Shown: positions 1-37,951 of the stretch, piece by piece | How positions within the stretch are numbered: position 1 is the first letter of the stretch | Layout of the letters: every line of letters starts with the position of its first letter | Virus record (IMG/VR): IMGVR_UViG_3300043036_000015 | Location: 1 to 37,951 of that record | Direction: 5' to 3' (one strand) | Length of the DNA: 37,951 bases | Source of the DNA: a virus | Notes under the pieces: generated by a model | Told to the model about the DNA's origin: nothing | Seen by the model: the letters and a program-made list of their open reading frames with translations, nothing else | Database searches by the model: none | Made by a program: the position numbers and the translations under genes

Positions 1-114
1 TACCTTCTCTACTACAGGCTCTGGAGTTTGTTCCACTGCGGGAGTCTCTTGTACCTGTTCTTCATCAATCGTATCCAAGTTTGGGTCAAACGATTCTTGC
101 TCAATAAGTGCCAT
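1..114 (-). CDS. Duplicate of the first 38 codons of the scaffolding-protein gene, created by the end overlap (partial)
   Basis: The ATG at 114 (minus) and the downstream codons are identical to 37938..37825. The ORF runs off the window start. Confidence 0.9.
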   Translation of the reverse strand, partial: MALIEQESFDPNLDTIDEEQVQETPAVEQTPEPVVEKV

Positions 115-127
115 ACTATTATTCTCC
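1..127. repeat. Terminal overlap, copy 1 (identical to 37825..37951)
   Basis: Read directly: bases 1-127 recur exactly at 37825-37951, so the unique unit is 37824 bp. This fits a circularly closed contig or a terminal redundancy. Confidence 0.97.
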
Positions 128-200
128 TGTCTCTCTTGAGATTATAGGACTATGAAATGTGAATACTGATTACTCAGTACTTACCCGTTAATGCGAAGTG

Positions 201-443
201 TTATTCTGGAACAGCGTAAGAGGCTTTCCTCTCTTGTGCCAGTTTCTCACTTCTCTTTCGTTCCCATGCGTCATACGCAGATGGAAAAGCACCAGAGATA
301 CCTTCCAACTTTGAACGAACCATAGAAACAATTCTCGTTGAGTTCTTACCACAGGCTCGACAAGCGAGTTCCCTGACGGTTTCATCAACTAATGCTTCGG
401 AGATGTGTCCATCTTCACAAACAAATTCAAACATACGGCGCAT
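201..443 (-). CDS. Small Cys-containing (zinc-ribbon-like) protein, unknown function
   Basis: 80-aa ORF. Its ATG overlaps the upstream stop by 1 nt (TAATG). It has C..H...CRAC spacing and sits between portal and scaffold. Confidence 0.6.
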   Translation of the reverse strand: MRRMFEFVCEDGHISEALVDETVRELACRACGKNSTRIVSMVRSKLEGISGAFPSAYDAWERKRSEKLAQERKASYAVPE

Positions 444-682
444 TACTGTACCTCCTGCTGTAATTGTTCATAAACCTCTTCACATGTCTTCTTGCGATTT
501 AAAATAAGATCCAGAATATCCAGTTGGCCCTGACGGTAAGATAAAGATTGTGCGTCTTTGACCGTGCGGATATTTTCTAGCTCTTGTCTTAACTTGGTAA
601 AGTCCTCAATCAAGAACGCCCACCCTTTGGTGGACATTGTTGAAAAAGTCTCCTCATAATACACTTGAAGTTCCTTATCCAT
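443..682 (-). CDS. Hypothetical structural-module protein
   Basis: 79-aa ORF directly downstream of the portal gene, with an SD-like AAGGAG upstream and tight coupling to the next gene. Confidence 0.6.
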   Translation of the reverse strand: MDKELQVYYEETFSTMSTKGWAFLIEDFTKLRQELENIRTVKDAQSLSYRQGQLDILDLILNRKKTCEEVYEQLQQEVQ

Positions 683-705
683 GAGGGGAAACTCCTTTCA
701 TTTGT

Positions 706-2691
706 TTATTGTGGTTGACGATTCTGCATCTGTGCGAGTGCAATACGCTCGTTAGAGTCAATATCCTTCTCTTTCAGCATCAAGTCAGCCAGTTTCATAC
801 GTTTAGCGAAATCAGCATCCTGATCAAGGTTCGTAGCAGCGGCTTGCACCACCTTTACACGCAACTCTTCAGGCATTAACTGAGTTTCCACCATTGTTTG
901 TTGTGCTTCAGCAGCAGCCTTCTGTGTCTGAGCCTGTAACAAGGCCAAATCAGCTTGCAACTTAGCCATAAGAGCTTCTTGTTGCATCTGAGCCTGTTGT
1001 TGAGCTTCAGGATTGGGCTGACTCATCTTATCCAAGGCAGCAATCAGTTCATTTCGGTTGCTCAAGGAGCTATTACCCAAGATTCCCTTCAGAATCAGAG
1101 GCAGAACTGGTGTGTCTGGACCTAATGTTTGCAACAAAGCAATGAATTGCTGCTGTTCAAACTCACGAGCCAAGATACCCAAGGTAGCTGTAGGCACGAA
1201 TTTCACATCAGCAGAGGGATAACGCTCAGGATCGAACTGCATATAGCGCCAAGCAGCCTTGTTGATGAACGGAATCAAGAAATCTTCTTGGAAGTTCGTC
1301 AAAGTACGCTTGTATTTCTTGATAATGCCTGCCATAGCCATCGACATACCACCTGCACCAGCGTCACGAGGAGCTGCTGAGGGCATACCTGCCGAGTCCA
1401 CAGTACCTGTAGCCTGCAATAACAGTCGTTCGTAGTTCTGGGAAGCACGTACGGATGATTCATCAGGTGTCCCGAAGCGCAAAGGCATCATAATCTGGTT
1501 AGGATCACCGTTGGTCAGGAACGATTTACCGGGCTTAACCTCAAACTTAGCGCCACGAGGCAATCGAGTAGCGTCCATAGCCATCATGGGAACGGCTGTA
1601 AGGGCACGGGCATCACTGTCCATACGCAAACTACCGTCAATGGCCTTCTGCATGTTGTAAGCCTTCTCTGCTGTACCACGACCCCACACACGTCCGGGGA
1701 CTGTATCGTCTTGATACAACATGACAGGACGATCCTTCATCATGTAGGGGTTAGCTTCAGCCTTCAGGAGCTTGCCGCCGTTAATAACAACAACAATAGC
1801 TTCCACCAACTCAGCGTAATCATCAGCTAAGGAGTCTTCAGGGAACAGGTCAGCAACCTCTTCTTCGTTCTCCAACTGCTCCAAGTACTCACGAGGAACC
1901 AAGCCGTAGTAAGTCAGTAAGCGAACCTTACCATCTTGGAAGGTAACTGATTCTTCGGTAACTTCTAAGTCATCATCAGGAGCATCTAAACCTAAGTCAA
2001 TCTTACGGTAGATACCCTTCTCCATGCCTTCAACGATCTTGTGTACCGATACGAACTTCTCGATGGCACAGCCCATAGAATCATCTAAGGAGGTAGCGTT
2101 GGGATCGATCAGGAAGTTCTTAGGGTTAACCGGGATAAGCTTAACGGAGATACGATCACGCTCGGACACACCAATAGCTGCTTGACCTTGGATACCGGGA
2201 ATAGCTTGAGTAGCAGGAGCATACTCTTTTTCGGTCTTGACAACGATCTCACCGATACCTGTACCGTAGATCTCAGCCATCAGTTCAATCTGATCAATGG
2301 CCTTCTTAATCTTGTCACGGTTAAAGTCTTCCATCAGTTGATTCTTGATCATCTCGACATCCAACGGATTACCGTTAACGTCCTTGATGTCGTCCTCAAT
2401 GTCAAACCACTCACCTTGACCAAAGATGGCTTCCATGATCTCAGCGTGTCGAGTCTCAATAGCCTGCTGAGTAGCAGGGGAGATGATACGGCTACGCTCT
2501 GAGTCACGAGTACGGTCTTCAGCGGCCCATTGACCACGGAAGATACGTTCGTACTCTTGCCACTCGGTCAGGTAGTTCTGGTCACGATAGTCGCGCCACT
2601 TGTCAGTGTGGGAGACAACCCAATCAGCCAGTTCTTTGTCCGACTCTGTGGGTTCGTCATACTGACTTGTTTCTAAGTTGTCTTCAGCCAT
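706..2691 (-). CDS. Portal (head-tail connector) protein
   Basis: 661-aa ORF between terminase and scaffold/capsid. Size and the Q/A-rich coiled-coil C-terminus are typical of podovirus portals. Confidence 0.8.
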   Translation of the reverse strand: MAEDNLETSQYDEPTESDKELADWVVSHTDKWRDYRDQNYLTEWQEYERIFRGQWAAEDRTRDSERSRIISPATQQAIETRHAEIMEAIFGQGEWFDIEDDIKDVNGNPLDVEMIKNQLMEDFNRDKIKKAIDQIELMAEIYGTGIGEIVVKTEKEYAPATQAIPGIQGQAAIGVSERDRISVKLIPVNPKNFLIDPNATSLDDSMGCAIEKFVSVHKIVEGMEKGIYRKIDLGLDAPDDDLEVTEESVTFQDGKVRLLTYYGLVPREYLEQLENEEEVADLFPEDSLADDYAELVEAIVVVINGGKLLKAEANPYMMKDRPVMLYQDDTVPGRVWGRGTAEKAYNMQKAIDGSLRMDSDARALTAVPMMAMDATRLPRGAKFEVKPGKSFLTNGDPNQIMMPLRFGTPDESSVRASQNYERLLLQATGTVDSAGMPSAAPRDAGAGGMSMAMAGIIKKYKRTLTNFQEDFLIPFINKAAWRYMQFDPERYPSADVKFVPTATLGILAREFEQQQFIALLQTLGPDTPVLPLILKGILGNSSLSNRNELIAALDKMSQPNPEAQQQAQMQQEALMAKLQADLALLQAQTQKAAAEAQQTMVETQLMPEELRVKVVQAAATNLDQDADFAKRMKLADLMLKEKDIDSNERIALAQMQNRQPQ

Positions 2692-2861
2692 TATTTAACT
2701 TTCTTAGTTTTCTTAGCAGGCTTCTTAGCAGTCTTTGCAGACTCAATGAAGTCCTCTTCTGTGGGAGCACCCTTAGCTCCGGGCTTCTTCATCTTCTCGC
2801 CAGAGCCTTCTTCAATGCGTTTACGCTTGGCGTTGATGTTTGCGTATAAACCTTGTTTCAT
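2691..2861 (-). CDS. Small lysine-rich protein (56 aa), unknown function
   Basis: Hand-translated because it is below the track cutoff: MKQGLYANINAKRKRIEEGSGEKMKKPGAKGAPTEEDF...KKTKKVK. Its stop overlaps the portal ATG (TAATG), and its ATG lies 2 nt after the terL stop. Confidence 0.6.
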   Translation of the reverse strand: MKQGLYANINAKRKRIEEGSGEKMKKPGAKGAPTEEDFIESAKTAKKPAKKTKKVK

Positions 2862-2863
2862 AG

Positions 2864-4123
2864 TTAGTACCCCGATATAGCGTCATAAACCTCAAAGTCA
2901 TCTTCCTCGTAATCGGGGACAAATGAGTTGAGGGCAAGTTGTTCAATGTAAGCTAAAGCATCCACCAAGTCATCATGTACTCCCTTGGTAGGGAACATCA
3001 AGAGCTGGTCTTCAAAGTCTGACCAATCCTCATCCTCGTTGAGAGTGACTTTGCCGTGCTCCATACGCCCTTGTAAGGCCCATATCACACGGTCAGTCTT
3101 CTTCTTATTTCCATGAGTCAAAGTCTGGATGTGAGCATAGGTGTTGTACTGACGCATCATGTCCTGCAAGATGGTCAAGGCAGCATTCTTAGCTGTACCT
3201 CTCTCAATACCGATAGCCAAGGGCTGATACTCTTTGATGACCTTAAGGATACGCATACAGGTATCTTTAATGTCCCAACGTCCATGCTCAATCTTGTCTA
3301 CCCACCAATCACCATTATCCGTTACCTTGACGATAGCGATAGCTGATTCATCTAGTCTCTTTTTGTTCTGGGAACCATCTGAGATGTCTTCAAAGCCTGC
3401 CAAGTCGATAGCGATAATGTATGAACCATCACGAGGCTCTGGACCTTTCTTGATCCAATGCTCTTTAAAGATGTCAGAACCTGAGGTATCGAAGCTAGAC
3501 AGGTATTCCTGCTTGAAAGCAAAGCTACTCAAGGTACGCTTGGCTGCTTCAATCTCTTTAGGGTCAATAGTCTCGTTATCAGCGGTAGTCTTGTGCCACG
3601 CCTTCCACTCTTCATCTGATCCGTCCTTGCCTAGCTTATAGACATCGTAGAACCAATTACGACCAGAAGGAGTAGAGATAAACAAAGCCCTACCTTTCTT
3701 GTCCGACAAAGCAGCACGGATAACCTTCTCCCAAATCTCCTGCTTAATGAAAGCACATTCGTCCAGTACCACGTACACAAGGGACACACCACGAAGACTA
3801 TCGGGGTTATCAGCACCTCGAACCAGAATCTTTCTTCCGTTGACAAGGGTAATCTCTAAGTTGTTAATGTGTGAAGACTTGATCACTGGCCTACCAAGGT
3901 CATGTAACAAGTCCCAGATAATAGTTCTAGCTTGTCCAAGGGTAGGTGCTATGTACATCACAGCAGAGCCTTCAGGACAGTTTAAAGCCTCTATAAGCAG
4001 CGTTACCGCAGACAGTCTAGACTTACCACAGCGGCGACCAGCAGCTACTACCTTGAATCGGGTAGAGTCTTTAAAGACCTCTTGCTGCCAGTTAAGTAAA
4101 GCGAAGTTTAACTCAGACATCAA
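2864..4123 (-). CDS. terL: Terminase large subunit
   Basis: 419 aa. Walker A-like AAGRRCGKS, Walker B-like VVLDECAF, and C-terminal nuclease-type motifs (AIDLAG, VHDDLVDALAY). Confidence 0.88.
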   Translation of the reverse strand: MMSELNFALLNWQQEVFKDSTRFKVVAAGRRCGKSRLSAVTLLIEALNCPEGSAVMYIAPTLGQARTIIWDLLHDLGRPVIKSSHINNLEITLVNGRKILVRGADNPDSLRGVSLVYVVLDECAFIKQEIWEKVIRAALSDKKGRALFISTPSGRNWFYDVYKLGKDGSDEEWKAWHKTTADNETIDPKEIEAAKRTLSSFAFKQEYLSSFDTSGSDIFKEHWIKKGPEPRDGSYIIAIDLAGFEDISDGSQNKKRLDESAIAIVKVTDNGDWWVDKIEHGRWDIKDTCMRILKVIKEYQPLAIGIERGTAKNAALTILQDMMRQYNTYAHIQTLTHGNKKKTDRVIWALQGRMEHGKVTLNEDEDWSDFEDQLLMFPTKGVHDDLVDALAYIEQLALNSFVPDYEEDDFEVYDAISGY

Positions 4124-4484
4124 TCACATCCTCATCGGTGCTTACAGAGGGCGTATTCAAGCCGGTAATGTTGATGGAGATGTTAGGTACACCACCACCC
4201 TGCTTTGCTGCCTCGAAGGACGACACAGGTACAATCCTATCGACAATTAGCTTCCATGCAGCAGCTTGGTTCTTATGTTCATCGTTCAGAGCTGCATCGT
4301 ATATAGCCTCTAAGACCTTAGCACTCTTAGGTGAGTTAAGCATACGTAGCTTATACTCATTGATGATAGCAGCCTCACCTTTGGGACGACCTACTGATCT
4401 ACTCTCTTTGATTTCTCTAAGCTCAGACTTCTTTGGACGACCAATCTTACGCTTAGGTTCATCCTGTTGTTCTTCATTTTCCAT
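4113..4484 (-). CDS. terS: Terminase small subunit (putative)
   Basis: 123 aa and the first gene of the minus arm. It overlaps terL by 11 nt. The basic N-terminus has GRPKK / GRPKG DNA-binding-like repeats. Confidence 0.6.
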   Translation of the reverse strand: MENEEQQDEPKRKIGRPKKSELREIKESRSVGRPKGEAAIINEYKLRMLNSPKSAKVLEAIYDAALNDEHKNQAAAWKLIVDRIVPVSSFEAAKQGGGVPNISINITGLNTPSVSTDEDVIDV

Positions 4485-4544
4485 TTGTCTTTATCCTTTC
4501 TTAGGGAGACAACCTATCTACTTTTAGACCAAATGCTTATGCAC

Positions 4545-4558
4545 TTAAAGTACTTTAA
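4545..4558. promoter_or_regulatory. Perfect 14-bp palindrome TTAAAGTACTTTAA in the leader of the structural operon
   Basis: Read directly. It lies between the late promoter (4722-4750) and the terS ATG (4484). Confidence 0.55.
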
Positions 4559-4585
4559 AGGAACGTATAAGTTAAGAACTTAAAC

Positions 4586-4613
4586 ACTTATAGTATAAGT
4601 ACTTAGTGTAAGT
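4586..4613. promoter_or_regulatory. Two adjacent ACTTA..TAAGT palindromes (ACTTATAgTATAAGT, ACTTAgtgTAAGT)
   Basis: Read directly. The same core recurs at 8131-8141 downstream of another promoter. Confidence 0.5.
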
Positions 4614-4721
4614 ATTCTGTTAGTATTTAACTTATACATTCGTTGTATCAACTGTCCAGATTCCATGTTAGAGCTTAAGAGTCCATCACCTTCTTAGCAA
4701 CTATCATTACCTTATATGTAT

Positions 4722-4750
4722 ATTATACCATACTTTCTTGGATTTGTCAA
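4722..4750 (-). promoter_or_regulatory. Consensus sigma70 promoter for the structural (minus) arm
   Basis: The minus strand reads TTGACA(4750-4745)-17 nt-TATAAT(4727-4722), with TGg immediately upstream of the -10 (extended -10). The ACATATAAG tail resembles the other promoters. Confidence 0.75.
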
Positions 4751-4983
4751 GCTTTTCCTTCATTTGTTACAATTATTTACATATGTTACTTCTTAGGCAC
4801 TCCCTCCGACGCTCCGCTGGTGTCCACTATCGTTACCCTTAGACAGCAAACACTATGGTTTGTCTAGTCCTTATACTTTTTCTTGTCTATCAACTACTTA
4901 GCGCTTTAAGTGACATGGGCTAATCTGTCCTTAGTTAACAGAGTTAACCAACTAATTAATTCCTTTATTACCTTTTTTGTGAG

Positions 4984-5000
4984 CGTTGCAGGCTCCTACA
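4984..5000. repeat. Left arm of a perfect 17-bp inverted repeat (CGTTGCAGGCTCCTACA)
   Basis: Its reverse complement TGTAGGAGCCTGCAACG occurs at 5254-5270. Confidence 0.9.
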
Positions 5001-5040
5001 AAGATAAACTCATAAGCCACACCCCTCCCCCCCTACTAAG

Positions 5041-5340
5041 CAGTCACAAAGTTACTGATCAGTCACTATCTGTACACAACGGTAGCTAACTGTACGCATC
5101 TGTCGTTAACTATACCGCACAGTTATGGTGCATAATGGTCAGTCACAATGTATACTGATGAGTCACGTTGTAGACTGTTAGTGTAAGTTATAGACTGTTG
5201 AGTCACGTTGCAGACTGTTGAGTTACTTTGCAGGCAGATGGTGTGAGAGATGATGTAGGAGCCTGCAACGTATACTTACCAGCCACAACGCTACACTTAA
5301 CAGTCACAATCTAAACTACTCAGTCACAATCCAGCCACTA
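5041..5340 (+). repeat. Iteron-like array with an AGTCAC core repeated at about 20-bp phasing
   Basis: AGTCAC starts at 5042, 5061, 5141, 5161, 5201, 5302 and 5322. Variants AGTTAC/AGCCAC start at 5050, 5221, 5281 and 5333. Five consecutive degenerate 20-bp units span 5141-5240, and 5161-5180 matches 5201-5220 at 18/20. Confidence 0.85.
5254..5270. repeat. Right arm of the 17-bp inverted repeat
   Basis: Exact reverse complement of 4984-5000, with 253 bp between the arms. Confidence 0.9.
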
Positions 5341-5357
5341 CATTCACAGCTTGGAAG

Positions 5358-5428
5358 TTATCCACAGGTTGTTAAAGCACTGCCGAGTTATCCACAGCAC
5401 AGCAACATCCATGCCAGAGTTATCCACA
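5358..5428 (+). promoter_or_regulatory. Three perfect DnaA boxes (TTATCCACA) in direct orientation
   Basis: AGTTATCCACAG occurs three times. The 9-mers are at 5358-5366, 5388-5396 and 5420-5428 and match the E. coli-type high-affinity DnaA box consensus. Confidence 0.8.
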
Positions 5429-5457
5429 GGTTATCAGTCTTATATAAGACCTGAGAC

Positions 5458-5488
5458 TGTGGACAAGTACCACTACTGGTGTGGACAA
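5458..5488 (-). promoter_or_regulatory. Two inverted DnaA-box-like sites (TTGTCCACA, 8/9 match)
   Basis: TGTGGACAA occurs at 5458-5466 and 5480-5488, facing the three direct boxes. Confidence 0.6.
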
Positions 5489-5562
5489 CATTTGCCAAGG
5501 GGTAGGGTAGGGCAAGGGTAGATCGCGCCTCTACGGGCCTTTAAATCGATTTGATCGAAAGA

Positions 5563-5580
5563 TGTAACAAAGTGTAACAA
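5563..5580 (+). promoter_or_regulatory. Direct repeat TGTAACAA-N2-TGTAACAA upstream of the early promoter
   Basis: Read directly. It ends 15 bp upstream of the -35. A near-identical TGTTACAA pair sits upstream of the 8054 promoter. Confidence 0.45.
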
Positions 5581-5595
5581 ACAGGCTCAAAGGTG

Positions 5596-5623
5596 TTGAC
5601 ATTCACATCTGACGTGGTACACT
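5596..5623 (+). promoter_or_regulatory. Early sigma70 promoter
   Basis: TTGACA(5596-5601)-16 nt-TACACT(5618-5623) with an upstream TGg. It lies about 50 nt upstream of the first plus-arm gene. Confidence 0.7.
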
Positions 5624-5671
5624 ACATTCATGGAGTCGGGAAAGGCCTGACACCACAACTAAGGAACCATC

Positions 5672-5893
5672 ATGAAATTCACTCAATCATTTGACATTTG
5701 GGCTGTACCCTCTGCACTGCTCAAGCATGTGCAGCCGGGTCAATGGGTCTATGCTGGCACTAAGGACAATAAGGGCAGGTTCCTTGGCGTCAAGAAGTCA
5801 GGAACCATTGTCGTGGCTTGGCACGGTAACACCAAAGCACGGGCTGATAAGGCCTCTTACATCAAAACATTGCGTGCATACGCTAAAGGTTAA
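5672..5893 (+). CDS. Early protein, basic, unknown function
   Basis: 73-aa ORF with an AAGGA SD 7 nt upstream. It is the first gene after the promoter. Confidence 0.65.
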   Translation: MKFTQSFDIWAVPSALLKHVQPGQWVYAGTKDNKGRFLGVKKSGTIVVAWHGNTKARADKASYIKTLRAYAKG

Positions 5894-5896
5894 ACC

Positions 5897-5986
5897 ATGA
5901 AACATGATATTCAGGAAATCATCATTACAATCGCCTGTCTCGCTGTCTTTGCCCTTTGGGGTGTTTTGTTGGCCTTGGGAGTCTGA
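5897..5986 (+). CDS. Small hydrophobic peptide (29 aa, one predicted TM segment)
   Basis: Hand-translated: MKHDIQEIIITIACLAVFALWGVLLALGV. It fills the gap between neighbouring genes exactly. Confidence 0.4.
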   Translation: MKHDIQEIIITIACLAVFALWGVLLALGV

Positions 5987-5988
5987 CC

Positions 5989-6159
5989 ATGAATCACATC
6001 TCTAGATCATTGCACAAAACAGCTTCATGGGTGATTGTGAACAAAGCCACCAATTACCCTGTGTTTGAGACTTTCAACGAAAACACAGCAAAGGCTGTCA
6101 ATCAAAGGCTTTATAAGGCTGTACCCATCTTGGAATGGTTGCAGAGTCTAAACAAATGA
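5989..6159 (+). CDS. Early protein, unknown function (56 aa)
   Basis: I prefer the internal ATG of track ORF 5956..6159 because it sits 2 nt after the upstream stop. Confidence 0.55.
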   Translation: MNHISRSLHKTASWVIVNKATNYPVFETFNENTAKAVNQRLYKAVPILEWLQSLNK

Positions 6160-6258
6160 TTGCAGCCTGATGGGTTCTTATGCTAGAATCCATTGGAGTG
6201 CAATCCTACCGCACTAAATCCCGCCTGTGATGTACAGGTAACAACTGAGATTTACACC

Positions 6259-6582
6259 ATGAAAACTACTGTTGATTTTAACGATTTCCGTCACGCCTTC
6301 AACGCTATTCGCCCTGACAACTTTAGCCGTGAAGGTCTTGAACAGTTGTTCGATTACTTCGCGTCTTACGAACAGGACACAGGCGAAGAAATCGAGTTGG
6401 ACGTGATCGCCATTTGCTGCGAGTATAGCGAACAATCATGGCAATCTATTGCCTCTGATTATGATGTTGACGTTGATGGCTTGGATGATACCGAAGCAAA
6501 GCAACACGTTATGAACTATTTGTGTGATAACACCTCGGTCATTGGTGAGACTTCCGATGGTTTCGTCTATCAGTGCTTTTAA
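6259..6582 (+). CDS. Acidic early protein, unknown function
   Basis: Track ORF 6193..6582. I prefer the ATG at 6259 (MKTTVDFNDF...). The protein is rich in D/E. Confidence 0.6.
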   Translation: MKTTVDFNDFRHAFNAIRPDNFSREGLEQLFDYFASYEQDTGEEIELDVIAICCEYSEQSWQSIASDYDVDVDGLDDTEAKQHVMNYLCDNTSVIGETSDGFVYQCF

Positions 6583-6592
6583 GGGGTTAACC

Positions 6593-6928
6593 ATGTACGA
6601 AACTATTCACACAGATACAGCCGCAGGTTTTGACATTGTTTTTAGTGTCACCCATGAAGACTTTGCGCCTGATTGGGATTTTGAGAATGAAGAAGACACA
6701 CAGGACACTTTGCGTCGCATCGAGAATGGCGACTTAGTTTGGTTTGTCGCACGGGTACAGGCCTTTAAAAATGGGGTTCTTTTGGGCACTGACTATCTTG
6801 GTGGATGTTGTTATGATTCATATATGCAATTTGTGGAGGCTTCGGACTACTATGCGGATATGATGGAGAACGCAGTAAGCGAAGCCCGTCAAACAATCGC
6901 CAAATTAACCGAAGAGGTGACAGCATGA
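6593..6928 (+). CDS. Acidic early protein, unknown function
   Basis: Track ORF 6524..6928. I prefer the ATG at 6593 (MYETIHTD...), which has an AAGGGG SD. Confidence 0.6.
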   Translation: MYETIHTDTAAGFDIVFSVTHEDFAPDWDFENEEDTQDTLRRIENGDLVWFVARVQAFKNGVLLGTDYLGGCCYDSYMQFVEASDYYADMMENAVSEARQTIAKLTEEVTA

Positions 6929-7116
6929 CCAACACCCCAATGGCCTCAAATGGCCTTATAACGTACCGTTACCGGGGCCGCTATGGTTTCATATACATTG
7001 GTGCAAGAACTGACACCGAGGCATTGTCAGAGGCGCAGCGCAGCACTGACGATAAAGTCACGGCTGACAGACTTGAACGTCACAACGGTCAACGCTTTGT
7101 AGGGGTCTTATCATGA
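6925..7116 (+). CDS. Early protein, unknown function
   Basis: 63-aa ORF with an ATGA overlap to the upstream gene. Confidence 0.55.
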   Translation: MTNTPMASNGLITYRYRGRYGFIYIGARTDTEALSEAQRSTDDKVTADRLERHNGQRFVGVLS

Positions 7117-7316
7117 GTAGATACGAAGTCCAATTCAAAACCAGCGGCATTGTGGCCTTCAGTGCCACAGAACGGGCCATCTGTCAGCATTGGTACGAGT
7201 GCAACAACTACGGGCCAGAGATGGCCTATTGTGACCCCGCAACGGGTGAGATTGTCCCTGACAAGTGGGTCAGGGGTGAATGTCTTGAATTGTTCATAAT
7301 TAAGAGGGTGAAATGA
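7113..7316 (+). CDS. Early protein, unknown function
   Basis: 67-aa ORF with an ATGA overlap to the upstream gene. Confidence 0.55.
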   Translation: MSRYEVQFKTSGIVAFSATERAICQHWYECNNYGPEMAYCDPATGEIVPDKWVRGECLELFIIKRVK

Positions 7317-7414
7317 TGTATACTTGGCCCTTCCCTGCCTTCCCTAATCCATTGGACAAGGGCACAAAAGTGCCTAAATTTAACCCTTCAAACCATGAGG
7401 ATGCGCCATTGTGA
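7313..7414 (+). CDS. Small early peptide (33 aa)
   Basis: Hand-translated: MMYTWPFPAFPNPLDKGTKVPKFNPSNHEDAPL. It has an ATGA overlap upstream, a GTGA overlap downstream and a GAGGGTG SD. Confidence 0.4.
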   Translation: MMYTWPFPAFPNPLDKGTKVPKFNPSNHEDAPL

Positions 7415-7632
7415 CCAAGATTAAACAATTCGTATACAAATTAAGGGGCTGTGAATGGTACGGGCTTTGTGAGGTTCAATCCATTGAGTCCCTGCCCTTG
7501 ATCGTTCGATGCACTGACCTGTACCTTGAAGGATACAGGGACGATAACCCTCCAGACATGAGGGACATTGTAGACTATCAGTTAGTCCTTGACATTGAAG
7601 ACATGGTAAGAATCGAGGCCGAGAATGCCTAA
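7411..7632 (+). CDS. Early protein, unknown function (GTG start)
   Basis: 73-aa ORF coupled to the upstream peptide. Confidence 0.5.
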   Translation: MTKIKQFVYKLRGCEWYGLCEVQSIESLPLIVRCTDLYLEGYRDDNPPDMRDIVDYQLVLDIEDMVRIEAENA

Positions 7633-7811
7633 GCCTAATCATTGGATTGTCTTGTGCATGGTCGCATGTGCCTACATTTTAGCGGGGTACTATGATTCGA
7701 TGGCTTATTGATCTAATCCTACCATCTAGGAAGCCTTGCCAAGGCCTCTAATCGGGCCTACAAGGGCCTCAAATCAATCAACTAAGGGCTACATAGCCAA
7801 AGGAGTGAATA

Positions 7812-8057
7812 ATGCACTGTATCGTGTGTGACAAGAATCTGAAAGATCATGAGGCTGTTCGCCGCCATGCCTTAACCAATGAATTCTTAGACATCTGTGA
7901 TGGCTGTTTGAAGGAAATACCGGGATTACCTACAAAGTCCCCTGCTGGCATGGTGTCAGATGCTGACCCTTTCGAGGAGACAGACGACACTGTGGATGTG
8001 GAGGCTATCAGTGGGTCTGTTACAAACTGTTACAACTTAAACGATGACGACTATTGA
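7812..8057 (+). CDS. Zinc-ribbon-like protein with an acidic C-terminal tail
   Basis: 81 aa with CxxC...CxxC spacing (CIVC...CDGC) and a D/E-rich tail. A strong AAAGGAG SD lies upstream. Confidence 0.65.
   Translation: MHCIVCDKNLKDHEAVRRHALTNEFLDICDGCLKEIPGLPTKSPAGMVSDADPFEETDDTVDVEAISGSVTNCYNLNDDDY
8018..8035 (+). promoter_or_regulatory. Direct repeat TGTTACAA-N2-TGTTACAA upstream of the 8054 promoter
   Basis: Read directly. It has the same spacing and a similar distance to the -35 as the repeat at 5563-5580. It lies within the 3' end of CDS 7812..8057. Confidence 0.4.
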
Positions 8058-8081
8058 CAGTTGGACAACCAGTGATATAAT
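8054..8081 (+). promoter_or_regulatory. Consensus sigma70 promoter (middle/replication genes)
   Basis: TTGACA-16 nt-TATAAT with an upstream TGa, followed by TTCTATATAG (compare TTACATATAG at 13991). Confidence 0.75.
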
Positions 8082-8130
8082 TTCTATATAGACACTAAGA
8101 CATTTCATAGATGTTAACCTACTAACAGAT

Positions 8131-8141
8131 ACTTAGTAAGT
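8131..8141. promoter_or_regulatory. Palindrome ACTTAgTAAGT in the leader downstream of the 8054 promoter
   Basis: It has the same half-sites as the palindromes at 4586-4613. Confidence 0.4.
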
Positions 8142-8217
8142 TATACATTGTATGTCTTTACTCTATAGTCCTTTAAAGTCTATATATGAGGTGTTGAAAT
8201 GAACGGAGTGAATGGAT

Positions 8218-8388
8218 ATGAGTGAGTTAGCTATTGACATGATGAACACTGAGGATGATGTCTTACAGTTTGAATGTTGGTATCATTCCGTGATGGATGA
8301 TGTGGCTAGTCTTATCCGTGCCAATGGCTACGATAAGATCATGTTTGACATACAGTGTGCAGTGGAACGGATGGAGGACAAGGTATGA
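8218..8388 (+). CDS. Small acidic protein (56 aa), unknown function
   Basis: Hand-translated: MSELAIDMMNTEDDVLQFECWYHSVMDDVASLIRANGYDKIMFDIQCAVERMEDKV. A GGAG SD lies upstream. Confidence 0.5.
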   Translation: MSELAIDMMNTEDDVLQFECWYHSVMDDVASLIRANGYDKIMFDIQCAVERMEDKV

Positions 8389-8457
8389 TTGTCTCTCTGT
8401 TTGTGGGTGTCTTAACATTTATCAAGGTGGTGCTGAAATGATGAACGGAGTGAATGT

Positions 8458-8736
8458 ATGAGTAAAGATAATCCTTATAGCTTAGTTGTCAATGTAGAGA
8501 ATGCTACCTGTGTTGTCGAGTTCGGTGTTACCGTTGGTGAGATCGACTGGGAGAACATTGAAGTGTTCTACAACAAGAAATTTAAGCGTGGCGCATATCA
8601 GAAATATGTTGCTGAGGAATGGACACAGGTTAATGACCTGATTCACGATAAGACTTGGCATTCTATTGAATCTCAGATCAAGGCACAATGGAGTGATGTA
8701 GAGGAACAGCAGAGGGGATATGATGAGCACTATTGA
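8458..8736 (+). CDS. Hypothetical protein
   Basis: 92-aa ORF. Its GGAGTGAATG leader is the same as that of the 8218 gene. Confidence 0.6.
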   Translation: MSKDNPYSLVVNVENATCVVEFGVTVGEIDWENIEVFYNKKFKRGAYQKYVAEEWTQVNDLIHDKTWHSIESQIKAQWSDVEEQQRGYDEHY

Positions 8737-9067
8737 CATGAAAGACGAAGCATTGGACAAGGCGCTGGAGGCGTTGGAAAAGATTTCCAGAACTCAATAC
8801 CACATTGAAACCCCGCCAATTGAAAGTCTTGAGGAGCAGATGCGGCGCATTGCTGACAAAGCCATCACCGCTTGTGAGCAAGCCCTTGCAGCACCTGTGC
8901 AGGAGCCTGTAAAACACTTAATGGTTGCTTACGAACTAGCTCAAAAAGAACTTGCCCGTTTAGTCAAAGAAAACTTTGGACAAATGCCTAGGAATGATAA
9001 ATGGGCCGACAGTGTTCTCGACTTGCGCAATAAACTTGAATCTCAAAAAACTGAAAGTAAAAAATGA
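8720..9067 (+). CDS. Hypothetical coiled-coil protein
   Basis: 115-aa ORF containing an APVQEPV segment that is also present in the next gene. Confidence 0.6.
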   Translation: MMSTIDMKDEALDKALEALEKISRTQYHIETPPIESLEEQMRRIADKAITACEQALAAPVQEPVKHLMVAYELAQKELARLVKENFGQMPRNDKWADSVLDLRNKLESQKTESKK

Positions 9068-9507
9068 AGGCTTATTGCAAAAACTGCCAATTAATACAAC
9101 CTGCCAGCTTTAGACTCGAAAAGGATGCCATAACAGGATCACATTACGAAGACTTGTGCTGCGATAGTTGCCACTTTATTGCCGCAACAATTCAAGAACG
9201 TGAGGCTCCTGCGCAACCCGCACCTGTGCAGGAGCCTGTGGCGTATTTGGTAACAGGGCCATATGAAAAGCGTTTATTTCCAGACCTTAATTCTGCCAAC
9301 GCATATTGCAGTGGGCTAAACAGAGGTTGGGGTAAAGAGGTTTACACAGTTAGCTCTCTCTACACCACCCCACCCACAGCACAGCGGCAATGGGTTGGGC
9401 TGACGGATGAGGAGATTGCTACGGCTTGGCCTTATGAATTAGGACTATTAGAGAAACAATTTGCCTTTAACTTAGAAGTCAAATTAAAGGAGAAGAACAA
9501 TGGCTAG
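9064..9507 (+). CDS. Hypothetical Cys-rich protein
   Basis: 147-aa ORF with an ATGA overlap upstream and an N-terminal CxxC...CxxC pattern. Confidence 0.6.
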   Translation: MKAYCKNCQLIQPASFRLEKDAITGSHYEDLCCDSCHFIAATIQEREAPAQPAPVQEPVAYLVTGPYEKRLFPDLNSANAYCSGLNRGWGKEVYTVSSLYTTPPTAQRQWVGLTDEEIATAWPYELGLLEKQFAFNLEVKLKEKNNG

Positions 9508-11104
9508 TAAATTCCTTCGTCATATCGCCTGTGAGCACTGTGGAAGCACTGACGCTAACAGCCTGTATGATGACGGCCATACACACTGCTTTGCCTGTAA
9601 CACTACAGAGCACGAGCATGAAGCTGAAGACAGACACGCCACGAGGCACAACATGGCACGAAAGATCGTGACAACAATGGATATTAGTACACCGGGCCTT
9701 ATGAAATCAATCCCTGATCGAGGAATCAGTCAGGCAACCTGTGAGAAGTATGGAGTAACCACAGATGGAGACAAACAATATTATCCTTACACTGACGGAG
9801 ACGGAGTTAGAACGGCTGTTAAACAACGCACTGTTTCTACAAAGAAATTCTCCATCTCAGGAGACTTCACAGGAGCAACACTATTCGGTCAGTCTCTCTT
9901 TCACGCTGGAGGAAAAGCTATCACCATCACAGAAGGAGAGCTGGACGCTCTCGCAGCTTTCCAGATGCAGGGGTCTATATACCCTACAGTGAGTATCCGT
10001 AATGGTGCTCAGGCTGCTTTGAAGGACTGTAAAGCACAGTACGAATGGATCAACAGCTTTGACTCTGTGGTCATCTGCTTTGATGGTGATGAGCCGGGTA
10101 AGAAGGCTGCCAAGGAAGTGGCTGAGTTGTTCGGTAACAAAGCCAAGATCATGCAGTACAAGGATGGCTACAAGGATGCTTGTGAGTACCTGATTGCAGG
10201 GGCAGGTAAGGAGTTTGTTAACGCATGGTGGAGAGCTAGTCCATATGTGCCTGACGGTATTGTTAACGCTGCTGACCTCTGGGAAGAAATCTCCAAACCA
10301 GAGCCGGTGGCAGAGGCACAGTACCCTTGGAAGGGTTTGAATAAGCTCTTGTACGGTATCCGACCTGCTGAGTTGATTACGGTTACCGCAGGCAGCGGCT
10401 TGGGTAAGAGTCAGTTCCTTCGAGAGATTCTGTTTAATCTGTTGAAGACAACTAGCTGGAATATCGGCGGGTTGTTCTTGGAGGAATCTACTCGTAAGAC
10501 AGCACGAAGTATCATGTCGCTACATGCTAACAAGCTGTTGCATCTGCCTGATACACCTACAACTGAACAGGAATTGAAGGAGGCTTTTGATGCTACTCTT
10601 GGCTCTAATCGTGTGTTTCTGTTTGACCACTTTGGTTCTTCTGACGTGGAAAACATTGCCAACCGTGTACGTTACATGGCTAAGGCGTGTGATTGTCGTG
10701 CTGTGTTTCTCGACCACCTATCTATCGTTATCTCTGGTCAAGATACCGGAGATGAGCGAAAGGCGATTGATGCTATGATGACCAAGCTACGGACACTGGT
10801 ACAGGAGCTGAATATCACTTTGATCTGTGTGAGTCACTTGAAACGACCACAGGGAAACCAAGGCCATGAGGATGGTGGTAGTGTGTCTCTGTCTCAGTTG
10901 CGAGGCTCAGGTGCTATCGCACAGTTGAGCGATGCAGTGATCACGCTGGAGCGTAACAGCATGGCTGAGAACGAGAATGAGCGACACTTGACCAAGATTG
11001 CAGTGGCAAAGAATCGATACAATGGCGAGACTGGCCCTGCTTGTAAGTTACAATACAATGGCTATACAGGACGTATGGTTGAAGTTGAGGAGGAAATACT
11101 ATGA
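9500..11104 (+). CDS. Bifunctional DNA primase-helicase (T7 gp4-like)
   Basis: 534 aa. N-terminal zinc ribbon CEHCGS...CFACN, TOPRIM motifs (ITEGELDALA, CFDGDEPG), Walker A GSGLGKS and Walker B VFLDHLS. Confidence 0.92.
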   Translation: MASKFLRHIACEHCGSTDANSLYDDGHTHCFACNTTEHEHEAEDRHATRHNMARKIVTTMDISTPGLMKSIPDRGISQATCEKYGVTTDGDKQYYPYTDGDGVRTAVKQRTVSTKKFSISGDFTGATLFGQSLFHAGGKAITITEGELDALAAFQMQGSIYPTVSIRNGAQAALKDCKAQYEWINSFDSVVICFDGDEPGKKAAKEVAELFGNKAKIMQYKDGYKDACEYLIAGAGKEFVNAWWRASPYVPDGIVNAADLWEEISKPEPVAEAQYPWKGLNKLLYGIRPAELITVTAGSGLGKSQFLREILFNLLKTTSWNIGGLFLEESTRKTARSIMSLHANKLLHLPDTPTTEQELKEAFDATLGSNRVFLFDHFGSSDVENIANRVRYMAKACDCRAVFLDHLSIVISGQDTGDERKAIDAMMTKLRTLVQELNITLICVSHLKRPQGNQGHEDGGSVSLSQLRGSGAIAQLSDAVITLERNSMAENENERHLTKIAVAKNRYNGETGPACKLQYNGYTGRMVEVEEEIL

Positions 11105-11268
11105 CAGTATGGCATGGAGGGAAAGGCTCAAGCAGTCGCCCAAGGCAGGTGAGTAACGAAGACTATGCAAACCGATGGGATGCTATCTTTCAGCGAGATA
11201 AGCCAAAGGAAGAACCTATTGGCAAGGCTTTGGAAGAGGAACCTTTGAAGGAAGATGAGAATGATTAG
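11101..11268 (+). CDS. Small conserved-looking protein (55 aa)
   Basis: Hand-translated: MTVWHGGKGSSSRPRQVSNEDYANRWDAIFQRDKPKEE... It has an ATGA overlap with the helicase stop. Confidence 0.5.
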   Translation: MTVWHGGKGSSSRPRQVSNEDYANRWDAIFQRDKPKEEPIGKALEEEPLKEDEND

Positions 11269-11413
11269 TATTGAACATCTAATCGTAGGAGCCACCGGAG
11301 TAGGTTACTTGGTGGTAGGTGTGCTACAATGGAGCAAGGGAGAAATCTCTAACGGGATGATCTGGACGGGCTATGCCTTTGCTCAGATTGGGTTGTGGCT
11401 TAATATCAAATGA
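11261..11413 (+). CDS. Small membrane protein (50 aa)
   Basis: Hand-translated: MISIEHLIVGATGVGYLVVGVLQWSKGEISNGMIWTGYAFAQIGLWLNIK, with two hydrophobic segments. Confidence 0.45.
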   Translation: MISIEHLIVGATGVGYLVVGVLQWSKGEISNGMIWTGYAFAQIGLWLNIK

Positions 11414-11424
11414 GGAGGAAGATC

Positions 11425-11646
11425 ATGCCTGACATTAGTATGTGTAACGATTATTCCTGTCCTAAGTTTGACAAGTGCTACCGAGCGCAGGCTAAACCTA
11501 GTGAGTACCGACAAGCATACTTTGCTAGTTCACCTCGTAGTGTAGACGGTTGCGAATACTTTAGCCCTTTGGAAAAAACAAATGAGAATAGTTCTCGACA
11601 TCGAAACAAACCTAGCACACGACAAGATTCACCTAGTCGTGACTAA
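11425..11646 (+). CDS. Cys-rich small protein, unknown function
   Basis: Track ORF 11410..11646. I prefer the ATG at 11425 with a GAGGAGG SD. It overlaps the DNA polymerase start by 65 nt in another frame. Confidence 0.5.
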   Translation: MPDISMCNDYSCPKFDKCYRAQAKPSEYRQAYFASSPRSVDGCEYFSPLEKTNENSSRHRNKPSTRQDSPSRD

Positions 11647-12832
11647 AGACATTGACACTGGAGAAGTACGCACATGGAAAGCAGCAAGCAACCTGCCGGA
11701 GTTTTTAAAGGACGCATCGTTGATAGTCATGCACAACGGCATAAGTTTCGATGCACCAGTATTGAATCGCTTATGGAAGACGAAGATTCGTTCGAGTCAA
11801 GTGTACGATACATTGATAGTAAGCAGGCTTCTCGACCCGAGCCGCGAGAACGGTCACAGCCTCGAAGCATGGGGACAAACTCTAGGCTTTCACAAGATTG
11901 ACTATGCTGCTGTATGGCGGTGGATGATGGACAGGAAGGAAGAGTATGCAGGAGAGTGTTTTGACAGCCCTATTGCTGGTCTTCTTGAGCATTACTGTGT
12001 TAGGGACGTTGAAGTTACTTGTAAGCTGTATCATCGGCTTAACAGTGACTTGGCTGAGAAGCAGTTTAGCCAAGAGAGTGTCGAACTCGAACACAGAGTA
12101 GCAGCAATCATATCAAAGCAAGAACGAAATGGATTCAAACTTGACCAAATCTACGCAACCTGTTTACTTACTGACATCAAGTCAAAAGTGGCAGGAATAT
12201 ATGAGCGAATGCAACAGAGATGGCCTCCTGTCACTCTTGAGCGATTCTCTGACAAAACAGGAAAGAGACTCAAGGACAGCGTGGTTACTTTCAACCCCGG
12301 AAGTAGACAGCAAATTGGGGAACGACTGAAGGAACTCGGATGGAAGCCCAAGGAGTTCACAGAGACAGGTATTCCAAAGGTAGATGAAACTATCTTAGCT
12401 AACATCAAGATTCCAGAAGCTCAGGTTATTGCTGAGTATCTGATGCTACAGAAACGTATCAGTCAGATTGAGTCTTGGATGGAAGCTGTAGGCAAGGATG
12501 GTAGGGTGCATGGTAAGGTCATTACTAACGGTGCTGTTACAGGCCGAATGACCCACAGTAGCCCTAACATGGCTCAGATCCCCAATGCAGGTTCCATCTA
12601 TGGGCCTGAGTGCCGGGAATGCTGGTCAGTTGAGGATGGTAATGTGTTGGTAGGTTGCGATGCTTCAGGTCTGGAGCTTCGTATGTTGGCTCACTATATG
12701 AAGGATGAAGATTATGTCAGAACTGTCTGTGAGGGATCATCTAAAGATGGAACGGATGTTCATACAGTTAACCAAAGAGCAGCAGGACTCTCTTCTAGAG
12801 ATAATGCAAAGACTTTTATCTACGCCTTCCTT
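11582..12832 (+). CDS. Family A DNA polymerase (T7 gp5-like), exon 1
   Basis: 417 codons. Exo I motif LDIETN sits near the N-terminus. The exon ends ...SRDNAKTFIYAFL, in the middle of motif B (O-helix), and a stop codon follows immediately. Confidence 0.9.
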
Positions 12833-12943
12833 TGACTAAATAGAGGCTTTACCTAGGAATAGGTATCGAAAATCCGGTGAACTCAGGGGAAGACCAGAAC
12901 GGTTAATCCTGAGCCAAGCAAGTAAGCTTATTGTAAGTCATTT

Positions 12944-12952
12944 ATGCTATAA
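12944..12952 (+). promoter_or_regulatory. Extended -10 element (TGcTATAAT) inside the intron, upstream of the endonuclease ORF
   Basis: Read directly. There is no good -35. An AAGGAG SD follows at 12969-12974. Confidence 0.4.
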
Positions 12953-12980
12953 TATAGGCTCCGTAACATAAGGAGTAGAT

Positions 12981-13424
12981 ATGACAGCATTAACACAAAC
13001 AGAATTGCAGTTTCGCCATCGTAGGACACTGAAAGGAACTATCTCTAACAAACTAATGTCAGCCAAGAAACGAGCAAGAAACGATAATTTATCTTTCGAG
13101 CTTGATAACGCTTACGTAACTTCTCTCTGGGAACAACAAGAAGGTAAGTGTGCAAAAACAGGTGTTGAGTTAGGACGTATTGGAGATAAGTGGTTATCCC
13201 CTTCCTTGGATCGCATTGATCCTTTACAAGGATACATAAAAGGGAATGTTCAGTGGACTTGTTGGAGATATAATGATGCTAAGAGTAACATGAGTGATGA
13301 TTCGTTTACTTCCATGTGTCTAGCAATCGCTGCTACTTATTTTAAGCAACTTGAAGGTGCAACGACTATCCCGAAAGGGAGTACATCCAAGCGGATGGAA
13401 GCGCCGGACAACCAGTTAGGTTGA
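12981..13424 (+). CDS. Intron-encoded HNH-type (His-Me finger) homing endonuclease (putative)
   Basis: 147-aa ORF with SLDRIDPLQGYIKGNVQWTCWRYNDAK, which resembles the xDRID..GY..xNvq....N..K pattern of many phage proteins annotated as HNH endonucleases. It has a strong SD, and its 3' end overlaps the ribozyme core. Confidence 0.65.
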   Translation: MTALTQTELQFRHRRTLKGTISNKLMSAKKRARNDNLSFELDNAYVTSLWEQQEGKCAKTGVELGRIGDKWLSPSLDRIDPLQGYIKGNVQWTCWRYNDAKSNMSDDSFTSMCLAIAATYFKQLEGATTIPKGSTSKRMEAPDNQLG

Positions 13425-13504
13425 TGATATAGTCTGCTCTACATAGGAATATGTAGCAGTTCGTAAGAACGGACAGAGCCTAGCGAACTCTGTTGAACAT
13501 TAGG

Positions 13505-13966
13505 TATGGTGCGGGAGATGCAAAGATTGGTAGTATTGTGGGGGGCAGTGCAAGAGATGGAACAAAGCTCAAAGCCAAGTTCCTCGCGCAAACACCGTCC
13601 CTCGCTAAACTTCTTGAACGAGTCGGAAAGCAAGCAGCAAAAGGATGGGTTCCCGGACTTGATGGGAGGCGTATTTGGGTTCGATCCGAGCATGCGGCTC
13701 TCAATTCGCTCCTCCAAGGGGCCGGAGCAATCGTGATGAAGAAGGCTCTCGTGATCTTTGATGACAAACGCAAGGCTAACAAATGGCCTGTGAAGTATGT
13801 CGCCAATGTCCACGATGAGGCCCAGCTAGAATGCCCTAAAGATATTGCTGAGGAGGTCGGTAAAGCCTTCAGACAAAGTATCATTGAGGCAGGGGAAGCT
13901 TACAGTTTACGGTGTCCACTAGATGGGGAGTACAAGATTGGTAGAAACTGGAGAGAAACACATTGA
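13505..13966 (+). CDS. Family A DNA polymerase, exon 2
   Basis: It begins YGAGDAKIGSIVGG..., which completes motif B, and contains motif C (NVHDEAQLE). The spliced product is 570 aa. Confidence 0.88.
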   Translation, partial: YGAGDAKIGSIVGGSARDGTKLKAKFLAQTPSLAKLLERVGKQAAKGWVPGLDGRRIWVRSEHAALNSLLQGAGAIVMKKALVIFDDKRKANKWPVKYVANVHDEAQLECPKDIAEEVGKAFRQSIIEAGEAYSLRCPLDGEYKIGRNWRETH

Positions 13967-13990
13967 CATTGCTTAAAAGCATGGTATAAT
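13963..13990 (+). promoter_or_regulatory. Consensus sigma70 promoter driving the tRNA and downstream genes
   Basis: TTGACA(13963-13968)-16 nt-TATAAT(13985-13990) with an upstream TGg. The -35 overlaps the polymerase stop codon. Confidence 0.75.
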
Positions 13991-14001
13991 TTACATATAG
14001 A

Positions 14002-14086
14002 GCGAGTGTGGTGGAATTGGTATACACAGCAGACTTAAAATCTGCCGCCGAAAGGATTGAGGGATCGTGACCCTCCACTCGCACCA
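14002..14086 (+). tRNA. tRNA-Leu (anticodon UAA), type II with long variable arm, encoded CCA
   Basis: Hand-folded. Acceptor GCGAGTG/CACTCGC; 3-bp D stem with GG in the loop; anticodon stem GCAGA/TCTGC with loop CTTAAAA; 13-nt variable region; T stem GAGGG/CCCTC; discriminator A followed by CCA. Confidence 0.85.
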
Positions 14087-14290
14087 GATATAGGGATCAA
14101 GAACTAGACGAGGTATATTGGATAGCTTCTGATATAGCCAAGTATGCAGTCCCTATAGGTAGTCTATCCTATGCCAAGCCTTAGCAGGCTCCCTTGTGGA
14201 ATTGAGGATAGCGTACTGCTACGTTAGCAACGTAATGCTAAGACGGAGAACGTAACCGTCACTTTTGAAACTTAAATAGGAAATTAAATC

Positions 14291-14707
14291 ATGGATAACA
14301 AACCAGTCAAAATCGCAGGTCAACTCTTCTGGGCTAACTGGATGAAGGAATTCAACACCAAGTTCAATGAAGACAACACCAAGTATGAGTGTACAATCGG
14401 TATGCTCTCTGACAAGGCTTGTGAAGCTCTGAAGGAGCAAGGTATTGTGATCAAGAACAAGGATACAATGGGTAACTACATTGTCGGTAAGTCCAAGTTC
14501 CTGTTCGAGCCAATGGACGCTGAAGGCAACGCTATTGACATCAGCAAGATCGGTAACGGCACTAAGGTGACAGCTTTGGTAGGTTCTTATCGCCACAAGA
14601 TGTCAGCTAAATTCGGTGCTGCTCCATCCATCAGCAAGATTATCGTGACTGACTTGGTTGTCTACGGTGCTGATGCTGAAGACGACAACGATGACGACAT
14701 CCTGTAA
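14291..14707 (+). CDS. Single-stranded DNA-binding protein (gp2.5-type, acidic C-terminal tail)
   Basis: 138 aa ending in the acidic tail ADAEDDNDDDIL. It sits in the replication module next to the exonuclease. Confidence 0.6.
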   Translation: MDNKPVKIAGQLFWANWMKEFNTKFNEDNTKYECTIGMLSDKACEALKEQGIVIKNKDTMGNYIVGKSKFLFEPMDAEGNAIDISKIGNGTKVTALVGSYRHKMSAKFGAAPSISKIIVTDLVVYGADAEDDNDDDIL

Positions 14708-15449
14708 CAAGGAACCTAAGATTGCATTAGTCGATGCTGACTTTCTTGTCTACCGTATTGGATTCAGTACGGAGGATGAGCCAGTTGGTATCGCTAAGGC
14801 AAGGCTAACGGAGTGGTTAGAAGACTTTATCTATGTGAATCTCAAGGCTGATGAATACAAAGCTTGGATCACAGGTAAATCTAACTACCGTTATGACATT
14901 GCCAAGACAGTCCCTTATAAAGGCAACCGTAAGGATGTACTCAGACCTAAGCACTACGAAGCCCTACGGGAGCATCTAGTCAAGCGTCACGGTGCAGTAG
15001 TTACAGTTGGTGAAGAAGCTGATGATACCGTAGCCATTGAGTCAACAACACTGCTTGATCGCTGTTGGATCGTCCATGTCGATAAAGACTTGGATCAGCT
15101 TATGGGGTGGCATTACAATCCTGTGAAAGATGAAAGGTACTATGTTGATCAGTTTGAGGGTTTGAAGAACTTCTACACTCAGCTTTTAACTGGTGATCGT
15201 ATTGATAACATCGAAGGCATCCGAGGTATTGGGCCTAAGAAAGCTGAAAAAGCCTTAAAGGACTGTAAGAATGAACAAGATTTATATCAATCTGTTTGTG
15301 GTATGTATTCAGAACACGAAATGGAGCACAGCCGAATTGTTGAAAATGGACAGCTTCTGTGGCTCAGACGTTATGAAGGGGAACTATGGCTACCGCCAAG
15401 CAAGTTGCAATCAAGTACGGATTCCGTAGCGGCCTCGAAGAAAGAGTAG
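14691..15449 (+). CDS. 5'-3' exonuclease / flap endonuclease (T7 gp6-like function)
   Basis: LVDADFLVYR, the YKGNRK motif and the H3TH motif GDRIDNIEGIRGIGPKKAEKAL. The start is uncertain (the track start is 14658). Confidence 0.85.
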   Translation: MTTSCNKEPKIALVDADFLVYRIGFSTEDEPVGIAKARLTEWLEDFIYVNLKADEYKAWITGKSNYRYDIAKTVPYKGNRKDVLRPKHYEALREHLVKRHGAVVTVGEEADDTVAIESTTLLDRCWIVHVDKDLDQLMGWHYNPVKDERYYVDQFEGLKNFYTQLLTGDRIDNIEGIRGIGPKKAEKALKDCKNEQDLYQSVCGMYSEHEMEHSRIVENGQLLWLRRYEGELWLPPSKLQSSTDSVAASKKE

Positions 15450-15787
15450 CTGAACAACTGGATCAGTTAGGGATTGAGTACACATACGAGAAGGTCAAGC
15501 TTAAGTACATCAAGCCTGCCTCTCAACATGTGTACACACCTGACTTTGTTCTAGCCAACGGTATCATTGTGGAGACTAAAGGACGCTTTCTAGCTCCTGA
15601 TCGCCAGAAGCATATCTTGGTTAAGAGACATAATCCAGACTTGGACATTAGATTTGTGTTTTCAAACTCTAATGCCCGGATCAGCAAGGCTTCTAAGACG
15701 ACCTATGCCATGTGGTGTCGAAAGCATGGTTATAAGTTTGCAGACAAGACAATACCTGAGGAGTGGTTAAATGAACGTAAAGACTGA
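15386..15787 (+). CDS. Endonuclease I / Holliday-junction resolvase (T7 gp3-like)
   Basis: FRSGLEERVAEQL...YTPDFVL.NGIIVETKG...DIRFVFSNS...KHGYKFADKTIPEEW closely parallels T7 gp3 as I recall it. It overlaps the exonuclease gene by 64 nt. Confidence 0.9.
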   Translation: MATAKQVAIKYGFRSGLEERVAEQLDQLGIEYTYEKVKLKYIKPASQHVYTPDFVLANGIIVETKGRFLAPDRQKHILVKRHNPDLDIRFVFSNSNARISKASKTTYAMWCRKHGYKFADKTIPEEWLNERKD

Positions 15788-15908
15788 GAAACAAACGATA
15801 ATCACTTACACGTTCACCAAAGGAGAACGTCACGCTCTTATGGATATGGGGCTGTGGGGTTTTATTAATGCTCGATTGTTGAGCAATGAAAGGATTGAAG
15901 TTGAGTAA
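15771..15908 (+). CDS. Possible small protein (45 aa)
   Basis: Hand-translated: MNVKTEKQTIITYTFTKGERHALMDMGLWGFINARLLSNERIEVE. It overlaps both neighbours. Confidence 0.3.
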   Translation: MNVKTEKQTIITYTFTKGERHALMDMGLWGFINARLLSNERIEVE

Positions 15909-16533
15909 TGTGCGTACAATCTGGTCAACCCCTGAAGGTGAAGATCTAATCGCTTACATGGCTCGTGTGTCAGCACCTGAGAATCAGGACAAGAAAGACA
16001 CTGGTCCTAAGCTTGTGAAGTATCTGATCAAGCATAAGCACTGGAGTCCCTTGGAGATGGTTAATGTCTGCATGGAGATTGAGACTACCCGCGACATTGC
16101 CCGACAGATTCTGCGACACCGTAGCTTCAGCTTCCAAGAGTTCTCTCAACGGTATGCTGTAGCTTTTGATTGGAAGGTATCTGAAGTGCGTATGCAGGAT
16201 GATAAGAACCGTCAGAACAGCTTGGAGACTGATGACTTGTACTTGAATAACTGGTGGAATGCTGCTCAAGTTCGTGTACAATCGGAAGCTGAGTTGATGT
16301 ATCGTTCAGCTCTGGACAAAGGTATTGCTAAGGAGCAAGCCCGTAAGCTACTGCCTGAAGGCCTGACTATGAGTCGCATGTACATGAATGGCACACTGCG
16401 TAGTTGGCTTCACTATGTGGATATTCGCTGTGATGCGGCTACGCAGAAGGAACACCGAGAGGTGGCTTTGAAGTGCCGTGATGAGTTAACTAAACTGTTT
16501 CCTAATGTGATGGAGGTTATGAATGCTAATTGA
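15886..16533 (+). CDS. thyX: Flavin-dependent thymidylate synthase
   Basis: It carries the ThyX signature RHRSFSFQEFSQRY, and its 215-aa size is typical. Confidence 0.9.
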   Translation: MKGLKLSNVRTIWSTPEGEDLIAYMARVSAPENQDKKDTGPKLVKYLIKHKHWSPLEMVNVCMEIETTRDIARQILRHRSFSFQEFSQRYAVAFDWKVSEVRMQDDKNRQNSLETDDLYLNNWWNAAQVRVQSEAELMYRSALDKGIAKEQARKLLPEGLTMSRMYMNGTLRSWLHYVDIRCDAATQKEHREVALKCRDELTKLFPNVMEVMNAN

Positions 16534-16831
16534 AGACTACCAAGAACTAGCTTGGAAGACAGCACTAGAGTCTGCTAAGAACCCTGCTTACATGATTGCT
16601 AACCTGACCGCTGAATCTGGTGAAGTTGCAGGTAAGTATGCCAAGTGGATTCGAGATGGTGTCTTGGATGAAGCAGGTATGCAAAAGGAAGTAGGCGATG
16701 TACTGTGGCAGATCGCAGGTTTGTCTACAGTGATGGGATGGAGTTTGGCTGATCTGGCAAGTAAGAACTTACAGAAACTTGCAGCACGACAAATGAACAA
16801 TACCATTAGTGGTGAAGGAGATGAACGATGA
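16523..16831 (+). CDS. mazG: MazG-like nucleotide pyrophosphohydrolase
   Basis: 102 aa. ESGEVAGKYAK and EVGDVLWQIAG match the EExxE / DxxW helices of small MazG proteins. Confidence 0.8.
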   Translation: MLIEDYQELAWKTALESAKNPAYMIANLTAESGEVAGKYAKWIRDGVLDEAGMQKEVGDVLWQIAGLSTVMGWSLADLASKNLQKLAARQMNNTISGEGDER

Positions 16832-17091
16832 ATGATGACATCATGCAAACATATGGCTTTACCTACATCGACTGTAACGGTAAGGTATACAAGAAAGAGA
16901 TCAGTACTCCCGGAGCTTCATGGCACGAGTGCATGGATGACTATGTGAAGTTCTTGGAGACTATTTTTGGTTATCCTATTAAGCATCAAGTGCGACTGGA
17001 AGAGCCGATGTATCTGAAAGGAATGTACGAGAGCTACCCTGACTACCTTGATTCTTGGACTGGTGAGTACTTTACTAAAGAGGCCGAATAA
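16828..17091 (+). CDS. Hypothetical protein
   Basis: 87-aa ORF with an ATGA overlap upstream. Confidence 0.55.
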   Translation: MNDDIMQTYGFTYIDCNGKVYKKEISTPGASWHECMDDYVKFLETIFGYPIKHQVRLEEPMYLKGMYESYPDYLDSWTGEYFTKEAE

Positions 17092-17093
17092 GC

Positions 17094-17867
17094 ATGAAAA
17101 TCTTAGTCATCCCTGACGCTCAGGTCAAAGAAGGAGTTCCTTTGGAGCATCTTGAGTGGGCAGGGAAGGCTATCTGTGACTATCGCCCTGATGTTGTGAT
17201 AAACATTGGTGATTTTGCGGACATGCCTTCTTTGTCTACACATGATGTCAAAGGGTCTAAGTACTTTGAAGGTCTTCGCTACAAGAAAGATGTAGAGGTT
17301 GTCAAGGCAGCTATGCAAAAGCTTCTGAAACCTCTGCGGGACTTGCAGAAGACTCAGAAGGAAACCAAACACAAGGTGTACAAGCCTAAGATGATCCTGA
17401 CTCTGGGTAACCATGAGAACCGTATCAACCGAGCTGTGAACAATAACCCTACGTTGGAAGGACTGATCAGTGTTAAAGACCTCGAATACGACAAAGATTG
17501 GGAAGTACACGACTTTCTACATCCTATATTCATCAACGGGGTTGGTTTTAATCACTATTGGCCTGTTGGTGCTATGGGCAGGCCTGCTGGCACTGCTGCT
17601 GCTCTGATCAACAAGCTTCATATGAGCTGCGTTGCAGGGCATCAACAAGGTAAGCAGATTGCTTATGGTAAGCGAGCTGATGGGAAGCCTATCTGTGGTA
17701 TCATTGCTGGTAGCTATTACCTACATGATGAAGACTACATGGATCAACTGAGCAATCGTCACTGGCGGGGCTTGGTTATGCTGAATGATGTCAAGGATGG
17801 TGGCTTCGATGAGATGCTGTTGTCTATCGAGTACCTTGAAAGGAAATACAGTGGAAAACAAGTGTAA
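17094..17867 (+). CDS. Calcineurin-like metallophosphoesterase
   Basis: 257 aa with the motifs VIPDAQ, NIGDFADM and LGNHENR. Confidence 0.75.
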   Translation: MKILVIPDAQVKEGVPLEHLEWAGKAICDYRPDVVINIGDFADMPSLSTHDVKGSKYFEGLRYKKDVEVVKAAMQKLLKPLRDLQKTQKETKHKVYKPKMILTLGNHENRINRAVNNNPTLEGLISVKDLEYDKDWEVHDFLHPIFINGVGFNHYWPVGAMGRPAGTAAALINKLHMSCVAGHQQGKQIAYGKRADGKPICGIIAGSYYLHDEDYMDQLSNRHWRGLVMLNDVKDGGFDEMLLSIEYLERKYSGKQV

Positions 17868-18315
17868 TGACTGCTTCTATGCTTTGATGGATCGTGACCT
17901 CGAAGCACCTTGTGTTACCTGCACAGGCTACTCGAACTTTGTGAAAGGAACAGTTTATATGACTCAAAGTCACGGAGCAAAGCCGCTTAAAGAGGCGATT
18001 GATGAGTGGTTTAAAGATGGAGTTGATCAAGTTGCGACTGAAGACTTCTGGGTGTCCTACAAGGGTATTACCCACGATCCTGTGGAGAAGCCTAAGCACT
18101 ATATGCTGTTTGAAGACAAGGGTATTGAAGTTCGGGATGTTATCGAAAAGCTAGTAACAAAGATGGAAATGCACTCATCTGGAATGTTCATTGCCGACTA
18201 TGTGCAGATGATGCAATACCTGATGCGCTTCATGGACAAGAATGGTGTCGAGGACTTGAAGAAAGCTCGCTGGTATTTGGATAAGCTGATTGCTAGTTAT
18301 GAATCTGACTTTTGA
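17851..18315 (+). CDS. DUF3310-like protein with an N-terminal CxxC...CxxC segment
   Basis: Track ORF 17785..18315. I prefer the GTG at 17851 with an AAGGAA SD. PKHY...IEVRDVI...MQYLMRFMDKNGVEDLKKARWYLDKLI resembles the DUF3310 pattern. Confidence 0.55.
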   Translation: MENKCNDCFYALMDRDLEAPCVTCTGYSNFVKGTVYMTQSHGAKPLKEAIDEWFKDGVDQVATEDFWVSYKGITHDPVEKPKHYMLFEDKGIEVRDVIEKLVTKMEMHSSGMFIADYVQMMQYLMRFMDKNGVEDLKKARWYLDKLIASYESDF

Positions 18316-18454
18316 AGAACTGAAAGAGAAGCTTCAACGAGTCGATGAAGTCACACTGCTGGAGTTGTTAGACATCCACAGTGATGACATCATTGAACGC
18401 TTTGAAGATTACATTGAAGATAAACAAGAACAACTAATGAAAGAAATTGAATGA
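18299..18454 (+). CDS. Small acidic protein (51 aa)
   Basis: Hand-translated: MNLTFEELKEKLQRVDEVTLLELLDIHSDDIIERFEDYIEDKQEQLMKEIE. It has an ATGA overlap with the RNR beta start. Confidence 0.45.
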   Translation: MNLTFEELKEKLQRVDEVTLLELLDIHSDDIIERFEDYIEDKQEQLMKEIE

Positions 18455-19407
18455 GAAACCTACTAACTAAAAAGGATGTTTACACCTTTGACTATCCAGA
18501 GGCTCTGGCCTTTGCAGATAAACAGAACGGTGTATTCTGGACCTTTGACGAGATTGACTTGGAGAAGGATGTGCATAGCATCCTCACCGACTTTACTCCT
18601 AGCGAACGACATGGTGTGACTACCTCACTGAAACTCTTTACCAAGTACGAGCGTATTGTTGGTGATGAGTATTGGTCTGGTACTGTTAAACCTAACTTCC
18701 AGCATCCTGATATTGGTTTGATGGCTGATGCCTTCTGTTACTTTGAGAGCAATGTCCATGCACGATTTTACAACCGCATTAACGAACTTCTGGGCTTGGC
18801 TACTGAGGACTTCCATCAGTCTTGGCAATACGATCCAGTATTGGCTAGTCGTATCGGGTACTTGGACACCATTGTTAGTGGTAGGGATGTTCCTCTTTCC
18901 TTGGCAGTCTTTAGCATGATGGAAGGCTGTGTGCTGTACTCTAGCTTTGCTTTCCTGAAGCACTTCCAGAGTAACGGTAAGAACAAGCTGAGTAACCTCG
19001 TGGCAGGTATCAACTTCTCCGTGCGAGATGAGAATATCCACCATGAAGCAGGTGCTTGGTTGTTCCGTACATACATGGAAGAGAACAAGCTAGACAAGGC
19101 ATGGATGAAGGCACGAGTTGAGCAAGCAGCTAAGGCATTGGTTGACCATGAGCATCGTATTGTTGACCTGTTGTTCTCTCACGGGGACATTGAAGGCATC
19201 AATGCTCAGGCCATGAAAGCTTTCGTGAATGCACGAGCTAACATCTGCTTGAACAATTTGGGCTTTGACAGTATCTTTGATGCAACTGGTGATACAATCT
19301 CTGAGTGGTTCTACTTGGGCATCAGCTCCAGTACCATCCACGATTTCTTCGCCAAGGTTGGCAATCAATATAACCGTAAATGGAATGAAAAGGCTTTCAC
19401 ATGGTAA
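18451..19407 (+). CDS. nrdB: Ribonucleotide reductase, class I small (beta) subunit
   Basis: 318 aa with metal-ligand ExxH motifs (FESNVHARF, RDENIHHEAG) and MEG. Confidence 0.85.
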   Translation: MRNLLTKKDVYTFDYPEALAFADKQNGVFWTFDEIDLEKDVHSILTDFTPSERHGVTTSLKLFTKYERIVGDEYWSGTVKPNFQHPDIGLMADAFCYFESNVHARFYNRINELLGLATEDFHQSWQYDPVLASRIGYLDTIVSGRDVPLSLAVFSMMEGCVLYSSFAFLKHFQSNGKNKLSNLVAGINFSVRDENIHHEAGAWLFRTYMEENKLDKAWMKARVEQAAKALVDHEHRIVDLLFSHGDIEGINAQAMKAFVNARANICLNNLGFDSIFDATGDTISEWFYLGISSSTIHDFFAKVGNQYNRKWNEKAFTW

Positions 19408-21113
19408 GTACACCTGTATTGGATAACAAATATGAGTTCTTGAGTGCGGAGCGTAAGCGTCTGCAAAAGGAAGGACTGCTGCCTAACTGGTATCAGACAG
19501 GAGGTTGGGGTCTGTTCAAGTCTAAGTACATGGAAGGCTCTACAAGCTTCAAGAACCGTGCAGAGCAGATCGCTGAGACAGCAGCTAAACATGCACCTAA
19601 AGATGGCATTGATTGGAAAGGTAAGTTTTATGAAGTTATTTGGAATGGCTGGCTTAGTCCTTCAACGCCTACGCTGGCTAATCTCGGCACTAATAAAGGG
19701 ATGCCTGTTGCTTGTAGCGGTCAGTATATTGGCGATAGCGTTGCTGACTTTTATGGTGAACTACTTGATACAGCAGTTCTTACTAAGAATGGCTTTGGCA
19801 CTAGTGGCTATTTGGGCGATATTCGACCCCGGGGCTCACAAATCGCGACTGGAGGAACTGCGTCAGGCGTTCTACCAGTTTTTCAAACTTATGTAGACGC
19901 TATGAAGCGTGTTACCCAAGGCGTTGCACGGCGAGGCGCTTGGGCAGGTTACTTACCTATTGATCATCCTGACTTTAACGAGTTAGCTGATTGGGTGAAG
20001 AACAATCCTGATGATGCTAATGTGGGTTGGACAGTCAGTCAGGACTTTATGGACTCTTTGGACTCAGGACATCCTGAAGCCATTGAGCGTTATCAGAAGG
20101 CTTTGAAGCTGAAGATGCTGACAGGTAAGGGTTACTTCTTGTTTACCGATAAGGTAGCCAATGCCCGTCCTGAGATGTACAAAGCCCATAGCTTGGATGT
20201 TAAAGCCTCTAACCTGTGTACAGAGATCATGCTACACAGCGGTGAGACAGAGACATTTACCTGTATCTTGGCAAGTATGAACTTGGAGAAGTATGATGAG
20301 TGGAAAGACACGGATGCTGTATTTACTGCGACAGTATTTCTTGATTGTGTTACTAGTGAGTTCCTGTCGATGGCTGCTGGCAAGAGAGGCTTTGAAAAGG
20401 CGCTGGAGAGTACTGAAAAGAGCCGTGCGTTAGGCTTAGGTGTTCTCGGTTGGCACTCATTGCTGCACAAGCGAATGATTCCCTTTGAGAGCTTCACAGC
20501 TCGGAAACTTAACGTGGAGATTTTCGATGGAATTAACAAGAAGTCAACAGAGGCAAGCAGGTATCTTGCGGGACAACTTGGAGAGCCTGCTTATTGCAAA
20601 GGATTTGGAGTCCGAAATACACACCGCCTTGCTGTTGCTCCCACCATGTCAACAAGCCAGCTTATGGGCGGGGTATCACAAGGTATTGAACCGTTTATTG
20701 GAAATGTATTCGTACAGCAAGGGGCAGGTGGAGAAACCATCCGAGTAGTGCCTGAGCTGTTGGAGATCATGAAGCGTGAAGGTGTGTACAGCCGTGAGAC
20801 ATTGCTTGAGATTGCAGGTTATGATGGCTCTATCCAACATGTAACATGGATGACCGAGGCTGAGAAGGAGGTGTTTAAGACAGCGTTTGAGATTGATCCT
20901 TATGTCATCTTGAACCAAGCGTCTGAACGTCAACAGTACATCTGCCAAGGTCAATCCATCAATCTGTTCTTCGGTGCAGATGATCCAGAGGAACACATTA
21001 GCTCTGTCCACAAGGCAGCGTTTAAAGATCCTCGTATCTTGAGTCTGTATTACATTCGTACCAAGGCTGGTGTTAGTGCCAGCTCAGGTGAGTGTGTAGC
21101 TTGCCACGCTTAA
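19401..21113 (+). CDS. nrdA: Ribonucleotide reductase, class I large (alpha) subunit; short form with no obvious ATP cone
   Basis: 570 aa with the active-site motif NLCTEI and a C-terminal redox pair ECVAC. It overlaps the beta gene by 7 nt. Confidence 0.88.
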   Translation: MVSTPVLDNKYEFLSAERKRLQKEGLLPNWYQTGGWGLFKSKYMEGSTSFKNRAEQIAETAAKHAPKDGIDWKGKFYEVIWNGWLSPSTPTLANLGTNKGMPVACSGQYIGDSVADFYGELLDTAVLTKNGFGTSGYLGDIRPRGSQIATGGTASGVLPVFQTYVDAMKRVTQGVARRGAWAGYLPIDHPDFNELADWVKNNPDDANVGWTVSQDFMDSLDSGHPEAIERYQKALKLKMLTGKGYFLFTDKVANARPEMYKAHSLDVKASNLCTEIMLHSGETETFTCILASMNLEKYDEWKDTDAVFTATVFLDCVTSEFLSMAAGKRGFEKALESTEKSRALGLGVLGWHSLLHKRMIPFESFTARKLNVEIFDGINKKSTEASRYLAGQLGEPAYCKGFGVRNTHRLAVAPTMSTSQLMGGVSQGIEPFIGNVFVQQGAGGETIRVVPELLEIMKREGVYSRETLLEIAGYDGSIQHVTWMTEAEKEVFKTAFEIDPYVILNQASERQQYICQGQSINLFFGADDPEEHISSVHKAAFKDPRILSLYYIRTKAGVSASSGECVACHA

Positions 21114-21125
21114 CTAGGAGATTGA

Positions 21126-21308
21126 ATGAAGATTGTGGTCTACAGCAAGGATAACTGCCCTGCATGTACGGCTCTGAAGGCTCGCCTGACTAAAGATGGC
21201 GAGTCCTTTACAGAGATCAATGTAGGTCGAGACATTACCCGTGAGGAGTTCCTTGAAGAATTCCCACAGGTGCGCCAGATGCCTCATGTGGTGTTTATTA
21301 ACGAATAA
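21126..21308 (+). CDS. Glutaredoxin / NrdH-like redoxin
   Basis: 60 aa. It begins MKIVVYSKDNCPACTALK, which contains a CPxC active site, and lies directly after the RNR genes. Confidence 0.8.
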   Translation: MKIVVYSKDNCPACTALKARLTKDGESFTEINVGRDITREEFLEEFPQVRQMPHVVFINE

Positions 21309-21316
21309 GGGAGAAT

Positions 21317-22063
21317 ATGGCAACTAAGCAAATGAACAGAGCTATTCCAGCTAAGGAACTGACTCCACGAGAGAAAGTTAACAATAGCTTGAAGCTGAAG
21401 CTGGATGACATGACGGTTATCAAGCCTAAGACTGATAAGCAGATGGATTTCTTTGAGGCCTACCAAGCCTCTAACTACTTCATGGCATTGCACGGTGTAG
21501 CAGGTACAGGTAAGACGTACATTGCCTTGTACAAAGCCTTGGAAGAGGCTATGGATCGTAACAATCCCTTTAACAAGGTGACTATCATCCGTAGTAGTGT
21601 TCAAGGCCGAGACATGGGCTTCTTGCCGGGAGATGCAGATGAGAAGATGGAAGTGTACATTCAGCCTTACCGCCAAATCTGTAGTGACCTGTTCAAGCGT
21701 AAGGATGCTTGGGATCGACTGGTCGAGCAAGGACATATTGAGTTTGTCTCTACCTCGTTCATTCGAGGGACAACCTTTAGTAATAGTATTATCGTTGTGG
21801 ACGAAGTACAGAACATGACTTTCGAGGAGTTGGACACCATCATTACCCGTGTTGGTGACAAGTCTAAGATCATCTTCTGTGGTGACTACCGACAGACTGA
21901 CCTGAAGAAGAAGGATGACAAGAGTGGTATCTTGAAGTTCTTTGACATTGCAGGACTGATGAAGGAATTTATTCGGATTGAGTTTCACATCGAGGATATT
22001 GTTCGTAGCTCATTGGTTAAGAACTATATTATTGCCCGAGTTAAATATGAGGATGGCGAATGA
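21317..22063 (+). CDS. phoH: PhoH-like ATPase
   Basis: 248 aa with Walker A GVAGTGKTY and Walker B IIVVDEVQN. The overall layout is typical of phage PhoH. Confidence 0.85.
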   Translation: MATKQMNRAIPAKELTPREKVNNSLKLKLDDMTVIKPKTDKQMDFFEAYQASNYFMALHGVAGTGKTYIALYKALEEAMDRNNPFNKVTIIRSSVQGRDMGFLPGDADEKMEVYIQPYRQICSDLFKRKDAWDRLVEQGHIEFVSTSFIRGTTFSNSIIVVDEVQNMTFEELDTIITRVGDKSKIIFCGDYRQTDLKKKDDKSGILKFFDIAGLMKEFIRIEFHIEDIVRSSLVKNYIIARVKYEDGE

Positions 22064-22692
22064 ACAAAAGAGCTAATGACAACTTGGAAGACTTCCTGAT
22101 GATGCCTCAAGAGCAGAAAGGATTGATCCGTACTATCACTCAGCAGATGCACACTCACTTGGTGTTCATTGATGATGACATTACCGATCCCCGTAACTAT
22201 CGTGATGTCATTCATTGCTTGGCTACCTGCGGCGAGAATGACTCAGTAAATCTATTGGTAAACAGCTCAGGTGGACGTACAGATAGCATCTGGCAAATCA
22301 TCGAAGCAATGAAAGGGTGTCGTGGTGATGTCTCCGTTACGGTTATTGGCGCTGCGTACAGTGCTGCTAGTATGTTGGCTTGTATGGCTCCTGAGTGTTA
22401 CATTGCTGACAGTGCTGAGTTTATGCTTCACACTGCCCACTATGGTTCTATCGGGACTGTGCCAAATGTTAAAGGACAGACTGACTTTGCTACTCGACAG
22501 ATTAACAAACTTCTTGATCAAGCCTACAAAGGGTTCTTGAGTGACAAGGAATTGGATGAGCTGAAGAACGGTAAAGAGTTCTGGTTCGATGCCGAGGAAG
22601 CAGTGAAGCGGATGGGTAAGAGATACAAGTATCTGGAGTCTCTTCAGAATCCACCTAAGCCTAAGAAGGCTAAAGTTGAAACTGTAGAGTAA
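22060..22692 (+). CDS. ClpP-family (S14-like) serine protease
   Basis: 210 aa. VNSSGGRTDS...VIGAAYSAASMLA...FMLHTAHYG parallels the ClpP INSPGG...GQAASMG...MIHQP motifs, with Ser and His in the expected places. Confidence 0.65.
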   Translation: MNKRANDNLEDFLMMPQEQKGLIRTITQQMHTHLVFIDDDITDPRNYRDVIHCLATCGENDSVNLLVNSSGGRTDSIWQIIEAMKGCRGDVSVTVIGAAYSAASMLACMAPECYIADSAEFMLHTAHYGSIGTVPNVKGQTDFATRQINKLLDQAYKGFLSDKELDELKNGKEFWFDAEEAVKRMGKRYKYLESLQNPPKPKKAKVETVE

Positions 22693-22700
22693 ATGAAAAA

Positions 22701-22731
22701 GGCCCGTTAGAGCGATGAACTCTAACGGGCC
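22701..22731. terminator. Bidirectional rho-independent terminator between the convergent arms
   Basis: 12-bp perfect stem GGCCCGTTAGAG/CTCTAACGGGCC with a 7-nt loop. It is flanked by AAAAA on one side and TTATTTGTT on the other, which gives a U-tract on both strands. Confidence 0.88.
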
Positions 22732-22739
22732 TTATTTGT

Positions 22740-22967
22740 TTATGGTTTACTGTTATGCGCGATAGTCACGAAAGCAGCTACTGTAGCAACAATCCAGAGC
22801 AGAGGTTTAGCAACCTTAGCTACCCACTCAAGGACGGTGAAGGCTCCAGAGGCAGCGGTAAAAGCTGCTACCATTCCTTCTGTGTCCTGTGCCACTTTAT
22901 CTACTTTAGCTTCTACCTTACATAGTCGCTCATAGATCTCATTATGAGATATATCCTTTTGCTCCAT
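22740..22967 (-). CDS. Small membrane protein at the end of the lysis cluster
   Basis: 75 aa with C-terminal hydrophobic segments. It is the last gene of the minus arm. Confidence 0.55.
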   Translation of the reverse strand: MEQKDISHNEIYERLCKVEAKVDKVAQDTEGMVAAFTAASGAFTVLEWVAKVAKPLLWIVATVAAFVTIAHNSKP

Positions 22968-22968
22968 G

Positions 22969-23388
22969 TCACTCTTTCTTACCTGACTTCATTTCCATGA
23001 TCTTCTCTAACGTGCGTCCACCGAAGTAGAAGCTCATCACTAACATACCCCATTGACCGAGTAACTGGACATAGGTTTCGTTAGCTTTGATACCGTTAGC
23101 ATCCATGATGCCGAAAGTGAAGTAACCTGTAAAGATAGCAACAAGAGTCAAGGGACGAATGTTCTTGGACAACCAAGAGTCACTAGCCATGTCTGCCTGC
23201 TGGCGCTGTGTGAGGTTATTCTGCTCTGTCTTGAACAAGTCAGTTTCATTAGCCATCTTAGCTAATTCACCATCCTGTGCCATTTGAGCTAACTTCATCT
23301 GAGCTTCTGCCTTCTGCTCAGGATCAGGGAAGAACTTATCTAGAAGCTTACCTGCAAAGGGGAGTAATAAGTTAATCATATTGTTCAA
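22969..23388 (-). CDS. Holin (3-TM GTA-holin-like), putative
   Basis: 139 aa. The N-terminal LLDKFFPDPEQKAEAQMKLAQM segment resembles the 3TM holin family, and hydrophobic segments follow. Confidence 0.6.
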   Translation of the reverse strand: MNNMINLLLPFAGKLLDKFFPDPEQKAEAQMKLAQMAQDGELAKMANETDLFKTEQNNLTQRQQADMASDSWLSKNIRPLTLVAIFTGYFTFGIMDANGIKANETYVQLLGQWGMLVMSFYFGGRTLEKIMEMKSGKKE

Positions 23389-23879
23389 TATCCACAGTAG
23401 TTATGTTTGCAGTACATCATCAATTCAATACCGCCCCACATCAGCAACACTAACGTAATAGAAGACAAGGTAATGGCAAGCCACAGTTCATTATCTTCCT
23501 TACGTTTCTTAGCAGCTTGCTTAGAGGCATCAGCAGCACGTCTACGGCTATTCTTATCATCCTCATCCATCTGCTTACGTCGATTGACGATCTTCTCCCA
23601 CACATCCATGTTGTTAGGGAAGAATAAACCTTTGACCTGCTCCTCGAACTGCCTTGCATTCTCGATAGCGAGTTCAAGCTCAACTGCCTTGCCCATGTTA
23701 GAGCCTTTAAAGCCAGTCTTGCTTCCCTCTTCCAATACCTTTACAGCATCGGCCTTAGCGTCAAAATACTTACTCAAGACAGGACCAAGACTGCGAACAT
23801 CATCCACAGTCTTGATTGTCTTCTTGACCAGATTAACAGCAGCGGAAACTGCTGCTAGGGCTGTTAATGGATCAATCAT
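23385..23879 (-). CDS. Membrane-anchored protein of the lysis cluster (C-terminal TM)
   Basis: 164 aa with a charged central region and a C-terminal hydrophobic helix LWLAITLSSITLVLLMWGGIELMM. Confidence 0.5.
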   Translation of the reverse strand: MIDPLTALAAVSAAVNLVKKTIKTVDDVRSLGPVLSKYFDAKADAVKVLEEGSKTGFKGSNMGKAVELELAIENARQFEEQVKGLFFPNNMDVWEKIVNRRKQMDEDDKNSRRRAADASKQAAKKRKEDNELWLAITLSSITLVLLMWGGIELMMYCKHNYCGY

Positions 23880-23889
23880 AAACCCTCAC

Positions 23890-24273
23890 TTAAGGGTACA
23901 CGCTACGGTGTAGTTCAAAGTGAGGACCATCTTTGAAGGATTGCCAATCACCGCCCCAGACAATATCAATACCTAGCTCTTTGGCTACTTTCTTGATATG
24001 GTCTGCTGCTGTTTGGTAGTACTTAAAGTCCCATGTGACCTTGCCATCAACCAGAACAGCAATATCAATAGCTTTACCTGTGATATGTCTGCTGTTCATA
24101 GTCTGAGACTTACCCGCATCAAAGAGTTCCTTCTGGCGCTCCTTGGTGCGTAAGCCTTCGGTGATGGAGAAGTCCAAAGGAGACTCTTTGATAGCCTCTT
24201 CAATGACCTTTACCAGATCGGGATGAACTCCTGTGAGCCTGTCCTTGCTTCGTTGTCCTAATGCGAATGTCAT
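23890..24273 (-). CDS. Endolysin, peptidase M15 (L-alanyl-D-glutamate peptidase / VanY-like)
   Basis: 127 aa with zinc-ligand context SRHITGKAIDI and DGPHFEL. Size and layout resemble the T5-type endolysin. Confidence 0.85.
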   Translation of the reverse strand: MTFALGQRSKDRLTGVHPDLVKVIEEAIKESPLDFSITEGLRTKERQKELFDAGKSQTMNSRHITGKAIDIAVLVDGKVTWDFKYYQTAADHIKKVAKELGIDIVWGGDWQSFKDGPHFELHRSVYP

Positions 24274-24276
24274 TGT

Positions 24277-26850
24277 TTACTCCTGCATTTCTGGTGCTGC
24301 TGTTTGTTCACGTTCAACGATACGGGCCGGAGCAGATGCACCGATCAAAGCTGCAACCGCCCAGCTCGCTGCCAGCTTCTTGCCACTTTGTTTCAGCTTA
24401 TCCACAAAAGCATTACCGCCTGTTTCCATAGCTTTAATCGCATCCGACATATCTTTGACATTCTTAGGATCAGATAAGAATTCCTGAATCTCAGTGTTCT
24501 CAGACTTAACAGATTTATTCTGCAAGAACTTACTCAAAAGAGTAGAGACTTTATAGAATGTACTCTGTACTTGCTGACGAAGTAACGAGGCTGCTCGTGC
24601 AGGATCAGAACCTGTCAACTGTTCAAACTGAGTTGTCTGAGACAAGGACTGGTTAATCTTAGTCATCACGGGATTCTTAGCCAGTCGATCGGATGCTTCC
24701 AAAAGAGCCTTCACGTTCTGGGCGTGATCCTTACCAAACAAGGTATTGATAGCCGCAGCGTTGTCGTCAAAGAAGCCTAACTTGTTAGATGACTTTAAGC
24801 CCAAATCCATCACAACAGCTTTTAAACCACGCTGCAATGTTGGATCAGTACCTGCTGTCAACATCAGTTGCTTCAGCTCTTCAGGGTTACTTAAAGCTCT
24901 ATTTACAAAGCCTTCAAAACCACCTTGCTGACCATAAGCTCGTGACCAGATGTTCTCAATCTTACCAATAGCTGCATTCTTCTGCATGTCCAACAAGCGT
25001 TCACGATTAGCCAGTAAGCCATCCACATTTTCAGACAAGCCTTCAAGCTTTTGACGCAAGCCGGGAACCTGATCAATAGCTTCCTGATTCTTACGCACAA
25101 AAGATTGCAAAGCAGCAGGATTAACAGACATCGTATTAGGATTAACAATACCATTGGTCTGACTGATCTTCATCAAGAAAGCATCCTCAACAATCTGCAC
25201 AGCTTCAGGAGAGTTGTCAGTAGCTGCCAAGATCTGTCGAATAGCTGAAGGCTTACTTGTCAACATAGGGACAGTAGACTCAACAAACCGAGCACGATCA
25301 ACAGAAACAACACCCGCTTCACTGAAGGGGATACCTAACTTTTCAGCATACTGTTTGTCCAAGCCTTTGTAAGAACTAACAAAGTCTTCAGGCAAAGTAG
25401 CCAAAGATTCATCAAACTTATCCTTCAAAGCGTATAACATACGCAACTGATCTTTATCCTGAGTGTCGCCGATAGCTCGGTTAATACCACGCTTAAGAGA
25501 ATCAATATCTGTTACACTCATTGGCTTGAATGTGCCTTCAACTGACTTAACTAAGTTAGGATACTTAGCAGCAAATGCACTACTCACAGTAGCTTTTGTA
25601 GGTGCTAGTACTTTCTTAATAGCTGCGTCCAAAGCAGGAAACTTATTAAAGACATCCTCAGCTTGGCGTTGCTTAGTGAAGTTCCAGAGACTAGCCACTA
25701 CAGGAGAGTCCATTTCGATACCTGACTTAGAAGCCCCATCCAAGACTTCTTTGTACAAAGGCCTGAACTCTTCTCGAATAACAGCTTCACGGGCATTGAG
25801 TAAATTAGTAACACGATTACCAATATCCTCTTTACCTGCTGTAGTCATTAAAGAATCAGAAGTAAGGTCTTGGATACGAGTATTGATTTGACCAACTTGA
25901 CGGTCAATGTTCGCTTGCTTCATCGCGTAAGCAGTCTCACGGCGAGAGTTTTCGTAAGCCAGTTTCTTAGCTTCCACTTCAGCAGTCAAGGCTGCATTAC
26001 GTGGATCACCTGCCAACTGTTTCTGAGCCGCCTTAACAGCCTCAAGTGCATCCTTCTCTTGTTGCTTGATAGCAGCAGTAAACGCTGCATTCTCGCTACG
26101 GGAAGTTTGAGAAGCTAACATGCCTGTAAGTGTAGTGTCTCCTTTGGAGGCAGCAGGCACAGGGAGCTTTACACCTGTAAGCTGTTCAATCTCAGCAGCA
26201 CGGGCAAGATCAGCAGTCAAGTCAGGGTTTGCTTCGATAGCACTACGAAGTCTAGCTTCAGCGCGAGCACCACCTACAACCTCAGCAGCTCTCACGCCTG
26301 AATCAAACAGACCACGACCTGAGGCTTTGTTGACTACTCCTCGGACACCTGCCTCTACAGCGTTCATAGCTGTGTTAGCAGGTAAAGCCAAAGCCAAACC
26401 AGCACCCATTTCAGCAGGGATTCGATATTCTTCGCCAGCCTTCTCCGCGACTGCTTGGCCTACTTCTCCAGCAGCTACTGTAGTACCTGCGCTCAAGGCT
26501 GTCTGCCTAGCTAAGTCTGTCCCTGTTTTAGGGATAAACAAATTAGCAGCAGCTTGACCGTAAGGGGCAAACCGAGTACCCGCTGTAGCTGTCTGAACAC
26601 CTCTTGCTAATAAACCGATACCCGGAATAGCAGCAGCACCAGCTAACGCATTGTTAATCATTCGTTGCTGTGCGTTAGGAGGGGCTTGAGTAGGAGCTAC
26701 GGTAGGGTCACCGCCTGTAGGAATAGCCGAAGGGCCTGTCATAGGCCGTTGAGTAGCACCACCCATGTCGGCAGCAATTTCATCAATCTCTGCTTCTGAC
26801 AATTCCCGCTCTGTACGGATTCTATTACCATTGATGGTGTACGTTGGCAT
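24277..26850 (-). CDS. Large internal virion / ejection-type protein (gp16 position)
   Basis: 857 aa and the largest virion gene. It lies upstream of the lysis genes and after two other A/Q-rich proteins. The call rests on position and composition only. Confidence 0.45.
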   Translation of the reverse strand: MPTYTINGNRIRTERELSEAEIDEIAADMGGATQRPMTGPSAIPTGGDPTVAPTQAPPNAQQRMINNALAGAAAIPGIGLLARGVQTATAGTRFAPYGQAAANLFIPKTGTDLARQTALSAGTTVAAGEVGQAVAEKAGEEYRIPAEMGAGLALALPANTAMNAVEAGVRGVVNKASGRGLFDSGVRAAEVVGGARAEARLRSAIEANPDLTADLARAAEIEQLTGVKLPVPAASKGDTTLTGMLASQTSRSENAAFTAAIKQQEKDALEAVKAAQKQLAGDPRNAALTAEVEAKKLAYENSRRETAYAMKQANIDRQVGQINTRIQDLTSDSLMTTAGKEDIGNRVTNLLNAREAVIREEFRPLYKEVLDGASKSGIEMDSPVVASLWNFTKQRQAEDVFNKFPALDAAIKKVLAPTKATVSSAFAAKYPNLVKSVEGTFKPMSVTDIDSLKRGINRAIGDTQDKDQLRMLYALKDKFDESLATLPEDFVSSYKGLDKQYAEKLGIPFSEAGVVSVDRARFVESTVPMLTSKPSAIRQILAATDNSPEAVQIVEDAFLMKISQTNGIVNPNTMSVNPAALQSFVRKNQEAIDQVPGLRQKLEGLSENVDGLLANRERLLDMQKNAAIGKIENIWSRAYGQQGGFEGFVNRALSNPEELKQLMLTAGTDPTLQRGLKAVVMDLGLKSSNKLGFFDDNAAAINTLFGKDHAQNVKALLEASDRLAKNPVMTKINQSLSQTTQFEQLTGSDPARAASLLRQQVQSTFYKVSTLLSKFLQNKSVKSENTEIQEFLSDPKNVKDMSDAIKAMETGGNAFVDKLKQSGKKLAASWAVAALIGASAPARIVEREQTAAPEMQE

Positions 26851-28085
26851 TAATTATTCTCCACTGTATATTTAACCCCACTACGGGTAGTTTTAGTAGT
26901 TCCTTTAGCAGTACCTGCTGCTTCTTTAGGTCGGCGGCGAAACACTGTTTCAATCTGAGGCTCAGTAAACTGACCACTAACGCGAGCAGTAGCTTGCAGT
27001 TGTTGTTCTTCAATAGAGATACGAGATTCAGCCTTCTTCTGGATAGCTTGAGCCAACTGACGCAACTTAGTTAGTGTATCTACTGTTGGACGACTCTGCG
27101 CTAAACGAGAAATAGTATCTGACACACTACCAACCAAGGAAGGATCAATACCAAAAGCCTCTACGTCATTACGCGACAGTTGGGTTTCTCCTGCTGCTTT
27201 AGCCAAACTACGAGACAGACTAGACACGGCAGCAAAGTTATTACTCTTGATAGCCATGTTAGCTAAATCAATAGCATCATTAGCGGCATCTGCTTGGTCT
27301 TGATAAGGTTTAGTAAGAGCTTGCAAGTCTCGGCGTAACCCCGTCACATCACCTGCTGTTTTAACCCCCGGCAATACCACATCAGTTTTACCTGCTTTCC
27401 TAGAAGCAAGATCACGTCTTTCAACTTCTTTATCAACTTCTGCTGCTTCAGTTTGAGTCAACTTATCGTAAGTCTTGTTGTACTTGGCTTTAGAAATACG
27501 CTCTGTCTCAGCGCCATAGGAAGGCCCTTTGTCAACAGGAGTAACAGGAAGCAAGGCAGTTAATTCATCCTCTAACAGTTTAGTTGTTTGAGTGTCTCCT
27601 GCTGCTTTATAGGCAGGAATAGCTGCTTTAATCGCTGCAATGCGCTGTGCTTTAGCAATATCAGCAGGAGTAGAGGCAGCTTTCTGCTCGGCAGTATTCT
27701 TAGTGATCTCAGATTCAGTCTTACGGGCGGCGAGTGCAGCAGCTTCTAAAGTTTGAGATTTAGCATAAGCTTCCTGAGCACCTTGAATATCGCCTGCCTG
27801 CATTAACTGAGAACCAAGATCGCTCCAGCCCTTAGCATTAGTAGGTTGAGCTTGTTGTAATAACGATTGACGTTGTGTGATTCGTTGTAACTCAGGATCT
27901 TGAGCACCGAGCATACCGCCGATAGCACCGCCAAGCCTGTTAGCGCCTGAGTAAATACCTGCGGTAGCACGTTGGAAAGGATCTAACTGAGCATACTGCA
28001 AAGCCTGTTGCTGCAAAGCTGCATCACGCCGTGCTTGAAGGGATTCTGGAGTGATCCCAAATAAACTATTAACTACTTCAGCCAT
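26850..28085 (-). CDS. Internal virion protein, coiled-coil rich (gp15 position)
   Basis: 411 aa with A/Q/E/K-rich helical composition. Its stop overlaps the next ATG. Confidence 0.45.
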   Translation of the reverse strand: MAEVVNSLFGITPESLQARRDAALQQQALQYAQLDPFQRATAGIYSGANRLGGAIGGMLGAQDPELQRITQRQSLLQQAQPTNAKGWSDLGSQLMQAGDIQGAQEAYAKSQTLEAAALAARKTESEITKNTAEQKAASTPADIAKAQRIAAIKAAIPAYKAAGDTQTTKLLEDELTALLPVTPVDKGPSYGAETERISKAKYNKTYDKLTQTEAAEVDKEVERRDLASRKAGKTDVVLPGVKTAGDVTGLRRDLQALTKPYQDQADAANDAIDLANMAIKSNNFAAVSSLSRSLAKAAGETQLSRNDVEAFGIDPSLVGSVSDTISRLAQSRPTVDTLTKLRQLAQAIQKKAESRISIEEQQLQATARVSGQFTEPQIETVFRRRPKEAAGTAKGTTKTTRSGVKYTVENN

Positions 28086-28095
28086 GTTAAATCCT

Positions 28096-29271
28096 TTAAA
28101 TAACTGGAGTGAAACCAGAACCGTCCCAGACCATTGAATTACCTGCTGCTGTTCCTGCTGAACCGTAGCCTATTGCTGAAGGCTGGCCTCCAAACAAATT
28201 AGACAACCCTTGAGTAAACTGTTGATTGTTAGCAAGACCACTTATGGCAGTACCAAAAGGACTGTAAGCATTGGCTGTCTGCATTGTACGAGCAGCGTTA
28301 GTACCGCCTTGTAACAATGTGTTACCAACCTGAGCACCTGCTTGAGCAGCACGTCCACCCAACTGAGCACCTAAGTCCAGAGGACCTTGACCAGATTGTT
28401 CCAAGGTACTAGCCAAGCCAAACTGTGTCTTAAACGGATCATAACCTGCGCTGGCAAGGCCAAGACCACCTGAGAACAAACCACTACCCACTTGAATGTT
28501 CTTCAACAAGCGATTGTAAGCATCTGTATCAGCAGCAGTGCCTGTGGACAATGCAGTGCTGCCTAAGCTTGAACCCAAGCGAATATCCTCAGCCAAGTTA
28601 GTACGAGCTTGTTGTTGTGCGTTAGCAGCCAACTGAGCATCTTGCTGTGCAATGGCGTTGAAGTAAGCCTGTTGTTCAGGATTAGCTGCACCCATCATAC
28701 CGCCTTGAGCGACTGCAACACCGCCACGACCTGTGTTAAACAAGTTCTGTGTCAGACTTGCTGCTGCACGGTCACGGCTAGGCTGCAAGAGAGCCTGTTG
28801 CTGTTGCATGTACTCCTGAGCAGCGGCATTGGTATCATACGACTGAGGAAGAACTTGCTCAGACAAGCCACGTAAACGGTTAGCGTATGCTATAGCGTTA
28901 GGGTCAGCTTGGTACTGAGTTGATTGAGGTAAGAACTGTTGACCTAAGTTAAACAGACTTTGACCTTGATTAAGACCTTGTGTACCAAAGCCCATGCCTT
29001 GACCGAAGGCTTGAGACAAGAACTGATCACGGGCAGCGGCAACGTCAGGAGTTACGTTGTAGCCTGCGCCTGTCAAGTTACCTTGCTCGTCTGTGGTAAA
29101 GTTAGAAGAACCGAACCGAGAGGTAATACCTACGGGACGGAATCGTTGAGCGTCAGCAGCAATACGTGCTGCTTCCGTTTGAGCATTGGCAGATGTTCTG
29201 GCTGCGCTTGAAGCTGCATCACCTTGTATGACACCTCCGAGTAGCGCCGCTCCTGCTGCAATCCATGGCAT
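28096..29271 (-). CDS. Internal virion protein, G/A/Q-rich (gp14 position)
   Basis: 391 aa with a hydrophobic N-terminus and low-complexity Q/A/G composition. Confidence 0.4.
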   Translation of the reverse strand: MPWIAAGAALLGGVIQGDAASSAARTSANAQTEAARIAADAQRFRPVGITSRFGSSNFTTDEQGNLTGAGYNVTPDVAAARDQFLSQAFGQGMGFGTQGLNQGQSLFNLGQQFLPQSTQYQADPNAIAYANRLRGLSEQVLPQSYDTNAAAQEYMQQQQALLQPSRDRAAASLTQNLFNTGRGGVAVAQGGMMGAANPEQQAYFNAIAQQDAQLAANAQQQARTNLAEDIRLGSSLGSTALSTGTAADTDAYNRLLKNIQVGSGLFSGGLGLASAGYDPFKTQFGLASTLEQSGQGPLDLGAQLGGRAAQAGAQVGNTLLQGGTNAARTMQTANAYSPFGTAISGLANNQQFTQGLSNLFGGQPSAIGYGSAGTAAGNSMVWDGSGFTPVI

Positions 29272-29272
29272 A

Positions 29273-29581
29273 TTAAGCCTCCACTTTCTGTTTAATTAAA
29301 ACTTGATCTACTTTATTCACGTCAGTTTCCTCAGTTTGGTGTATACAGAACCACACAGAATCTTCTAAGGCTAAGATAGTATGGTTTAAGTCTTTAACAA
29401 TGTTAATACAAGCAGGGGCTGTATATGTCTCTACTTTATCATTATCAAACAATACCTTAACCTTACCTTGAGCTAAGATACTCAAGTGGTCATAGTTGTG
29501 TTTGTGTTGGCAAGCAATAGAACCCTTAGGGATAAACATTTGCTTGGCGTATAAGCCTTCGCTAAAATAGTGCTCAATCAT
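29273..29581 (-). CDS. Small cupin-like protein
   Basis: 102 aa. CQHKHNYDHLSILAQGKV...INIVKDLNHTILAL has the two-His-motif spacing of a single-domain cupin. Confidence 0.45.
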   Translation of the reverse strand: MIEHYFSEGLYAKQMFIPKGSIACQHKHNYDHLSILAQGKVKVLFDNDKVETYTAPACINIVKDLNHTILALEDSVWFCIHQTEETDVNKVDQVLIKQKVEA

Positions 29582-29784
29582 TCTACGTAATCGGCAATCG
29601 GGCCATACTGTCCTGAGACAAGGGCTGCAAAGATTGCCCTACCATGTGCCTCTACATCATTCTGGCTTGCTGTAAACGGTAAGATTTCAGCGCCAAATTG
29701 ACTGGTAGTGATCTCGCAATCAATCGCTGTTTTGCCAGTGTTTGACCAACGTGGGTTTGAAACGGAGGTGAGGATCGTTTGCAT
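29578..29784 (-). CDS. Small protein downstream of the second fibre gene (possible assembly factor)
   Basis: 68-aa ORF with an ATGA overlap to the next gene. Only its position supports the call. Confidence 0.45.
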   Translation of the reverse strand: MQTILTSVSNPRWSNTGKTAIDCEITTSQFGAEILPFTASQNDVEAHGRAIFAALVSGQYGPIADYVE

Positions 29785-29794
29785 GTTTTTACCT

Positions 29795-30670
29795 TTAAGA
29801 AATTCTAAGGAACAAAGTCATCATGAAGCCATCGGCTGTGTTGGTTGTGCCTTCGTTCAAGTAGCCTGTATTACCCATCATTCTCCAAGTTCCAGAAGGA
29901 GTCTCTGAGTTACTACCCTCGTTAACTTGATCGTTGTTGGAGTACGCATTGGAATAACGCAAGTCAGAACCAGAGACAGTCGTTCCTGCCGATGAAGACG
30001 CCTTATTGCTGACACGTGCCAAAAATGCGTATGTACCAACTGCGCCAACTGAAGCACCTGCCGTGGCGTTCAAAACCTGCGCTGTTGTGATTGTGGTCAC
30101 AGTGCTTGCATTTGTAGCATTAGTGGCATTCGTGGCGTTAGTTGCATTTGTCGCTGTAGCTGCGTTGCCTGTTACGTTAATGGCCCAAGTACCTGTAGCA
30201 CCTGTACCACTCTTTGTAGGGTAAGCCGCAGCAGCCGCTGTAGCAGCCGCCGAAGTAGCTGTAGTAATTGCTGCCGTATCCGCTGCTGTAACAAATGCTG
30301 TGGTTGCTATTTGAGTGGTATTAGTACCTGACGAAGCTGTAGGAGCCGTAGGAGTACCTGCTAAAGAAGGACTTGTTAAAGTCTTGTTTGTCAGTGTTGC
30401 AGTAGCACTTCTTTCATCCACTACAGCAGTAGCCACAAAAGCCGTGGTAGCAAGCTGAGTAGTGTTAGTTCCTGCTGACGCTGTAGGTGCTGTAGGAGTG
30501 CCGATAAGAGCAGGACTATTTAAGTCTGCCTTGGTAACAACGGCTGTAGCAATGTTGTTAAACTCGGTATCAATCTCCGTACCTTTAACAATCTTTAAAG
30601 AGTTGCCAGAAGACAAGGAGTCTTTACTGGCAAAGTTAGTTGATTTGGTGTAATCGCTCATATTATACAA
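29795..30670 (-). CDS. Tail fibre-like protein 2
   Basis: 291 aa. The motif GTPTAPTAS.GTNTTQ(L/I)ATTAFV occurs twice, there is an (ATN)5-6 run, and the C-terminus reads GTWRMMG...TLFLRIS. Confidence 0.7.
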   Translation of the reverse strand: MYNMSDYTKSTNFASKDSLSSGNSLKIVKGTEIDTEFNNIATAVVTKADLNSPALIGTPTAPTASAGTNTTQLATTAFVATAVVDERSATATLTNKTLTSPSLAGTPTAPTASSGTNTTQIATTAFVTAADTAAITTATSAAATAAAAAYPTKSGTGATGTWAINVTGNAATATNATNATNATNATNASTVTTITTAQVLNATAGASVGAVGTYAFLARVSNKASSSAGTTVSGSDLRYSNAYSNNDQVNEGSNSETPSGTWRMMGNTGYLNEGTTNTADGFMMTLFLRIS

Positions 30671-32219
30671 TCTTCCCGTTCTTTGCCAAGATTTCGATCT
30701 TCTGGATACTCAAAGGAGAACCATCAATATCTGCTTCATAGCCTGTTTGAATTACCTTACCTGCACCTGTTGGATAGGCAGTAAGAGTCTGCAACGAAAT
30801 ACCATCAGAGTATTCAACCCCAACAGTATTATACTCTGAAATACCGAATTCTGCAACCCCTTGGGAAGGAATTTTAGTGTTTTGTGAATAATAATTTTCC
30901 TTGAAGTCGTAGCCCCACTTAATTGTCACAAACTGGTTACTACCACCAATGACAACAAGGGAGAGTTTCTTCAAGACAGAAGTAACGGCAGGTTGACCAA
31001 AATCGGTATGATTGGTAAAGTAAACCATACGATACTTAACACCGTTGTCTTGATGCCCTTCATACTTACCAATGTATCCGTTTTTACCGATCAGTAAGCT
31101 TCTATTTCGCAAGTAGCAAAAGCTTTTAGGCTCAAGGCTATCCCAAGTAGTTACCCTGCTAGAGCCATCCTGTAATGTGGCTTTAAGATCAAAGCAATAC
31201 ACTGTTTTAAGGGTAGGGAAAGTAAGTAAGTAGAAAGATTCAAAAGGACTGTACACAGACTTGAGAGTATTTAGTACTTCACCTGCAACTGCTGACATGA
31301 GGTCATTACGTACATTCTTAGACAAGTCACGGAAAGGCGCTGACTTCTCTTGGATGGTACGCAGGACGCTACGAACACCTGTATCCGACAAGAAGATGAT
31401 GTCTGAGCCTGTATTCTGGATAGTGTCACGAGCAATACAACCGATGCCTGTTACAGAGTCAGAGATTTTAAATACACCTGCTGACAATACATCCTGAGCA
31501 CCCGCATATACCAAGATATTGTTTTTACCGAAGATGAATAAGAATCCGTTGTGGGAAGCAAGACCTGTAATGTTGTCTGCGCCGTTAGGCCACACAGAAG
31601 ATACATCAATAGAGCCAGTGGAGCCATTAGCCCACTTGTGACCAGAAAGAATATCTGACCAGTAAAGGACAGTCTTCTCAGTGGTTGTTTCGGCTACCCA
31701 CAAACGACCATAAGCAGATAAAACTATGTTACCTGAAGGCACTGTGCCTGTGTAGCCTGACTTCTCAGAGATTCGGCGGTAGGTTGTAGTACTTACAGCA
31801 GGATCAAACACCAGAGGATCGTGGCCTAATTGAAAGAGGTATAACACTTCGTTCAAAGCAGCCATTTGCCAGTTGCTGTCAGTAATCGTAGGAGCTGTGC
31901 CACCACCTCCGTATGTAAGCTGTGTGAGTGTATTTCCTGCCAGTTTAAACAACTTATTGTTGCCTGCTGTAATAGTGTATTCTTCACCGTTATCCACGAC
32001 CAACTGACCGATAGCTTTGACAGCAGCGGAACCTAAATCAGTGTTAGTTGTGTGTTGAGCTACCCACCCCTTACGAGCACCAATACGTCCGTACTGGTCG
32101 ATAACACAGTTGATAGCGTTAAGAGCAAAGCCTGAGGCTAAGTCTAACGAACTATCCTGAGTGTTCAATCCATAAAAGCCCGGAGCAGTAATGGAGAAGG
32201 TTTGCATTTGTTGTGCCAT
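30663..32219 (-). CDS. Tail tubular protein B / nozzle-like (gp12 position)
   Basis: 518-aa beta-rich protein immediately after the gp11-like gene. The assignment is mainly by synteny. Confidence 0.5.
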   Translation of the reverse strand: MAQQMQTFSITAPGFYGLNTQDSSLDLASGFALNAINCVIDQYGRIGARKGWVAQHTTNTDLGSAAVKAIGQLVVDNGEEYTITAGNNKLFKLAGNTLTQLTYGGGGTAPTITDSNWQMAALNEVLYLFQLGHDPLVFDPAVSTTTYRRISEKSGYTGTVPSGNIVLSAYGRLWVAETTTEKTVLYWSDILSGHKWANGSTGSIDVSSVWPNGADNITGLASHNGFLFIFGKNNILVYAGAQDVLSAGVFKISDSVTGIGCIARDTIQNTGSDIIFLSDTGVRSVLRTIQEKSAPFRDLSKNVRNDLMSAVAGEVLNTLKSVYSPFESFYLLTFPTLKTVYCFDLKATLQDGSSRVTTWDSLEPKSFCYLRNRSLLIGKNGYIGKYEGHQDNGVKYRMVYFTNHTDFGQPAVTSVLKKLSLVVIGGSNQFVTIKWGYDFKENYYSQNTKIPSQGVAEFGISEYNTVGVEYSDGISLQTLTAYPTGAGKVIQTGYEADIDGSPLSIQKIEILAKNGKIV

Positions 32220-32222
32220 AAC

Positions 32223-32876
32223 TTACACAGCCTCCCAAGCATCTTCCTCTACATAGCGAGAACTTTCAATAGCGATAGCGTCAGCCAAAGAAGACTTGTA
32301 CAGTGCATAGGCTTCAGAACTCTGTAAACCACCGTCTTCACCGCGCTCAACCAAGGCACGAGCAAAAGCACCTAAGACTACAGGCTCTTTAGGAGTAAGC
32401 AGTACATCGGCGTTGTTGACCAGTTCAGCTTGAGGAATGTACAGGTTAAAGTACAGTGTCAGGCTAGATTCAGGAATAGGGTAAAAGTCTACCTTTGTAT
32501 CACCAGTGCTGTGAACACCGTTAAAGTTGTAGTACATAGGCTTGGCTGCACGAGTGTCAGTGAGCAGTGCCTGAGACATCTTCTGTGTAGTCCAAGCCTG
32601 CAAGATAGACTTGTTTGTTACATCTTGAGCATCAATCACTTTAAAGCGAGTACCCGAACCTGTGAGCACGTAGCCGTAAGTATCAGCTTGTGTCTCAATG
32701 ATCAAGGTATCTGTTAAAGCATTCCACGAGTAAGCATCCTCTACTTGTCGCTTGGCATCATTAACCAACTTACCAACGAGCTTAGAGAGGATGTTCTCCT
32801 GAACAGTAGTTACTTCTGGTTCGCGCATACGAATCAGAATATCATTAACGAGGTCTAGGTAAGTTGGCAATGCCAT
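32223..32876 (-). CDS. Tail tubular protein A / adaptor (T7 gp11-like)
   Basis: 217 aa. The N-terminal LVNDILIRMREPEVTTV and AKRQVEDAYSWNAL parallel T7 gp11 VNDILASIGEPPVSTL and NRQIQSRGWTFN as I recall them. Confidence 0.6.
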   Translation of the reverse strand: MALPTYLDLVNDILIRMREPEVTTVQENILSKLVGKLVNDAKRQVEDAYSWNALTDTLIIETQADTYGYVLTGSGTRFKVIDAQDVTNKSILQAWTTQKMSQALLTDTRAAKPMYYNFNGVHSTGDTKVDFYPIPESSLTLYFNLYIPQAELVNNADVLLTPKEPVVLGAFARALVERGEDGGLQSSEAYALYKSSLADAIAIESSRYVEEDAWEAV

Positions 32877-32878
32877 GA

Positions 32879-33214
32879 TTAGATTCCTTCTTTCTTAAAT
32901 AATTCAAAGGTACATATAGTACTGAAAGAGCTACCTGCTTCGTCCTGCATCACTATGGTGTCACCTTCCTCCATAACCACATAAGCACCTCCATCCATGC
33001 GAACATAAGACTTAGAAGCAATAGTACCGTTATGCACATAGATGTCAGTTGATGCACTAGAGTCTCTCCAGTAAGCAGAAATGCTCTTGGTAGAGCCTGA
33101 ATTATTGAAGAGATACATCAGAGTCCATTTGGCGAAGTAGCCAAGAGGAACTGTGTAAATCGTGGTAGCCGTAGCCGCTGTGAGGTTAACACCTACCGAT
33201 ACAGGACGTGTCAT
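32879..33214 (-). CDS. Hypothetical virion-module protein
   Basis: 111-aa beta-rich ORF, tightly packed with its neighbours. Confidence 0.55.
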
Positions 33215-33387
33215 TTGGCTTTCTTCTTGTCTTTGTTCTTCTTGGTGCGCTCGCCGCGCTCTGGCTTCTCACGGCCTGCCTCAGACAGTGCGATAGCAAC
33301 TGCTTGCTTCTGAGGTTTGCCTTCTTTGACCATCATGGAGATATTCTCACTGACTGTCTTATCTGATTTACCTTTTTTAAGTGGCAT
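33211..33387 (-). CDS. Small basic protein (58 aa)
   Basis: Hand-translated: [58 protein letters not shown]. It has a strong AGGAG SD and an ATGA overlap downstream. Confidence 0.6.
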
Positions 33388-33400
33388 AATAATCTCCTAT

Positions 33401-33703
33401 TTACCAAGGTGTTCCTGCGGCAACCACAGGGTTCTTTTGCAAAGCAATGTTTTCAGCCAAAGCAGAATCTACGGCAGCAACGCCATCACCACCCAAAGAA
33501 GCCTTTACCCACTCAATAACAGCAGCTTCTGTCAGGTCAGCATAAGGCACATAGTTGATACCGTCTTCTTTGGTGAAGCTGGCTGTGCTGTATGTTGATG
33601 CAGTGAAGTCGCCATCAACTTGTGATGCGTTCCAATGCACTGTTTGTACGAAACCGTCAGTAGTTGAACGGTCCATTTGAGAGATGTTGAATGTGGTGGT
33701 CAT
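33401..33703 (-). CDS. Hypothetical protein downstream of the fibre gene
   Basis: 100-aa ORF with an ATGA overlap to the fibre stop. Confidence 0.55.
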   Translation of the reverse strand: MTTTFNISQMDRSTTDGFVQTVHWNASQVDGDFTASTYSTASFTKEDGINYVPYADLTEAAVIEWVKASLGGDGVAAVDSALAENIALQKNPVVAAGTPW

Positions 33704-35937
33704 GCTTGTCCTTTCAGGGCGGCAATCTCTGCGCCTTGTGCGTCAACAATGGCTTTGAGTTCTTGAATGGCAGCGGTCAGTGTGGCAACAAGGAACGATG
33801 TGTCGATGCCTTGGTAATTAGGGCGCGTTTGTTCGTTACCATCTTCATCGGTGTAGGTTTCGACTGCGTCTTTTGCGCCAACAACGGCGTCAGGCATAAC
33901 CTCAGCCAGTTCATGCGCAATAAAGCCTTCACCAACAGATTCGTCAGCGTTCCACTTGTAGGTGACAGGCTTGAGCGCAGCGACACGAACCAGCGCGTTC
34001 GTCATTGGAGCAATGTCATGTTTCAAGCGGTAATCGGAAGAAGTGCTGTACGTAGTCGCGCTGCCGTTGGTGCTAATATTTCCCACGTTTCCGTTGCCGT
34101 TGTAAAAACGCCCGTGGATTACCGTGGTTGTTGGCCCTGTTTCACTCACAAAACCAGCGATGGAAGCTGTTGCATCAAGTCCCAAGCGAGTTTGACCAGA
34201 CACTGCGGTGGTTCGGCCAATAAGCAAAGTACCATCGGAATCAAGGCGCATACGCTCTGTGCCTGATCTAGTCCAAATATGCGTCCAAGCATCGTATTGA
34301 GCATTTGCCCAGTTACCACCACCGCTGTTTACTGTGCGAAAGACTTTTGCAGTGGTAGAACCATCACTTGATCCGGCGTCAAAACTGCGGACTTGAAACG
34401 CATAATTTGCAGTGCTTGAGGCAATTTGAATGTCTGCTTTTGAACCAGAATAAGGTGAAGTAACCCCCGAACCGAGGTTGCCGCTTGAATCCAGCGTCAT
34501 CGCCTGAGTAAAGCTAATAGCGTTACCGGCTGTGCCAGAGGCTGCGTTGAACCACTTATGGACACCTGAATCTTGCAAATACAAAGCGGCTAGTCCAGTA
34601 CCTATATATTTTGAACTTCCATCGTTGTAATAATTGCTTCCAACAATTGCTATGTTTCCCGTTCCGCCAAAAGACGCTCCAGTGCTTGCTTGAAACATCT
34701 TGTATGAAGACCCCCAAGCACTTGGAGTGACACCCACGCCGAGGTTGCTTCCATCAAACACCAGCGCAGAACCAGAGGTCAGTACTTTAGAACCGTTGAG
34801 GTAGGTCACTCCGTTGGCTGTGCCACCGTTGTGCGTAACAGTTGACGATGTGGTCAGTGTTGTTACATTTGCTGTACCTCCAGATACATTGGTAGCTGTA
34901 GTAGCAGTGCCTGCATTACCTGAGATAGAACCTGTGATAGTACTGGAGAAAGTTTTAGTACCTCCCACAGTTTGATCACCTGTAAGCTTAACAACAGCGT
35001 TATCGGCAGCGTAACCAGCAGAGGCGTGGTTACCCCAACCATACGATGTATTCCAGTTAGAGGAATTGTTAGTAGTACTATACCAGCTAGAGGCTAAGTA
35101 CACAGGATCTGTTTCTGTGTAGCTTTGAAGGGCTGTATCAGCCTTGACACCCTGAGCAGCAGTTGCATAAGCAGTGCTTGCAGTAGTAGCAGCAGTTCCC
35201 AAGCCTAAGTTGGTACGTGCTGTAGAAGCACTAGCCAAGTCAGATAAGTTGTTAGCCCGAAGTGCAGCCAATGTTGTATCAGCAGGCGTGTAACCTAAAG
35301 CTGTGGTAACATCAGAGCTTGTCAATGTAACAGCACCTGTTCGTGTGTTGAAAGAAGACACAGCAGCACCTGCTGAGAAATCAACCCACGCTGATCCTGT
35401 ATACACACGCATCTCAGGAACAGTAGTGTTAAAGTACAAAGCACCTGTCAGTAAAGCACCACCATCGTTATCAACGGAAGGATTGCTTGTCTTAGCGCCT
35501 AAGTAGCGATCATCAAAGTTATCGTAGACAGCCTGAGCAGATGCCAAAGCAGCCTCAGCAGCAGCTTGAGCAGTCTCTGCATTGGCTTCGGCAGTCTCAG
35601 CGTTAGCTTCAGCAGTTTCAGCGTTAGTCTCAGCTAACTCAGCAGCAGTCTGTGCAGCCTCGGCAGCAGTCTGAGCAGCTTCAGCGGCAGCTTGAGCAGC
35701 CTCGGCAGCAGCCTGTGCAGTCTCAGCGTTAGCCTCGGCAGTCTCTGCATTGGCCTCTGCTGTCTCTGCATTAGTCTCAGCAGTGGCAGCAGCAGCGGCA
35801 CTGGCTGAAGCAGCAACAGCCGAAGTAGCAGCTTGATCTTTATAGCCTTCTGCTTCATCGGCAATGATACGGACTTCTGTTACGTCTGTATCACTACGAG
35901 CTTCACCTGTTCCTCCGGGGCCACGATAGATGGTCAT
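33700..35937 (-). CDS. Tail fibre/spike with an Ala-rich heptad stalk and a C-terminal S74-type intramolecular chaperone domain
   Basis: 745 aa. AETAEAN-type repeats occupy about residues 45-135. The C-terminal SSDYRLKHDIAPM...YKWN...GFIAHELAEVMPDAV...IDTSFLVATLTAAIQELK matches the autocleaving chaperone domain of endosialidase-type fibres. Confidence 0.8.
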   Translation of the reverse strand: MTIYRGPGGTGEARSDTDVTEVRIIADEAEGYKDQAATSAVAASASAAAAATAETNAETAEANAETAEANAETAQAAAEAAQAAAEAAQTAAEAAQTAAELAETNAETAEANAETAEANAETAQAAAEAALASAQAVYDNFDDRYLGAKTSNPSVDNDGGALLTGALYFNTTVPEMRVYTGSAWVDFSAGAAVSSFNTRTGAVTLTSSDVTTALGYTPADTTLAALRANNLSDLASASTARTNLGLGTAATTASTAYATAAQGVKADTALQSYTETDPVYLASSWYSTTNNSSNWNTSYGWGNHASAGYAADNAVVKLTGDQTVGGTKTFSSTITGSISGNAGTATTATNVSGGTANVTTLTTSSTVTHNGGTANGVTYLNGSKVLTSGSALVFDGSNLGVGVTPSAWGSSYKMFQASTGASFGGTGNIAIVGSNYYNDGSSKYIGTGLAALYLQDSGVHKWFNAASGTAGNAISFTQAMTLDSSGNLGSGVTSPYSGSKADIQIASSTANYAFQVRSFDAGSSDGSTTAKVFRTVNSGGGNWANAQYDAWTHIWTRSGTERMRLDSDGTLLIGRTTAVSGQTRLGLDATASIAGFVSETGPTTTVIHGRFYNGNGNVGNISTNGSATTYSTSSDYRLKHDIAPMTNALVRVAALKPVTYKWNADESVGEGFIAHELAEVMPDAVVGAKDAVETYTDEDGNEQTRPNYQGIDTSFLVATLTAAIQELKAIVDAQGAEIAALKGQA

Positions 35938-36148
35938 ACAATTTCCTTAGTCTTCTTAACTTGTTTAACTGTTTTCTTTACAGGCTCTGGAACATCAGGG
36001 GTAATCTCGTACCACTCAGGATTGTCCCTAAAACTCTTAATATCTACTTCACGAGTAACAGTAGCAATAGTCTGAGGTCTAGTGCTATGCTTCATTTGAA
36101 AGCTTACCATGTCTGTATCTCCTTTGTTTAGTACTCACTGAGTAAGTA

Positions 36149-36178
36149 ATAAAGAAAAGAGAAGCCCCGAAGGGCCTC
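36149..36178 (-). terminator. Rho-independent terminator after the capsid gene
   Basis: The minus-strand RNA reads GAGGCCC-UUCG-GGGCUUC followed by UCUUUUCUUUAUU. It starts 18 nt after the capsid stop. Confidence 0.85.
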
Positions 36179-36196
36179 CCTAAAGCTACTTAGCTA

Positions 36197-37120
36197 TTAA
36201 GCGGCAGAAGCGTCAACGATGATTGGCACTGCGCTGTAGTCACGCAGTTCGCCAACGCCGTACAGAGTGTCAGCAGTGAACAAGTTACCGAGGTATTCTT
36301 GTTTGTACTGAGTCTGAGCGCGAACGCCGATCTGCTCAACCAACACAGCCCAGTCGCGGTGGAACATCAAAGCCACACGGTCAGAAGCGGTGTTACCAGC
36401 AGCGGTATCGCAGTTGGTGGACACATACACTTTCACGCCGTAGATGTCGCCGAACTCGCCGTTCATCAAGGTAGTGCCGTTGCCTTTGAAAGCTTGCTCG
36501 GTGAAACGGTTGATACCCAACATGCTGTTACGAGCAACAGGAGGAACCACCAACGAACGACCGTCCATAGGAACGTCTTGATCGTCCAGCAACTGGATAG
36601 CTGCACGGATACCAGCATCAGCGATGTTGGCAGCGTTGGACGAAGAGTAGGTGTAAGCAGCGCCAGTGGAGCCGATGATACCACCAGAGTACTGAGCGTT
36701 AGCGGAGCTACCGCCACGAGCAGCGCGACCCAACTGGATCAAGGAAGTGTCAACCTTCTTGCCCAGAGCGTGACCAGCGTCATCAGTGTAGAAAGAACGC
36801 AGGCTCGACAGAGCTTGGGCTTCCACGATGTCTTCGATCAAGCGGCTGTACTCGAAGTGGTTGTTAATAGAAATGGACACATCGCCTTCAGTTGCAGCGA
36901 TCAAGGTGACTTGAGCGCCAGCAGCCTTAGCGGTTGCAGTACCACGGGTAGGCGAAGGAATGTGAACGGTGTCACCTTTCTTGCCCTTGAAGCTCATCTT
37001 CTTGACCAAGTTGGCCATGACGAGGGATTTTTTGTATGCTGCCACAATCTCATCAGACCAAACTTCAGGGATGAAGGTTGCTGCGGTTGTGATTGTGACG
37101 TTATCTGTACCTAAAGCCAT
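36197..37120 (-). CDS. Major capsid protein
   Basis: 307 aa with a strong AGGAG SD, biased codon usage, a position after the scaffold gene and a dedicated terminator. The N-terminal FIPEVWS motif is common in HK97-fold capsid proteins. Confidence 0.85.
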   Translation of the reverse strand: MALGTDNVTITTAATFIPEVWSDEIVAAYKKSLVMANLVKKMSFKGKKGDTVHIPSPTRGTATAKAAGAQVTLIAATEGDVSISINNHFEYSRLIEDIVEAQALSSLRSFYTDDAGHALGKKVDTSLIQLGRAARGGSSANAQYSGGIIGSTGAAYTYSSSNAANIADAGIRAAIQLLDDQDVPMDGRSLVVPPVARNSMLGINRFTEQAFKGNGTTLMNGEFGDIYGVKVYVSTNCDTAAGNTASDRVALMFHRDWAVLVEQIGVRAQTQYKQEYLGNLFTADTLYGVGELRDYSAVPIIVDASAA

Positions 37121-37155
37121 TTAAAATACTCCTATAAATTCAAGAAAAATAATTG

Positions 37156-37938
37156 TTACTTAACTCGACCTTGTGCATAAGCTGCCATGATTTCAGGTTG
37201 GAGCAGCTCATACCGATCTGGGTCGGTCATCTTCAGACGGATTAAATCCGCACGGCGGTAAACTTTCTTTGCAACTTCGCCAGATCCACTTGTATCCACA
37301 CCAGCGGCTCGAAGAGCTTGTGCTTGTTGTTTCTTACCAGTTTCCTGTATGTTGTTGTTACGAACCTGTTTAAGTTCTTTGTACGTGCTTAAGAGTTCAT
37401 CTGCTGAACCGAAGTCAAACTCTGCATCAGCCTTGGCATACAGACTCAGACGAATAGGGCTTGCCTTGACCCACTCCTGAAATCCAGTGTCGTTGGCAAT
37501 ACTGCCAAAGTCAGGATGTTTGGAAGCAAGCTGCTGCGCTGTCTTCATCCGTTTAAGCTCAAGGTTGGCTTGTTTAGCCTCCAGAACTGCGGGGTTATTC
37601 TCGATTGCACGTTTAATCGAATCTTGAGGGTTCTCAAAGAAATCAACTTCGGGCGTACTTTCAACAGTCTGTGCCTTATCGCTTTCGAGTTGTCGTTTAA
37701 GCAGTTGATCCGCTAATGAACGTACTTCGTGTACTTCCTGTGCTTGCCTCCCAATCATCTTTTCAGCTTCTTGGTGCATCTTAACAATATCCTCTAAGGA
37801 CTTGTCTTTGTATTTATCAGGAATTACCTTCTCTACTACAGGCTCTGGAGTTTGTTCCACTGCGGGAGTCTCTTGTACCTGTTCTTCATCAATCGTATCC
37901 AAGTTTGGGTCAAACGATTCTTGCTCAATAAGTGCCAT
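37156..37938 (-). CDS. Scaffolding protein (putative)
   Basis: 260 aa, acidic and helical, located immediately upstream of the capsid gene. Confidence 0.65.
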   Translation of the reverse strand: MALIEQESFDPNLDTIDEEQVQETPAVEQTPEPVVEKVIPDKYKDKSLEDIVKMHQEAEKMIGRQAQEVHEVRSLADQLLKRQLESDKAQTVESTPEVDFFENPQDSIKRAIENNPAVLEAKQANLELKRMKTAQQLASKHPDFGSIANDTGFQEWVKASPIRLSLYAKADAEFDFGSADELLSTYKELKQVRNNNIQETGKKQQAQALRAAGVDTSGSGEVAKKVYRRADLIRLKMTDPDRYELLQPEIMAAYAQGRVK

Positions 37939-37951
37939 ACTATTATTCTCC
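37825..37951. repeat. Terminal overlap, copy 2 (identical to 1..127)
   Basis: Exact 127-bp match to the window start. Confidence 0.97.

Follow-up and report, generated by a model that had tools for sequence, protein, structure and literature searches.

A candidate modular leader RNA behind the consensus sigma70 promoters of two long operons in an uncultured podovirus-like phage

Phage HK022 carries two sequence-related RNAs, putL and putR, downstream of its two early promoters (PMC9378689). A comparable arrangement is seen in the DNA analysed here, a stretch of 37,951 nucleotides (IMG/VR virus record IMGVR_UViG_3300043036_000015; hereafter the window), which like HK022 appears to place paired structured RNAs behind strong host-sigma70 promoters of long operons (PMC9378689), with one element near the start of its transcript, the other deeper in its leader, and no dedicated phage protein evident in either phage. 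A put RNA, however, is about 70 nt long, folds into two stems in a V and contacts the beta' zinc-binding domain, through which it suppresses termination independently of protein, whereas the window has a 95-120-nt AU-rich extended hairpin together with separate hairpins, an architecture that looks different; moreover, HK022 is lambdoid while the present phage belongs to an uncultured podovirus-like lineage. Lambda, with its nutL and nutR sites and N, likewise has paralogous leader RNA sites behind two promoters, and in divergent relatives of the window a short GC stem capped by a GNRA-type loop (CCCUGAAAGGG) is reminiscent of lambda boxB (GCCCUGAAAAAGGGC). The window-type leader differs in having no boxB-like hairpin, this being found only in the divergent relatives, and no similarity to nut boxA; no GCUCUUUA-like boxA is conserved, the CUCUUA that is present sits in an arm of the hairpin HP1 (described below) that covaries away, and an N-like protein is not recognised.

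The T7 early leader is a further parallel. Its R0.3 site lies downstream of the A1-A3 promoters and, alongside the lambda N leader, is a model for processing by RNase III; in T7 as in the present phage, very strong sigma70 promoters are followed by a long untranslated leader, in which an extended imperfect hairpin precedes the first gene. The R sites in one T7 genome are also mutually homologous, and the replication genes of the present phage are T7-like. Unlike the T7 sites, those in the window number only two and stand at operon 5' ends, their apical sequence is strongly conserved, and no RNA polymerase of the phage's own is recognised. Finally, the lambda pR'-qut-tR' region resembles the late leader described here in its strong constitutive sigma70 late promoter, its leader of about 200 nt and a -10-like TATAAG early in the transcript; in contrast to lambda, no intrinsic terminator-like site is found on the minus strand at 4485-4715 (among relatives, only the L101/L103 subgroup has a leader hairpin with a U-run) and a Q-like gene is not found. 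A -10-like TATAAG or TATAGA follows all three perfect promoters in the window, that of the tRNA included, and is poorly conserved in relatives; a sigma-dependent pause of the lambda Q type was rejected because the hexamer is thus not specific to the late promoter.

On balance, we favour the view that a strong promoter for host sigma70 heads the late genes of this phage and that the 5'UTR transcribed from it is a modular, structured RNA, not an operator array; RNA-level control, taken as a whole, is somewhat more likely than not. The features concerned, all on the minus strand, are as follows.

Positions 4751-4781: promoter-upstream elements (A-tract GAAGGAAAAGC, TGTAACA and TGTAAAT).
Positions 4722-4750: late-operon promoter with extended -10, a 12/12 hexamer match with TG extension.
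Positions 4485-4715: 5'UTR (leader) of about 231 nt, its start near 4715 inferred from the position of the -10.
Positions 4673-4698: hairpin HP1, GCUAAGA-AGGUGAUGGAC-UCUUAAGC, with a covarying stem and a conserved purine-rich loop, UGRNGGW.
Positions 4636-4664: near-invariant 29-nt block GGAAUCUGGACAGUUGAUACAACGAAUGU, which holds a small GUUG-AUA-CAAC hairpin.
Positions 4561-4641: long composite hairpin with a 15-bp closing helix (GAAUGUAUAAGUUAA, 4641-4627, with UUAACUUAUACGUUC, 4575-4561).
Positions 4544-4561: near-invariant CCUUUAAAGUACUUUAAG, which contains the 14-bp palindrome at 4545-4558.
Positions 4485-4533: 3' part of the leader, with (K)KGUCUA repeats followed by a GUCUCC-loop-GGAUAAAGAC hairpin and the ATG (4484-4482).
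Positions 4113-4484: first gene of the late operon, a 123-aa terS-like reading frame called by position, with no family match, and overlapping terL.
Positions 2864-4123: terL, overlapped by the terS-like frame.

The sequence-only reading had placed a consensus promoter on the minus strand ahead of these genes, and rechecking of the coordinates bears this out (TTGACA at 4750-4745, a 17-nt spacer and TGgTATAAT at 4730-4722), so that both consensus hexamers, a spacer within 17±1 bp and the optional TGn are all present. Its -10 ends 237 nt ahead of the ATG. Perfect 12/12 promoters occur three times in the window, at 4750(-), 8054(+) and 13963(+), all with the TG extension, when 0.01 would be expected from shuffles. 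Among 73 distinct relatives, 39 have a late promoter scoring 12/12, 204-340 nt from the first ATG, and in about 40 relatives the hexamers are invariant while the spacer sequences differ; the hexamers, unlike the spacer, are judged from this comparison to be under selection. An UP-like A-tract, GAAGGAAAAGC, adjoins the -35, and in most relatives TGTAACAA and the A-tract that follows it keep a constant distance to the -35. A consensus promoter had been regarded as odd for late genes, but this premise is weaker than it appears, because no phage RNA polymerase is recognised among the annotated open reading frames (nor is an antiterminator) and all of the long operons use such promoters.

The late operon spans about 19.7 kb, beginning with the terS-like frame, terL and portal, and the replication operon about 14.5 kb; the window was assembled as circular, with an overlap of 127 bp. 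Right behind the capsid gene lies a strong terminator (36181-36158); 24 of 24 diverse relatives have one there, and nothing but a ribosome-binding site separates it from the following gene. The terminator that closes the operons (22699-22733) has a 15-bp stem, which is unusually long. Among GenBank phages, nothing matches 4100-5400 at nucleotide level or the terS-like frame at protein level, and terL is at most 30% identical to theirs; the comparative work was therefore done on IMG/VR and metagenome contigs.

In these uncultured relatives, the late leader is conserved in length and in blocks. The block GGAAUCUGGACAGUUGAUACAACGAAUGU is near-identical in 50 of 50 window-type leaders, a few of which differ at the first two bases or have G, C or T after GGAAUCUG, and it is kept even where the terS-like protein is only 54% identical. 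Also near-invariant is CCUUUAAAGUACUUUAAG, which shares its AAGUACUU core with 4597-4604 and shows sequence conservation but no covariation; as far as the sequences suggest, it could form a pseudoknot with the apical AAGUACUU copy or be a protein site. The (K)KGUCUA repeats (UUUGGUCUA, 4533-4525) number one to four in relatives, and where relatives have an extra ORF ahead of terS, the 3' leader block remains next to whichever gene comes first in the operon. No conserved ORF lies within the leader in the alignments of relatives, and a leader peptide was rejected: the window has a 28-codon frame from an ATG at 4666-4664, but this ATG is missing in most aligned relatives.

Several of these blocks pair. 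Every variant folds the same HP1 hairpin from different stems (AAGA/UCUU, GUACG/CGUAC, CACGU/ACGUG, AUGUAG/CUAUGU and GAGGA/UCCU), and three pairs of its helix are changed on both sides, in 10-16 of 50 sequences. The 15-bp closing helix, which encloses an AT-rich module holding the palindromes at 4613-4601 and 4600-4586, is 91-94% paired, with a U·G pair invariant in 50 of 50 leaders and UA replaced by GC at one pair in six. The weak GUCUCC-loop-GGAUAAAGAC hairpin (4510-4487), which takes in part of the Shine-Dalgarno AAGGA, has seven pairs that are 100% paired and never vary. For these named structures, counted after minimum-free-energy pairs of each sequence had been mapped onto alignment columns, 90.6% of cells in 50 leaders are paired, compared to 33-39% with slid partners. 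Covariation scores 0.083 (reference 0.046±0.004) and 47 double changes are counted (reference 22.5), either value being reached by none of 500 shuffles; the signal comes from few column pairs, and the shuffle tests are inflated by sequence kinship. A 23-sequence set gives the same outcome. Moreover, G·U pairs outnumber A·C mismatches by 36:4 in the 23-sequence structure and by 114:22 in the larger set, an excess expected only if the pairing takes place in the sense transcript. Compensatory changes are thus seen in HP1, at one pair of the 15-bp helix and, strongly, in the divergent relatives, where a covarying multi-helix domain occupies the same place: 7 of 18 RNAalifold pairs show compensatory changes, a long-range helix (P1) has four outer-stem sequences around an invariant CUC/AGA internal loop, and a short stem is capped by a GNRA-type loop. 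They are absent from the small ACTTA/TAAGT hairpins, which are broken in 16-21 of 50 leaders. The window leader on its own folds no better than shuffles (z = -1.22), and RNAalifold run on MAFFT alignments finds almost nothing for window-type leaders and nothing for the leaders of the replication operon, because the stems are put out of alignment by AT-rich repeats and by shifts of 1 nt in register. In Rfam 15, tRNA alone reaches the gathering score, 4300-5700 gives only chance-level matches at E≤10, and five relatives' leaders give no match. Strand asymmetry of k-mers in the leaders is uninformative because the conserved blocks dominate it.

The AT-rich module is found a second time, behind the promoter of the replication operon.

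Positions 8054-8081, plus strand: second perfect promoter (M), heading the replication/nucleotide-metabolism operon.
Positions 8087-8181, plus strand: shortened paralogous AT-rich leader module (25.8 bits, sense), one long hairpin from about +2 of the transcript.

In 33 distinct relatives, the M promoter reads TTGAC[A/T]-N17-TATAAT, with TTGACA in all of the sequences listed and the same first gene behind every one. Recurrence of a palindrome and a neighbouring block near 8131 had been noticed earlier, and profile and covariance models show it to be real homology extending beyond a short motif. The profile (nhmmer) and covariance model R1 were built solely from relatives' M-leaders, the region being fetched by its primase-helicase gene since the 147-aa ORF at 9064-9507 gave only distant mosaics. 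R1 matches the window at 8087-8181(+) and 4550-4645(-), both in sense orientation and in agreement with nhmmer, the remaining matches being weaker, on the opposite strand and within these same two regions; on the late leader of relative L013 it scores 51.8 bits in sense and 30.7 in antisense. The genome thus has exactly two copies of the module, both in sense and both closely following a perfect promoter at the head of a long operon; the module is found neither at the tRNA promoter nor in the short early operon. Relatives' M-leaders are 110-225-nt versions with the full module and carry variable copy numbers of 12-nt AAAGTAACATTA repeats, iteron-like in look. The closing helices of the two paralogues differ in sequence, and both are complementary. 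In relatives, the M-leader hairpin runs for about 40-45 bp from +2, with column pairs consistent in 22 sequences (84.7% paired), and both hairpins of the window are shorter and more interrupted than these counterparts. Covariation in the M-leader hairpin is not above that of shuffles (0.100 compared to 0.094; 103 of 500 reach it), compensatory changes are not seen there, and G·U and A·C are nearly balanced at 40:30, so that the shared AT-rich module could equally be a conserved DNA inverted repeat.

How such a leader might act is a matter of more tentative choice, and our best guess, itself doubtful, is antitermination by a nut- or put-like element of the nascent RNA acting on host RNA polymerase. 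The nascent leader would fold co-transcriptionally and act after initiation; alone or through a recruited factor, it would make host RNA polymerase resist termination or pausing, and the resistant enzyme would pass the capsid-gene terminator at 36181-36158 and run on to 22699-22733. The 3' hairpin at the ribosome-binding site may also tune translation of the first gene. We count the long-stem terminator at the operon end as part of the context for antitermination because terminators of this kind have been reported to resist processive antitermination (PMC10325885). Capsid-gene terminators are, on the other hand, common in phages and work by partial read-through without an antiterminator, which speaks against antitermination. 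By analogy with put, the module might even be a previously undescribed RNA element, protein-independent or dependent on a host factor, that converts host RNA polymerase to a termination-resistant form from two paralogous copies heading two long operons, a proposal that we hold to be rather improbable as it stands; the domain of the divergent relatives (P1 with its CUC/AGA loop, HP1 and the GNRA-capped hairpin) would then solve the same task with a different structure.

Close behind antitermination ranks processing by RNase III, stabilisation of the mRNA, or both, in which the AU-rich hairpins would be cut or would shield the 5' end, thereby setting mRNA half-life and freeing or shaping the ribosome-binding site of the first gene; we regard this as possible, if somewhat unlikely. 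A site for RNase III is an extended duplex spanning roughly two helical turns, in many cases with an internal loop. Duplex RNA as long as the 40-45-bp hairpins that begin at +2 of relatives' M-leaders is a substrate of proteobacterial RNase III, and the 15-bp helix of the late leader with its extensions, the T7-like character of the replication module (primase-helicase and DNA polymerase) and the location of the ribosome-binding site within an invariant weak hairpin all fit such a role. RNase III, however, needs little sequence specificity, whereas both paralogues preserve the sequence of about 50 apical nucleotides and of CUUUAAAGUAC. In addition, there are just two copies, both at operon starts, whereas RNase III sites of T7 lie between genes along the genome, and the greater length and continuity of relatives' hairpins are not matched in the window. 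If the leader is merely an RNase III or stability element, its interest is modest, although it still corrects a tempting operator reading. The lineage is very abundant in metagenomes (a capsid search returned at least 8000 matching proteins) and appears to rely wholly on host RNA polymerase, and the means by which transcription of 15-20-kb operons is ordered and sustained are poorly understood beyond lambdoid phages and T4. A conserved leader RNA in two copies and with no Rfam match offers a concrete, testable handle on long-operon transcription, and would add to the few phage RNAs with an effect on elongating polymerase or on the fate of mRNA.

The palindromes themselves are where the sequence-only reading had put them, with TTAAAGTACTTTAA at 4545-4558, ACTTATAgTATAAGT at 4586-4600, ACTTAgtgTAAGT at 4601-4613 and ACTTAgTAAGT at 8131-8141. 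ACTTA-N1-5-TAAGT occurs five times in the window against 0.31 expected, three of the five being within the two leaders, and the further half-sites also hold up (TATAAGT/ACTTATA five times in the window, four of them in the late leader). Of the two interpretations offered for these sequences, the RNA-level element stands in kind, given the covariation, the conserved blocks and the two sense copies, but operators for a dimeric regulator are not supported, given position, half-site loss and spacing. Rather than covering the promoter, the palindromes (4613-4545) are 109-177 nt beyond the -10 (4722) in the direction of transcription, at about +100 to +170 from the inferred start; the three leader copies have half-site spacers of 1, 3 or 5 nt, and the spacer varies among relatives as well; and of 50 related leaders, 16 read ACATA at the ACTTA half-site and 21 have a disrupted innermost pair, with no compensation. 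As before, no repressor-like gene is recognised, and early and middle ORFs gave no match to helix-turn-helix or repressor families (10 ORFs against Pfam and 40 against PHROGs), many small ORFs being without annotation.

A narrower version of the DNA-site idea is that a dimeric regulator binds the two invariant palindromes built on a AAGTACTT core (4597-4604 and 4548-4555) and perhaps the TGTCTA/TAGACA repeats as well, late expression being delayed by a roadblock or by looping to sites upstream of the promoter. Conservation of both palindromes without covariation is the pattern expected of protein sites, the late leader has two of the three copies of AAGTACTT in the window, and TAGACAA-type repeats stand on either side of the promoter, in relatives as in the window itself; the absence of a strand-specific G·U excess from M-leader pairing and the iteron-like AAAGTAACATTA repeats there would suit DNA sites as well. 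We nevertheless think this version improbable. The sites would lie at +110 to +170 within the transcript instead of over the promoter, the two GTAC cores are about 45 bp apart in late leaders and about 53 bp apart in M-leaders, and the M-leader of the window itself has no AAGTACTT at all. Moreover, the polarity of the AT-rich module is fixed relative to transcription, the covarying hairpins that flank it imply that the region is constrained as RNA, and no DNA-binding regulator is recognised among the ORFs scanned. Better-placed operator candidates, as judged from sequence, are tandem sites upstream of the early, replication-operon and late promoters.

Positions 5563-5579, 8018-8034 and 4765-4781: tandem TGTWACA sites, upstream of the -35.

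At the late promoter, these are TGTAACA at 4771-4765 and, ten bp farther out, a degenerate TGTAAAT at 4781-4775. TTGTCT/AGACAA was rejected as a specific operator, since its 41 copies genome-wide are about twice our own uniform-composition estimate; by hand count on relatives' sequences, its spacing is 18-21 bp and not cleanly phased.

Least probable is that the AT-rich block is a pac site bound by the AT-hook-like motifs of the terS-like protein, whose two GRP motifs are conserved down to 44% identity, or that promoter and AT-rich region form a transcription-activated origin as in the T7 primary origin, to which the T7-like primase-helicase and DNA polymerase and the (K)KGTC repeats would be suited (TTGTC, TGGTC and GTGTC on the displaced strand presumably match T7 primase recognition sequences), for the module travels with the promoter and not with terS where another ORF intervenes, the copy at 8087-8181 would imply a second pac site, L031-type relatives keep the GRP motifs and have no AT-rich module, a stronger origin candidate of iterons and three perfect DnaA boxes (5041-5466) lies 600-900 bp away, and contig ends cluster in the iteron/poly-G region, at no single position and not in the leader. 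That these ends mark genome termini, with timing set by DNA entry, is speculation; scattered as they are over 490-830 nt upstream of the terS ATG, they more likely reflect assembly breakage.

The genome contains only three perfect sigma70 promoters, at 4750(-), 8054(+) and 13963(+), against 0.01 expected. The late promoter reported in the sequence-only reading is present as described and beyond chance. The promoter at 8054, the M promoter, heads the replication and nucleotide-metabolism operon.

4750-4722, minus strand: late promoter, TTGACA-17 nt-TGgTATAAT
13963-14086, plus strand: third perfect sigma70 promoter and a tRNA-Leu(UAA) gene that begins ~12 nt past the -10

Of 73 distinct upstream regions from relatives, 39 have a 12/12 late promoter 204-340 nt ahead of the first ATG. 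Its hexamers are invariant while the spacers vary, the pattern that marks a functional promoter. The M promoter is perfect in 33 distinct relatives with the same first gene behind it each time, and one or two tRNA genes lie behind promoters resembling 13963(+) in relatives.

Alignments of first 23 and then 50 window-type leaders (late leaders of relatives with the same architecture) reveal that the late leader is a modular 5' untranslated region with the following elements:

4698-4673, minus strand: hairpin HP1
4664-4636, minus strand: near-invariant 29-nt block
4641-4627 with 4575-4561, minus strand: 15-bp helix surrounding the AT-rich segment that carries the ACTTA/TAAGT palindromes
4561-4544, minus strand: near-invariant CCUUUAAAGUACUUUAAG
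3' part of the leader, minus strand: (K)KGUCUA repeats in one to four copies
directly 5' of the ATG, minus strand: invariant weak hairpin GUCUCC...GGAUAAAGAC, which takes in part of the Shine-Dalgarno sequence

Neither alignment contains a conserved reading frame. In L043, L046, L057, L070, L087, L101, L103 and L144, an extra CxxC-rich (zinc-finger-like) ORF of ~130-150 aa lies between leader and terS, and the entire leader stands ahead of that ORF; it is thus a feature of the operon start rather than of terS. The leader of the L101/L103 subgroup terminates in a hairpin and U-run immediately 5' of the extra ORF.

HP1 is predicted in every variant despite wholly different stems (AAGA/UCUU, GUACG/CGUAC, CACGU/ACGUG, AUGUAG/CUAUGU and GAGGA/UCCU), and its loop retains the motif UGRNGGW. 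Across the 50 late leaders the named structure is 90.6% paired, compared to 33-39% when partners are slid, and its covariation (0.083 versus 0.046 in shuffles) exceeds that of all 500 shuffles, with 47 cells changed on both sides versus 22.5. Pairing and covariation look the same in the 23-sequence set. HP1 and a single pair of the 15-bp helix account for the signal; a U·G in that helix is invariant (50/50). Moreover, G·U pairs greatly outnumber A·C pairs (36:4 and 114:22), an excess expected only if the sense transcript pairs. Judged by these comparisons, the presumably transcribed late leader is conserved and partly constrained as RNA.

The small ACTTA/TAAGT palindromes, all of which lie at the coordinates claimed for them, had been proposed to be operators for a dimeric regulator or an RNA-level control element. 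ACTTA-N1-5-TAAGT occurs five times in the window (0.31 expected), three times within the two leaders. These elements are not kept as palindromes across the 50 window-type leaders, given that 16 have ACATA for ACTTA and 21 have lost the innermost pair, and the same leaders give no covariation support for them as hairpins. Poor conservation, positions of +100 to +170 and variable spacers weaken the operator proposal, which is unsupported. The RNA-level proposal finds support as to kind, the leader being partly constrained as RNA, but not as to function. The truly invariant sequences of the AT-rich part are two AAGTACTT-core palindromes (4597-4604 and 4548-4555), which could pair together as a pseudoknot or serve as protein sites on RNA or DNA.

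The untranslated leader behind the M promoter (M-leader; 110-225 nt in relatives) carries the same AT-rich module as the late leader. Each version is predicted to fold as a single long imperfect hairpin from ~+2 of the transcript, with column-consistent pairs (84.7% paired). Covariation in this hairpin is not above shuffles and the ratio of G·U to A·C is 40:30, so that RNA hairpin and DNA inverted repeat are not separated by these data. A covariance model built exclusively from M-leaders recognises the late leader in essentially all window-type relatives and scores the sense strand above the antisense strand. Within the window, sense matches at 4550-4645(-) and 8087-8181(+) agree with nhmmer, and the only further match is weak, antisense and over the late-leader site. 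The module is thus present twice per genome with fixed polarity, heading both long operons; it is absent at the tRNA promoter and the short early operon. No Rfam family matches either leader. Some M-leaders (L253, L280, L289, L295) carry two to four tandem repeats of a 12-nt unit (AAAGTAACATTA / AAAGTAACGTTA) in their 3' half, and the copy number differs between related phages.

In the divergent relatives L031, L048, L058, L078, L130, L144 and L155, a distinct ~150-nt covarying RNA domain replaces the window-type 5' part. In its long-range helix the CUC/AGA internal loop is invariant, and the outer stem exists in four different sequences and the inner stem in several. The domain further comprises an 8-bp hairpin whose CCUGACCCCA loop does not vary and a short boxB-like stem closed by a GNRA-type loop (GAAA, GGAA or GUAA). 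The covariation of the domain is unmistakable and adds to the evidence for constraint as RNA; no Rfam family matches it. In L057, L070 and L144, copies of the boxB-like hairpin also occur upstream of the promoter.

Exact identity between the first 127 bases of the window (1-127) and the last 127 (37825-37951) implies a complete circular assembly with a true length of 37,824 bp, cut at an arbitrary position within a gene. Hundreds of relatives are present in IMG/VR, the capsid protein has thousands of metagenomic homologues, and GenBank phages show no nucleotide-level resemblance. The genes are arranged as follows:

~5.6 to 22.7 kb, plus strand: early, replication and nucleotide-metabolism arm, with T7-like primase-helicase, split family-A DNA polymerase, ribonucleotide reductase, thymidylate synthase and PhoH
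4484, past the window end, to 22740, minus strand: late arm, with a 123-aa terS-like ORF, terL and portal, then capsid and tail genes

The terS-like protein (ORF 4113-4484, minus strand), which belongs to no Pfam or PHROG family, has two AT-hook-like motifs (K-x-GRPKK and VGRPKG; residues 10-36, window 4385-4455) that every relative retains, even at 44% identity. The DNA polymerase (region 11582-13966) occupies two ORFs, 11582-12835 and 13493-13966, with an HNH/endonuclease VII-like ORF (12981-13424) between them, and the split suggests a homing-endonuclease insertion. Annotation recognised no gene for an RNA polymerase, repressor or antiterminator, in agreement with the earlier remark on repressor-like genes.

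These comparisons establish the strong promoter, the conserved leader and its two polar copies at operon starts. Among possible functions, we tentatively rank first, as less likely than not and on circumstantial grounds, a nut/put-like nascent-RNA element that would act on host RNA polymerase. HK022 putL and putR are similar in being two paralogues located at operon starts (PMC9378689). The nut/put-like reading fits a phage lacking a recognisable polymerase or antiterminator gene. It also fits the strong intrinsic terminator directly 3' of the capsid gene (36158-36181, minus strand), which is conserved in structure, not sequence, in 24/24 relatives and has no obvious promoter behind it. Finally, it fits the bidirectional terminator where the two operons converge (22699-22733), the stem of which is unusually long (14-15 bp); long stems are a reported feature of terminators resisting processive antitermination (PMC10325885). 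The late-leader element is outside every described family, and its working would most resemble that of lambdoid-phage and T7 leader RNA elements. An effect on RNA polymerase, if demonstrated, would be of high interest, and the element is otherwise of moderate interest. An RNase III or 5'-stabiliser leader, ranked a close second and rather unlikely, would be consistent with the sheer duplex length and the T7-like background, but the apex sequence is strongly conserved and there are two sites only. DNA roadblock or looping sites, in third place, seem improbable, and a pac site or replication origin, in fourth, very improbable.

Three promoters carry the 7-bp palindrome TGTWACA in tandem at a 10-bp distance, 14-19 nt ahead of the -35:

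5563-5579, plus strand: early promoter
8018-8034, plus strand: M promoter
4765-4781, minus strand: late promoter, one copy degenerate

The tandem is absent upstream of the tRNA promoter. It is complete at 27 of 30 relatives' M promoters, and at most relatives' late promoters an A-tract follows TGTAACAA. The window has 19 copies of TGTAACA (6.8 expected). By their location, the tandems are candidate regulator sites, better placed than the leader palindromes, and the late-timing puzzle may be answered by them instead.

The divergent operons are separated by 850 bp of non-coding DNA, which holds a likely replication origin at 5041-5490.

5041, 5140, 5160, 5200, 5301, 5321: CAGTCACAA/GAGTCAC iterons
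5358, 5388, 5420: three perfect DnaA boxes, TTATCCACA
5458, 5480: two inverted near-boxes, TGTGGACAA

A separate feature of this part of the genome is a homopolymer tract between inverted repeats:

5022-5033: C/G homopolymer tract (CCCCTCCCCCCC)
4985-5000 and 5254-5269: 16-bp inverted repeats, GTTGCAGGCTCCTACA / TGTAGGAGCCTGCAAC, with the homopolymer tract between them

The DnaA boxes and iterons are found in relatives too. The C/G tract varies widely in length among relatives (>40 G in L073), and many IMG/VR contig ends fall within the tract and inverted-repeat region, a clustering that may reflect assembly breakage or nearness to genome termini.

Follow-up and report, generated by a model that had tools for sequence, protein, structure and literature searches.

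A phased 20-bp iteron array adjoining DnaA boxes, a tentative replication origin in a podophage with a T7-type replisome

The origins of theta plasmids and phage-plasmids (RK2 oriV, P1 oriR, F oriS, pSC101) are built on asymmetric direct repeats of about 20 bp that lie on one strand two helical turns apart, with DnaA boxes on one side and easily melted AT-rich DNA on the other, and in RK2 oriV the order is AT-rich region, iterons and DnaA boxes. The lambda origin, made of four O iterons and an AT-rich region, also uses phased phage repeats to nucleate a complex beside AT-rich DNA; its iterons are 19-bp dyads located inside gene O and bound by O dimers. At the left end of T7 (nt 175-340), a one-stranded array of a dozen-odd phased ACCTAAAG repeats precedes the early promoters of the host RNA polymerase, and the function of this array is itself unsettled. 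Repeated sites upstream of the small-terminase gene are found in cosB and pac elements (lambda R1-R3, SPP1 pacL). In the lytic phage T5, the injection-stop (iss) region is long and non-coding, with conserved DnaA boxes set among numerous direct and inverted repeats (bioRxiv 10.1101/866236), and there too the role of DnaA is a hypothesis.

The window analysed here is a stretch of 37,951 nt (IMG/VR record IMGVR_UViG_3300043036_000015) that represents the circularly assembled 37.8-kb genome of a podophage, the circular assembly resting on a 127-nt overlap. Its only large ORF-free gap, of 1.19 kb, holds about 15 copies of a 20-bp unit within 300 bp of non-coding DNA, and the order of AT-rich DNA, repeats and DnaA boxes matches that of RK2 oriV. 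The 20-bp iterons of RSF1010 oriV (ACTGTCACG) may also resemble the unit. Unlike the theta plasmids, no Rep, TrfA or RepA-type gene lies beside the repeats or among the ORFs scanned, the window belongs to a podophage of lytic type that has a T7-type primase-helicase and polymerase of its own, the repeats have a period of 20 bp instead of 21-23 bp, and there are about 15 units instead of 3-9. In contrast to the lambda origin, the units are only weakly dyad, non-coding and set beside DnaA boxes, with no O-like gene. T7 and the window share a T7-type replisome and a leftward promoter near the repeats, but the T7 array has a period of 13 bp, another motif and no DnaA boxes, so that kinship in sequence or period with the AGTCAC units was not found; moreover, a known terminal repeat lies next to the T7 array, and the window is known from a circular assembly. 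The T5 repeats differ in being irregularly spaced, and the T5 DnaA boxes are paired 3 bp apart inside large inverted repeats. Compared with cosB and pac sites, the array lies 557 bp from a putative terS, beyond a strong promoter, and abuts DnaA boxes.

The initial annotation had reported 20-bp-phased AGTCAC cores at 5041-5340, seven of them exact and four with a single mismatch, and all proved to be present. The exact cores start at 5042, 5061, 5141, 5161, 5201, 5302 and 5322, all on the plus strand and none on the minus strand, and the one-mismatch cores start at 5050, 5221, 5281 and 5333; nine of the 11 starts fall at 1-2 modulo 20, in agreement with the claimed phasing. The four-fold repeat CAGTCACAA was likewise located at 5041, 5140, 5301 and 5321, and five of the six copies of CAGTCAC in the 38-kb window fall in the array. 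The five tandem units described at 5141-5240 are indeed head-to-tail 20-mers, those at 5161 and 5201 being identical at 18 of 20 positions, and Tandem Repeats Finder reported 5154-5233 with a period of 20, 4.0 copies and a score of 88. This 300-bp segment makes up 0.8% of the genome and contains 7 of its 16 plus-strand AGTCAC sites. In 20,000 first-order Markov simulations of the region, counting sites with at most one mismatch and a two-phase bin, the means were 1.6 sites and 0.96 in-phase sites and the maxima 8 and 4, compared with 11 and 9 observed. No other 300-bp window on either strand approaches this density or phasing of AGTCAC.

Each unit is asymmetric, with the consensus AGTCA[C/G]AAAnT[A/G]nACnGTT[C], in which a strong 5' half, AGTCA[C/G]AAA, is followed by a weaker 3' half, T[A/G]nAC-n-GTT[C], and all units lie on one strand, two helical turns apart. 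Among 53 units from other loci, the most invariant positions are G, T and C of the core (53/53, 53/53 and 52/53); A5 and A7-A9 on the 3' side of GTC, and T11, A14, C15 and G17 in the second half, are also conserved. Strong dyad symmetry of the unit was ruled out, as 2.1 of 4 positions match, and a reading as lambda O-like dimer operators was therefore dropped. With a weight matrix derived solely from units of other loci, the sites at 5061, 5141, 5302, 5322 and 5042 score 20.1, 20.0, 17.2, 13.9 and 12.3 bits, respectively, and the scan of the genome revealed no further site above 10 bits, hence no extra iteron that would mark an autoregulated gene. Iterons are direct repeats of 17-22 bp, at least three in number, in one orientation and about two helical turns apart, and the array has all of these properties; it is a true set of phased iterons adjoining DnaA boxes.

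Several parts can be distinguished along the array, all read on the plus strand. A perfect 17-nt inverted repeat has a left arm CGTTGCAGGCTCCTACA at 4984-5000 (plus strand), which resembles the 3' half of the type-B unit described below and belongs to a block, TTTTTTGTG...AGGCTCC.ACAA, kept in all relatives, and a right arm, the inverted copy, at 5254-5270. A C-tract, CCCCTCCCCCCC, at 5022-5033 immediately precedes the first iteron and keeps this position in relatives. The left iteron pair (5041-5080), with cores at 5042 and 5061, is followed by three degenerate units in register (5081-5140), in which the 3' half (AACTGTAC or AACTATAC) is kept and the AGTCAC core is lost. The five tandem units at 5141-5240 comprise one of type A (AGTCACAATGTATACTGATG) and four of type B (AGTCACGTTGyAGACTGTTr and variants). 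The right iteron set (5281-5348), with AGCCACA at 5281, AGTCACA at 5302 and 5322 and ATTCACA at 5342, runs in a register of about 20 bp into the first DnaA box, the 9-mers starting at 5300, 5320, 5340 and 5358. This set and its register with the boxes recur in the related loci L185, L186, L184 and L202/L212, which we counted in favor of an origin.

The DnaA boxes reported next to the array were also confirmed, with TTATCCACA at 5358, 5388 and 5420 on the plus strand and TTGTCCACA at 5458 and 5480 on the minus strand. The five boxes begin 18 bp past the last iteron-like core, and the cluster (5358-5488; three forward, two reverse) converges on an AT-rich palindrome of 14 bp, GTCTTATATAAGAC, at 5437-5450. 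The module is closed by a G-rich run, GGGGTAGGGTAGGGCAAGGG, at 5499-5518 (plus strand), the AAGGGG part of which is kept in all modules that have a DnaA cluster. Iterons and DnaA boxes are likewise adjacent in the Limnohabitans phage DC31 and in L007, L008, L185, L186 and L202, and related DnaA clusters occur in L004-L008 and in the Curvibacter phage P26059A.

The array lies between divergent promoters, upstream of a putative terS-terL-portal operon and directly ahead of the early promoter. To the left, the first gene of the leftward operon (4113-4484, minus strand) codes for p123, a 123-aa putative small terminase subunit so named by gene position only; it overlaps the start of the TerL gene (2864-4123), and the portal gene (706-2691) comes next. 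The p123 protein carries two GRP (AT-hook-like) motifs near its N-terminus. As a recognizable small terminase it was rejected, since it showed no PHROG match, no PDB relative and no profile match to the phrog_51 terS, and its Pfam matches were limited to weak ones to DUF5681 and AT_hook. Its family counts more than 7,000 clusters in public metagenomes, all labelled hypothetical. Between p123 and the array, the non-coding DNA at 4540-4980 is AT-rich and easily melted, which makes it a candidate unwinding region, and it holds the divergent promoters. The GC content is 0.35 over 4501-5000, and the duplex stability in 40-bp windows reaches -41 to -44 kcal/mol at 4560-4640, 4700-4740 and 4920-4980, at or beyond the least stable 1% of the genome (-44.5). 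Genome-wide, the duplex is weakest at 4560-4980, 60-480 bp from the array, and the setting of the array, beside this DNA and between divergent promoters, we counted in favor of an origin. No 13-mer-type repeats are present in the window, whereas DC31-like phages carry tandem TATATAAGC repeats.

The leftward promoter at 4722-4750 (minus strand) is a consensus sigma-70 promoter, TTGACA-17-TATAAT with TG, that matches at 12 of 12 positions and is predicted to drive p123, TerL and portal; the segment 4700-4780 is conserved in relatives. A promoter-like site, TTGTCA-18-TACAAT, at 4744-4773 (plus strand), which is a consensus match only (10/12), would transcribe rightward across the array, and an early rightward promoter, TTGACA-16-TACACT, is found by consensus match at 5596-5623. 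The motif TGTAACAAA occurs at the leftward promoter (4763-4771, minus strand) as the inverted partner of two tandem copies at 5563-5581 (plus strand), immediately upstream of the early promoter, and a 20-nt inverted repeat joins 4763-4782 and 5562-5581. Five copies are present in the window, three of them inside the gap, against 0.54 expected, and the motif is conserved in L185, L186 and L202. It is probably a separate operator, and promoter control seems to be covered by this motif, which is distinct from the array units and present at both promoters, a further point counted in favor of an origin. The first early gene (5672-5893, plus strand) encodes a 73-aa protein, phrog_21585, and follows the DnaA-box cluster in many phages. 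Further downstream, at 9500-11104 (plus strand), lies the gene for a T7 gp4-type primase-helicase, an enzyme that would need loading at an origin; DC31 also encodes one, 32% identical to the protein of the window. The phage encodes a complete T7-type replisome with no annotated origin-binding protein, which was taken as a further point in favor of an origin.

A lack of conserved phasing in related genomes had been set beforehand as the observation that would speak against the array, and the outcome was the opposite, as 54 of 75 AGTCA spacings in 15 related loci are multiples of 20 +/-1, where 15% is expected. In alignments, the cores and their register are conserved while spacers and copy number vary, and close relatives have from 3 to about 15 units. 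A homologous module is carried by DC31, an unrelated siphophage with a 76-kb genome and a long tail, and by its relatives. In DC31 eight units exactly 20 bp apart are followed by AT-rich repeats and by three forward and two reverse DnaA boxes, and this DC31 stretch is 82.6% identical over 115 nt to 5388-5502 of the window. The DC31 module is found nowhere else in its 76 kb; it occupies a 930-bp gap inside a co-directional block of early genes, about 8 kb from terS, terL and portal, and L007, L008 and L015 have array and DnaA cluster placed in the same way. Array and cluster recur jointly in unrelated phages that infect Comamonadaceae. At that one locus of DC31-like phages they are also separable, which we counted against an origin: L018 has the array only, and L004, L005 and L006 have only DnaA boxes and TATATAAGC repeats. 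Arrays with no DnaA boxes nearby occur in L213, L019, L020 and L056 as well. Such separability indicates that neither part is indispensable alone. No similar plasmid DNA was found.

According to the initial annotation, no iteron-binding initiator was evident, and our searches of Pfam and PHROGs agree, with no matches to Rep, RepA_N, TrfA or O-like proteins. The scan covered the ORFs of the plus-strand arm (5672-22692) and three leftward genes, with the ORFs at 18451-21113 and the minus-strand structural arm outside it, and the linked cognate Rep gene that is typical of iteron origins was absent from the ORFs scanned. Jackhmmer searches with every small early ORF revealed no protein common to all array-bearing loci. 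The 73-aa first early protein was rejected as the iteron binder, being absent from array-only loci and present in L004, which has no array; L018 lacks its gene although about 6 kb downstream of the L018 array is covered, and a 168-kb contig has the gene with no DnaA boxes or arrays nearby. The AlphaFold model of this protein (pLDDT 91.5) has no fold match in the PDB. Also rejected was a 147-aa zinc-ribbon ORF upstream of the primase-helicase gene, with homologues in L020 and L056 and none in L044 or DC31, and gene presence and absence in array-positive versus array-negative DC31-like loci gave no clean binder candidate. When 185,579 bacterial genomes were scanned for four AGTCA spaced 20 bp apart, at least 120 loci matched, and those among the matches listed were all plain tandem repeats in unrelated taxa, uninformative on the host chromosome. 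The module is not accompanied by a Rep gene, and its iterons are therefore probably bound by a protein of the host or by one that the recipient phages already had in common.

Judging from its sequence, we tentatively read the array and the adjoining DnaA cluster as an iteron/DnaA-box replication origin, at somewhat less than an even chance. A sequence-specific double-strand DNA-binding protein would bind the roughly 15 phased sites and coat one face of the array, while host DnaA would fill the five boxes, and the combined complex could then melt nearby AT-rich DNA, either at the 14-bp AT palindrome on which the boxes converge or across the array from them, in the highly unstable stretch at 4560-4980. 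The T7-type primase-helicase might then load on the exposed single strand with no need for DnaB or DnaC. The origin reading of the initial annotation is partly supported: the phased iterons next to DnaA boxes, their conserved phasing and the presence of the module in DC31-like phages away from the terminase genes speak for it, and the separability in relatives and the GC skew do not. The cumulative GC skew has its minimum at 5000-5500 because gene orientation switches there, and it was rejected as independent evidence, as the skew of DC31 follows transcription and takes no turn at the DC31 array.

The strongest of the other explanations, in our view unlikely but deserving serious consideration, is that the array marks a genome end or serves packaging, either as phased TerS sites like those of cosB and pac or as a T7-like array of short terminal repeats that takes part in processing concatemers or acts on the DNA that enters the cell first, where the DnaA boxes would anchor or protect the entering end, as proposed for T5. 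The array does lie in the only large ORF-free gap, upstream of p123-TerL-portal and before the early promoter; the array of the distant relative L213 begins 165 bp from a p123-like gene and is followed by 580 bp devoid of DnaA boxes, and in L063, L225, L201 and L222 AGTCAC arrays with 20-bp spacing are located immediately upstream of terS-terL(-portal), the distance to terS being 120-190 bp in L063, L201, L225 and L213. These terS-proximal arrays, however, come from a search that demanded AGTCAC at 20-bp spacing and may be unrelated look-alikes, p123 is not demonstrably a small terminase, and in DC31-like phages the array and DnaA module sits away from the terminase genes, at a distance of about 8 kb. 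Packaging would also require recognition of one unit by four unrelated TerS families (p123, phrog_51, phrog_83 and phrog_3900); no co-variation of the repeat with the TerS family was found, and p123 and phrog_51 show no profile similarity. Absence of the array from the DC31-like L004-L006, and its variation from 3 to about 15 units in close relatives, would be odd for an essential signal. The layout in T7 is very similar, as 12 ACCTAAAG repeats, most of them spaced by 13 bp, lie between the 160-bp terminal repeat and promoters A1-A3. In T7-supergroup phages the physical ends are located in the ORF-free region ahead of the early genes, and related podophages of this supergroup that lack an RNA polymerase have their terminal repeats in the ORF-free region between the two gene modules (PMC6775973), a point that also counts against an origin. 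The T5 injection-stop region, which combines DnaA boxes and repeats, is a counter-example to reading DnaA boxes in non-coding phage DNA as a sure sign of an origin (bioRxiv 10.1101/866236). The T7 and T5 repeats are, however, unlike the array in period and sequence. An attempt to place the physical ends through the contig ends of relatives was abandoned, as these scatter or fall inside repeats. The packaging alternative raised in the initial annotation received real support from the position upstream of the putative terS-terL-portal, from the look-alike arrays and from the T7 repeats, and DC31 counts against it. Taken together, the lack of a shared initiator, the separable parts, the look-alikes upstream of terS and the left-end repeats of T7 weaken the origin reading and keep a role in packaging or at genome ends under consideration.

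Three other explanations seem less probable still. The array could be an architectural or regulatory platform, or a decoy, for a nucleoid or regulatory protein of the host or for a regulator of the phage, shaping the divergent early/late promoter region or titrating a host factor as phage DNA accumulates, with the DnaA boxes titrating or exploiting DnaA for purposes other than replication. We regard this as quite unlikely, even though the AGTCA unit occurs in phage lineages with no shared candidate binder, which fits a host protein, array and DnaA cluster are each dispensable, like accessory elements, the array is placed between divergent promoters, and in the L216 family arrays lie between paralogous small HTH genes. 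Against it, 250-550 bp lie between the array and the early promoter and at least 290 bp between the array and the late promoter, and both promoters have a separate motif, TGTAACAAA; the arrays of L020 and L056 lie between convergent gene blocks, where they have no promoter to act on, a placement that speaks against a promoter-operator role and was counted in favor of an origin; and no match to IHF, Fis, Lrp, LexA, Pho-box or matS sites was seen in a comparison by eye with their consensus sequences. It is more doubtful that the array is a landing pad of T7-type primase sites on the strand displaced by rightward transcription, an origin element that would need no double-strand binding protein. 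T7 gp4 recognizes 5'-GTC-3', the most invariant positions of the unit, all cores are on the plus strand, which is not the template for transcription from the promoter-like site at 4744-4773, and a gp4-type primase-helicase with a zinc ribbon is common to the window, L044 and DC31; yet the strict 20-bp spacing and the conservation of A5, A7-A9 and the second half are unexpected for primase sites, the primary origin of T7 has a single primase site and not an array, and the partial loci L019, L020 and L056 revealed no gene for a primase-helicase. That the units are low-affinity DnaA boxes, along which a DnaA oligomer would grow outward from the strong ones as it does over weak sites in oriC, is hardly credible. 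TCAGTCACA agrees with TTATNCACA at 7 of 9 positions and is one base off the E. coli R5M site (TCATTCACA), and toward the right the units turn step by step into boxes while keeping the register (AGTCACA, ATTCACA, ATCCACA). The units did not, however, conform to a relaxed DnaA box at the positions read by DnaA: they have an invariant G and T at box positions 4-5, where a DnaA box needs T at the first position and accepts any base at the second, the CACA part is missing altogether from DC31-type units (AGTCAGAAA), and weak-site arrays in oriC are spaced 11 bp apart, in contrast to 20 bp here.

A more specific form of the origin reading, rather unlikely in our judgement, is that array and DnaA cluster make up a portable origin cassette with no initiator gene, exchanged among unrelated freshwater podophages and siphophages of Comamonadaceae. 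The trans-acting factors would already be present in any recipient, namely host DnaA together with either a host reader of the AGTCA units or the T7-type primase-helicase, the GTC triplet being the invariant heart of the unit, and the iterons would be phased loading and priming sites instead of Rep sites. Such an origin design has not been described so far. If the module is an origin that works with no phage initiator, it would show how lytic phages can make use of host DnaA and exchange origins across lineages; if it marks a genome end instead, T7, whose phased repeats have been known since 1983 and are unexplained, would be joined by a second, independent example. Replication origins are unknown for almost all uncultured phages and also for most lytic phages that have a T7-type replisome and no RNA polymerase of their own, and the size of the p123 family (more than 7,000 protein clusters) implies that the phages of the array-bearing group are very abundant in freshwater. 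As a conserved cis element with sharp limits that is also present in a cultured phage-host pair, DC31 and Limnohabitans DCL3, the module has a function that is directly testable.

One more array was counted in favor of an origin. In L021, AGTCAC units spaced 20 bp apart come directly after a gene for a Prim-Pol/PriCT/AAA_25 helicase, and the origins of satellites and of P4 type are located directly after such primase/helicase genes. As a separate observation, the C-terminus of the L021 Prim-Pol protein has, by eye, a winged-helix-like sequence.

The array of AGTCAC iterons at positions 5041-5340 is genuine: it departs strongly from chance and is under selection. All the details reported for it in the initial annotation (cores, register and tandem 20-mers) were borne out on recount: seven exact AGTCAC cores and four with one mismatch all lie on the + strand, 9 of the 11 share one 20-bp register, against a maximum of 4 in 20,000 simulated 300-bp regions, and 5141-5240 consists of five head-to-tail 20-mers. 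Nowhere else in the window genome do core density or register come near those of the array, and a weight matrix trained on units from other phages only exceeded 10 bits within the 38 kb solely at 5061, 5141, 5302, 5322 and 5042. Set out in rows of 20, the array amounts to some 15 units, which form a left pair (5042 and 5061, +), three degenerate units, the five tandem units (+), an inverted element at 5254-5270 that pairs perfectly with 4984-5000, and a right set (5281, 5302 and 5322, then ATTCACA at 5342, +) that runs in register up to the first of five DnaA boxes. The forward boxes (5358, 5388 and 5420) and the reverse ones (5458 and 5480) converge on the AT palindrome GTCTTATATAAGAC. The two arms of the perfect 17-nt inverted repeat are 253 nt apart and bracket the left and central array; the matching elements in the relative L044 are direct, not inverted. 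The C-tract CCCCTCCCCCCC at 5022-5033, which is kept in relatives, opens the module of array and boxes, and the quadruplex-like G-rich run GGGGTAGGGTAGGGCAAGGG at 5499-5518 closes it, so that the G-rich strand points outward on either side.

The window is a complete phage genome in circular assembly. Positions 1-127 are an exact copy of 37825-37951, and this duplicate, which falls within a gene, is the mark of a circular path through the assembly that was cut at k = 127. It does not represent a physical terminal repeat, so the genome is in truth 37,824 bp long. The array lies inside a 1.19-kb ORF-free gap (4485-5671) from which both arms of the genome diverge. The structural arm, on the - strand, terminates with the portal (706-2691), the large terminase (2864-4123) and the 123-aa putative small terminase p123 (4113-4484), while the early/replication arm (5672-22692, +) encodes, besides small early genes, a T7-type replication set with a gp4-type primase-helicase (9500-11104, +), a split family-A polymerase, exonuclease, endonuclease I, ThyX, MazG, PhoH and a ClpP-like protease. 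A leftward sigma-70 promoter with a perfect match (4750-4722, -) and a rightward early promoter (5596-5623, +) are both in the gap, and the window genome has no phage RNA polymerase gene. p123 contains two GRP AT-hook-like motifs. In public metagenomes its family exceeds 7,000 protein clusters, carried by contigs 36-39 kb in length; the uncultured podophage group with p123 is very abundant.

The initial annotation had staked its proposal on conservation of the phasing in related genomes, and the 20-bp phasing is indeed kept. Relatives retrieved via the 73-aa first early protein, DNA patterns and p123 (L044/L188, L184-L187, L202, L204, L205, L211-L213, L217, L226 and L233) all show a C-tract and, after it, AGTCAC units placed 20 bp apart, with variable spacers and copy number (3 to ~15 units), and consecutive AGTCA spacings are multiples of 20 ± 1 in 54/75 cases versus 15% expected. 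Pooling 53 units from other loci gave the consensus AGTCA at positions 1-5, C/G at 6, AAA at 7-9, T at 11, A at 14, C at 15 and G-T-T-C at 17-20, which describes an asymmetric two-part site with weak dyad symmetry.

More telling than the phasing kept in relatives is the array in the unrelated Limnohabitans phage DC31, a 76-kb, long-tailed phage that is in culture together with its host. The DC31 description paper makes no mention of the module (PMC12195039), which occupies a 930-bp gap within a co-directional early-gene block and consists of eight units at an exact 20-bp period, then AT-rich TATATAAGC repeats, then three forward plus two reverse DnaA boxes; this box cluster is 82.6% identical to window 5388-5502. 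The DC31 array is ~8 kb from the portal, large terminase and putative small terminase genes, and there is no second array across the 76 kb. The two ribonucleotide-reductase subunits of DC31 are 48-54% identical to proteins encoded at 18451-21110 of the window. The DC31-like contigs L007, L008 and L015 have the module as in DC31, and Curvibacter phage P26059A retains a decayed copy of the DnaA-box part. The array is a member of a widespread, previously undescribed 20-bp iteron family in freshwater phages, and DnaA-box clusters travel with this family. AT-rich tandem repeats based on TATATAAG (period 8 or 16 bp, at most 8-9 copies) immediately precede the DnaA boxes in DC31-like phages (7907-7980 in the DC31 locus L001, 6665-6800 on the reverse strand of L004 and 3660-3740 in L005), and in L004-L006 they occupy the place of the AGTCA array of other relatives. 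Just upstream of the DC31 array (L001 7630-7731) are two to three copies of TTTCCAAAAACCTACTTGGGTATTTG, with related copies in L007, L008, L015 and L018, which might act as promoters or as sites of a different protein.

AGTCAC units at 20-bp spacing were also found in contigs L021 (12798-12960) and L037 (1-250), with more than 10 units on a 54-kb contig. The L021 array comes directly after a gene for a 636-aa Prim-Pol/PriCT/AAA_25 (helicase) protein, whose C-terminal sequence is winged-helix-like by eye. Satellite origins sit directly after genes of the Prim-Pol/helicase type, and the L021 array region is a likely origin for a temperate element. Beyond it lie scattered GTCAC/GTGAC copies in both orientations, then a Cro/CI-like region. 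In a further contig family, with L216 (7089-7150), L208, L215 and L228, AGTCACAAAATAGACGCTGG units lie between paralogous HTH genes (100-106 aa, phrog_1725/phrog_323, 3-4 paralogues per locus).

Our leading explanation, a tentative one given a little under an even chance, is that the array is the iteron half of a DnaA-assisted replication origin without its own initiator gene. The order of AT-rich unstable DNA (4560-4980, within the least stable 1% of the genome), iterons and DnaA boxes matches the classical layout of iteron origins that use host DnaA. Also in favor are the location of the module between divergent promoters, the single helical register of iterons and first DnaA box in the window, L185, L186, L184 and L202/L212, the distance of the DC31 module from packaging genes, and the position of the L021 array after a Prim-Pol/helicase gene. 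Arrays in L020 and L056 lie between convergent genes and are therefore not promoter operators. The window promoters seem to be controlled through another motif, TGTAACAAA, which is found at both of them (4763-4771, -; 5563-5571 and 5573-5581, +), the latter two copies as a tandem pair at a distance of 10 bp, immediately before the early -35. The window has five copies versus 0.54 expected, and the motif is conserved in L185, L186 and L202. It probably serves as operator for a regulator controlling both promoters. At such an origin, a protein would coat one face of the array, DnaA would occupy the five boxes, the adjacent AT-rich DNA would open, and the T7-type primase-helicase, whose T7 counterpart needs no loader, would assemble on the exposed single strand. 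Against an origin, Pfam and PHROGs scans covering ORFs of the + strand arm and the three leftward genes returned no initiator, and jackhmmer searches with every small early ORF found no protein common to all array-bearing loci. Also against it, array and DnaA boxes occur one without the other at a single locus in DC31-like phages, where L018 has only the array and L004-L006 only boxes and AT repeats; GC skew was uninformative.

A genome-end or packaging role, which we consider possible but clearly less probable, draws on AGTCAC arrays with 20-bp spacing that lie 120-190 bp upstream of the small terminase gene (terS) in L063, L201, L225 and L213, a distant relative; in L222 the distance is ~760 bp. 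The window array, too, lies upstream of an operon with terminase genes, that of p123, TerL and portal. These terS-proximal arrays come from a second pattern scan that required AGTCAC, so some may be look-alikes. In T7 itself, 12 ACCTAAAG repeats, most of them at 13-bp intervals, separate the terminal repeat from the early promoters. Terminal repeats of T7-supergroup podophages without an RNA polymerase have been placed in the ORF-free region between modules (PMC6775973), and conserved DnaA boxes plus repeats in non-coding DNA of T5 were read as an injection-stop signal, not an origin (bioRxiv 10.1101/866236). However, packaging would require one unit to be recognized by four unrelated small-terminase families, a difficulty that applies equally to any phage-encoded binder.

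One unit in many lineages is most simply explained by a binder that comes from the host or is common to these phages, for instance the gp4-type primase-helicase. A platform or decoy for a host factor is an unlikely function for the array. We give still less weight to a primase landing pad: GTC is the invariant center of every unit and is recognized by the T7 gp4 homologue, but the strict spacing and conserved flanks speak against bare primase sites. That the units are weak DnaA boxes is very improbable, with their invariant G-T falling on box positions 4-5 and the DC31 units lacking CACA. The 73-aa first early protein (phrog_21585; 5672-5893, +) comes from a family with 104 or more clusters, none of them annotated, and its gene is often just downstream of a DnaA-box cluster in many phages; it tracks the boxes, and even these not always, rather than the array. 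Its AlphaFold model, though confident (pLDDT 91.5), had no fold match in the PDB.

Elsewhere in the genome, 11582-12835, 12981-13424 and 13493-13966 cover a family-A polymerase gene cut in two by an endonuclease VII/HNH-like ORF, and 13350-13468 shares 85% identity with DNA from unrelated phages of Escherichia, Ralstonia and Aeromonas, which suggests a mobile intron or homing element. A tRNA-Leu gene (anticodon TAA) at 14002-14086, between the polymerase and exonuclease genes, shows up to 94% identity to tRNA-Leu genes of Pseudomonas phages. A coding tandem repeat at 35548-35795 (period 21 and 126 nt, ~11.6 copies) sits within a 745-aa ORF (33700-35937, -).

What the first reader, a model, noticed from the sequence alone, without database searches (positions are those of the whole stretch)
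5358..5488. Cluster of five DnaA boxes (three perfect TTATCCACA) in a phage that encodes its own T7-like replisome
AGTTATCCACAG occurs three times in direct orientation, 30 and 32 bp apart. Two inverted TTGTCCACA sites follow, 22 bp apart. A perfect 9-mer is expected about 0.3 times by chance in 38 kb on both strands, so three within 71 bp is not chance. T7-type phages normally start replication from RNAP-dependent origins, and this genome has no phage RNAP. One explanation is that host DnaA is recruited to open a phage origin next to the iterons and the AT-rich block. Another is that the cluster acts as a datA-like sink that titrates DnaA and interferes with host initiation or with DnaA-regulated transcription of the divergent promoters. 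Either would be unusual for this phage type.
Basis: partly seen in the sequence, partly recalled or inferred. Interest (0 to 1): 0.8.

Follow-up and report, generated by a model that had tools for sequence, protein, structure and literature searches.

The report
Portable DnaA-box module in freshwater phages
The five DnaA boxes are real and form the core of a conserved non-coding DNA cassette of about 140-190 bp that is shared by several unrelated lytic phage lineages, so it is most likely a docking platform for the host replication initiator DnaA, but it is optional because most close relatives lack it.

Summary
Three perfect TTATCCACA boxes lie on the + strand and two TTGTCCACA boxes on the - strand within 131 bp. 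They sit in the 1.2-kb divergent intergenic region of a circularly assembled genome of about 37.8 kb. The phage has a T7-like replisome and no detectable RNAP.

The cluster is not private to this genome. It is the core of a module found in 112 viral contigs and at least 120 metagenome contigs. Carriers include cultured Limnohabitans phage DC31 and at least four other gene-content types with different primase-helicases. Spacing is fixed. The free box varies only at the N of the TTATNCACA consensus. Same-strand boxes are mostly in helical phase. This points to selection for an ordered DnaA complex.

The module is absent from bacterial genomes and plasmids. It is also optional: only 13 of 42 syntenic relatives, sampled without regard to the module, carry it. 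Eight have other DnaA-box arrays in the same region and 21 have one box or none. GC skew is uninformative.

Best reading (about 0.4): a dispensable, horizontally mobile DnaA-docking accessory of an iteron-type origin and early control region. Rivals are a DnaA sink or inactivator, DnaA control of early transcription, and a T5-iss-like entry anchor.

The parts
4485..5671 (.). Divergent intergenic control region. It lies between the leftward terS-like/TerL/portal operon and the rightward early and replication genes.
   Evidence: ORF map and domain hits. The left part, 4485 to about 5035, is conserved in relatives. The stretch from about 5035 to 5910 is a hypervariable cassette zone.
4540..4980 (.). 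AT-rich zone of lowest duplex stability. It carries a perfect sigma-70 promoter on the - strand (4750-4722) and a weaker one on the + strand (4744-4773).
   Evidence: GC 0.32-0.36. Nearest-neighbour stability is in the top 1% least stable of the genome. Promoter scan.
4984..5000 (.). Left arm of a perfect 17-nt inverted repeat. The repeat brackets most of the iterons.
   Evidence: the repeat finder I4. The motif recurs in relatives with and without the module.
5035..5345 (+). Array of about 10-15 direct repeats (iterons) with a CAGTCAC core at a 20-nt period.
   Evidence: Families D1-D3. The same core and period lie next to the module in DC31-type phages. The iterons are kept in relatives that lack the DnaA module.
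5254..5270 (.). Right arm of the 17-nt inverted repeat.
   Evidence: I4.
5358..5366 (+). DnaA box 1 (TTATCCACA). It is an optional upstream box of the extended module.
   Evidence: The number of upstream forward boxes varies from 0 to 4 among variants.
5388..5396 (+). DnaA box 2 (TTATCCACA).
5401..5416 (-). Sigma-54-type -24/-12-like motif, TGGCATGGATGTTGCT. It lies between box 2 and box 3 and points left.
   Evidence: Regex scan. The motif is present at this place in 45 of 197 module variants. Its function is unknown.
5420..5428 (+). DnaA box 3 (TTATCCACA). It is the left arm of the core dyad.
   Evidence: This box was not part of the search pattern. It reads TTATNCACA in 146 of 197 variants, with N = C 65, G 49, A 26, T 6.
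5438..5449 (.). Perfect 12-nt AT-rich palindrome, TCTTATATAAGA. It is the centre of the dyad and a local stability minimum.
   Evidence: The DNA hairpin spanning box 3, the palindrome and box 4 has dG -9.7 kcal/mol and z -3.6. The same palindrome is tandemly repeated 4-5 times in L050 and in L325/L328/L329.
5458..5466 (-). DnaA box 4 (TTGTCCACA on the - strand). It is the right arm of the dyad.
5480..5488 (-). DnaA box 5 (TTGTCCACA on the - strand). It lies exactly 13 nt after box 4.
   Evidence: The 13-nt gap is kept in 183 of 197 variants.
5495..5545 (+). Conserved tail of the module. It consists of CCAAGGGG, a G-rich tract, a short GC inverted repeat and TTTAAA. Conservation stops abruptly after TTTAAA.
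   Evidence: Position-specific information content. nhmmer profile match at 5412-5552.
5596..5623 (+). Sigma-70-type early promoter (TTGACA-16-TACACT), preceded by two GTAACAAA repeats at 5563-5581. It is also present in relatives without the module.
5672..5893 (+). 73-aa early protein (phrog_21585, function unknown). In the unbiased sample it occurs only together with the module.
   Evidence: It is present in 4 of 13 module carriers and 0 of 29 non-carriers, Fisher p=0.006. A homologue with 54% identity lies 1.5 kb downstream of the module in DC31. A confident AF2 model has no PDB fold match.

Best explanation
The cluster is the core of a horizontally mobile, non-coding docking module for host DnaA. 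The core is about 140 bp (window 5411-5552) and about 190 bp with the two extra upstream boxes.

High-affinity boxes placed mostly on one face of the helix converge on a 12-nt AT-rich palindrome, so several DnaA molecules would assemble into an ordered complex. In this phage the module is inserted between an iteron array and the early promoter, inside an AT-rich / iteron / DnaA-box arrangement typical of iteron-type theta origins.

The most likely role is as an accessory to initiation of phage DNA replication. DnaA would bend or destabilise the adjacent DNA, or tie firing of the phage origin to the host's DnaA status. That would replace the RNAP-made primer or opening step that T7 uses and that this RNAP-less relative cannot have.

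Shown here: the sequence anatomy, its conservation, its mobility and its dispensability. Inferred: DnaA binding itself, and the link to replication.
For: 1. Box-level selection. Box 3 was not in the search pattern, yet it reads TTATNCACA in 146 of 197 variants and varies exactly at N.
2. Fixed geometry. Box 4 to box 5 is 13 nt in 183 of 197 variants. The palindrome-to-box 4 gap is 8 nt in 167. Same-strand box spacings cluster at 11, 30-32, 41-43, 52-53 and 63-64 nt, and 71% fall within 1 nt of a multiple of 10.5.
3. Origin-like context arising twice. The window has an AT-rich zone, then 20-nt iterons, then the boxes. DC31-type phages have CAGTCA iterons or AT-rich tandem repeats directly upstream of the same boxes.
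4. Recurrence. Syntenic relatives without this module often carry other DnaA-box arrays at the same place, either 2-3 tandem TTATCCACAgg units or 4 reverse boxes 19 nt apart.
5. No phage RNAP is detectable, although the replisome is T7-like.
6. The module occurs with at least three unrelated primase-helicase types: gp4-like, Prim-Pol/DUF3987 and DUF5906. That fits dependence on a host factor.
7. The distance to the next promoter is not conserved, because information content falls to zero after TTTAAA. That argues against a classical operator or activator site.
8. The module is the best-conserved DNA between the window and DC31: 82.6% over 115 nt, against 67-72% for the best coding matches.
Against: 1. 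The module is missing from 29 of 42 close syntenic relatives (75-98% TerL identity). These keep the iterons, the inverted repeat and the promoter. It is therefore not required for replication in this lineage.
2. GC skew gives no independent support. In DC31 the module lies inside a co-oriented gene block and shows no skew inflection.
3. No iteron-binding initiator was identified.
4. There are no DnaA-trio repeats. The AT-rich element between the boxes is only 12-20 nt, and the main AT-rich zone is about 500 nt away.
5. The phage brings its own helicase-primase, so DnaA-mediated loading of DnaB is not obviously needed.
6. Some carriers (L126, L094) have the core module without iterons.
7. All five boxes are of the high-affinity type, which is also what a sink would use.
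Confidence: 0.4

Rival explanations
1. Host-takeover element. The module acts like datA, or as a simple sink. As the phage genome amplifies, hundreds of copies of five high-affinity boxes sequester DnaA or promote its inactivation, which blocks new rounds of host chromosome initiation or disturbs DnaA-regulated host genes.
For: All boxes are consensus or near-consensus high-affinity sites. The module is accessory, patchy among close relatives and moves between lineages, like other host-takeover cargo. It is independent of the phage's replisome type. It can occur without iterons. A small unknown early protein, p73, travels only with it.
Against: A plain sink needs neither fixed spacing nor a dyad, a palindrome or a conserved 60-nt tail. 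No IHF consensus lies in the module, whereas datA needs one. The DARS geometry of opposite boxes 5 bp apart (PMC6868365) is not met, since the gap here is 28-29 bp. The benefit to a lytic phage is unproven.
Confidence: 0.2
2. Transcriptional control element. DnaA bound to the module regulates the downstream early operon, or a leftward transcript from the sigma-54-like motif between boxes 2 and 3. Early gene expression would then depend on the host's growth and replication state.
For: The module lies upstream of a transcription unit that reads in the direction of its tail. Where the coding strand could be called, 38 of 39 loci are co-oriented (a crude test), and DC31 fits this pattern. A sigma-70 promoter starts 108 nt after box 5 in the window. 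Sigma-54-type -24/-12 motifs lie at 121-164 nt in 16 of 26 DC31-type loci and inside 45 of 197 modules.
Against: The early promoter exists unchanged in relatives without the module. The distance from module to promoter is not conserved. No good promoter lies inside the module, because the palindrome lacks a -10 hexamer with both A2 and T6 (read from the sequence). No enhancer-binding protein was found among ten DC31 proteins.
Confidence: 0.2
3. DNA-entry or anchoring signal like the proposed T5 injection stop signal. Boxes on the first-entering part of the genome bind membrane-associated DnaA and pause or tether the incoming DNA.
For: T5-like phages carry a conserved non-coding array of 8 DnaA boxes in the iss region, which is not thought to be an origin (Davison, bioRxiv 10.1101/866236). 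Here too the module sits just upstream of the earliest genes.
Against: The box arrangement differs. T5 has pairs 3 bp apart inside inverted repeats, whereas spacings here are 11, 22 and 30-32 nt. Physical genome ends are unknown for both the window and DC31, because both are 127-nt-overlap circular assemblies. Contig ends cluster in the iteron zone but not at one nucleotide. The element is dispensable in relatives. The T5 model itself is untested.
Confidence: 0.08
4. A selfish or neutral mobile non-coding element, or a recombination boundary. It persists because it spreads and has no function for the phage. A related possibility is a structured RNA gene.
For: Presence or absence is discrete (nhmmer at least 98 bits, or nothing). 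The right boundary is sharp. The distribution is patchy and crosses lineages.
Against: There are no terminal inverted repeats or target duplications. Conservation follows the DnaA consensus position by position. There is no Rfam match. The only consensus fold is the DNA dyad, with no covariation. The module always lies in the same kind of regulatory location.
Confidence: 0.07

Closest known systems
Iteron-type theta origins of plasmids and phage-plasmids with auxiliary DnaA boxes (P1 oriR, F oriS, RK2 oriV, pSC101 ori). The details of these origins are from my own knowledge.
   Same: An AT-rich region, an array of 19-22-bp direct repeats and a cluster of consensus DnaA boxes lie side by side. 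In several of these plasmids the DnaA boxes are auxiliary and partly dispensable, as they are here.
   Different: No Rep-type initiator gene is recognisable next to the iterons. There is no sequence similarity to any PLSDB plasmid. The host here is a lytic phage with its own gp4-like helicase-primase. The box module is a separate cassette that also occurs without iterons.
DnaA-box array of the T5 injection stop signal (iss) region (Davison, bioRxiv 10.1101/866236)
   Same: Both are conserved, non-coding, precisely arranged arrays of consensus and near-consensus DnaA boxes with inverted symmetry. Both occur in lytic phages, upstream of or among the earliest genes, and both are better conserved than the surrounding genes.
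   Different: T5 has 8 boxes, in pairs 3 bp apart, embedded in two large inverted repeats inside the terminal repeat. Here 3-6 boxes lie at 11, 22 or 30-32 nt around a 12-nt palindrome. The position relative to the genome ends is unknown. The element is optional within the lineage.
E. coli datA and DARS1/2 (non-coding DnaA-regulatory loci)
   Same: These are short non-coding clusters of DnaA boxes. What matters in them is the geometry of a DnaA complex, not opening of an origin. DARS includes oppositely oriented boxes.
   Different: DARS boxes I and II are 5 bp apart (PMC6868365), against 28-29 bp here. datA needs an IHF site, and none lies in the module. Those loci are chromosomal, whereas this module is absent from 185,579 representative bacterial genomes apart from one 7.5-kb binned contig.
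Bacterial oriC and its basal unwinding system (DnaA boxes, DnaA-trios and an AT-rich DUE). The oriC architecture is from my own knowledge.
   Same: Both have consensus boxes in helical phase, tandem boxes with a 2-bp gap in some variants (TTATCCACAggTTATCCACA), and an AT-rich element next to the boxes.
   Different: There are no DnaA-trios. The AT-rich element is very short. The module is neither chromosomal nor next to dnaA or dnaN, and it is about 140 bp in all.
T7 primary origin (phage RNAP promoters 1.1A/B followed by an AT-rich stretch). This is from my own knowledge.
   Same: The replisome type is the same: gp4-like primase-helicase, family-A polymerase, gp6-like exonuclease and endonuclease I. 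The candidate origin lies near the start of the early and replication gene block.
   Different: There is no phage RNAP and there are no phage promoters. Host-factor sites (DnaA boxes, sigma-70 promoters and sigma-54-like motifs) take their place.

Membership tests
DnaA box (consensus TTATNCACA of Schaper and Messer, as quoted in 10.1101/866236) | A 9-mer matching the consensus | tested here: met
   Three perfect boxes and two one-mismatch boxes (TTGTCCACA) lie in 131 bp.
DnaA box (consensus TTATNCACA of Schaper and Messer, as quoted in 10.1101/866236) | Across homologues, the eight specified positions are constrained and position 5 is free | tested here: met
   Box 3 reads TTATNCACA in 146 of 197 variants, with N = C 65, G 49, A 26, T 6.
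DnaA box (consensus TTATNCACA of Schaper and Messer, as quoted in 10.1101/866236) | Specific binding by DnaA | not testable with these tools
   This needs EMSA or footprinting with host DnaA.
Iteron-type plasmid-like origin | Array of direct repeats at about two helical turns | tested here: met
   About 10-15 CAGTCAC units lie at a 20-nt period between 5035 and 5345.
Iteron-type plasmid-like origin | Adjacent AT-rich, easily melted region | tested here: met
   The stretch 4540-4980 has GC 0.32-0.36 and is in the top 1% least stable.
Iteron-type plasmid-like origin | Cognate iteron-binding initiator encoded nearby | tested here: inconclusive
   The small early ORFs have no Pfam or PHROG function. 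A weak association of the 7113-7316 and 7411-7632 ORFs with AGTCAC-rich arrays is confounded by relatedness.
Iteron-type plasmid-like origin | Supports replication | not testable with these tools
   GC skew is confounded by gene orientation. It is negative in DC31, where the two can be separated.
Bacterial oriC / basal unwinding system | DnaA-trio repeats next to the boxes | tested here: not met
   No run of three or more WAR trinucleotides lies on either strand of 5340-5560.
Bacterial oriC / basal unwinding system | Chromosomal locus, or a copy of one | tested here: not met
   The pattern GTTRTYAGTCTTATATAAGA matched 18 stretches in 185,579 species genomes. Only one carries the module, a 7.5-kb MAG contig that may be mis-binned phage DNA.
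datA-type DnaA-inactivating locus | IHF-binding site within the box cluster | tested here: not met
   WATCARNNNNTTR does not occur in 5340-5560. The nearest match is at 4888-4900.
DARS-type DnaA-reactivating sequence | Oppositely oriented boxes I and II separated by about 5 bp | tested here: not met
   The opposite boxes 3 and 4 are 28-29 bp apart in the window and DC31. DARS spacing is from PMC6868365.
T5-type iss DnaA-box region | Boxes in pairs 3 bp apart inside large inverted repeats | tested here: not met
   Start-to-start spacings are 11, 22, 30-32 nt and larger multiples.
T5-type iss DnaA-box region | Location in the first-injected terminal repeat | not testable with these tools
   The window and DC31 are both circular assemblies with a 127-nt overlap.
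T7-type RNAP-dependent origin | Phage RNAP and its promoters upstream of an AT-rich stretch | tested here: not met
   No RNAP was found among the ORFs.
Known structured RNA (Rfam 15) | Covariance-model match | tested here: not met
   There is no match at E <= 1 in 4400-5800. Alifold finds only the invariant DNA dyad.

The most novel reading that the evidence does not exclude
The module is a self-contained, horizontally exchangeable 'plug' into the host's replication-initiation control. A non-coding cassette of about 140 bp assembles an ordered DnaA complex. It moves among unrelated lytic phages that probably share a host group, judged from the one cultured carrier and a 67%-identical endolysin. 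Any recipient phage could then either fire its own DNA synthesis with host DnaA or shut down host initiation. On this reading, adjacent arrays of sigma-54-type sites in some carriers would be a second host-factor docking or decoy unit of the same kind.
Probability: 0.3. Interest if true: 0.8.

Novelty: new variant of a known kind. Interest (0 to 1): 0.62.

Why it matters
Origins and early control regions of uncultured environmental phages are almost unknown. How T7-like phages that lack an RNA polymerase start replication is an open question.

This work yields a sharply defined, abundant cis-element with a fixed architecture. A cultured carrier, Limnohabitans phage DC31, makes it directly testable. 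If DnaA binds the element and affects phage or host replication, that would show that lytic phages trade a non-coding module that couples them to the host's master initiator. It would be a new class of mobile regulatory cargo.

The module is also a practical marker for host prediction and for annotating phage origin and early regions in metagenomes.

Tried and rejected
- **GC skew as origin evidence.** The window's cumulative minimum falls at 5427, inside the cluster. In DC31 the skew follows gene orientation and ignores the module, so I rejected it as uninformative.
- **Capture from a host oriC or a plasmid.** Only one module-bearing contig turned up in the GTDB representative genomes, and there was no PLSDB match.
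- **RNA gene.** No Rfam hit. The consensus fold equals the DNA dyad, with no covariation. The short GC inverted repeat before TTTAAA gave no alifold structure.
- **Function of p73.** No Pfam hit. PHROG lists it as unknown. A confident AF2 model (pLDDT 91) has no PDB fold match below E = 0.3.
- **Physical genome ends.** Contig ends are enriched in the iteron zone, but not at a fixed nucleotide, so these are probably assembly breaks. Both complete records are k-mer-overlap circles.
- **Iteron-binding protein by association.** Numbers are too small and relatedness confounds the result.
- **Sigma-54 activator in DC31.** None among ten proteins scanned.
- **Lineage counting by single-linkage protein sharing.** Everything collapsed into one component. 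I replaced this with hallmark-based classes.
- **Coding-strand calls by stop-free coverage.** The method is noisy.
- **Second unbiased sample in the DC31 lineage.** Only 7 loci were recovered, too few to use.
- **Sample of origin.** The look-up gave no habitat information.

Full report
**1. The observation**

The sequence is as described. TTATCCACA occurs on the + strand at 5358, 5388 and 5420. TTGTCCACA occurs on the - strand at 5458 and 5480. The 12-mer AGTTATCCACAG is repeated with start-to-start distances of 30 and 32 nt. About 0.29 perfect 9-mers are expected in the whole window, so three within 71 bp is far beyond chance. At one mismatch or fewer the window holds 18 sites against 8.7 +/- 2.8 in shuffles.

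**2. The genome**

The window has an exact 127-nt terminal overlap. It is therefore a circular assembly of about 37.8 kb. Genes form two arms that diverge from the 1.2-kb intergenic region 4485-5671.
- The leftward arm carries a 123-aa terS-like ORF, TerL, portal, major capsid protein and tail genes, and wraps around the junction.
- The rightward arm carries small early ORFs, a gp4-like primase-helicase, a split family-A polymerase, a 5'-3' exonuclease, T7 endonuclease I, ThyX, RNR, PhoH and ClpP.

No RNA polymerase is detectable. No cultured phage has a TerL above 30% identity.

**3. Anatomy of the intergenic region**

From left to right:
- An AT-rich, least-stable zone (4540-4980) with a perfect leftward sigma-70 promoter.
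- One arm of a perfect 17-nt inverted repeat (4984-5000) and a C-tract.
- About 10-15 CAGTCAC repeats at a 20-nt period (5035-5345), enclosing the other repeat arm (5254-5270).
- Boxes 1-3.
- The 12-nt palindrome TCTTATATAAGA (5438-5449).
- Boxes 4 and 5.
- A G-rich tail ending in TTTAAA (5540-5545).
- Two GTAACAAA repeats.
- A sigma-70 early promoter (5596-5623).
- A 73-aa ORF (5672-5893).

**4. The cluster is the core of a widespread module**

A search of cultured phages with 4300-6300 gave a single hit: 82.6% identity over 115 nt, exactly at boxes 2-5, in Limnohabitans phage DC31 (76 kb). The hit lies in a 930-nt gap between unnamed early genes.

DC31 has five perfect boxes in the same 3 + 2 arrangement. 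CAGTCA repeats at 20 nt and AT-rich TTATATAAGC repeats precede them. In a whole-genome comparison this non-coding stretch is the best-conserved DNA shared by the two phages. It scores higher than the endolysin and RNR genes.

Pattern scans found many more copies.
- 8 viral contigs match a box 3-flank pattern.
- 112 viral contigs and at least 120 metagenome contigs match a palindrome-box 4 pattern.
- These give about 197 distinct 220-mers.

In 185,579 representative bacterial genomes only one 7.5-kb binned contig carries the module. No plasmid in PLSDB matches, and Rfam has nothing.

**5. What is conserved**

Box 3 was not part of the main search pattern. It reads TTATNCACA in 146 of 197 variants, and N takes all four bases (C 65, G 49, A 26, T 6). 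This is the signature of the DnaA consensus.

Box 5 lies exactly 13 nt after box 4 in 183 of 197 variants. The palindrome-to-box 4 gap is 8 nt in 167.

Same-strand boxes are spaced at 11, 30-32, 41-43, 52-53 and 63-64 nt. In all, 71% fall within 1 nt of a multiple of 10.5, so most boxes lie on one face of the helix.

Box 3, the palindrome and box 4 form a dyad (DNA hairpin dG -9.7 kcal/mol, z -3.6). The only consensus fold of the alignment is this dyad, without covariation, so it is a DNA-level element.

Conservation continues through CCAAGGGG and a short GC inverted repeat to TTTAAA. It then drops to zero. An nhmmer profile matches window 5412-5552 once per genome.

**6. Who carries it**

I classed 234 module-bearing loci by gene content:

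| Class | Loci |
|---|---|
| Syntenic with the window | 131 |
| DC31-type | 30 |
| Other | 28 |
| Too short to classify | 45 |

The 'other' class includes phages with a Prim-Pol/PriCT_2/DUF3987 primase-helicase (L028), a DUF5906 helicase (L042), a different TerL and portal (L050), and a siphovirus-like gene set (L109). The module is therefore independent of the phage's own replication machinery.

The window and DC31 share only a few proteins. These include a 67%-identical endolysin, which suggests a similar host group.

**7. It is optional**

I drew an unbiased sample by fetching TerL relatives without regard to the module. Forty-two loci (75-98% TerL identity) had at least 2.3 kb of upstream sequence.

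| Content of the region upstream of TerL | Loci |
|---|---|
| Full module, 5-6 boxes (nhmmer at least 98 bits) | 13 |
| Other DnaA-box arrays: 2-3 tandem TTATCCACAgg at 11 nt, or 4 reverse boxes 19 nt apart | 8 |
| One box or none | 21 |

The 29 loci without the module gave no nhmmer hit at E < 1e-3.

Relatives without the module keep the left conserved part, iterons, the long inverted repeat and the early promoter with its GTTACAAA repeats. Presence does not track TerL identity. The module is thus a discrete cassette in a hypervariable zone (about 5035-5910) that recombines often.

That condition is largely met for an essential origin role. However, the independent recurrence of DnaA boxes at this spot shows that DnaA binding there is repeatedly selected.

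**8. Tests that failed to discriminate**
- The cumulative GC-skew minimum of the window is at 5427, but that is also the strand switch. In DC31 the module lies inside a co-oriented block, and the skew minimum sits at the strand switch (35.1 kb), not at the module (20.3 kb).
- Physical ends are unknown for both genomes. Contig ends pile up in the iteron zone, but not at one nucleotide.
- No initiator for the iterons could be named.

**9. Interpretation**

I am confident, at roughly 0.85, that this is a selected DnaA-binding platform. What DnaA does there is inferred.

I favour an accessory role in phage replication initiation (about 0.4), for four reasons.
- The AT-rich / iteron / box order is that of iteron-type origins, and it is assembled twice with different flanking repeats.
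- The boxes are phased and converge on an AT-rich palindrome.
- A T7-like replisome without RNAP needs another way to open or prime its origin.
- The distance to downstream promoters is not conserved, which speaks against an operator.

In several iteron plasmids the DnaA boxes are auxiliary and host-dependent (my own knowledge), which would fit the patchy distribution.

Four points count against this reading: the module is dispensable, the AT element is very short, DnaA-trios are absent, and the phage has its own helicase.

The rivals are:
- A datA-like or simple sink for host takeover (0.2). This fits the accessory, mobile nature and the high-affinity boxes. It does not fit the elaborate fixed architecture. 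The module has no IHF site and does not have DARS geometry.
- DnaA control of early transcription (0.2). This fits the constant orientation toward downstream genes and the neighbouring promoters.
- A T5-iss-like entry signal (0.08).
- A selfish or neutral element, or an RNA gene (0.07).

**10. Novelty**

DnaA boxes in plasmid and phage-plasmid origins are known, and so is the T5 iss array. A conserved, portable DnaA-box cassette shared by unrelated lytic phages is not in Rfam. It is not mentioned in the paper that describes DC31 (PMC12195039), and my literature searches did not find it. I rate it a new variant of a known kind, with moderately high interest because a cultured carrier makes it testable.

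Noticed in passing
window 5401-5416 (- strand); L001 about 6211-6226; L126 and L094, 130-350 nt after the module: Sigma-54-type -24/-12 motifs (TGGCAY-N5-TTGC) accompany the module. One points leftward between boxes 2 and 3 in the window and in 45 of 197 variants. One points rightward 121-164 nt after the palindrome in 16 of 26 DC31-type loci. Arrays of 4-7 copies about 26 nt apart occur in L126 and L094. This is far above chance (about 0.2 expected). No activator gene was found.
   Followed up: partly
window 5672-5893: This 73-aa early protein (phrog_21585, unknown function) is found only together with the module in the unbiased sample (4 of 13 carriers against 0 of 29 non-carriers). It also lies downstream of the module in DC31-type phages (54-62% identity). 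A confident AF2 model has no PDB fold match.
   Followed up: partly
L252 17667-18425 (DC31); L109 1710-2360; L028 3087-3743 (oriented copies): A Cys-rich GP88-family protein (PF17338, unknown function) lies 1-2.6 kb downstream of the module in three unrelated lineages. A similar ORF also follows the early promoter in L268, a window-type relative without the module.
   Followed up: no
window 5035-5910 compared with L254-L333: The stretch holding the iterons, the module, the early promoter and the first early genes is a hypervariable mosaic among phages whose flanks are 73-90% identical. Short palindromes such as GTTCCACGTGAAAC and AGGGTAAACCCT are shuffled between relatives. Metagenome contig ends pile up here.
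   Followed up: partly
window 4984-5000 and 5254-5270: A perfect 17-nt inverted repeat brackets about 250 nt of iterons. Both arms are recognisable in relatives, whatever the iteron type and whether or not the module is present.
   Followed up: no
L050, 90-10 nt before the anchor; L325/L328/L329 contig ends: The module's palindrome GTCTTATATAAGAC is itself tandemly repeated 4-5 times at about 22 nt in some phages. This suggests it is a binding site for a dimeric protein and not merely an easily melted spacer.
   Followed up: no
window 5035-5345: The iteron core CAGTCAC contains GTC, always on the same strand. GTC is the trinucleotide recognised by the T7 gp4 primase (my own knowledge). The array could be a priming zone for the gp4-like enzyme that both the window phage and DC31 encode. 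This is an idea only.
   Followed up: no
window 11582-12835, 12981-13424, 13493-13966: The family-A DNA polymerase is split. A 417-aa piece carries the exonuclease and the N-terminal polymerase part. A 157-aa piece carries the polymerase C-terminus. A 147-aa ORF of unknown function lies between them.
   Followed up: no
window 1-127 and 37825-37951; DC31 record ends: Both sequences carry an exact 127-nt terminal overlap, which is an assembler k-mer artefact of circular assembly. Record starts are therefore arbitrary and the physical termini are unknown.
   Followed up: yes
window 23890-24273 (- strand): The 127-aa endolysin (annotated as L-alanyl-D-glutamate peptidase in DC31) is 67% identical to that of Limnohabitans phage DC31. 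It is the most similar protein between the two genomes and hints at a Limnohabitans-like host.
   Followed up: partly
window 4888-4900: An IHF-consensus match (TATCAACTACTTA) lies in the conserved left part of the intergenic region, and the sequence is also conserved in relatives. The genome-wide count of such matches is at chance level (4 against 3.4 expected).
   Followed up: no
window 5499-5521: A canonical G-quadruplex-type motif (GGGG TA GGG TA GGG CAA GGG) lies on the + strand just after box 5. Only the CCAAGGGG start is conserved among variants.
   Followed up: no

Follow-up and report, generated by a model that had tools for sequence, protein, structure and literature searches.

A probable mobile group I intron with a PacI-like endonuclease gene in motif B of a viral family A DNA polymerase gene

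The family A DNA polymerase gene of this virus is interrupted at positions 12833-13504 by what we consider, with a probability of about 90%, to be a mobile group I intron of subgroup IA2 type carrying a homing endonuclease gene. Positions are those of the window, i.e., the whole 37,951-nucleotide stretch of IMG/VR record IMGVR_UViG_3300043036_000015 analysed here. The analysis established the anatomy of the insert, the conservation and covariation of its RNA structure, its presence/absence polymorphism, and selection acting on its open reading frame (ORF). A group I intron in motif B had been predicted from the sequence, and this prediction is now backed by a full-length covariance-model match that scores below the curated cut-off, by covariation, by alleles without the intron, which fix the junction, and by homologous introns that lack an ORF but occupy the same position.

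An interrupted polymerase gene and its intronless relatives

In the ORF list, the family A DNA polymerase frame ends with a stop codon (TGA) at 12833-12835 and is open again at 13505-13966 (YGAGDAKIG...), confirming both the coordinates and the sequences originally reported for the stop and the restart. The upstream ORF, 11582-12835, has the C-terminal sequence ...RDNAKTFIYAFL ahead of this TGA; exon 1 thus ends at U12832 and the intron at G13504. The features of the interrupted gene are as follows.

11582-12832, + strand: DNA polymerase exon 1, 417 codons, 3'-5' exonuclease domain and polymerase to ...RDNAKTFIYAFL (ORF list)
12833-13504, + strand: group I intron, 672 nt, subgroup IA2-type (RF00028 match; absent from 66 contiguous intronless alleles; covariation in alignment A1, see below)
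13504, + strand: terminal intron G (omega G), 3' splice site (sequence; junction fixed by intronless alleles)
13505-13966, + strand: DNA polymerase exon 2, 153 codons and stop, YGAGDAKIG... to the C terminus
12832/13505, + strand: predicted ligated-exon junction, ...GCCUUCCUU/UAUGGUGCG...
Intronless L077-type allele around the junction: ...GCCTTCCTC/TATGGCGCAGG...

Both exons match Pfam DNA_pol_A (exon 1, profile positions 26-215, E 3.7e-25; exon 2, positions 219-381, E 1.1e-18), and exon 1 also matches DNA_pol_A_exo1. Joining 12832 to 13505, with predicted codons ...UUC CUU + UAU GGU..., yields a 570-aa protein with the expected collinearity to family A polymerases, including T7 gp5, the HTVC104P polymerase and 66 intronless alleles, and its alignments to T7 gp5 and the HTVC104P polymerase run without gaps over the junction. 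In T7 gp5 numbering, the junction falls between L529, to which exon 1 aligns, and Y530, from which exon 2 aligns; the T7 motif B quoted in the original prediction (RDNAKTFIYGFLYGAGDEKIG) is exact and begins at R518. As judged from these alignments, the insertion point is the O helix of motif B, the part that binds the incoming nucleotides, and the Tyr aligned with T7 Y530 is presumably Y766 in Pol I numbering.

Across the 80 closest IMG/VR polymerase loci, 66 read K-T-F-I-Y-A-F-L/I-Y-G without interruption, while the remaining 14 mostly end before the site or carry a variant motif at intronless length. The nearest intronless relatives, L077 and L078, encode a polymerase protein 96% identical to that of the window, and the only intron-bearing member of this set is the contig of L007/L119. 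The last codon of exon 1 is CUU in both intron-bearing alleles and CUC, CUA or UUA in the closest intronless ones. Compared with L007, the window shows 94.5% identity in the intron and 84% in the exons. This patchy presence and absence among close relatives, combined with an ORF under selection, is the pattern of a homing element. A co-conversion tract at the end of exon 1 was considered and rejected: synonymous divergence between the window and L007 is low in the last 150 nt (dS 0.06 vs. 0.79 elsewhere), but five intronless relatives are equally conserved there, and this low dS is thus no evidence of co-conversion.

The same comparisons bear on whether the insert is a dead relic within a polymerase pseudogene, on a contig that is itself defective or misassembled, as a metagenomic source might allow. 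Both exons are under purifying selection relative to L007 (dN/dS 0.07-0.14, dS 0.66-0.84), the same protein is recorded on 6 contigs, L007/L119 holds a diverged copy of the whole arrangement, and every core helix is intact and fits the family consensus, all of which leave a dead relic with scarcely any probability.

Conserved RNA structure of the insert

The covariance-model match anticipated in the original prediction was obtained over the full length of RF00028, the single group I family held in Rfam (model positions 1-253; E 3.3e-10 in a local scan, 1.6e-8 across the whole window), at a score of 45.2 bits that lies below the curated gathering cut-off of 50 bits because of a 434-nt ORF insertion in P6. 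A default Rfam gathering scan of the window consequently returns a tRNA only and misses the intron, which appears with E-value thresholds. Homologous introns lacking an ORF reach 69.7-94.4 bits, and the one in Ralstonia phage BOESR1, which interrupts the polymerase at the same site, scores 91.4. The predicted structure comprises the following elements.

12829-12846, + strand: P1, CCUU/UG (12829-12834) with UAGAGG (12841-12846); U12832.G12843 marks the 5' splice site
12840-12842, + strand: candidate P10 partner AUA, complementary to UAU 13505-13507, the first three bases of exon 2
12851-12864, + strand: P2 hairpin ACCUA-GGAA-UAGGU (sequence; recovered by MFE fold)
12873-12879, + strand: P3 5' strand UCCGGUG, pairing with 13402-13408, 7 bp
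12883-12912, + strand: P4 (12883-88/12907-12) around P5 (12893-95/12901-03) (alignment A1)
12913-12923, + strand: P6 5' strand 12913-15 (with 13356-58) and P6a 5' strand 12919-23 (with 13349-53)
13349-13358, + strand: P6a 3' strand 13349-53 and P6 3' strand 13356-58 (alignment A1)
13364-13368, + strand: P7 5' strand GACUA, pairing with 13430-13434, pseudoknot with P3 (RF00028 P7 consensus)
13369-13397, + strand: P7.1 UCCC-GAAA-GGGA (13369-80), GUA linker (13381-83) and P7.2 (13384-88/13393-97), an IA2 hallmark
13402-13408, + strand: P3 3' strand CGCCGGA (alignment A1)
13409-13423, + strand: P8 hairpin CAACC-AGUUA-GGUUG (alignment A1)
13430-13434, + strand: P7 3' strand UAGUC (RF00028 alignment and alignment A1)
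13439-13493, + strand: P9 (13439-45/13450-56), P9.1 (13459-62/13467-70) and P9.2 (13473-78/13488-93) (alignment A1)

All helices originally drawn by hand (P1, P2, P3, P7, P7.1, P7.2, P8 and P9) are complementary where they had been placed, and P3, first drawn as 12873-77/13404-08, grows to 7 bp (12873-79/13402-08). Covariation was counted on alignment A1, a structure-blind MAFFT alignment of 39 relatives (2332 cells). The drawn structure leaves 94.9% of cells paired, compared to 73.5% in shuffled and 32-42% in slid controls, with double changes in 40 of 60 pairs, and none of 500 shuffles attained the observed value on any measure. Double changes affect five of the seven P3 pairs (99.6% of cells paired) and every pair of both P6a (5/5) and P8 (5/5, 92% paired); P4 is 100% paired with 2 covarying pairs, all 3 pairs of P5 covary, as do pairs of P7.2, and P9, P9.1 and P9.2 each covary with 81-97% of cells paired. 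Hence, in this alignment, the core formed by P3-P6 and P7-P9, with its P3/P7 pseudoknot, is kept by compensatory change. No variation occurs within the comparison set in P6, P7 (the 5' strand of which is identical in all 39 relatives) or P7.1; covariation is therefore uninformative on these helices, and the P7 5' strand and P7.1 belonged to the search word used to gather the relatives. The place of P2 is taken in relatives by other stems with GNRA-type loops. An MFE fold of the ORF-deleted intron (z = -4.6) recovers P2, P3, P4, P5, P6a, P7.1, P7.2 and P9.1.

The predicted P1, with U12832 opposite G12843, is present but short, since its 6 bp are matched by 15% of random U positions and are not significant alone. 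However, 10 splice sites located by homology, in 5 exon contexts, show a U.G pair and a guide sequence matching the exon; the guide changes along with the exon from one insertion context to the next, while the U.G pair is always kept. The RF00028 alignment draws a different P1 (12811-19/12840-48, across a 16-nt insertion). We rejected it in favor of the one originally predicted, since the splice-site U takes no part in a U.G pair there. AUA 12840-12842 is a candidate P10 partner on the basis of its complementarity to exon 2.

Subgroup assignment followed PMC3428280, in which IA2 introns have P7.1 and P7.2 between P7 and P3', joined by a G-U-A linker. The insert carries P7.1 (13369-80), GUA (13381-83) and P7.2 (13384-97) in this arrangement, which together with an ORF in P6a indicate a putative IA2 intron and refine the IA-like assignment proposed at first.

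We infer splicing, endonuclease activity and homing, which would proceed as follows. The pre-mRNA would fold as a P1-P10 ribozyme, and an external guanosine would attack after U12832, which a U.G wobble in P1 holds opposite G12843. Exon 1, once released, would in turn attack after G13504 and the exons would be joined, giving a spliced mRNA translated into one 570-aa polymerase. The product of the gene in the P6a loop would cut or nick intronless polymerase alleles of a co-infecting relative, and repair of the cut allele would copy the intron in. The last ~25 codons of the endonuclease gene are simply translated ribozyme core.

Alternatively, the polymerase could be truly split by a free-standing endonuclease cassette, with the two products assembling without RNA splicing. 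Phages do contain essential genes split by endonuclease inserts, and PMC3045599 provides a precedent for such a fractured gene in the nrdA of an Aeromonas phage; GenBank annotates the genes of BOESR1, Valrath and Drael01 as two CDS, and in the window an ORF could be opened at TTG 13493. Against this stand the complete, covariation-backed ribozyme on both sides of the ORF and the position of the break, inside the O helix between adjacent conserved residues and with U and G at the canonical positions, while the sequence holds no Shine-Dalgarno ahead of 13493-13505. Forms of this insert without an ORF, ~200 nt in length, also split the same site, hence the endonuclease gene is not what divides the polymerase gene. 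On this evidence, a polymerase assembled from separate products is very improbable compared to a spliced group I intron.

A PacI-like protein encoded in the P6a loop

The intron ORF is located in the P6a loop, as in every ORF-bearing relative found through P6a, and is preceded by two candidate expression signals.

12945-12953, + strand: extended -10-like TGCTATAAT (sequence resemblance; kept in close relative L007)
12970-12975, + strand: Shine-Dalgarno AAGGAG, 5 nt ahead of the ORF ATG (L068 has AGGAGA at the same place)
12981-13424, + strand: intron ORF, 147 aa, PacI-like His-Me finger (HNH superfamily), putative homing endonuclease

The overlap of the ORF tail with the ribozyme core noted in the original prediction is real and slightly longer than the ~20 codons first estimated, as codons ~123 to 147 (~25 codons, 13349-13424) run through P6a', P6', P7, P7.1, P7.2, P3' and P8. 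Both sequences proposed as the ORF's own signals, an extended -10 and a Shine-Dalgarno, are present, but the -10-like site lacks a -35 and is for that reason not reported by a sigma-70 promoter scan, and the TGnTATAAT motif is missing in the diverged homologue L068. A promoter of the ORF's own is thus unsupported.

Similarity searches place the ORF among endonucleases, with matches to PHROG endonuclease, endonuclease VII and HNH families ranging from 1e-24 to 5e-11, led by PHROG 3322 'endonuclease' (E 1.4e-24). Neither Pfam nor NCBIfam yielded a match to the ORF or to two homologues, even at E <= 10, and a single-sequence search of the ORF against PDB sequences was equally negative. By family profile, the top match is PacI (E 0.002), which is also the top Foldseek match of an AF2 model of the ORF (E 4.4e-3, probability 1.00, TM-score 0.50), followed by Cas9 HNH domains, Gme HNH, T4 endonuclease VII and McrA, all with E > 1e-3. 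This model (pLDDT 86.5, with a disordered tail) displays a beta-beta-alpha-metal fold, with strands at 74-78 and 90-94 and then a helix at 95-101.

Residue conservation across 36 homologues, down to 29% identity, revealed an invariant Arg (D77-R78) at the end of strand 1, where the catalytic His of HNH enzymes is expected; D77, Y85 and N89 are likewise invariant, with conservation of at least 90% at N98 and K101. The motif aligns to V-D-R-S-D-S-F-E-G-Y-S-P-Q-N...C-N-R-I-K-S-N of PacI (E 0.002). In PacI, a member of group 20 of the His-Me finger enzymes (PMC5714182), an Arg occupies the position of the general-base His and a Tyr in the omega loop takes over its role; reviews describe a metal bound via an Asp and an Asn, and report the Tyr as the base. 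Drawing the identity of the PacI catalytic Tyr from two reviews and the HMM alignment, we infer that Y85 is probably its counterpart. Because the invariant Arg replaces the catalytic His, the ORF product is best filed, from its sequence and model, as a putative PacI-like His-Me finger variant and not a canonical HNH enzyme; the original 'HNH-type' label therefore stands in the broad sense of the HNH/His-Me superfamily only.

PacI itself (PDB 3LDY/3M7K) shares with the window protein the DR-x-D...GY...N...N-x-x-K-S-N motif, including the Arg in place of the general-base His and the Tyr in the loop between two strands. It differs in its bacterial origin and its role in restriction, acting as a homodimer that carries two Cys4 zinc sites and recognises an 8-bp palindrome, whereas the window protein has one invariant Cys, a helical N-terminal domain and an intron-borne gene, at 17% identity and a TM-score of 0.5.

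The 147-aa protein most likely acts as a homing endonuclease, judging from its conservation and context. The intron might instead splice while its ORF no longer drives homing; the protein could be a remnant without activity, a factor that binds DNA, an RNA maturase, or a nuclease serving another purpose. The missing catalytic His (Arg instead), the lack of Pfam or NCBIfam matches, the marginal similarity to PacI (E 2e-3 and 4e-3; TM 0.50) and the poor conservation in the ORF family of the PacI zinc-binding cysteines, with C57 alone invariant, all lean this way. The homing-cycle model likewise expects endonucleases to decay after fixation. However, few close relatives carry the intron and its distribution among them is uneven, so it is not fixed, and the ORF is under purifying selection, with a dN/dS of 0.03 between the window and L007 copies (dS 0.44, 26 synonymous differences). 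The conservation of D77, Y85, N89 and N98, all aligned with DR...GY...N...N of PacI, also argues against an inactive ORF, as does the recurrence of homologues in other split genes, namely the split pol I of Bas89 and the split RNAP gene of Drael01. An ORF that is not a homing endonuclease is hence unlikely, if clearly more plausible than a polymerase without splicing.

The same intron core bears at least four unrelated endonuclease types in P6a. A broader proposal, to which we give even odds, is that the putative homing endonuclease belongs to an uncharacterised clade built on a PacI-type, histidine-less His-Me finger (invariant Asp-Arg, loop Tyr, no zinc sites, no Pfam model) that has spread via phage introns in polymerase, RNAP and other genes. 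The same proposal would make the O helix a homing hot spot with several target sites in phage family A polymerases: at least four splice points would lie within ~11 nt, and a single ribozyme chassis would bear interchangeable endonuclease cassettes.

Comparison to known introns and consequences for annotation

Group I introns in phage polymerase genes are known, as the original prediction stated, both as IA2 cases with endonucleases in PhiI, W31 and Pf-WMP3 (PMC3428280) and from the record of Escherichia phage KarlSchell_Bas89. Like the introns of PMC3428280, the window intron lies in a conserved catalytic motif of a podovirus family A polymerase, has an IA2 build with P7.1 and P7.2 linked by G-U-A, carries an endonuclease ORF that begins in P6a and extends into P7, P7.1 and P7.2, and places a stop codon directly after exon 1; its length of 672 nt is that of the Pf-WMP3 intron. 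Whereas those introns lie at E. coli Pol I positions 881 (PhiI, W31), 674 (Pf-WMP3, SPO1, SP82, Bastille) and 676 (phiL7) (PMC3428280), the window site precedes the Tyr aligned with T7 Y530. The endonucleases of PMC3428280 are canonical HNH proteins, unlike the histidine-less, PacI-like one of the window, and splicing and cleavage were shown experimentally for that set, while the window intron is known from its sequence.

The arrangement is not new in kind, since in PQ850613 (Bas89) pol I is already entered as spliced, its two pieces joined around a homologous endonuclease ORF, 1 nt from the window site. The Bas89 'endonuclease' Bas89_0048 is 35% identical to the window ORF. Both introns are inserted in one O-helix motif (RDNAKTFIYAFN-Y), and their P7, P7.1 and P9.1-P9.2 cores are related, each with a U.G P1. 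The Bas89 splice point lies 1 nt downstream of that in the window and splits the Tyr codon behind its first base, in a phage of ~77 kb with a distant polymerase, and the P4'-P6 word AATCCTGAGCCAAG was not found in the Bas89 intron. Ralstonia phage BOESR1 (OR367448) is split at the same site as the window (FIYGFL/YGAGD) by a homologous core sharing an exact 28-nt J6/7-P7-P7.1 word; its insert differs in lacking an ORF (P6a is a 4-bp hairpin) and in its P9 region. BOESR1 is an RNAP-encoding Autographiviridae phage, whose two GenBank CDS carry no intron annotation. No single-subunit RNAP gene was found in the window contig, described as an 'RNAP-less lineage' in the original prediction, although the contig may be less than the whole genome.

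The main value of these observations is for annotation. Because a group I intron divides the gene, the two polymerase halves should be annotated as one spliced gene; without the splice, the window polymerase is called as two fragments and a hypothetical protein, and the same error affects the GenBank entries of BOESR1 and Valrath (polymerase) and Drael01 (RNAP). Genes of this kind would be overlooked or cut short in marker surveys based on polA motif B, including the counterpart of Pol I residue 762. The O-helix site extends the polymerase insertion sites in the literature consulted (674, 676 and 881), and one ribozyme chassis is seen to bear several unrelated endonuclease genes; the understanding of how group I introns work is unchanged. 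A putative PacI-like nuclease clade, unstudied as a homing enzyme, could also give new rare-cutting or nicking specificities.

A second intron behind the short TerL ORF (419 aa) was considered and dropped, as the window holds no further RF00028 match at E <= 0.01. A small-terminase-like ORF adjoins this TerL ORF.

Split polymerase gene and predicted splice junction

The DNA polymerase gene of this contig lies in two pieces separated by 672 nt, within which sits a 147-codon open reading frame (ORF; 12981-13424).

11582-12832, + strand: polymerase exon 1, an ORF of 417 codons ending ...RDNAKTFIYAFL, with a TGA stop directly after it at 12833-12835
13505-13966, + strand: polymerase exon 2, beginning YGAGDAKIG..., in frame with exon 1

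The original prediction had read these coordinates, the stop, the resumption of the frame and the insert length correctly, and the T7 motif that it gave proved exact on alignment with T7 gp5. The Pfam family A polymerase model matched the first piece over profile positions 26-215 and the second over 219-381, so that only the junction is missing, and a MAFFT alignment placed this junction between L529 and Y530 of T7 gp5. When the spliced protein was scanned against IMG/VR and the best 80 polymerase loci were taken, 66 of these carried an uninterrupted K-T-F-I-Y-A-F-L/I-Y-G, while most of the other 14 ended short of the site or had a variant motif at intronless length. The nearest alleles (L077 and L078, 96% protein identity) read ...GCC TTC CTC TAT GGC... 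without a break, and the 672-nt insert was present in a single one of the 80 loci (L119, on the same contig as L007). The intronless alleles fix the junction. Intron boundaries are ambiguous by one T at the DNA level, and 12832|13505 was chosen because group I introns have a U before the 5' splice site and a G before the 3' one. The last exon codon is CUU in both intron-bearing alleles, and CUC, CUA or UUA in the closest intronless ones.

Group I ribozyme core and its relatives

Model matches and relatives both identify the insert as a group I ribozyme. The default Rfam scan of the window did not call the intron, but a covariance-model search with E-value reporting, the check proposed with the original prediction, aligned the Rfam group I model RF00028 over its full length (model 1-253, window 12807-13456) at 45.2 bits, with an E-value of 3.3e-10 locally and 1.6e-8 for the whole window. 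A 434-nt insertion in P6, which the alignment has to bypass, keeps this score under the curated threshold of 50. ORF-less members of the family scored 69.7-94.4 bits, above the Rfam cut-off, and the ORF-less insert of Ralstonia phage BOESR1, which interrupts its polymerase at exactly this FL|YG position, scored 91.4 bits. By megablast, several GenBank phages had unannotated inserts with 80-85% identity to the 3' core, and an exact 28-nt word covering J6/7, P7 and P7.1 (13356-13383) occurred in 70 IMG/VR stretches (L005-L074) within many different genes. The P4'-P6 word AATCCTGAGCCAAG lay upstream of the 28-nt word in nearly all 70, at a distance of 14-55 nt without an ORF and 365-556 nt with an ORF in P6a.

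The predicted structure was examined across 39 non-redundant cores, aligned by MAFFT on sequence alone after long P6a inserts had been cut back, counting the originally predicted helices together with P4, P5, P6, P6a, P9.1 and P9.2, and taking P7 as a pseudoknot. Standard pairs filled 94.9% of 2332 cells, as against 73.5% for column shuffles and 32-42% when the 3' partners were slid; double-sided changes occurred in 40 of 60 pairs, and no shuffle matched any of these measures. Covariation was found in all of P3, P5, P6a, P7.2, P8, P9, P9.1 and P9.2 and in part of P4. Covariation neither supports nor contradicts P6, P7 and P7.1, which were invariant across the cores; P7 5' and P7.1 also belonged to the search word that gathered them. 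Thermodynamic folding of the intron with its ORF deleted (z = -4.6) recovered P2, P3, P4, P5, P6a, P7.1, P7.2 and P9.1.

Support for P1 comes from comparison across splice sites rather than from the window helix alone, which has only 6 bp and is equalled at 15% of random U positions. A U.G wobble was found at 10 of 10 splice sites in five exon contexts, these sites having been set independently by protein homology, and the guide sequence tracks the exon (GAGG for CCUU, GGAU for AUCU, GGUU for AACU, GCGCA for UGCGU). P7.1 and P7.2 joined by G-U-A, with an ORF in P6a, are the basis for assigning the introns of PhiI, W31 and Pf-WMP3 to IA2 (PMC3428280); the window intron has the same features, and the 'IA-like' subgroup first proposed can therefore be narrowed to IA2-type.

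Predicted endonuclease ORF and probable intron mobility

The intron ORF had no match in Pfam, NCBIfam or a single-sequence PDB search, and its PHROGs matches were to 'endonuclease', 'endonuclease VII' and 'HNH endonuclease' families (1.4e-24 to 5e-11). None of 67 homologues in a large protein collection was informatively named or carried a Pfam domain; one 130-aa metagenome homologue (P0040) is named 'GH43 family beta-xylosidase' by one source, almost certainly a mislabel. In the homologue alignment C57, D77, R78, G84, Y85 and N89 were invariant and S75, I79, D80, V90, N98 and K101 nearly so, a spacing that is HNH-like but with Arg at the position of the general-base His. The only match below E 0.01 between the family profile and solved structures was PacI (E 0.002), spanning ...VDRSDSFEGYSPQN...CNRIKSN. 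PacI was also the top Foldseek match of the AlphaFold model (pLDDT 86.5; E 4.4e-3, probability 1.00, TM 0.50), followed by Cas9 HNH domains, Gme HNH, T4 endonuclease VII and McrA. PacI is a documented histidine-less His-Me finger nuclease, in which a loop tyrosine is used and the metal is bound by Asp and Asn. The predicted 'HNH-type' nuclease thus holds at the superfamily level and not as the canonical type: profile and modelled fold, both marginal in their PacI matches, point to a PacI-like variant, within a moderately interesting, uncharacterised endonuclease clade. N4-like phages, and crAss-like phages of human faecal origin, also carry homologues of this PacI-like ORF (33-40% identity), usually annotated 'endonuclease' or 'hypothetical protein'.

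The ORF reads through P6a', P6', J6/7, P7, P7.1, P7.2 and P3' into P8, ending with TGA at 13422-24, so the overlap with the ribozyme core that had been noticed is real, with a length of ~25 codons instead of roughly 20. This tail is simply translated ribozyme sequence and no functional domain, since the diverged L068 homologue ends before P6a', the last 23 residues are predicted disordered, and ...EGATTIPKGS... also stands on unrelated endonucleases of other intron members. As for the expression signals proposed for the ORF, its Shine-Dalgarno sequence is good and conserved in kind; the extended -10 TGCTATAAT is present but neither conserved in L068 nor called by the promoter scan, leaving an ORF-specific promoter there a mere candidate.

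Divergence between the window and L007, which has the same intron
ORF codons 1-122: nucleotide identity 91.8%, dS 0.44, dN/dS 0.03 (26 synonymous and 4 non-synonymous differences)
ORF tail, where it overlaps the ribozyme core: codons all identical
Polymerase exons: nucleotide identity 84%, dS 0.66-0.84, dN/dS 0.07-0.14
Whole intron: nucleotide identity 94.5%

The closest polymerase relatives of the window lack the intron, so its history differs from that of the gene it interrupts. At least four unrelated types of endonuclease gene are found in P6a of this one ribozyme chassis, among them I-HmuI-like HNH, endonuclease VII-type and further HNH types, and in some members (L015, L032, L055, L064, L065, L074, L069, L049) the ORFs lie in P8 or P9 instead. 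In GenBank, 152 phage records contain a homologue of the window ORF; in Escherichia phage KarlSchell_Bas89 (PQ850613) it lies within a pol I gene given as a join, and in Drael01, whose intron core is the same, it is flanked by two CDS labelled 'RNA polymerase'. Together, selection on the ORF, the patchy intron and the variety of cassettes support a putatively active homing element. One stretch (L030) contains two introns ~1.9 kb apart.

The last ~200 nt of exon 1 (window ~12630-12832; spliced nt 1050-1250) are nearly identical in nucleotide sequence among all close relatives, whether or not they have the intron; elsewhere in the gene dS is ~0.8. A co-conversion tract in the last 150 nt, considered for the window and L007, was rejected, as intronless alleles are equally alike. 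Possible explanations include several rounds of homing with later loss of the intron, a recombination sweep or constraint on the nucleotides themselves.

O-helix insertion sites and contig context

Endonuclease-bearing IA2 introns with the ORF in P6a have been known in phage family A polymerase genes since SPO1, with splicing demonstrated for PhiI, W31 and Pf-WMP3 and insertion sites at 674, 676 and 881 in E. coli Pol I numbering (PMC3428280). The window intron, just before the Tyr aligned to T7 Y530, differs from these sites, and a full-text literature search for 'group I intron' and 'O-helix' returned no paper. The site is nonetheless already occupied in public records: the BOESR1 intron lies at the same phosphodiester and that of Bas89, annotated as a spliced gene, 1 nt away. 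Three further splice points lie within ~11 nt in IMG/VR. The O-helix stretch has four splice points in ~11 nt, TFI-Y(1)|, YA-L(1)|, FL|YG and FN-Y(1)| (L023, L031/L035/L063, L053, L024, L036, L068, L002, L157). ORFs of the endonuclease VII type are seen at TFI-Y(1)| and YA-L(1)|, and L036 has one at FL|YG; the PacI-like kind is seen at FL|YG in the window, L007 and L068, while Bas89 has it at FN-Y(1)|. From these sequences, the O-helix coding stretch of phage polA appears to be an insertion hot spot. The original finding was correct, and the intron is of an ordinary kind, a new member of a known family. In GenBank, intron-split genes appear as two CDS for the DNA polymerase of BOESR1 (OR367448, L002) and Valrath (PV037726, L003), the latter with a spurious 'hypothetical protein' called inside the ribozyme, and likewise for the RNA polymerase of Drael01 (PP179320, L158).

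The contig encodes a portal, terminase, primase-helicase, ribonucleotide reductase and tail-fibre proteins, and its closest cultured-phage polymerases are those of Pelagibacter podoviruses (48% identity). No single-subunit RNA polymerase was found among the ten largest ORFs screened. The window corresponds to an entire public contig of 37,951 nt, and from this one contig an 'RNAP-less' lineage, as originally suggested, is plausible. Two ORFs of the structural module, 24277-26850 (- strand, 857 aa) and 26850-28085 (- strand, 411 aa), had no PHROG match at E <= 1e-5. A tRNA gene follows the polymerase:

14002-14086, + strand: tRNA-Leu, anticodon UAA, 36 nt past the polymerase stop codon

Unrelated ~98-kb Pseudomonas phages have tRNA-Leu genes that are 88-94% identical to it, and the relative L119 also has a tRNA call at the equivalent position.
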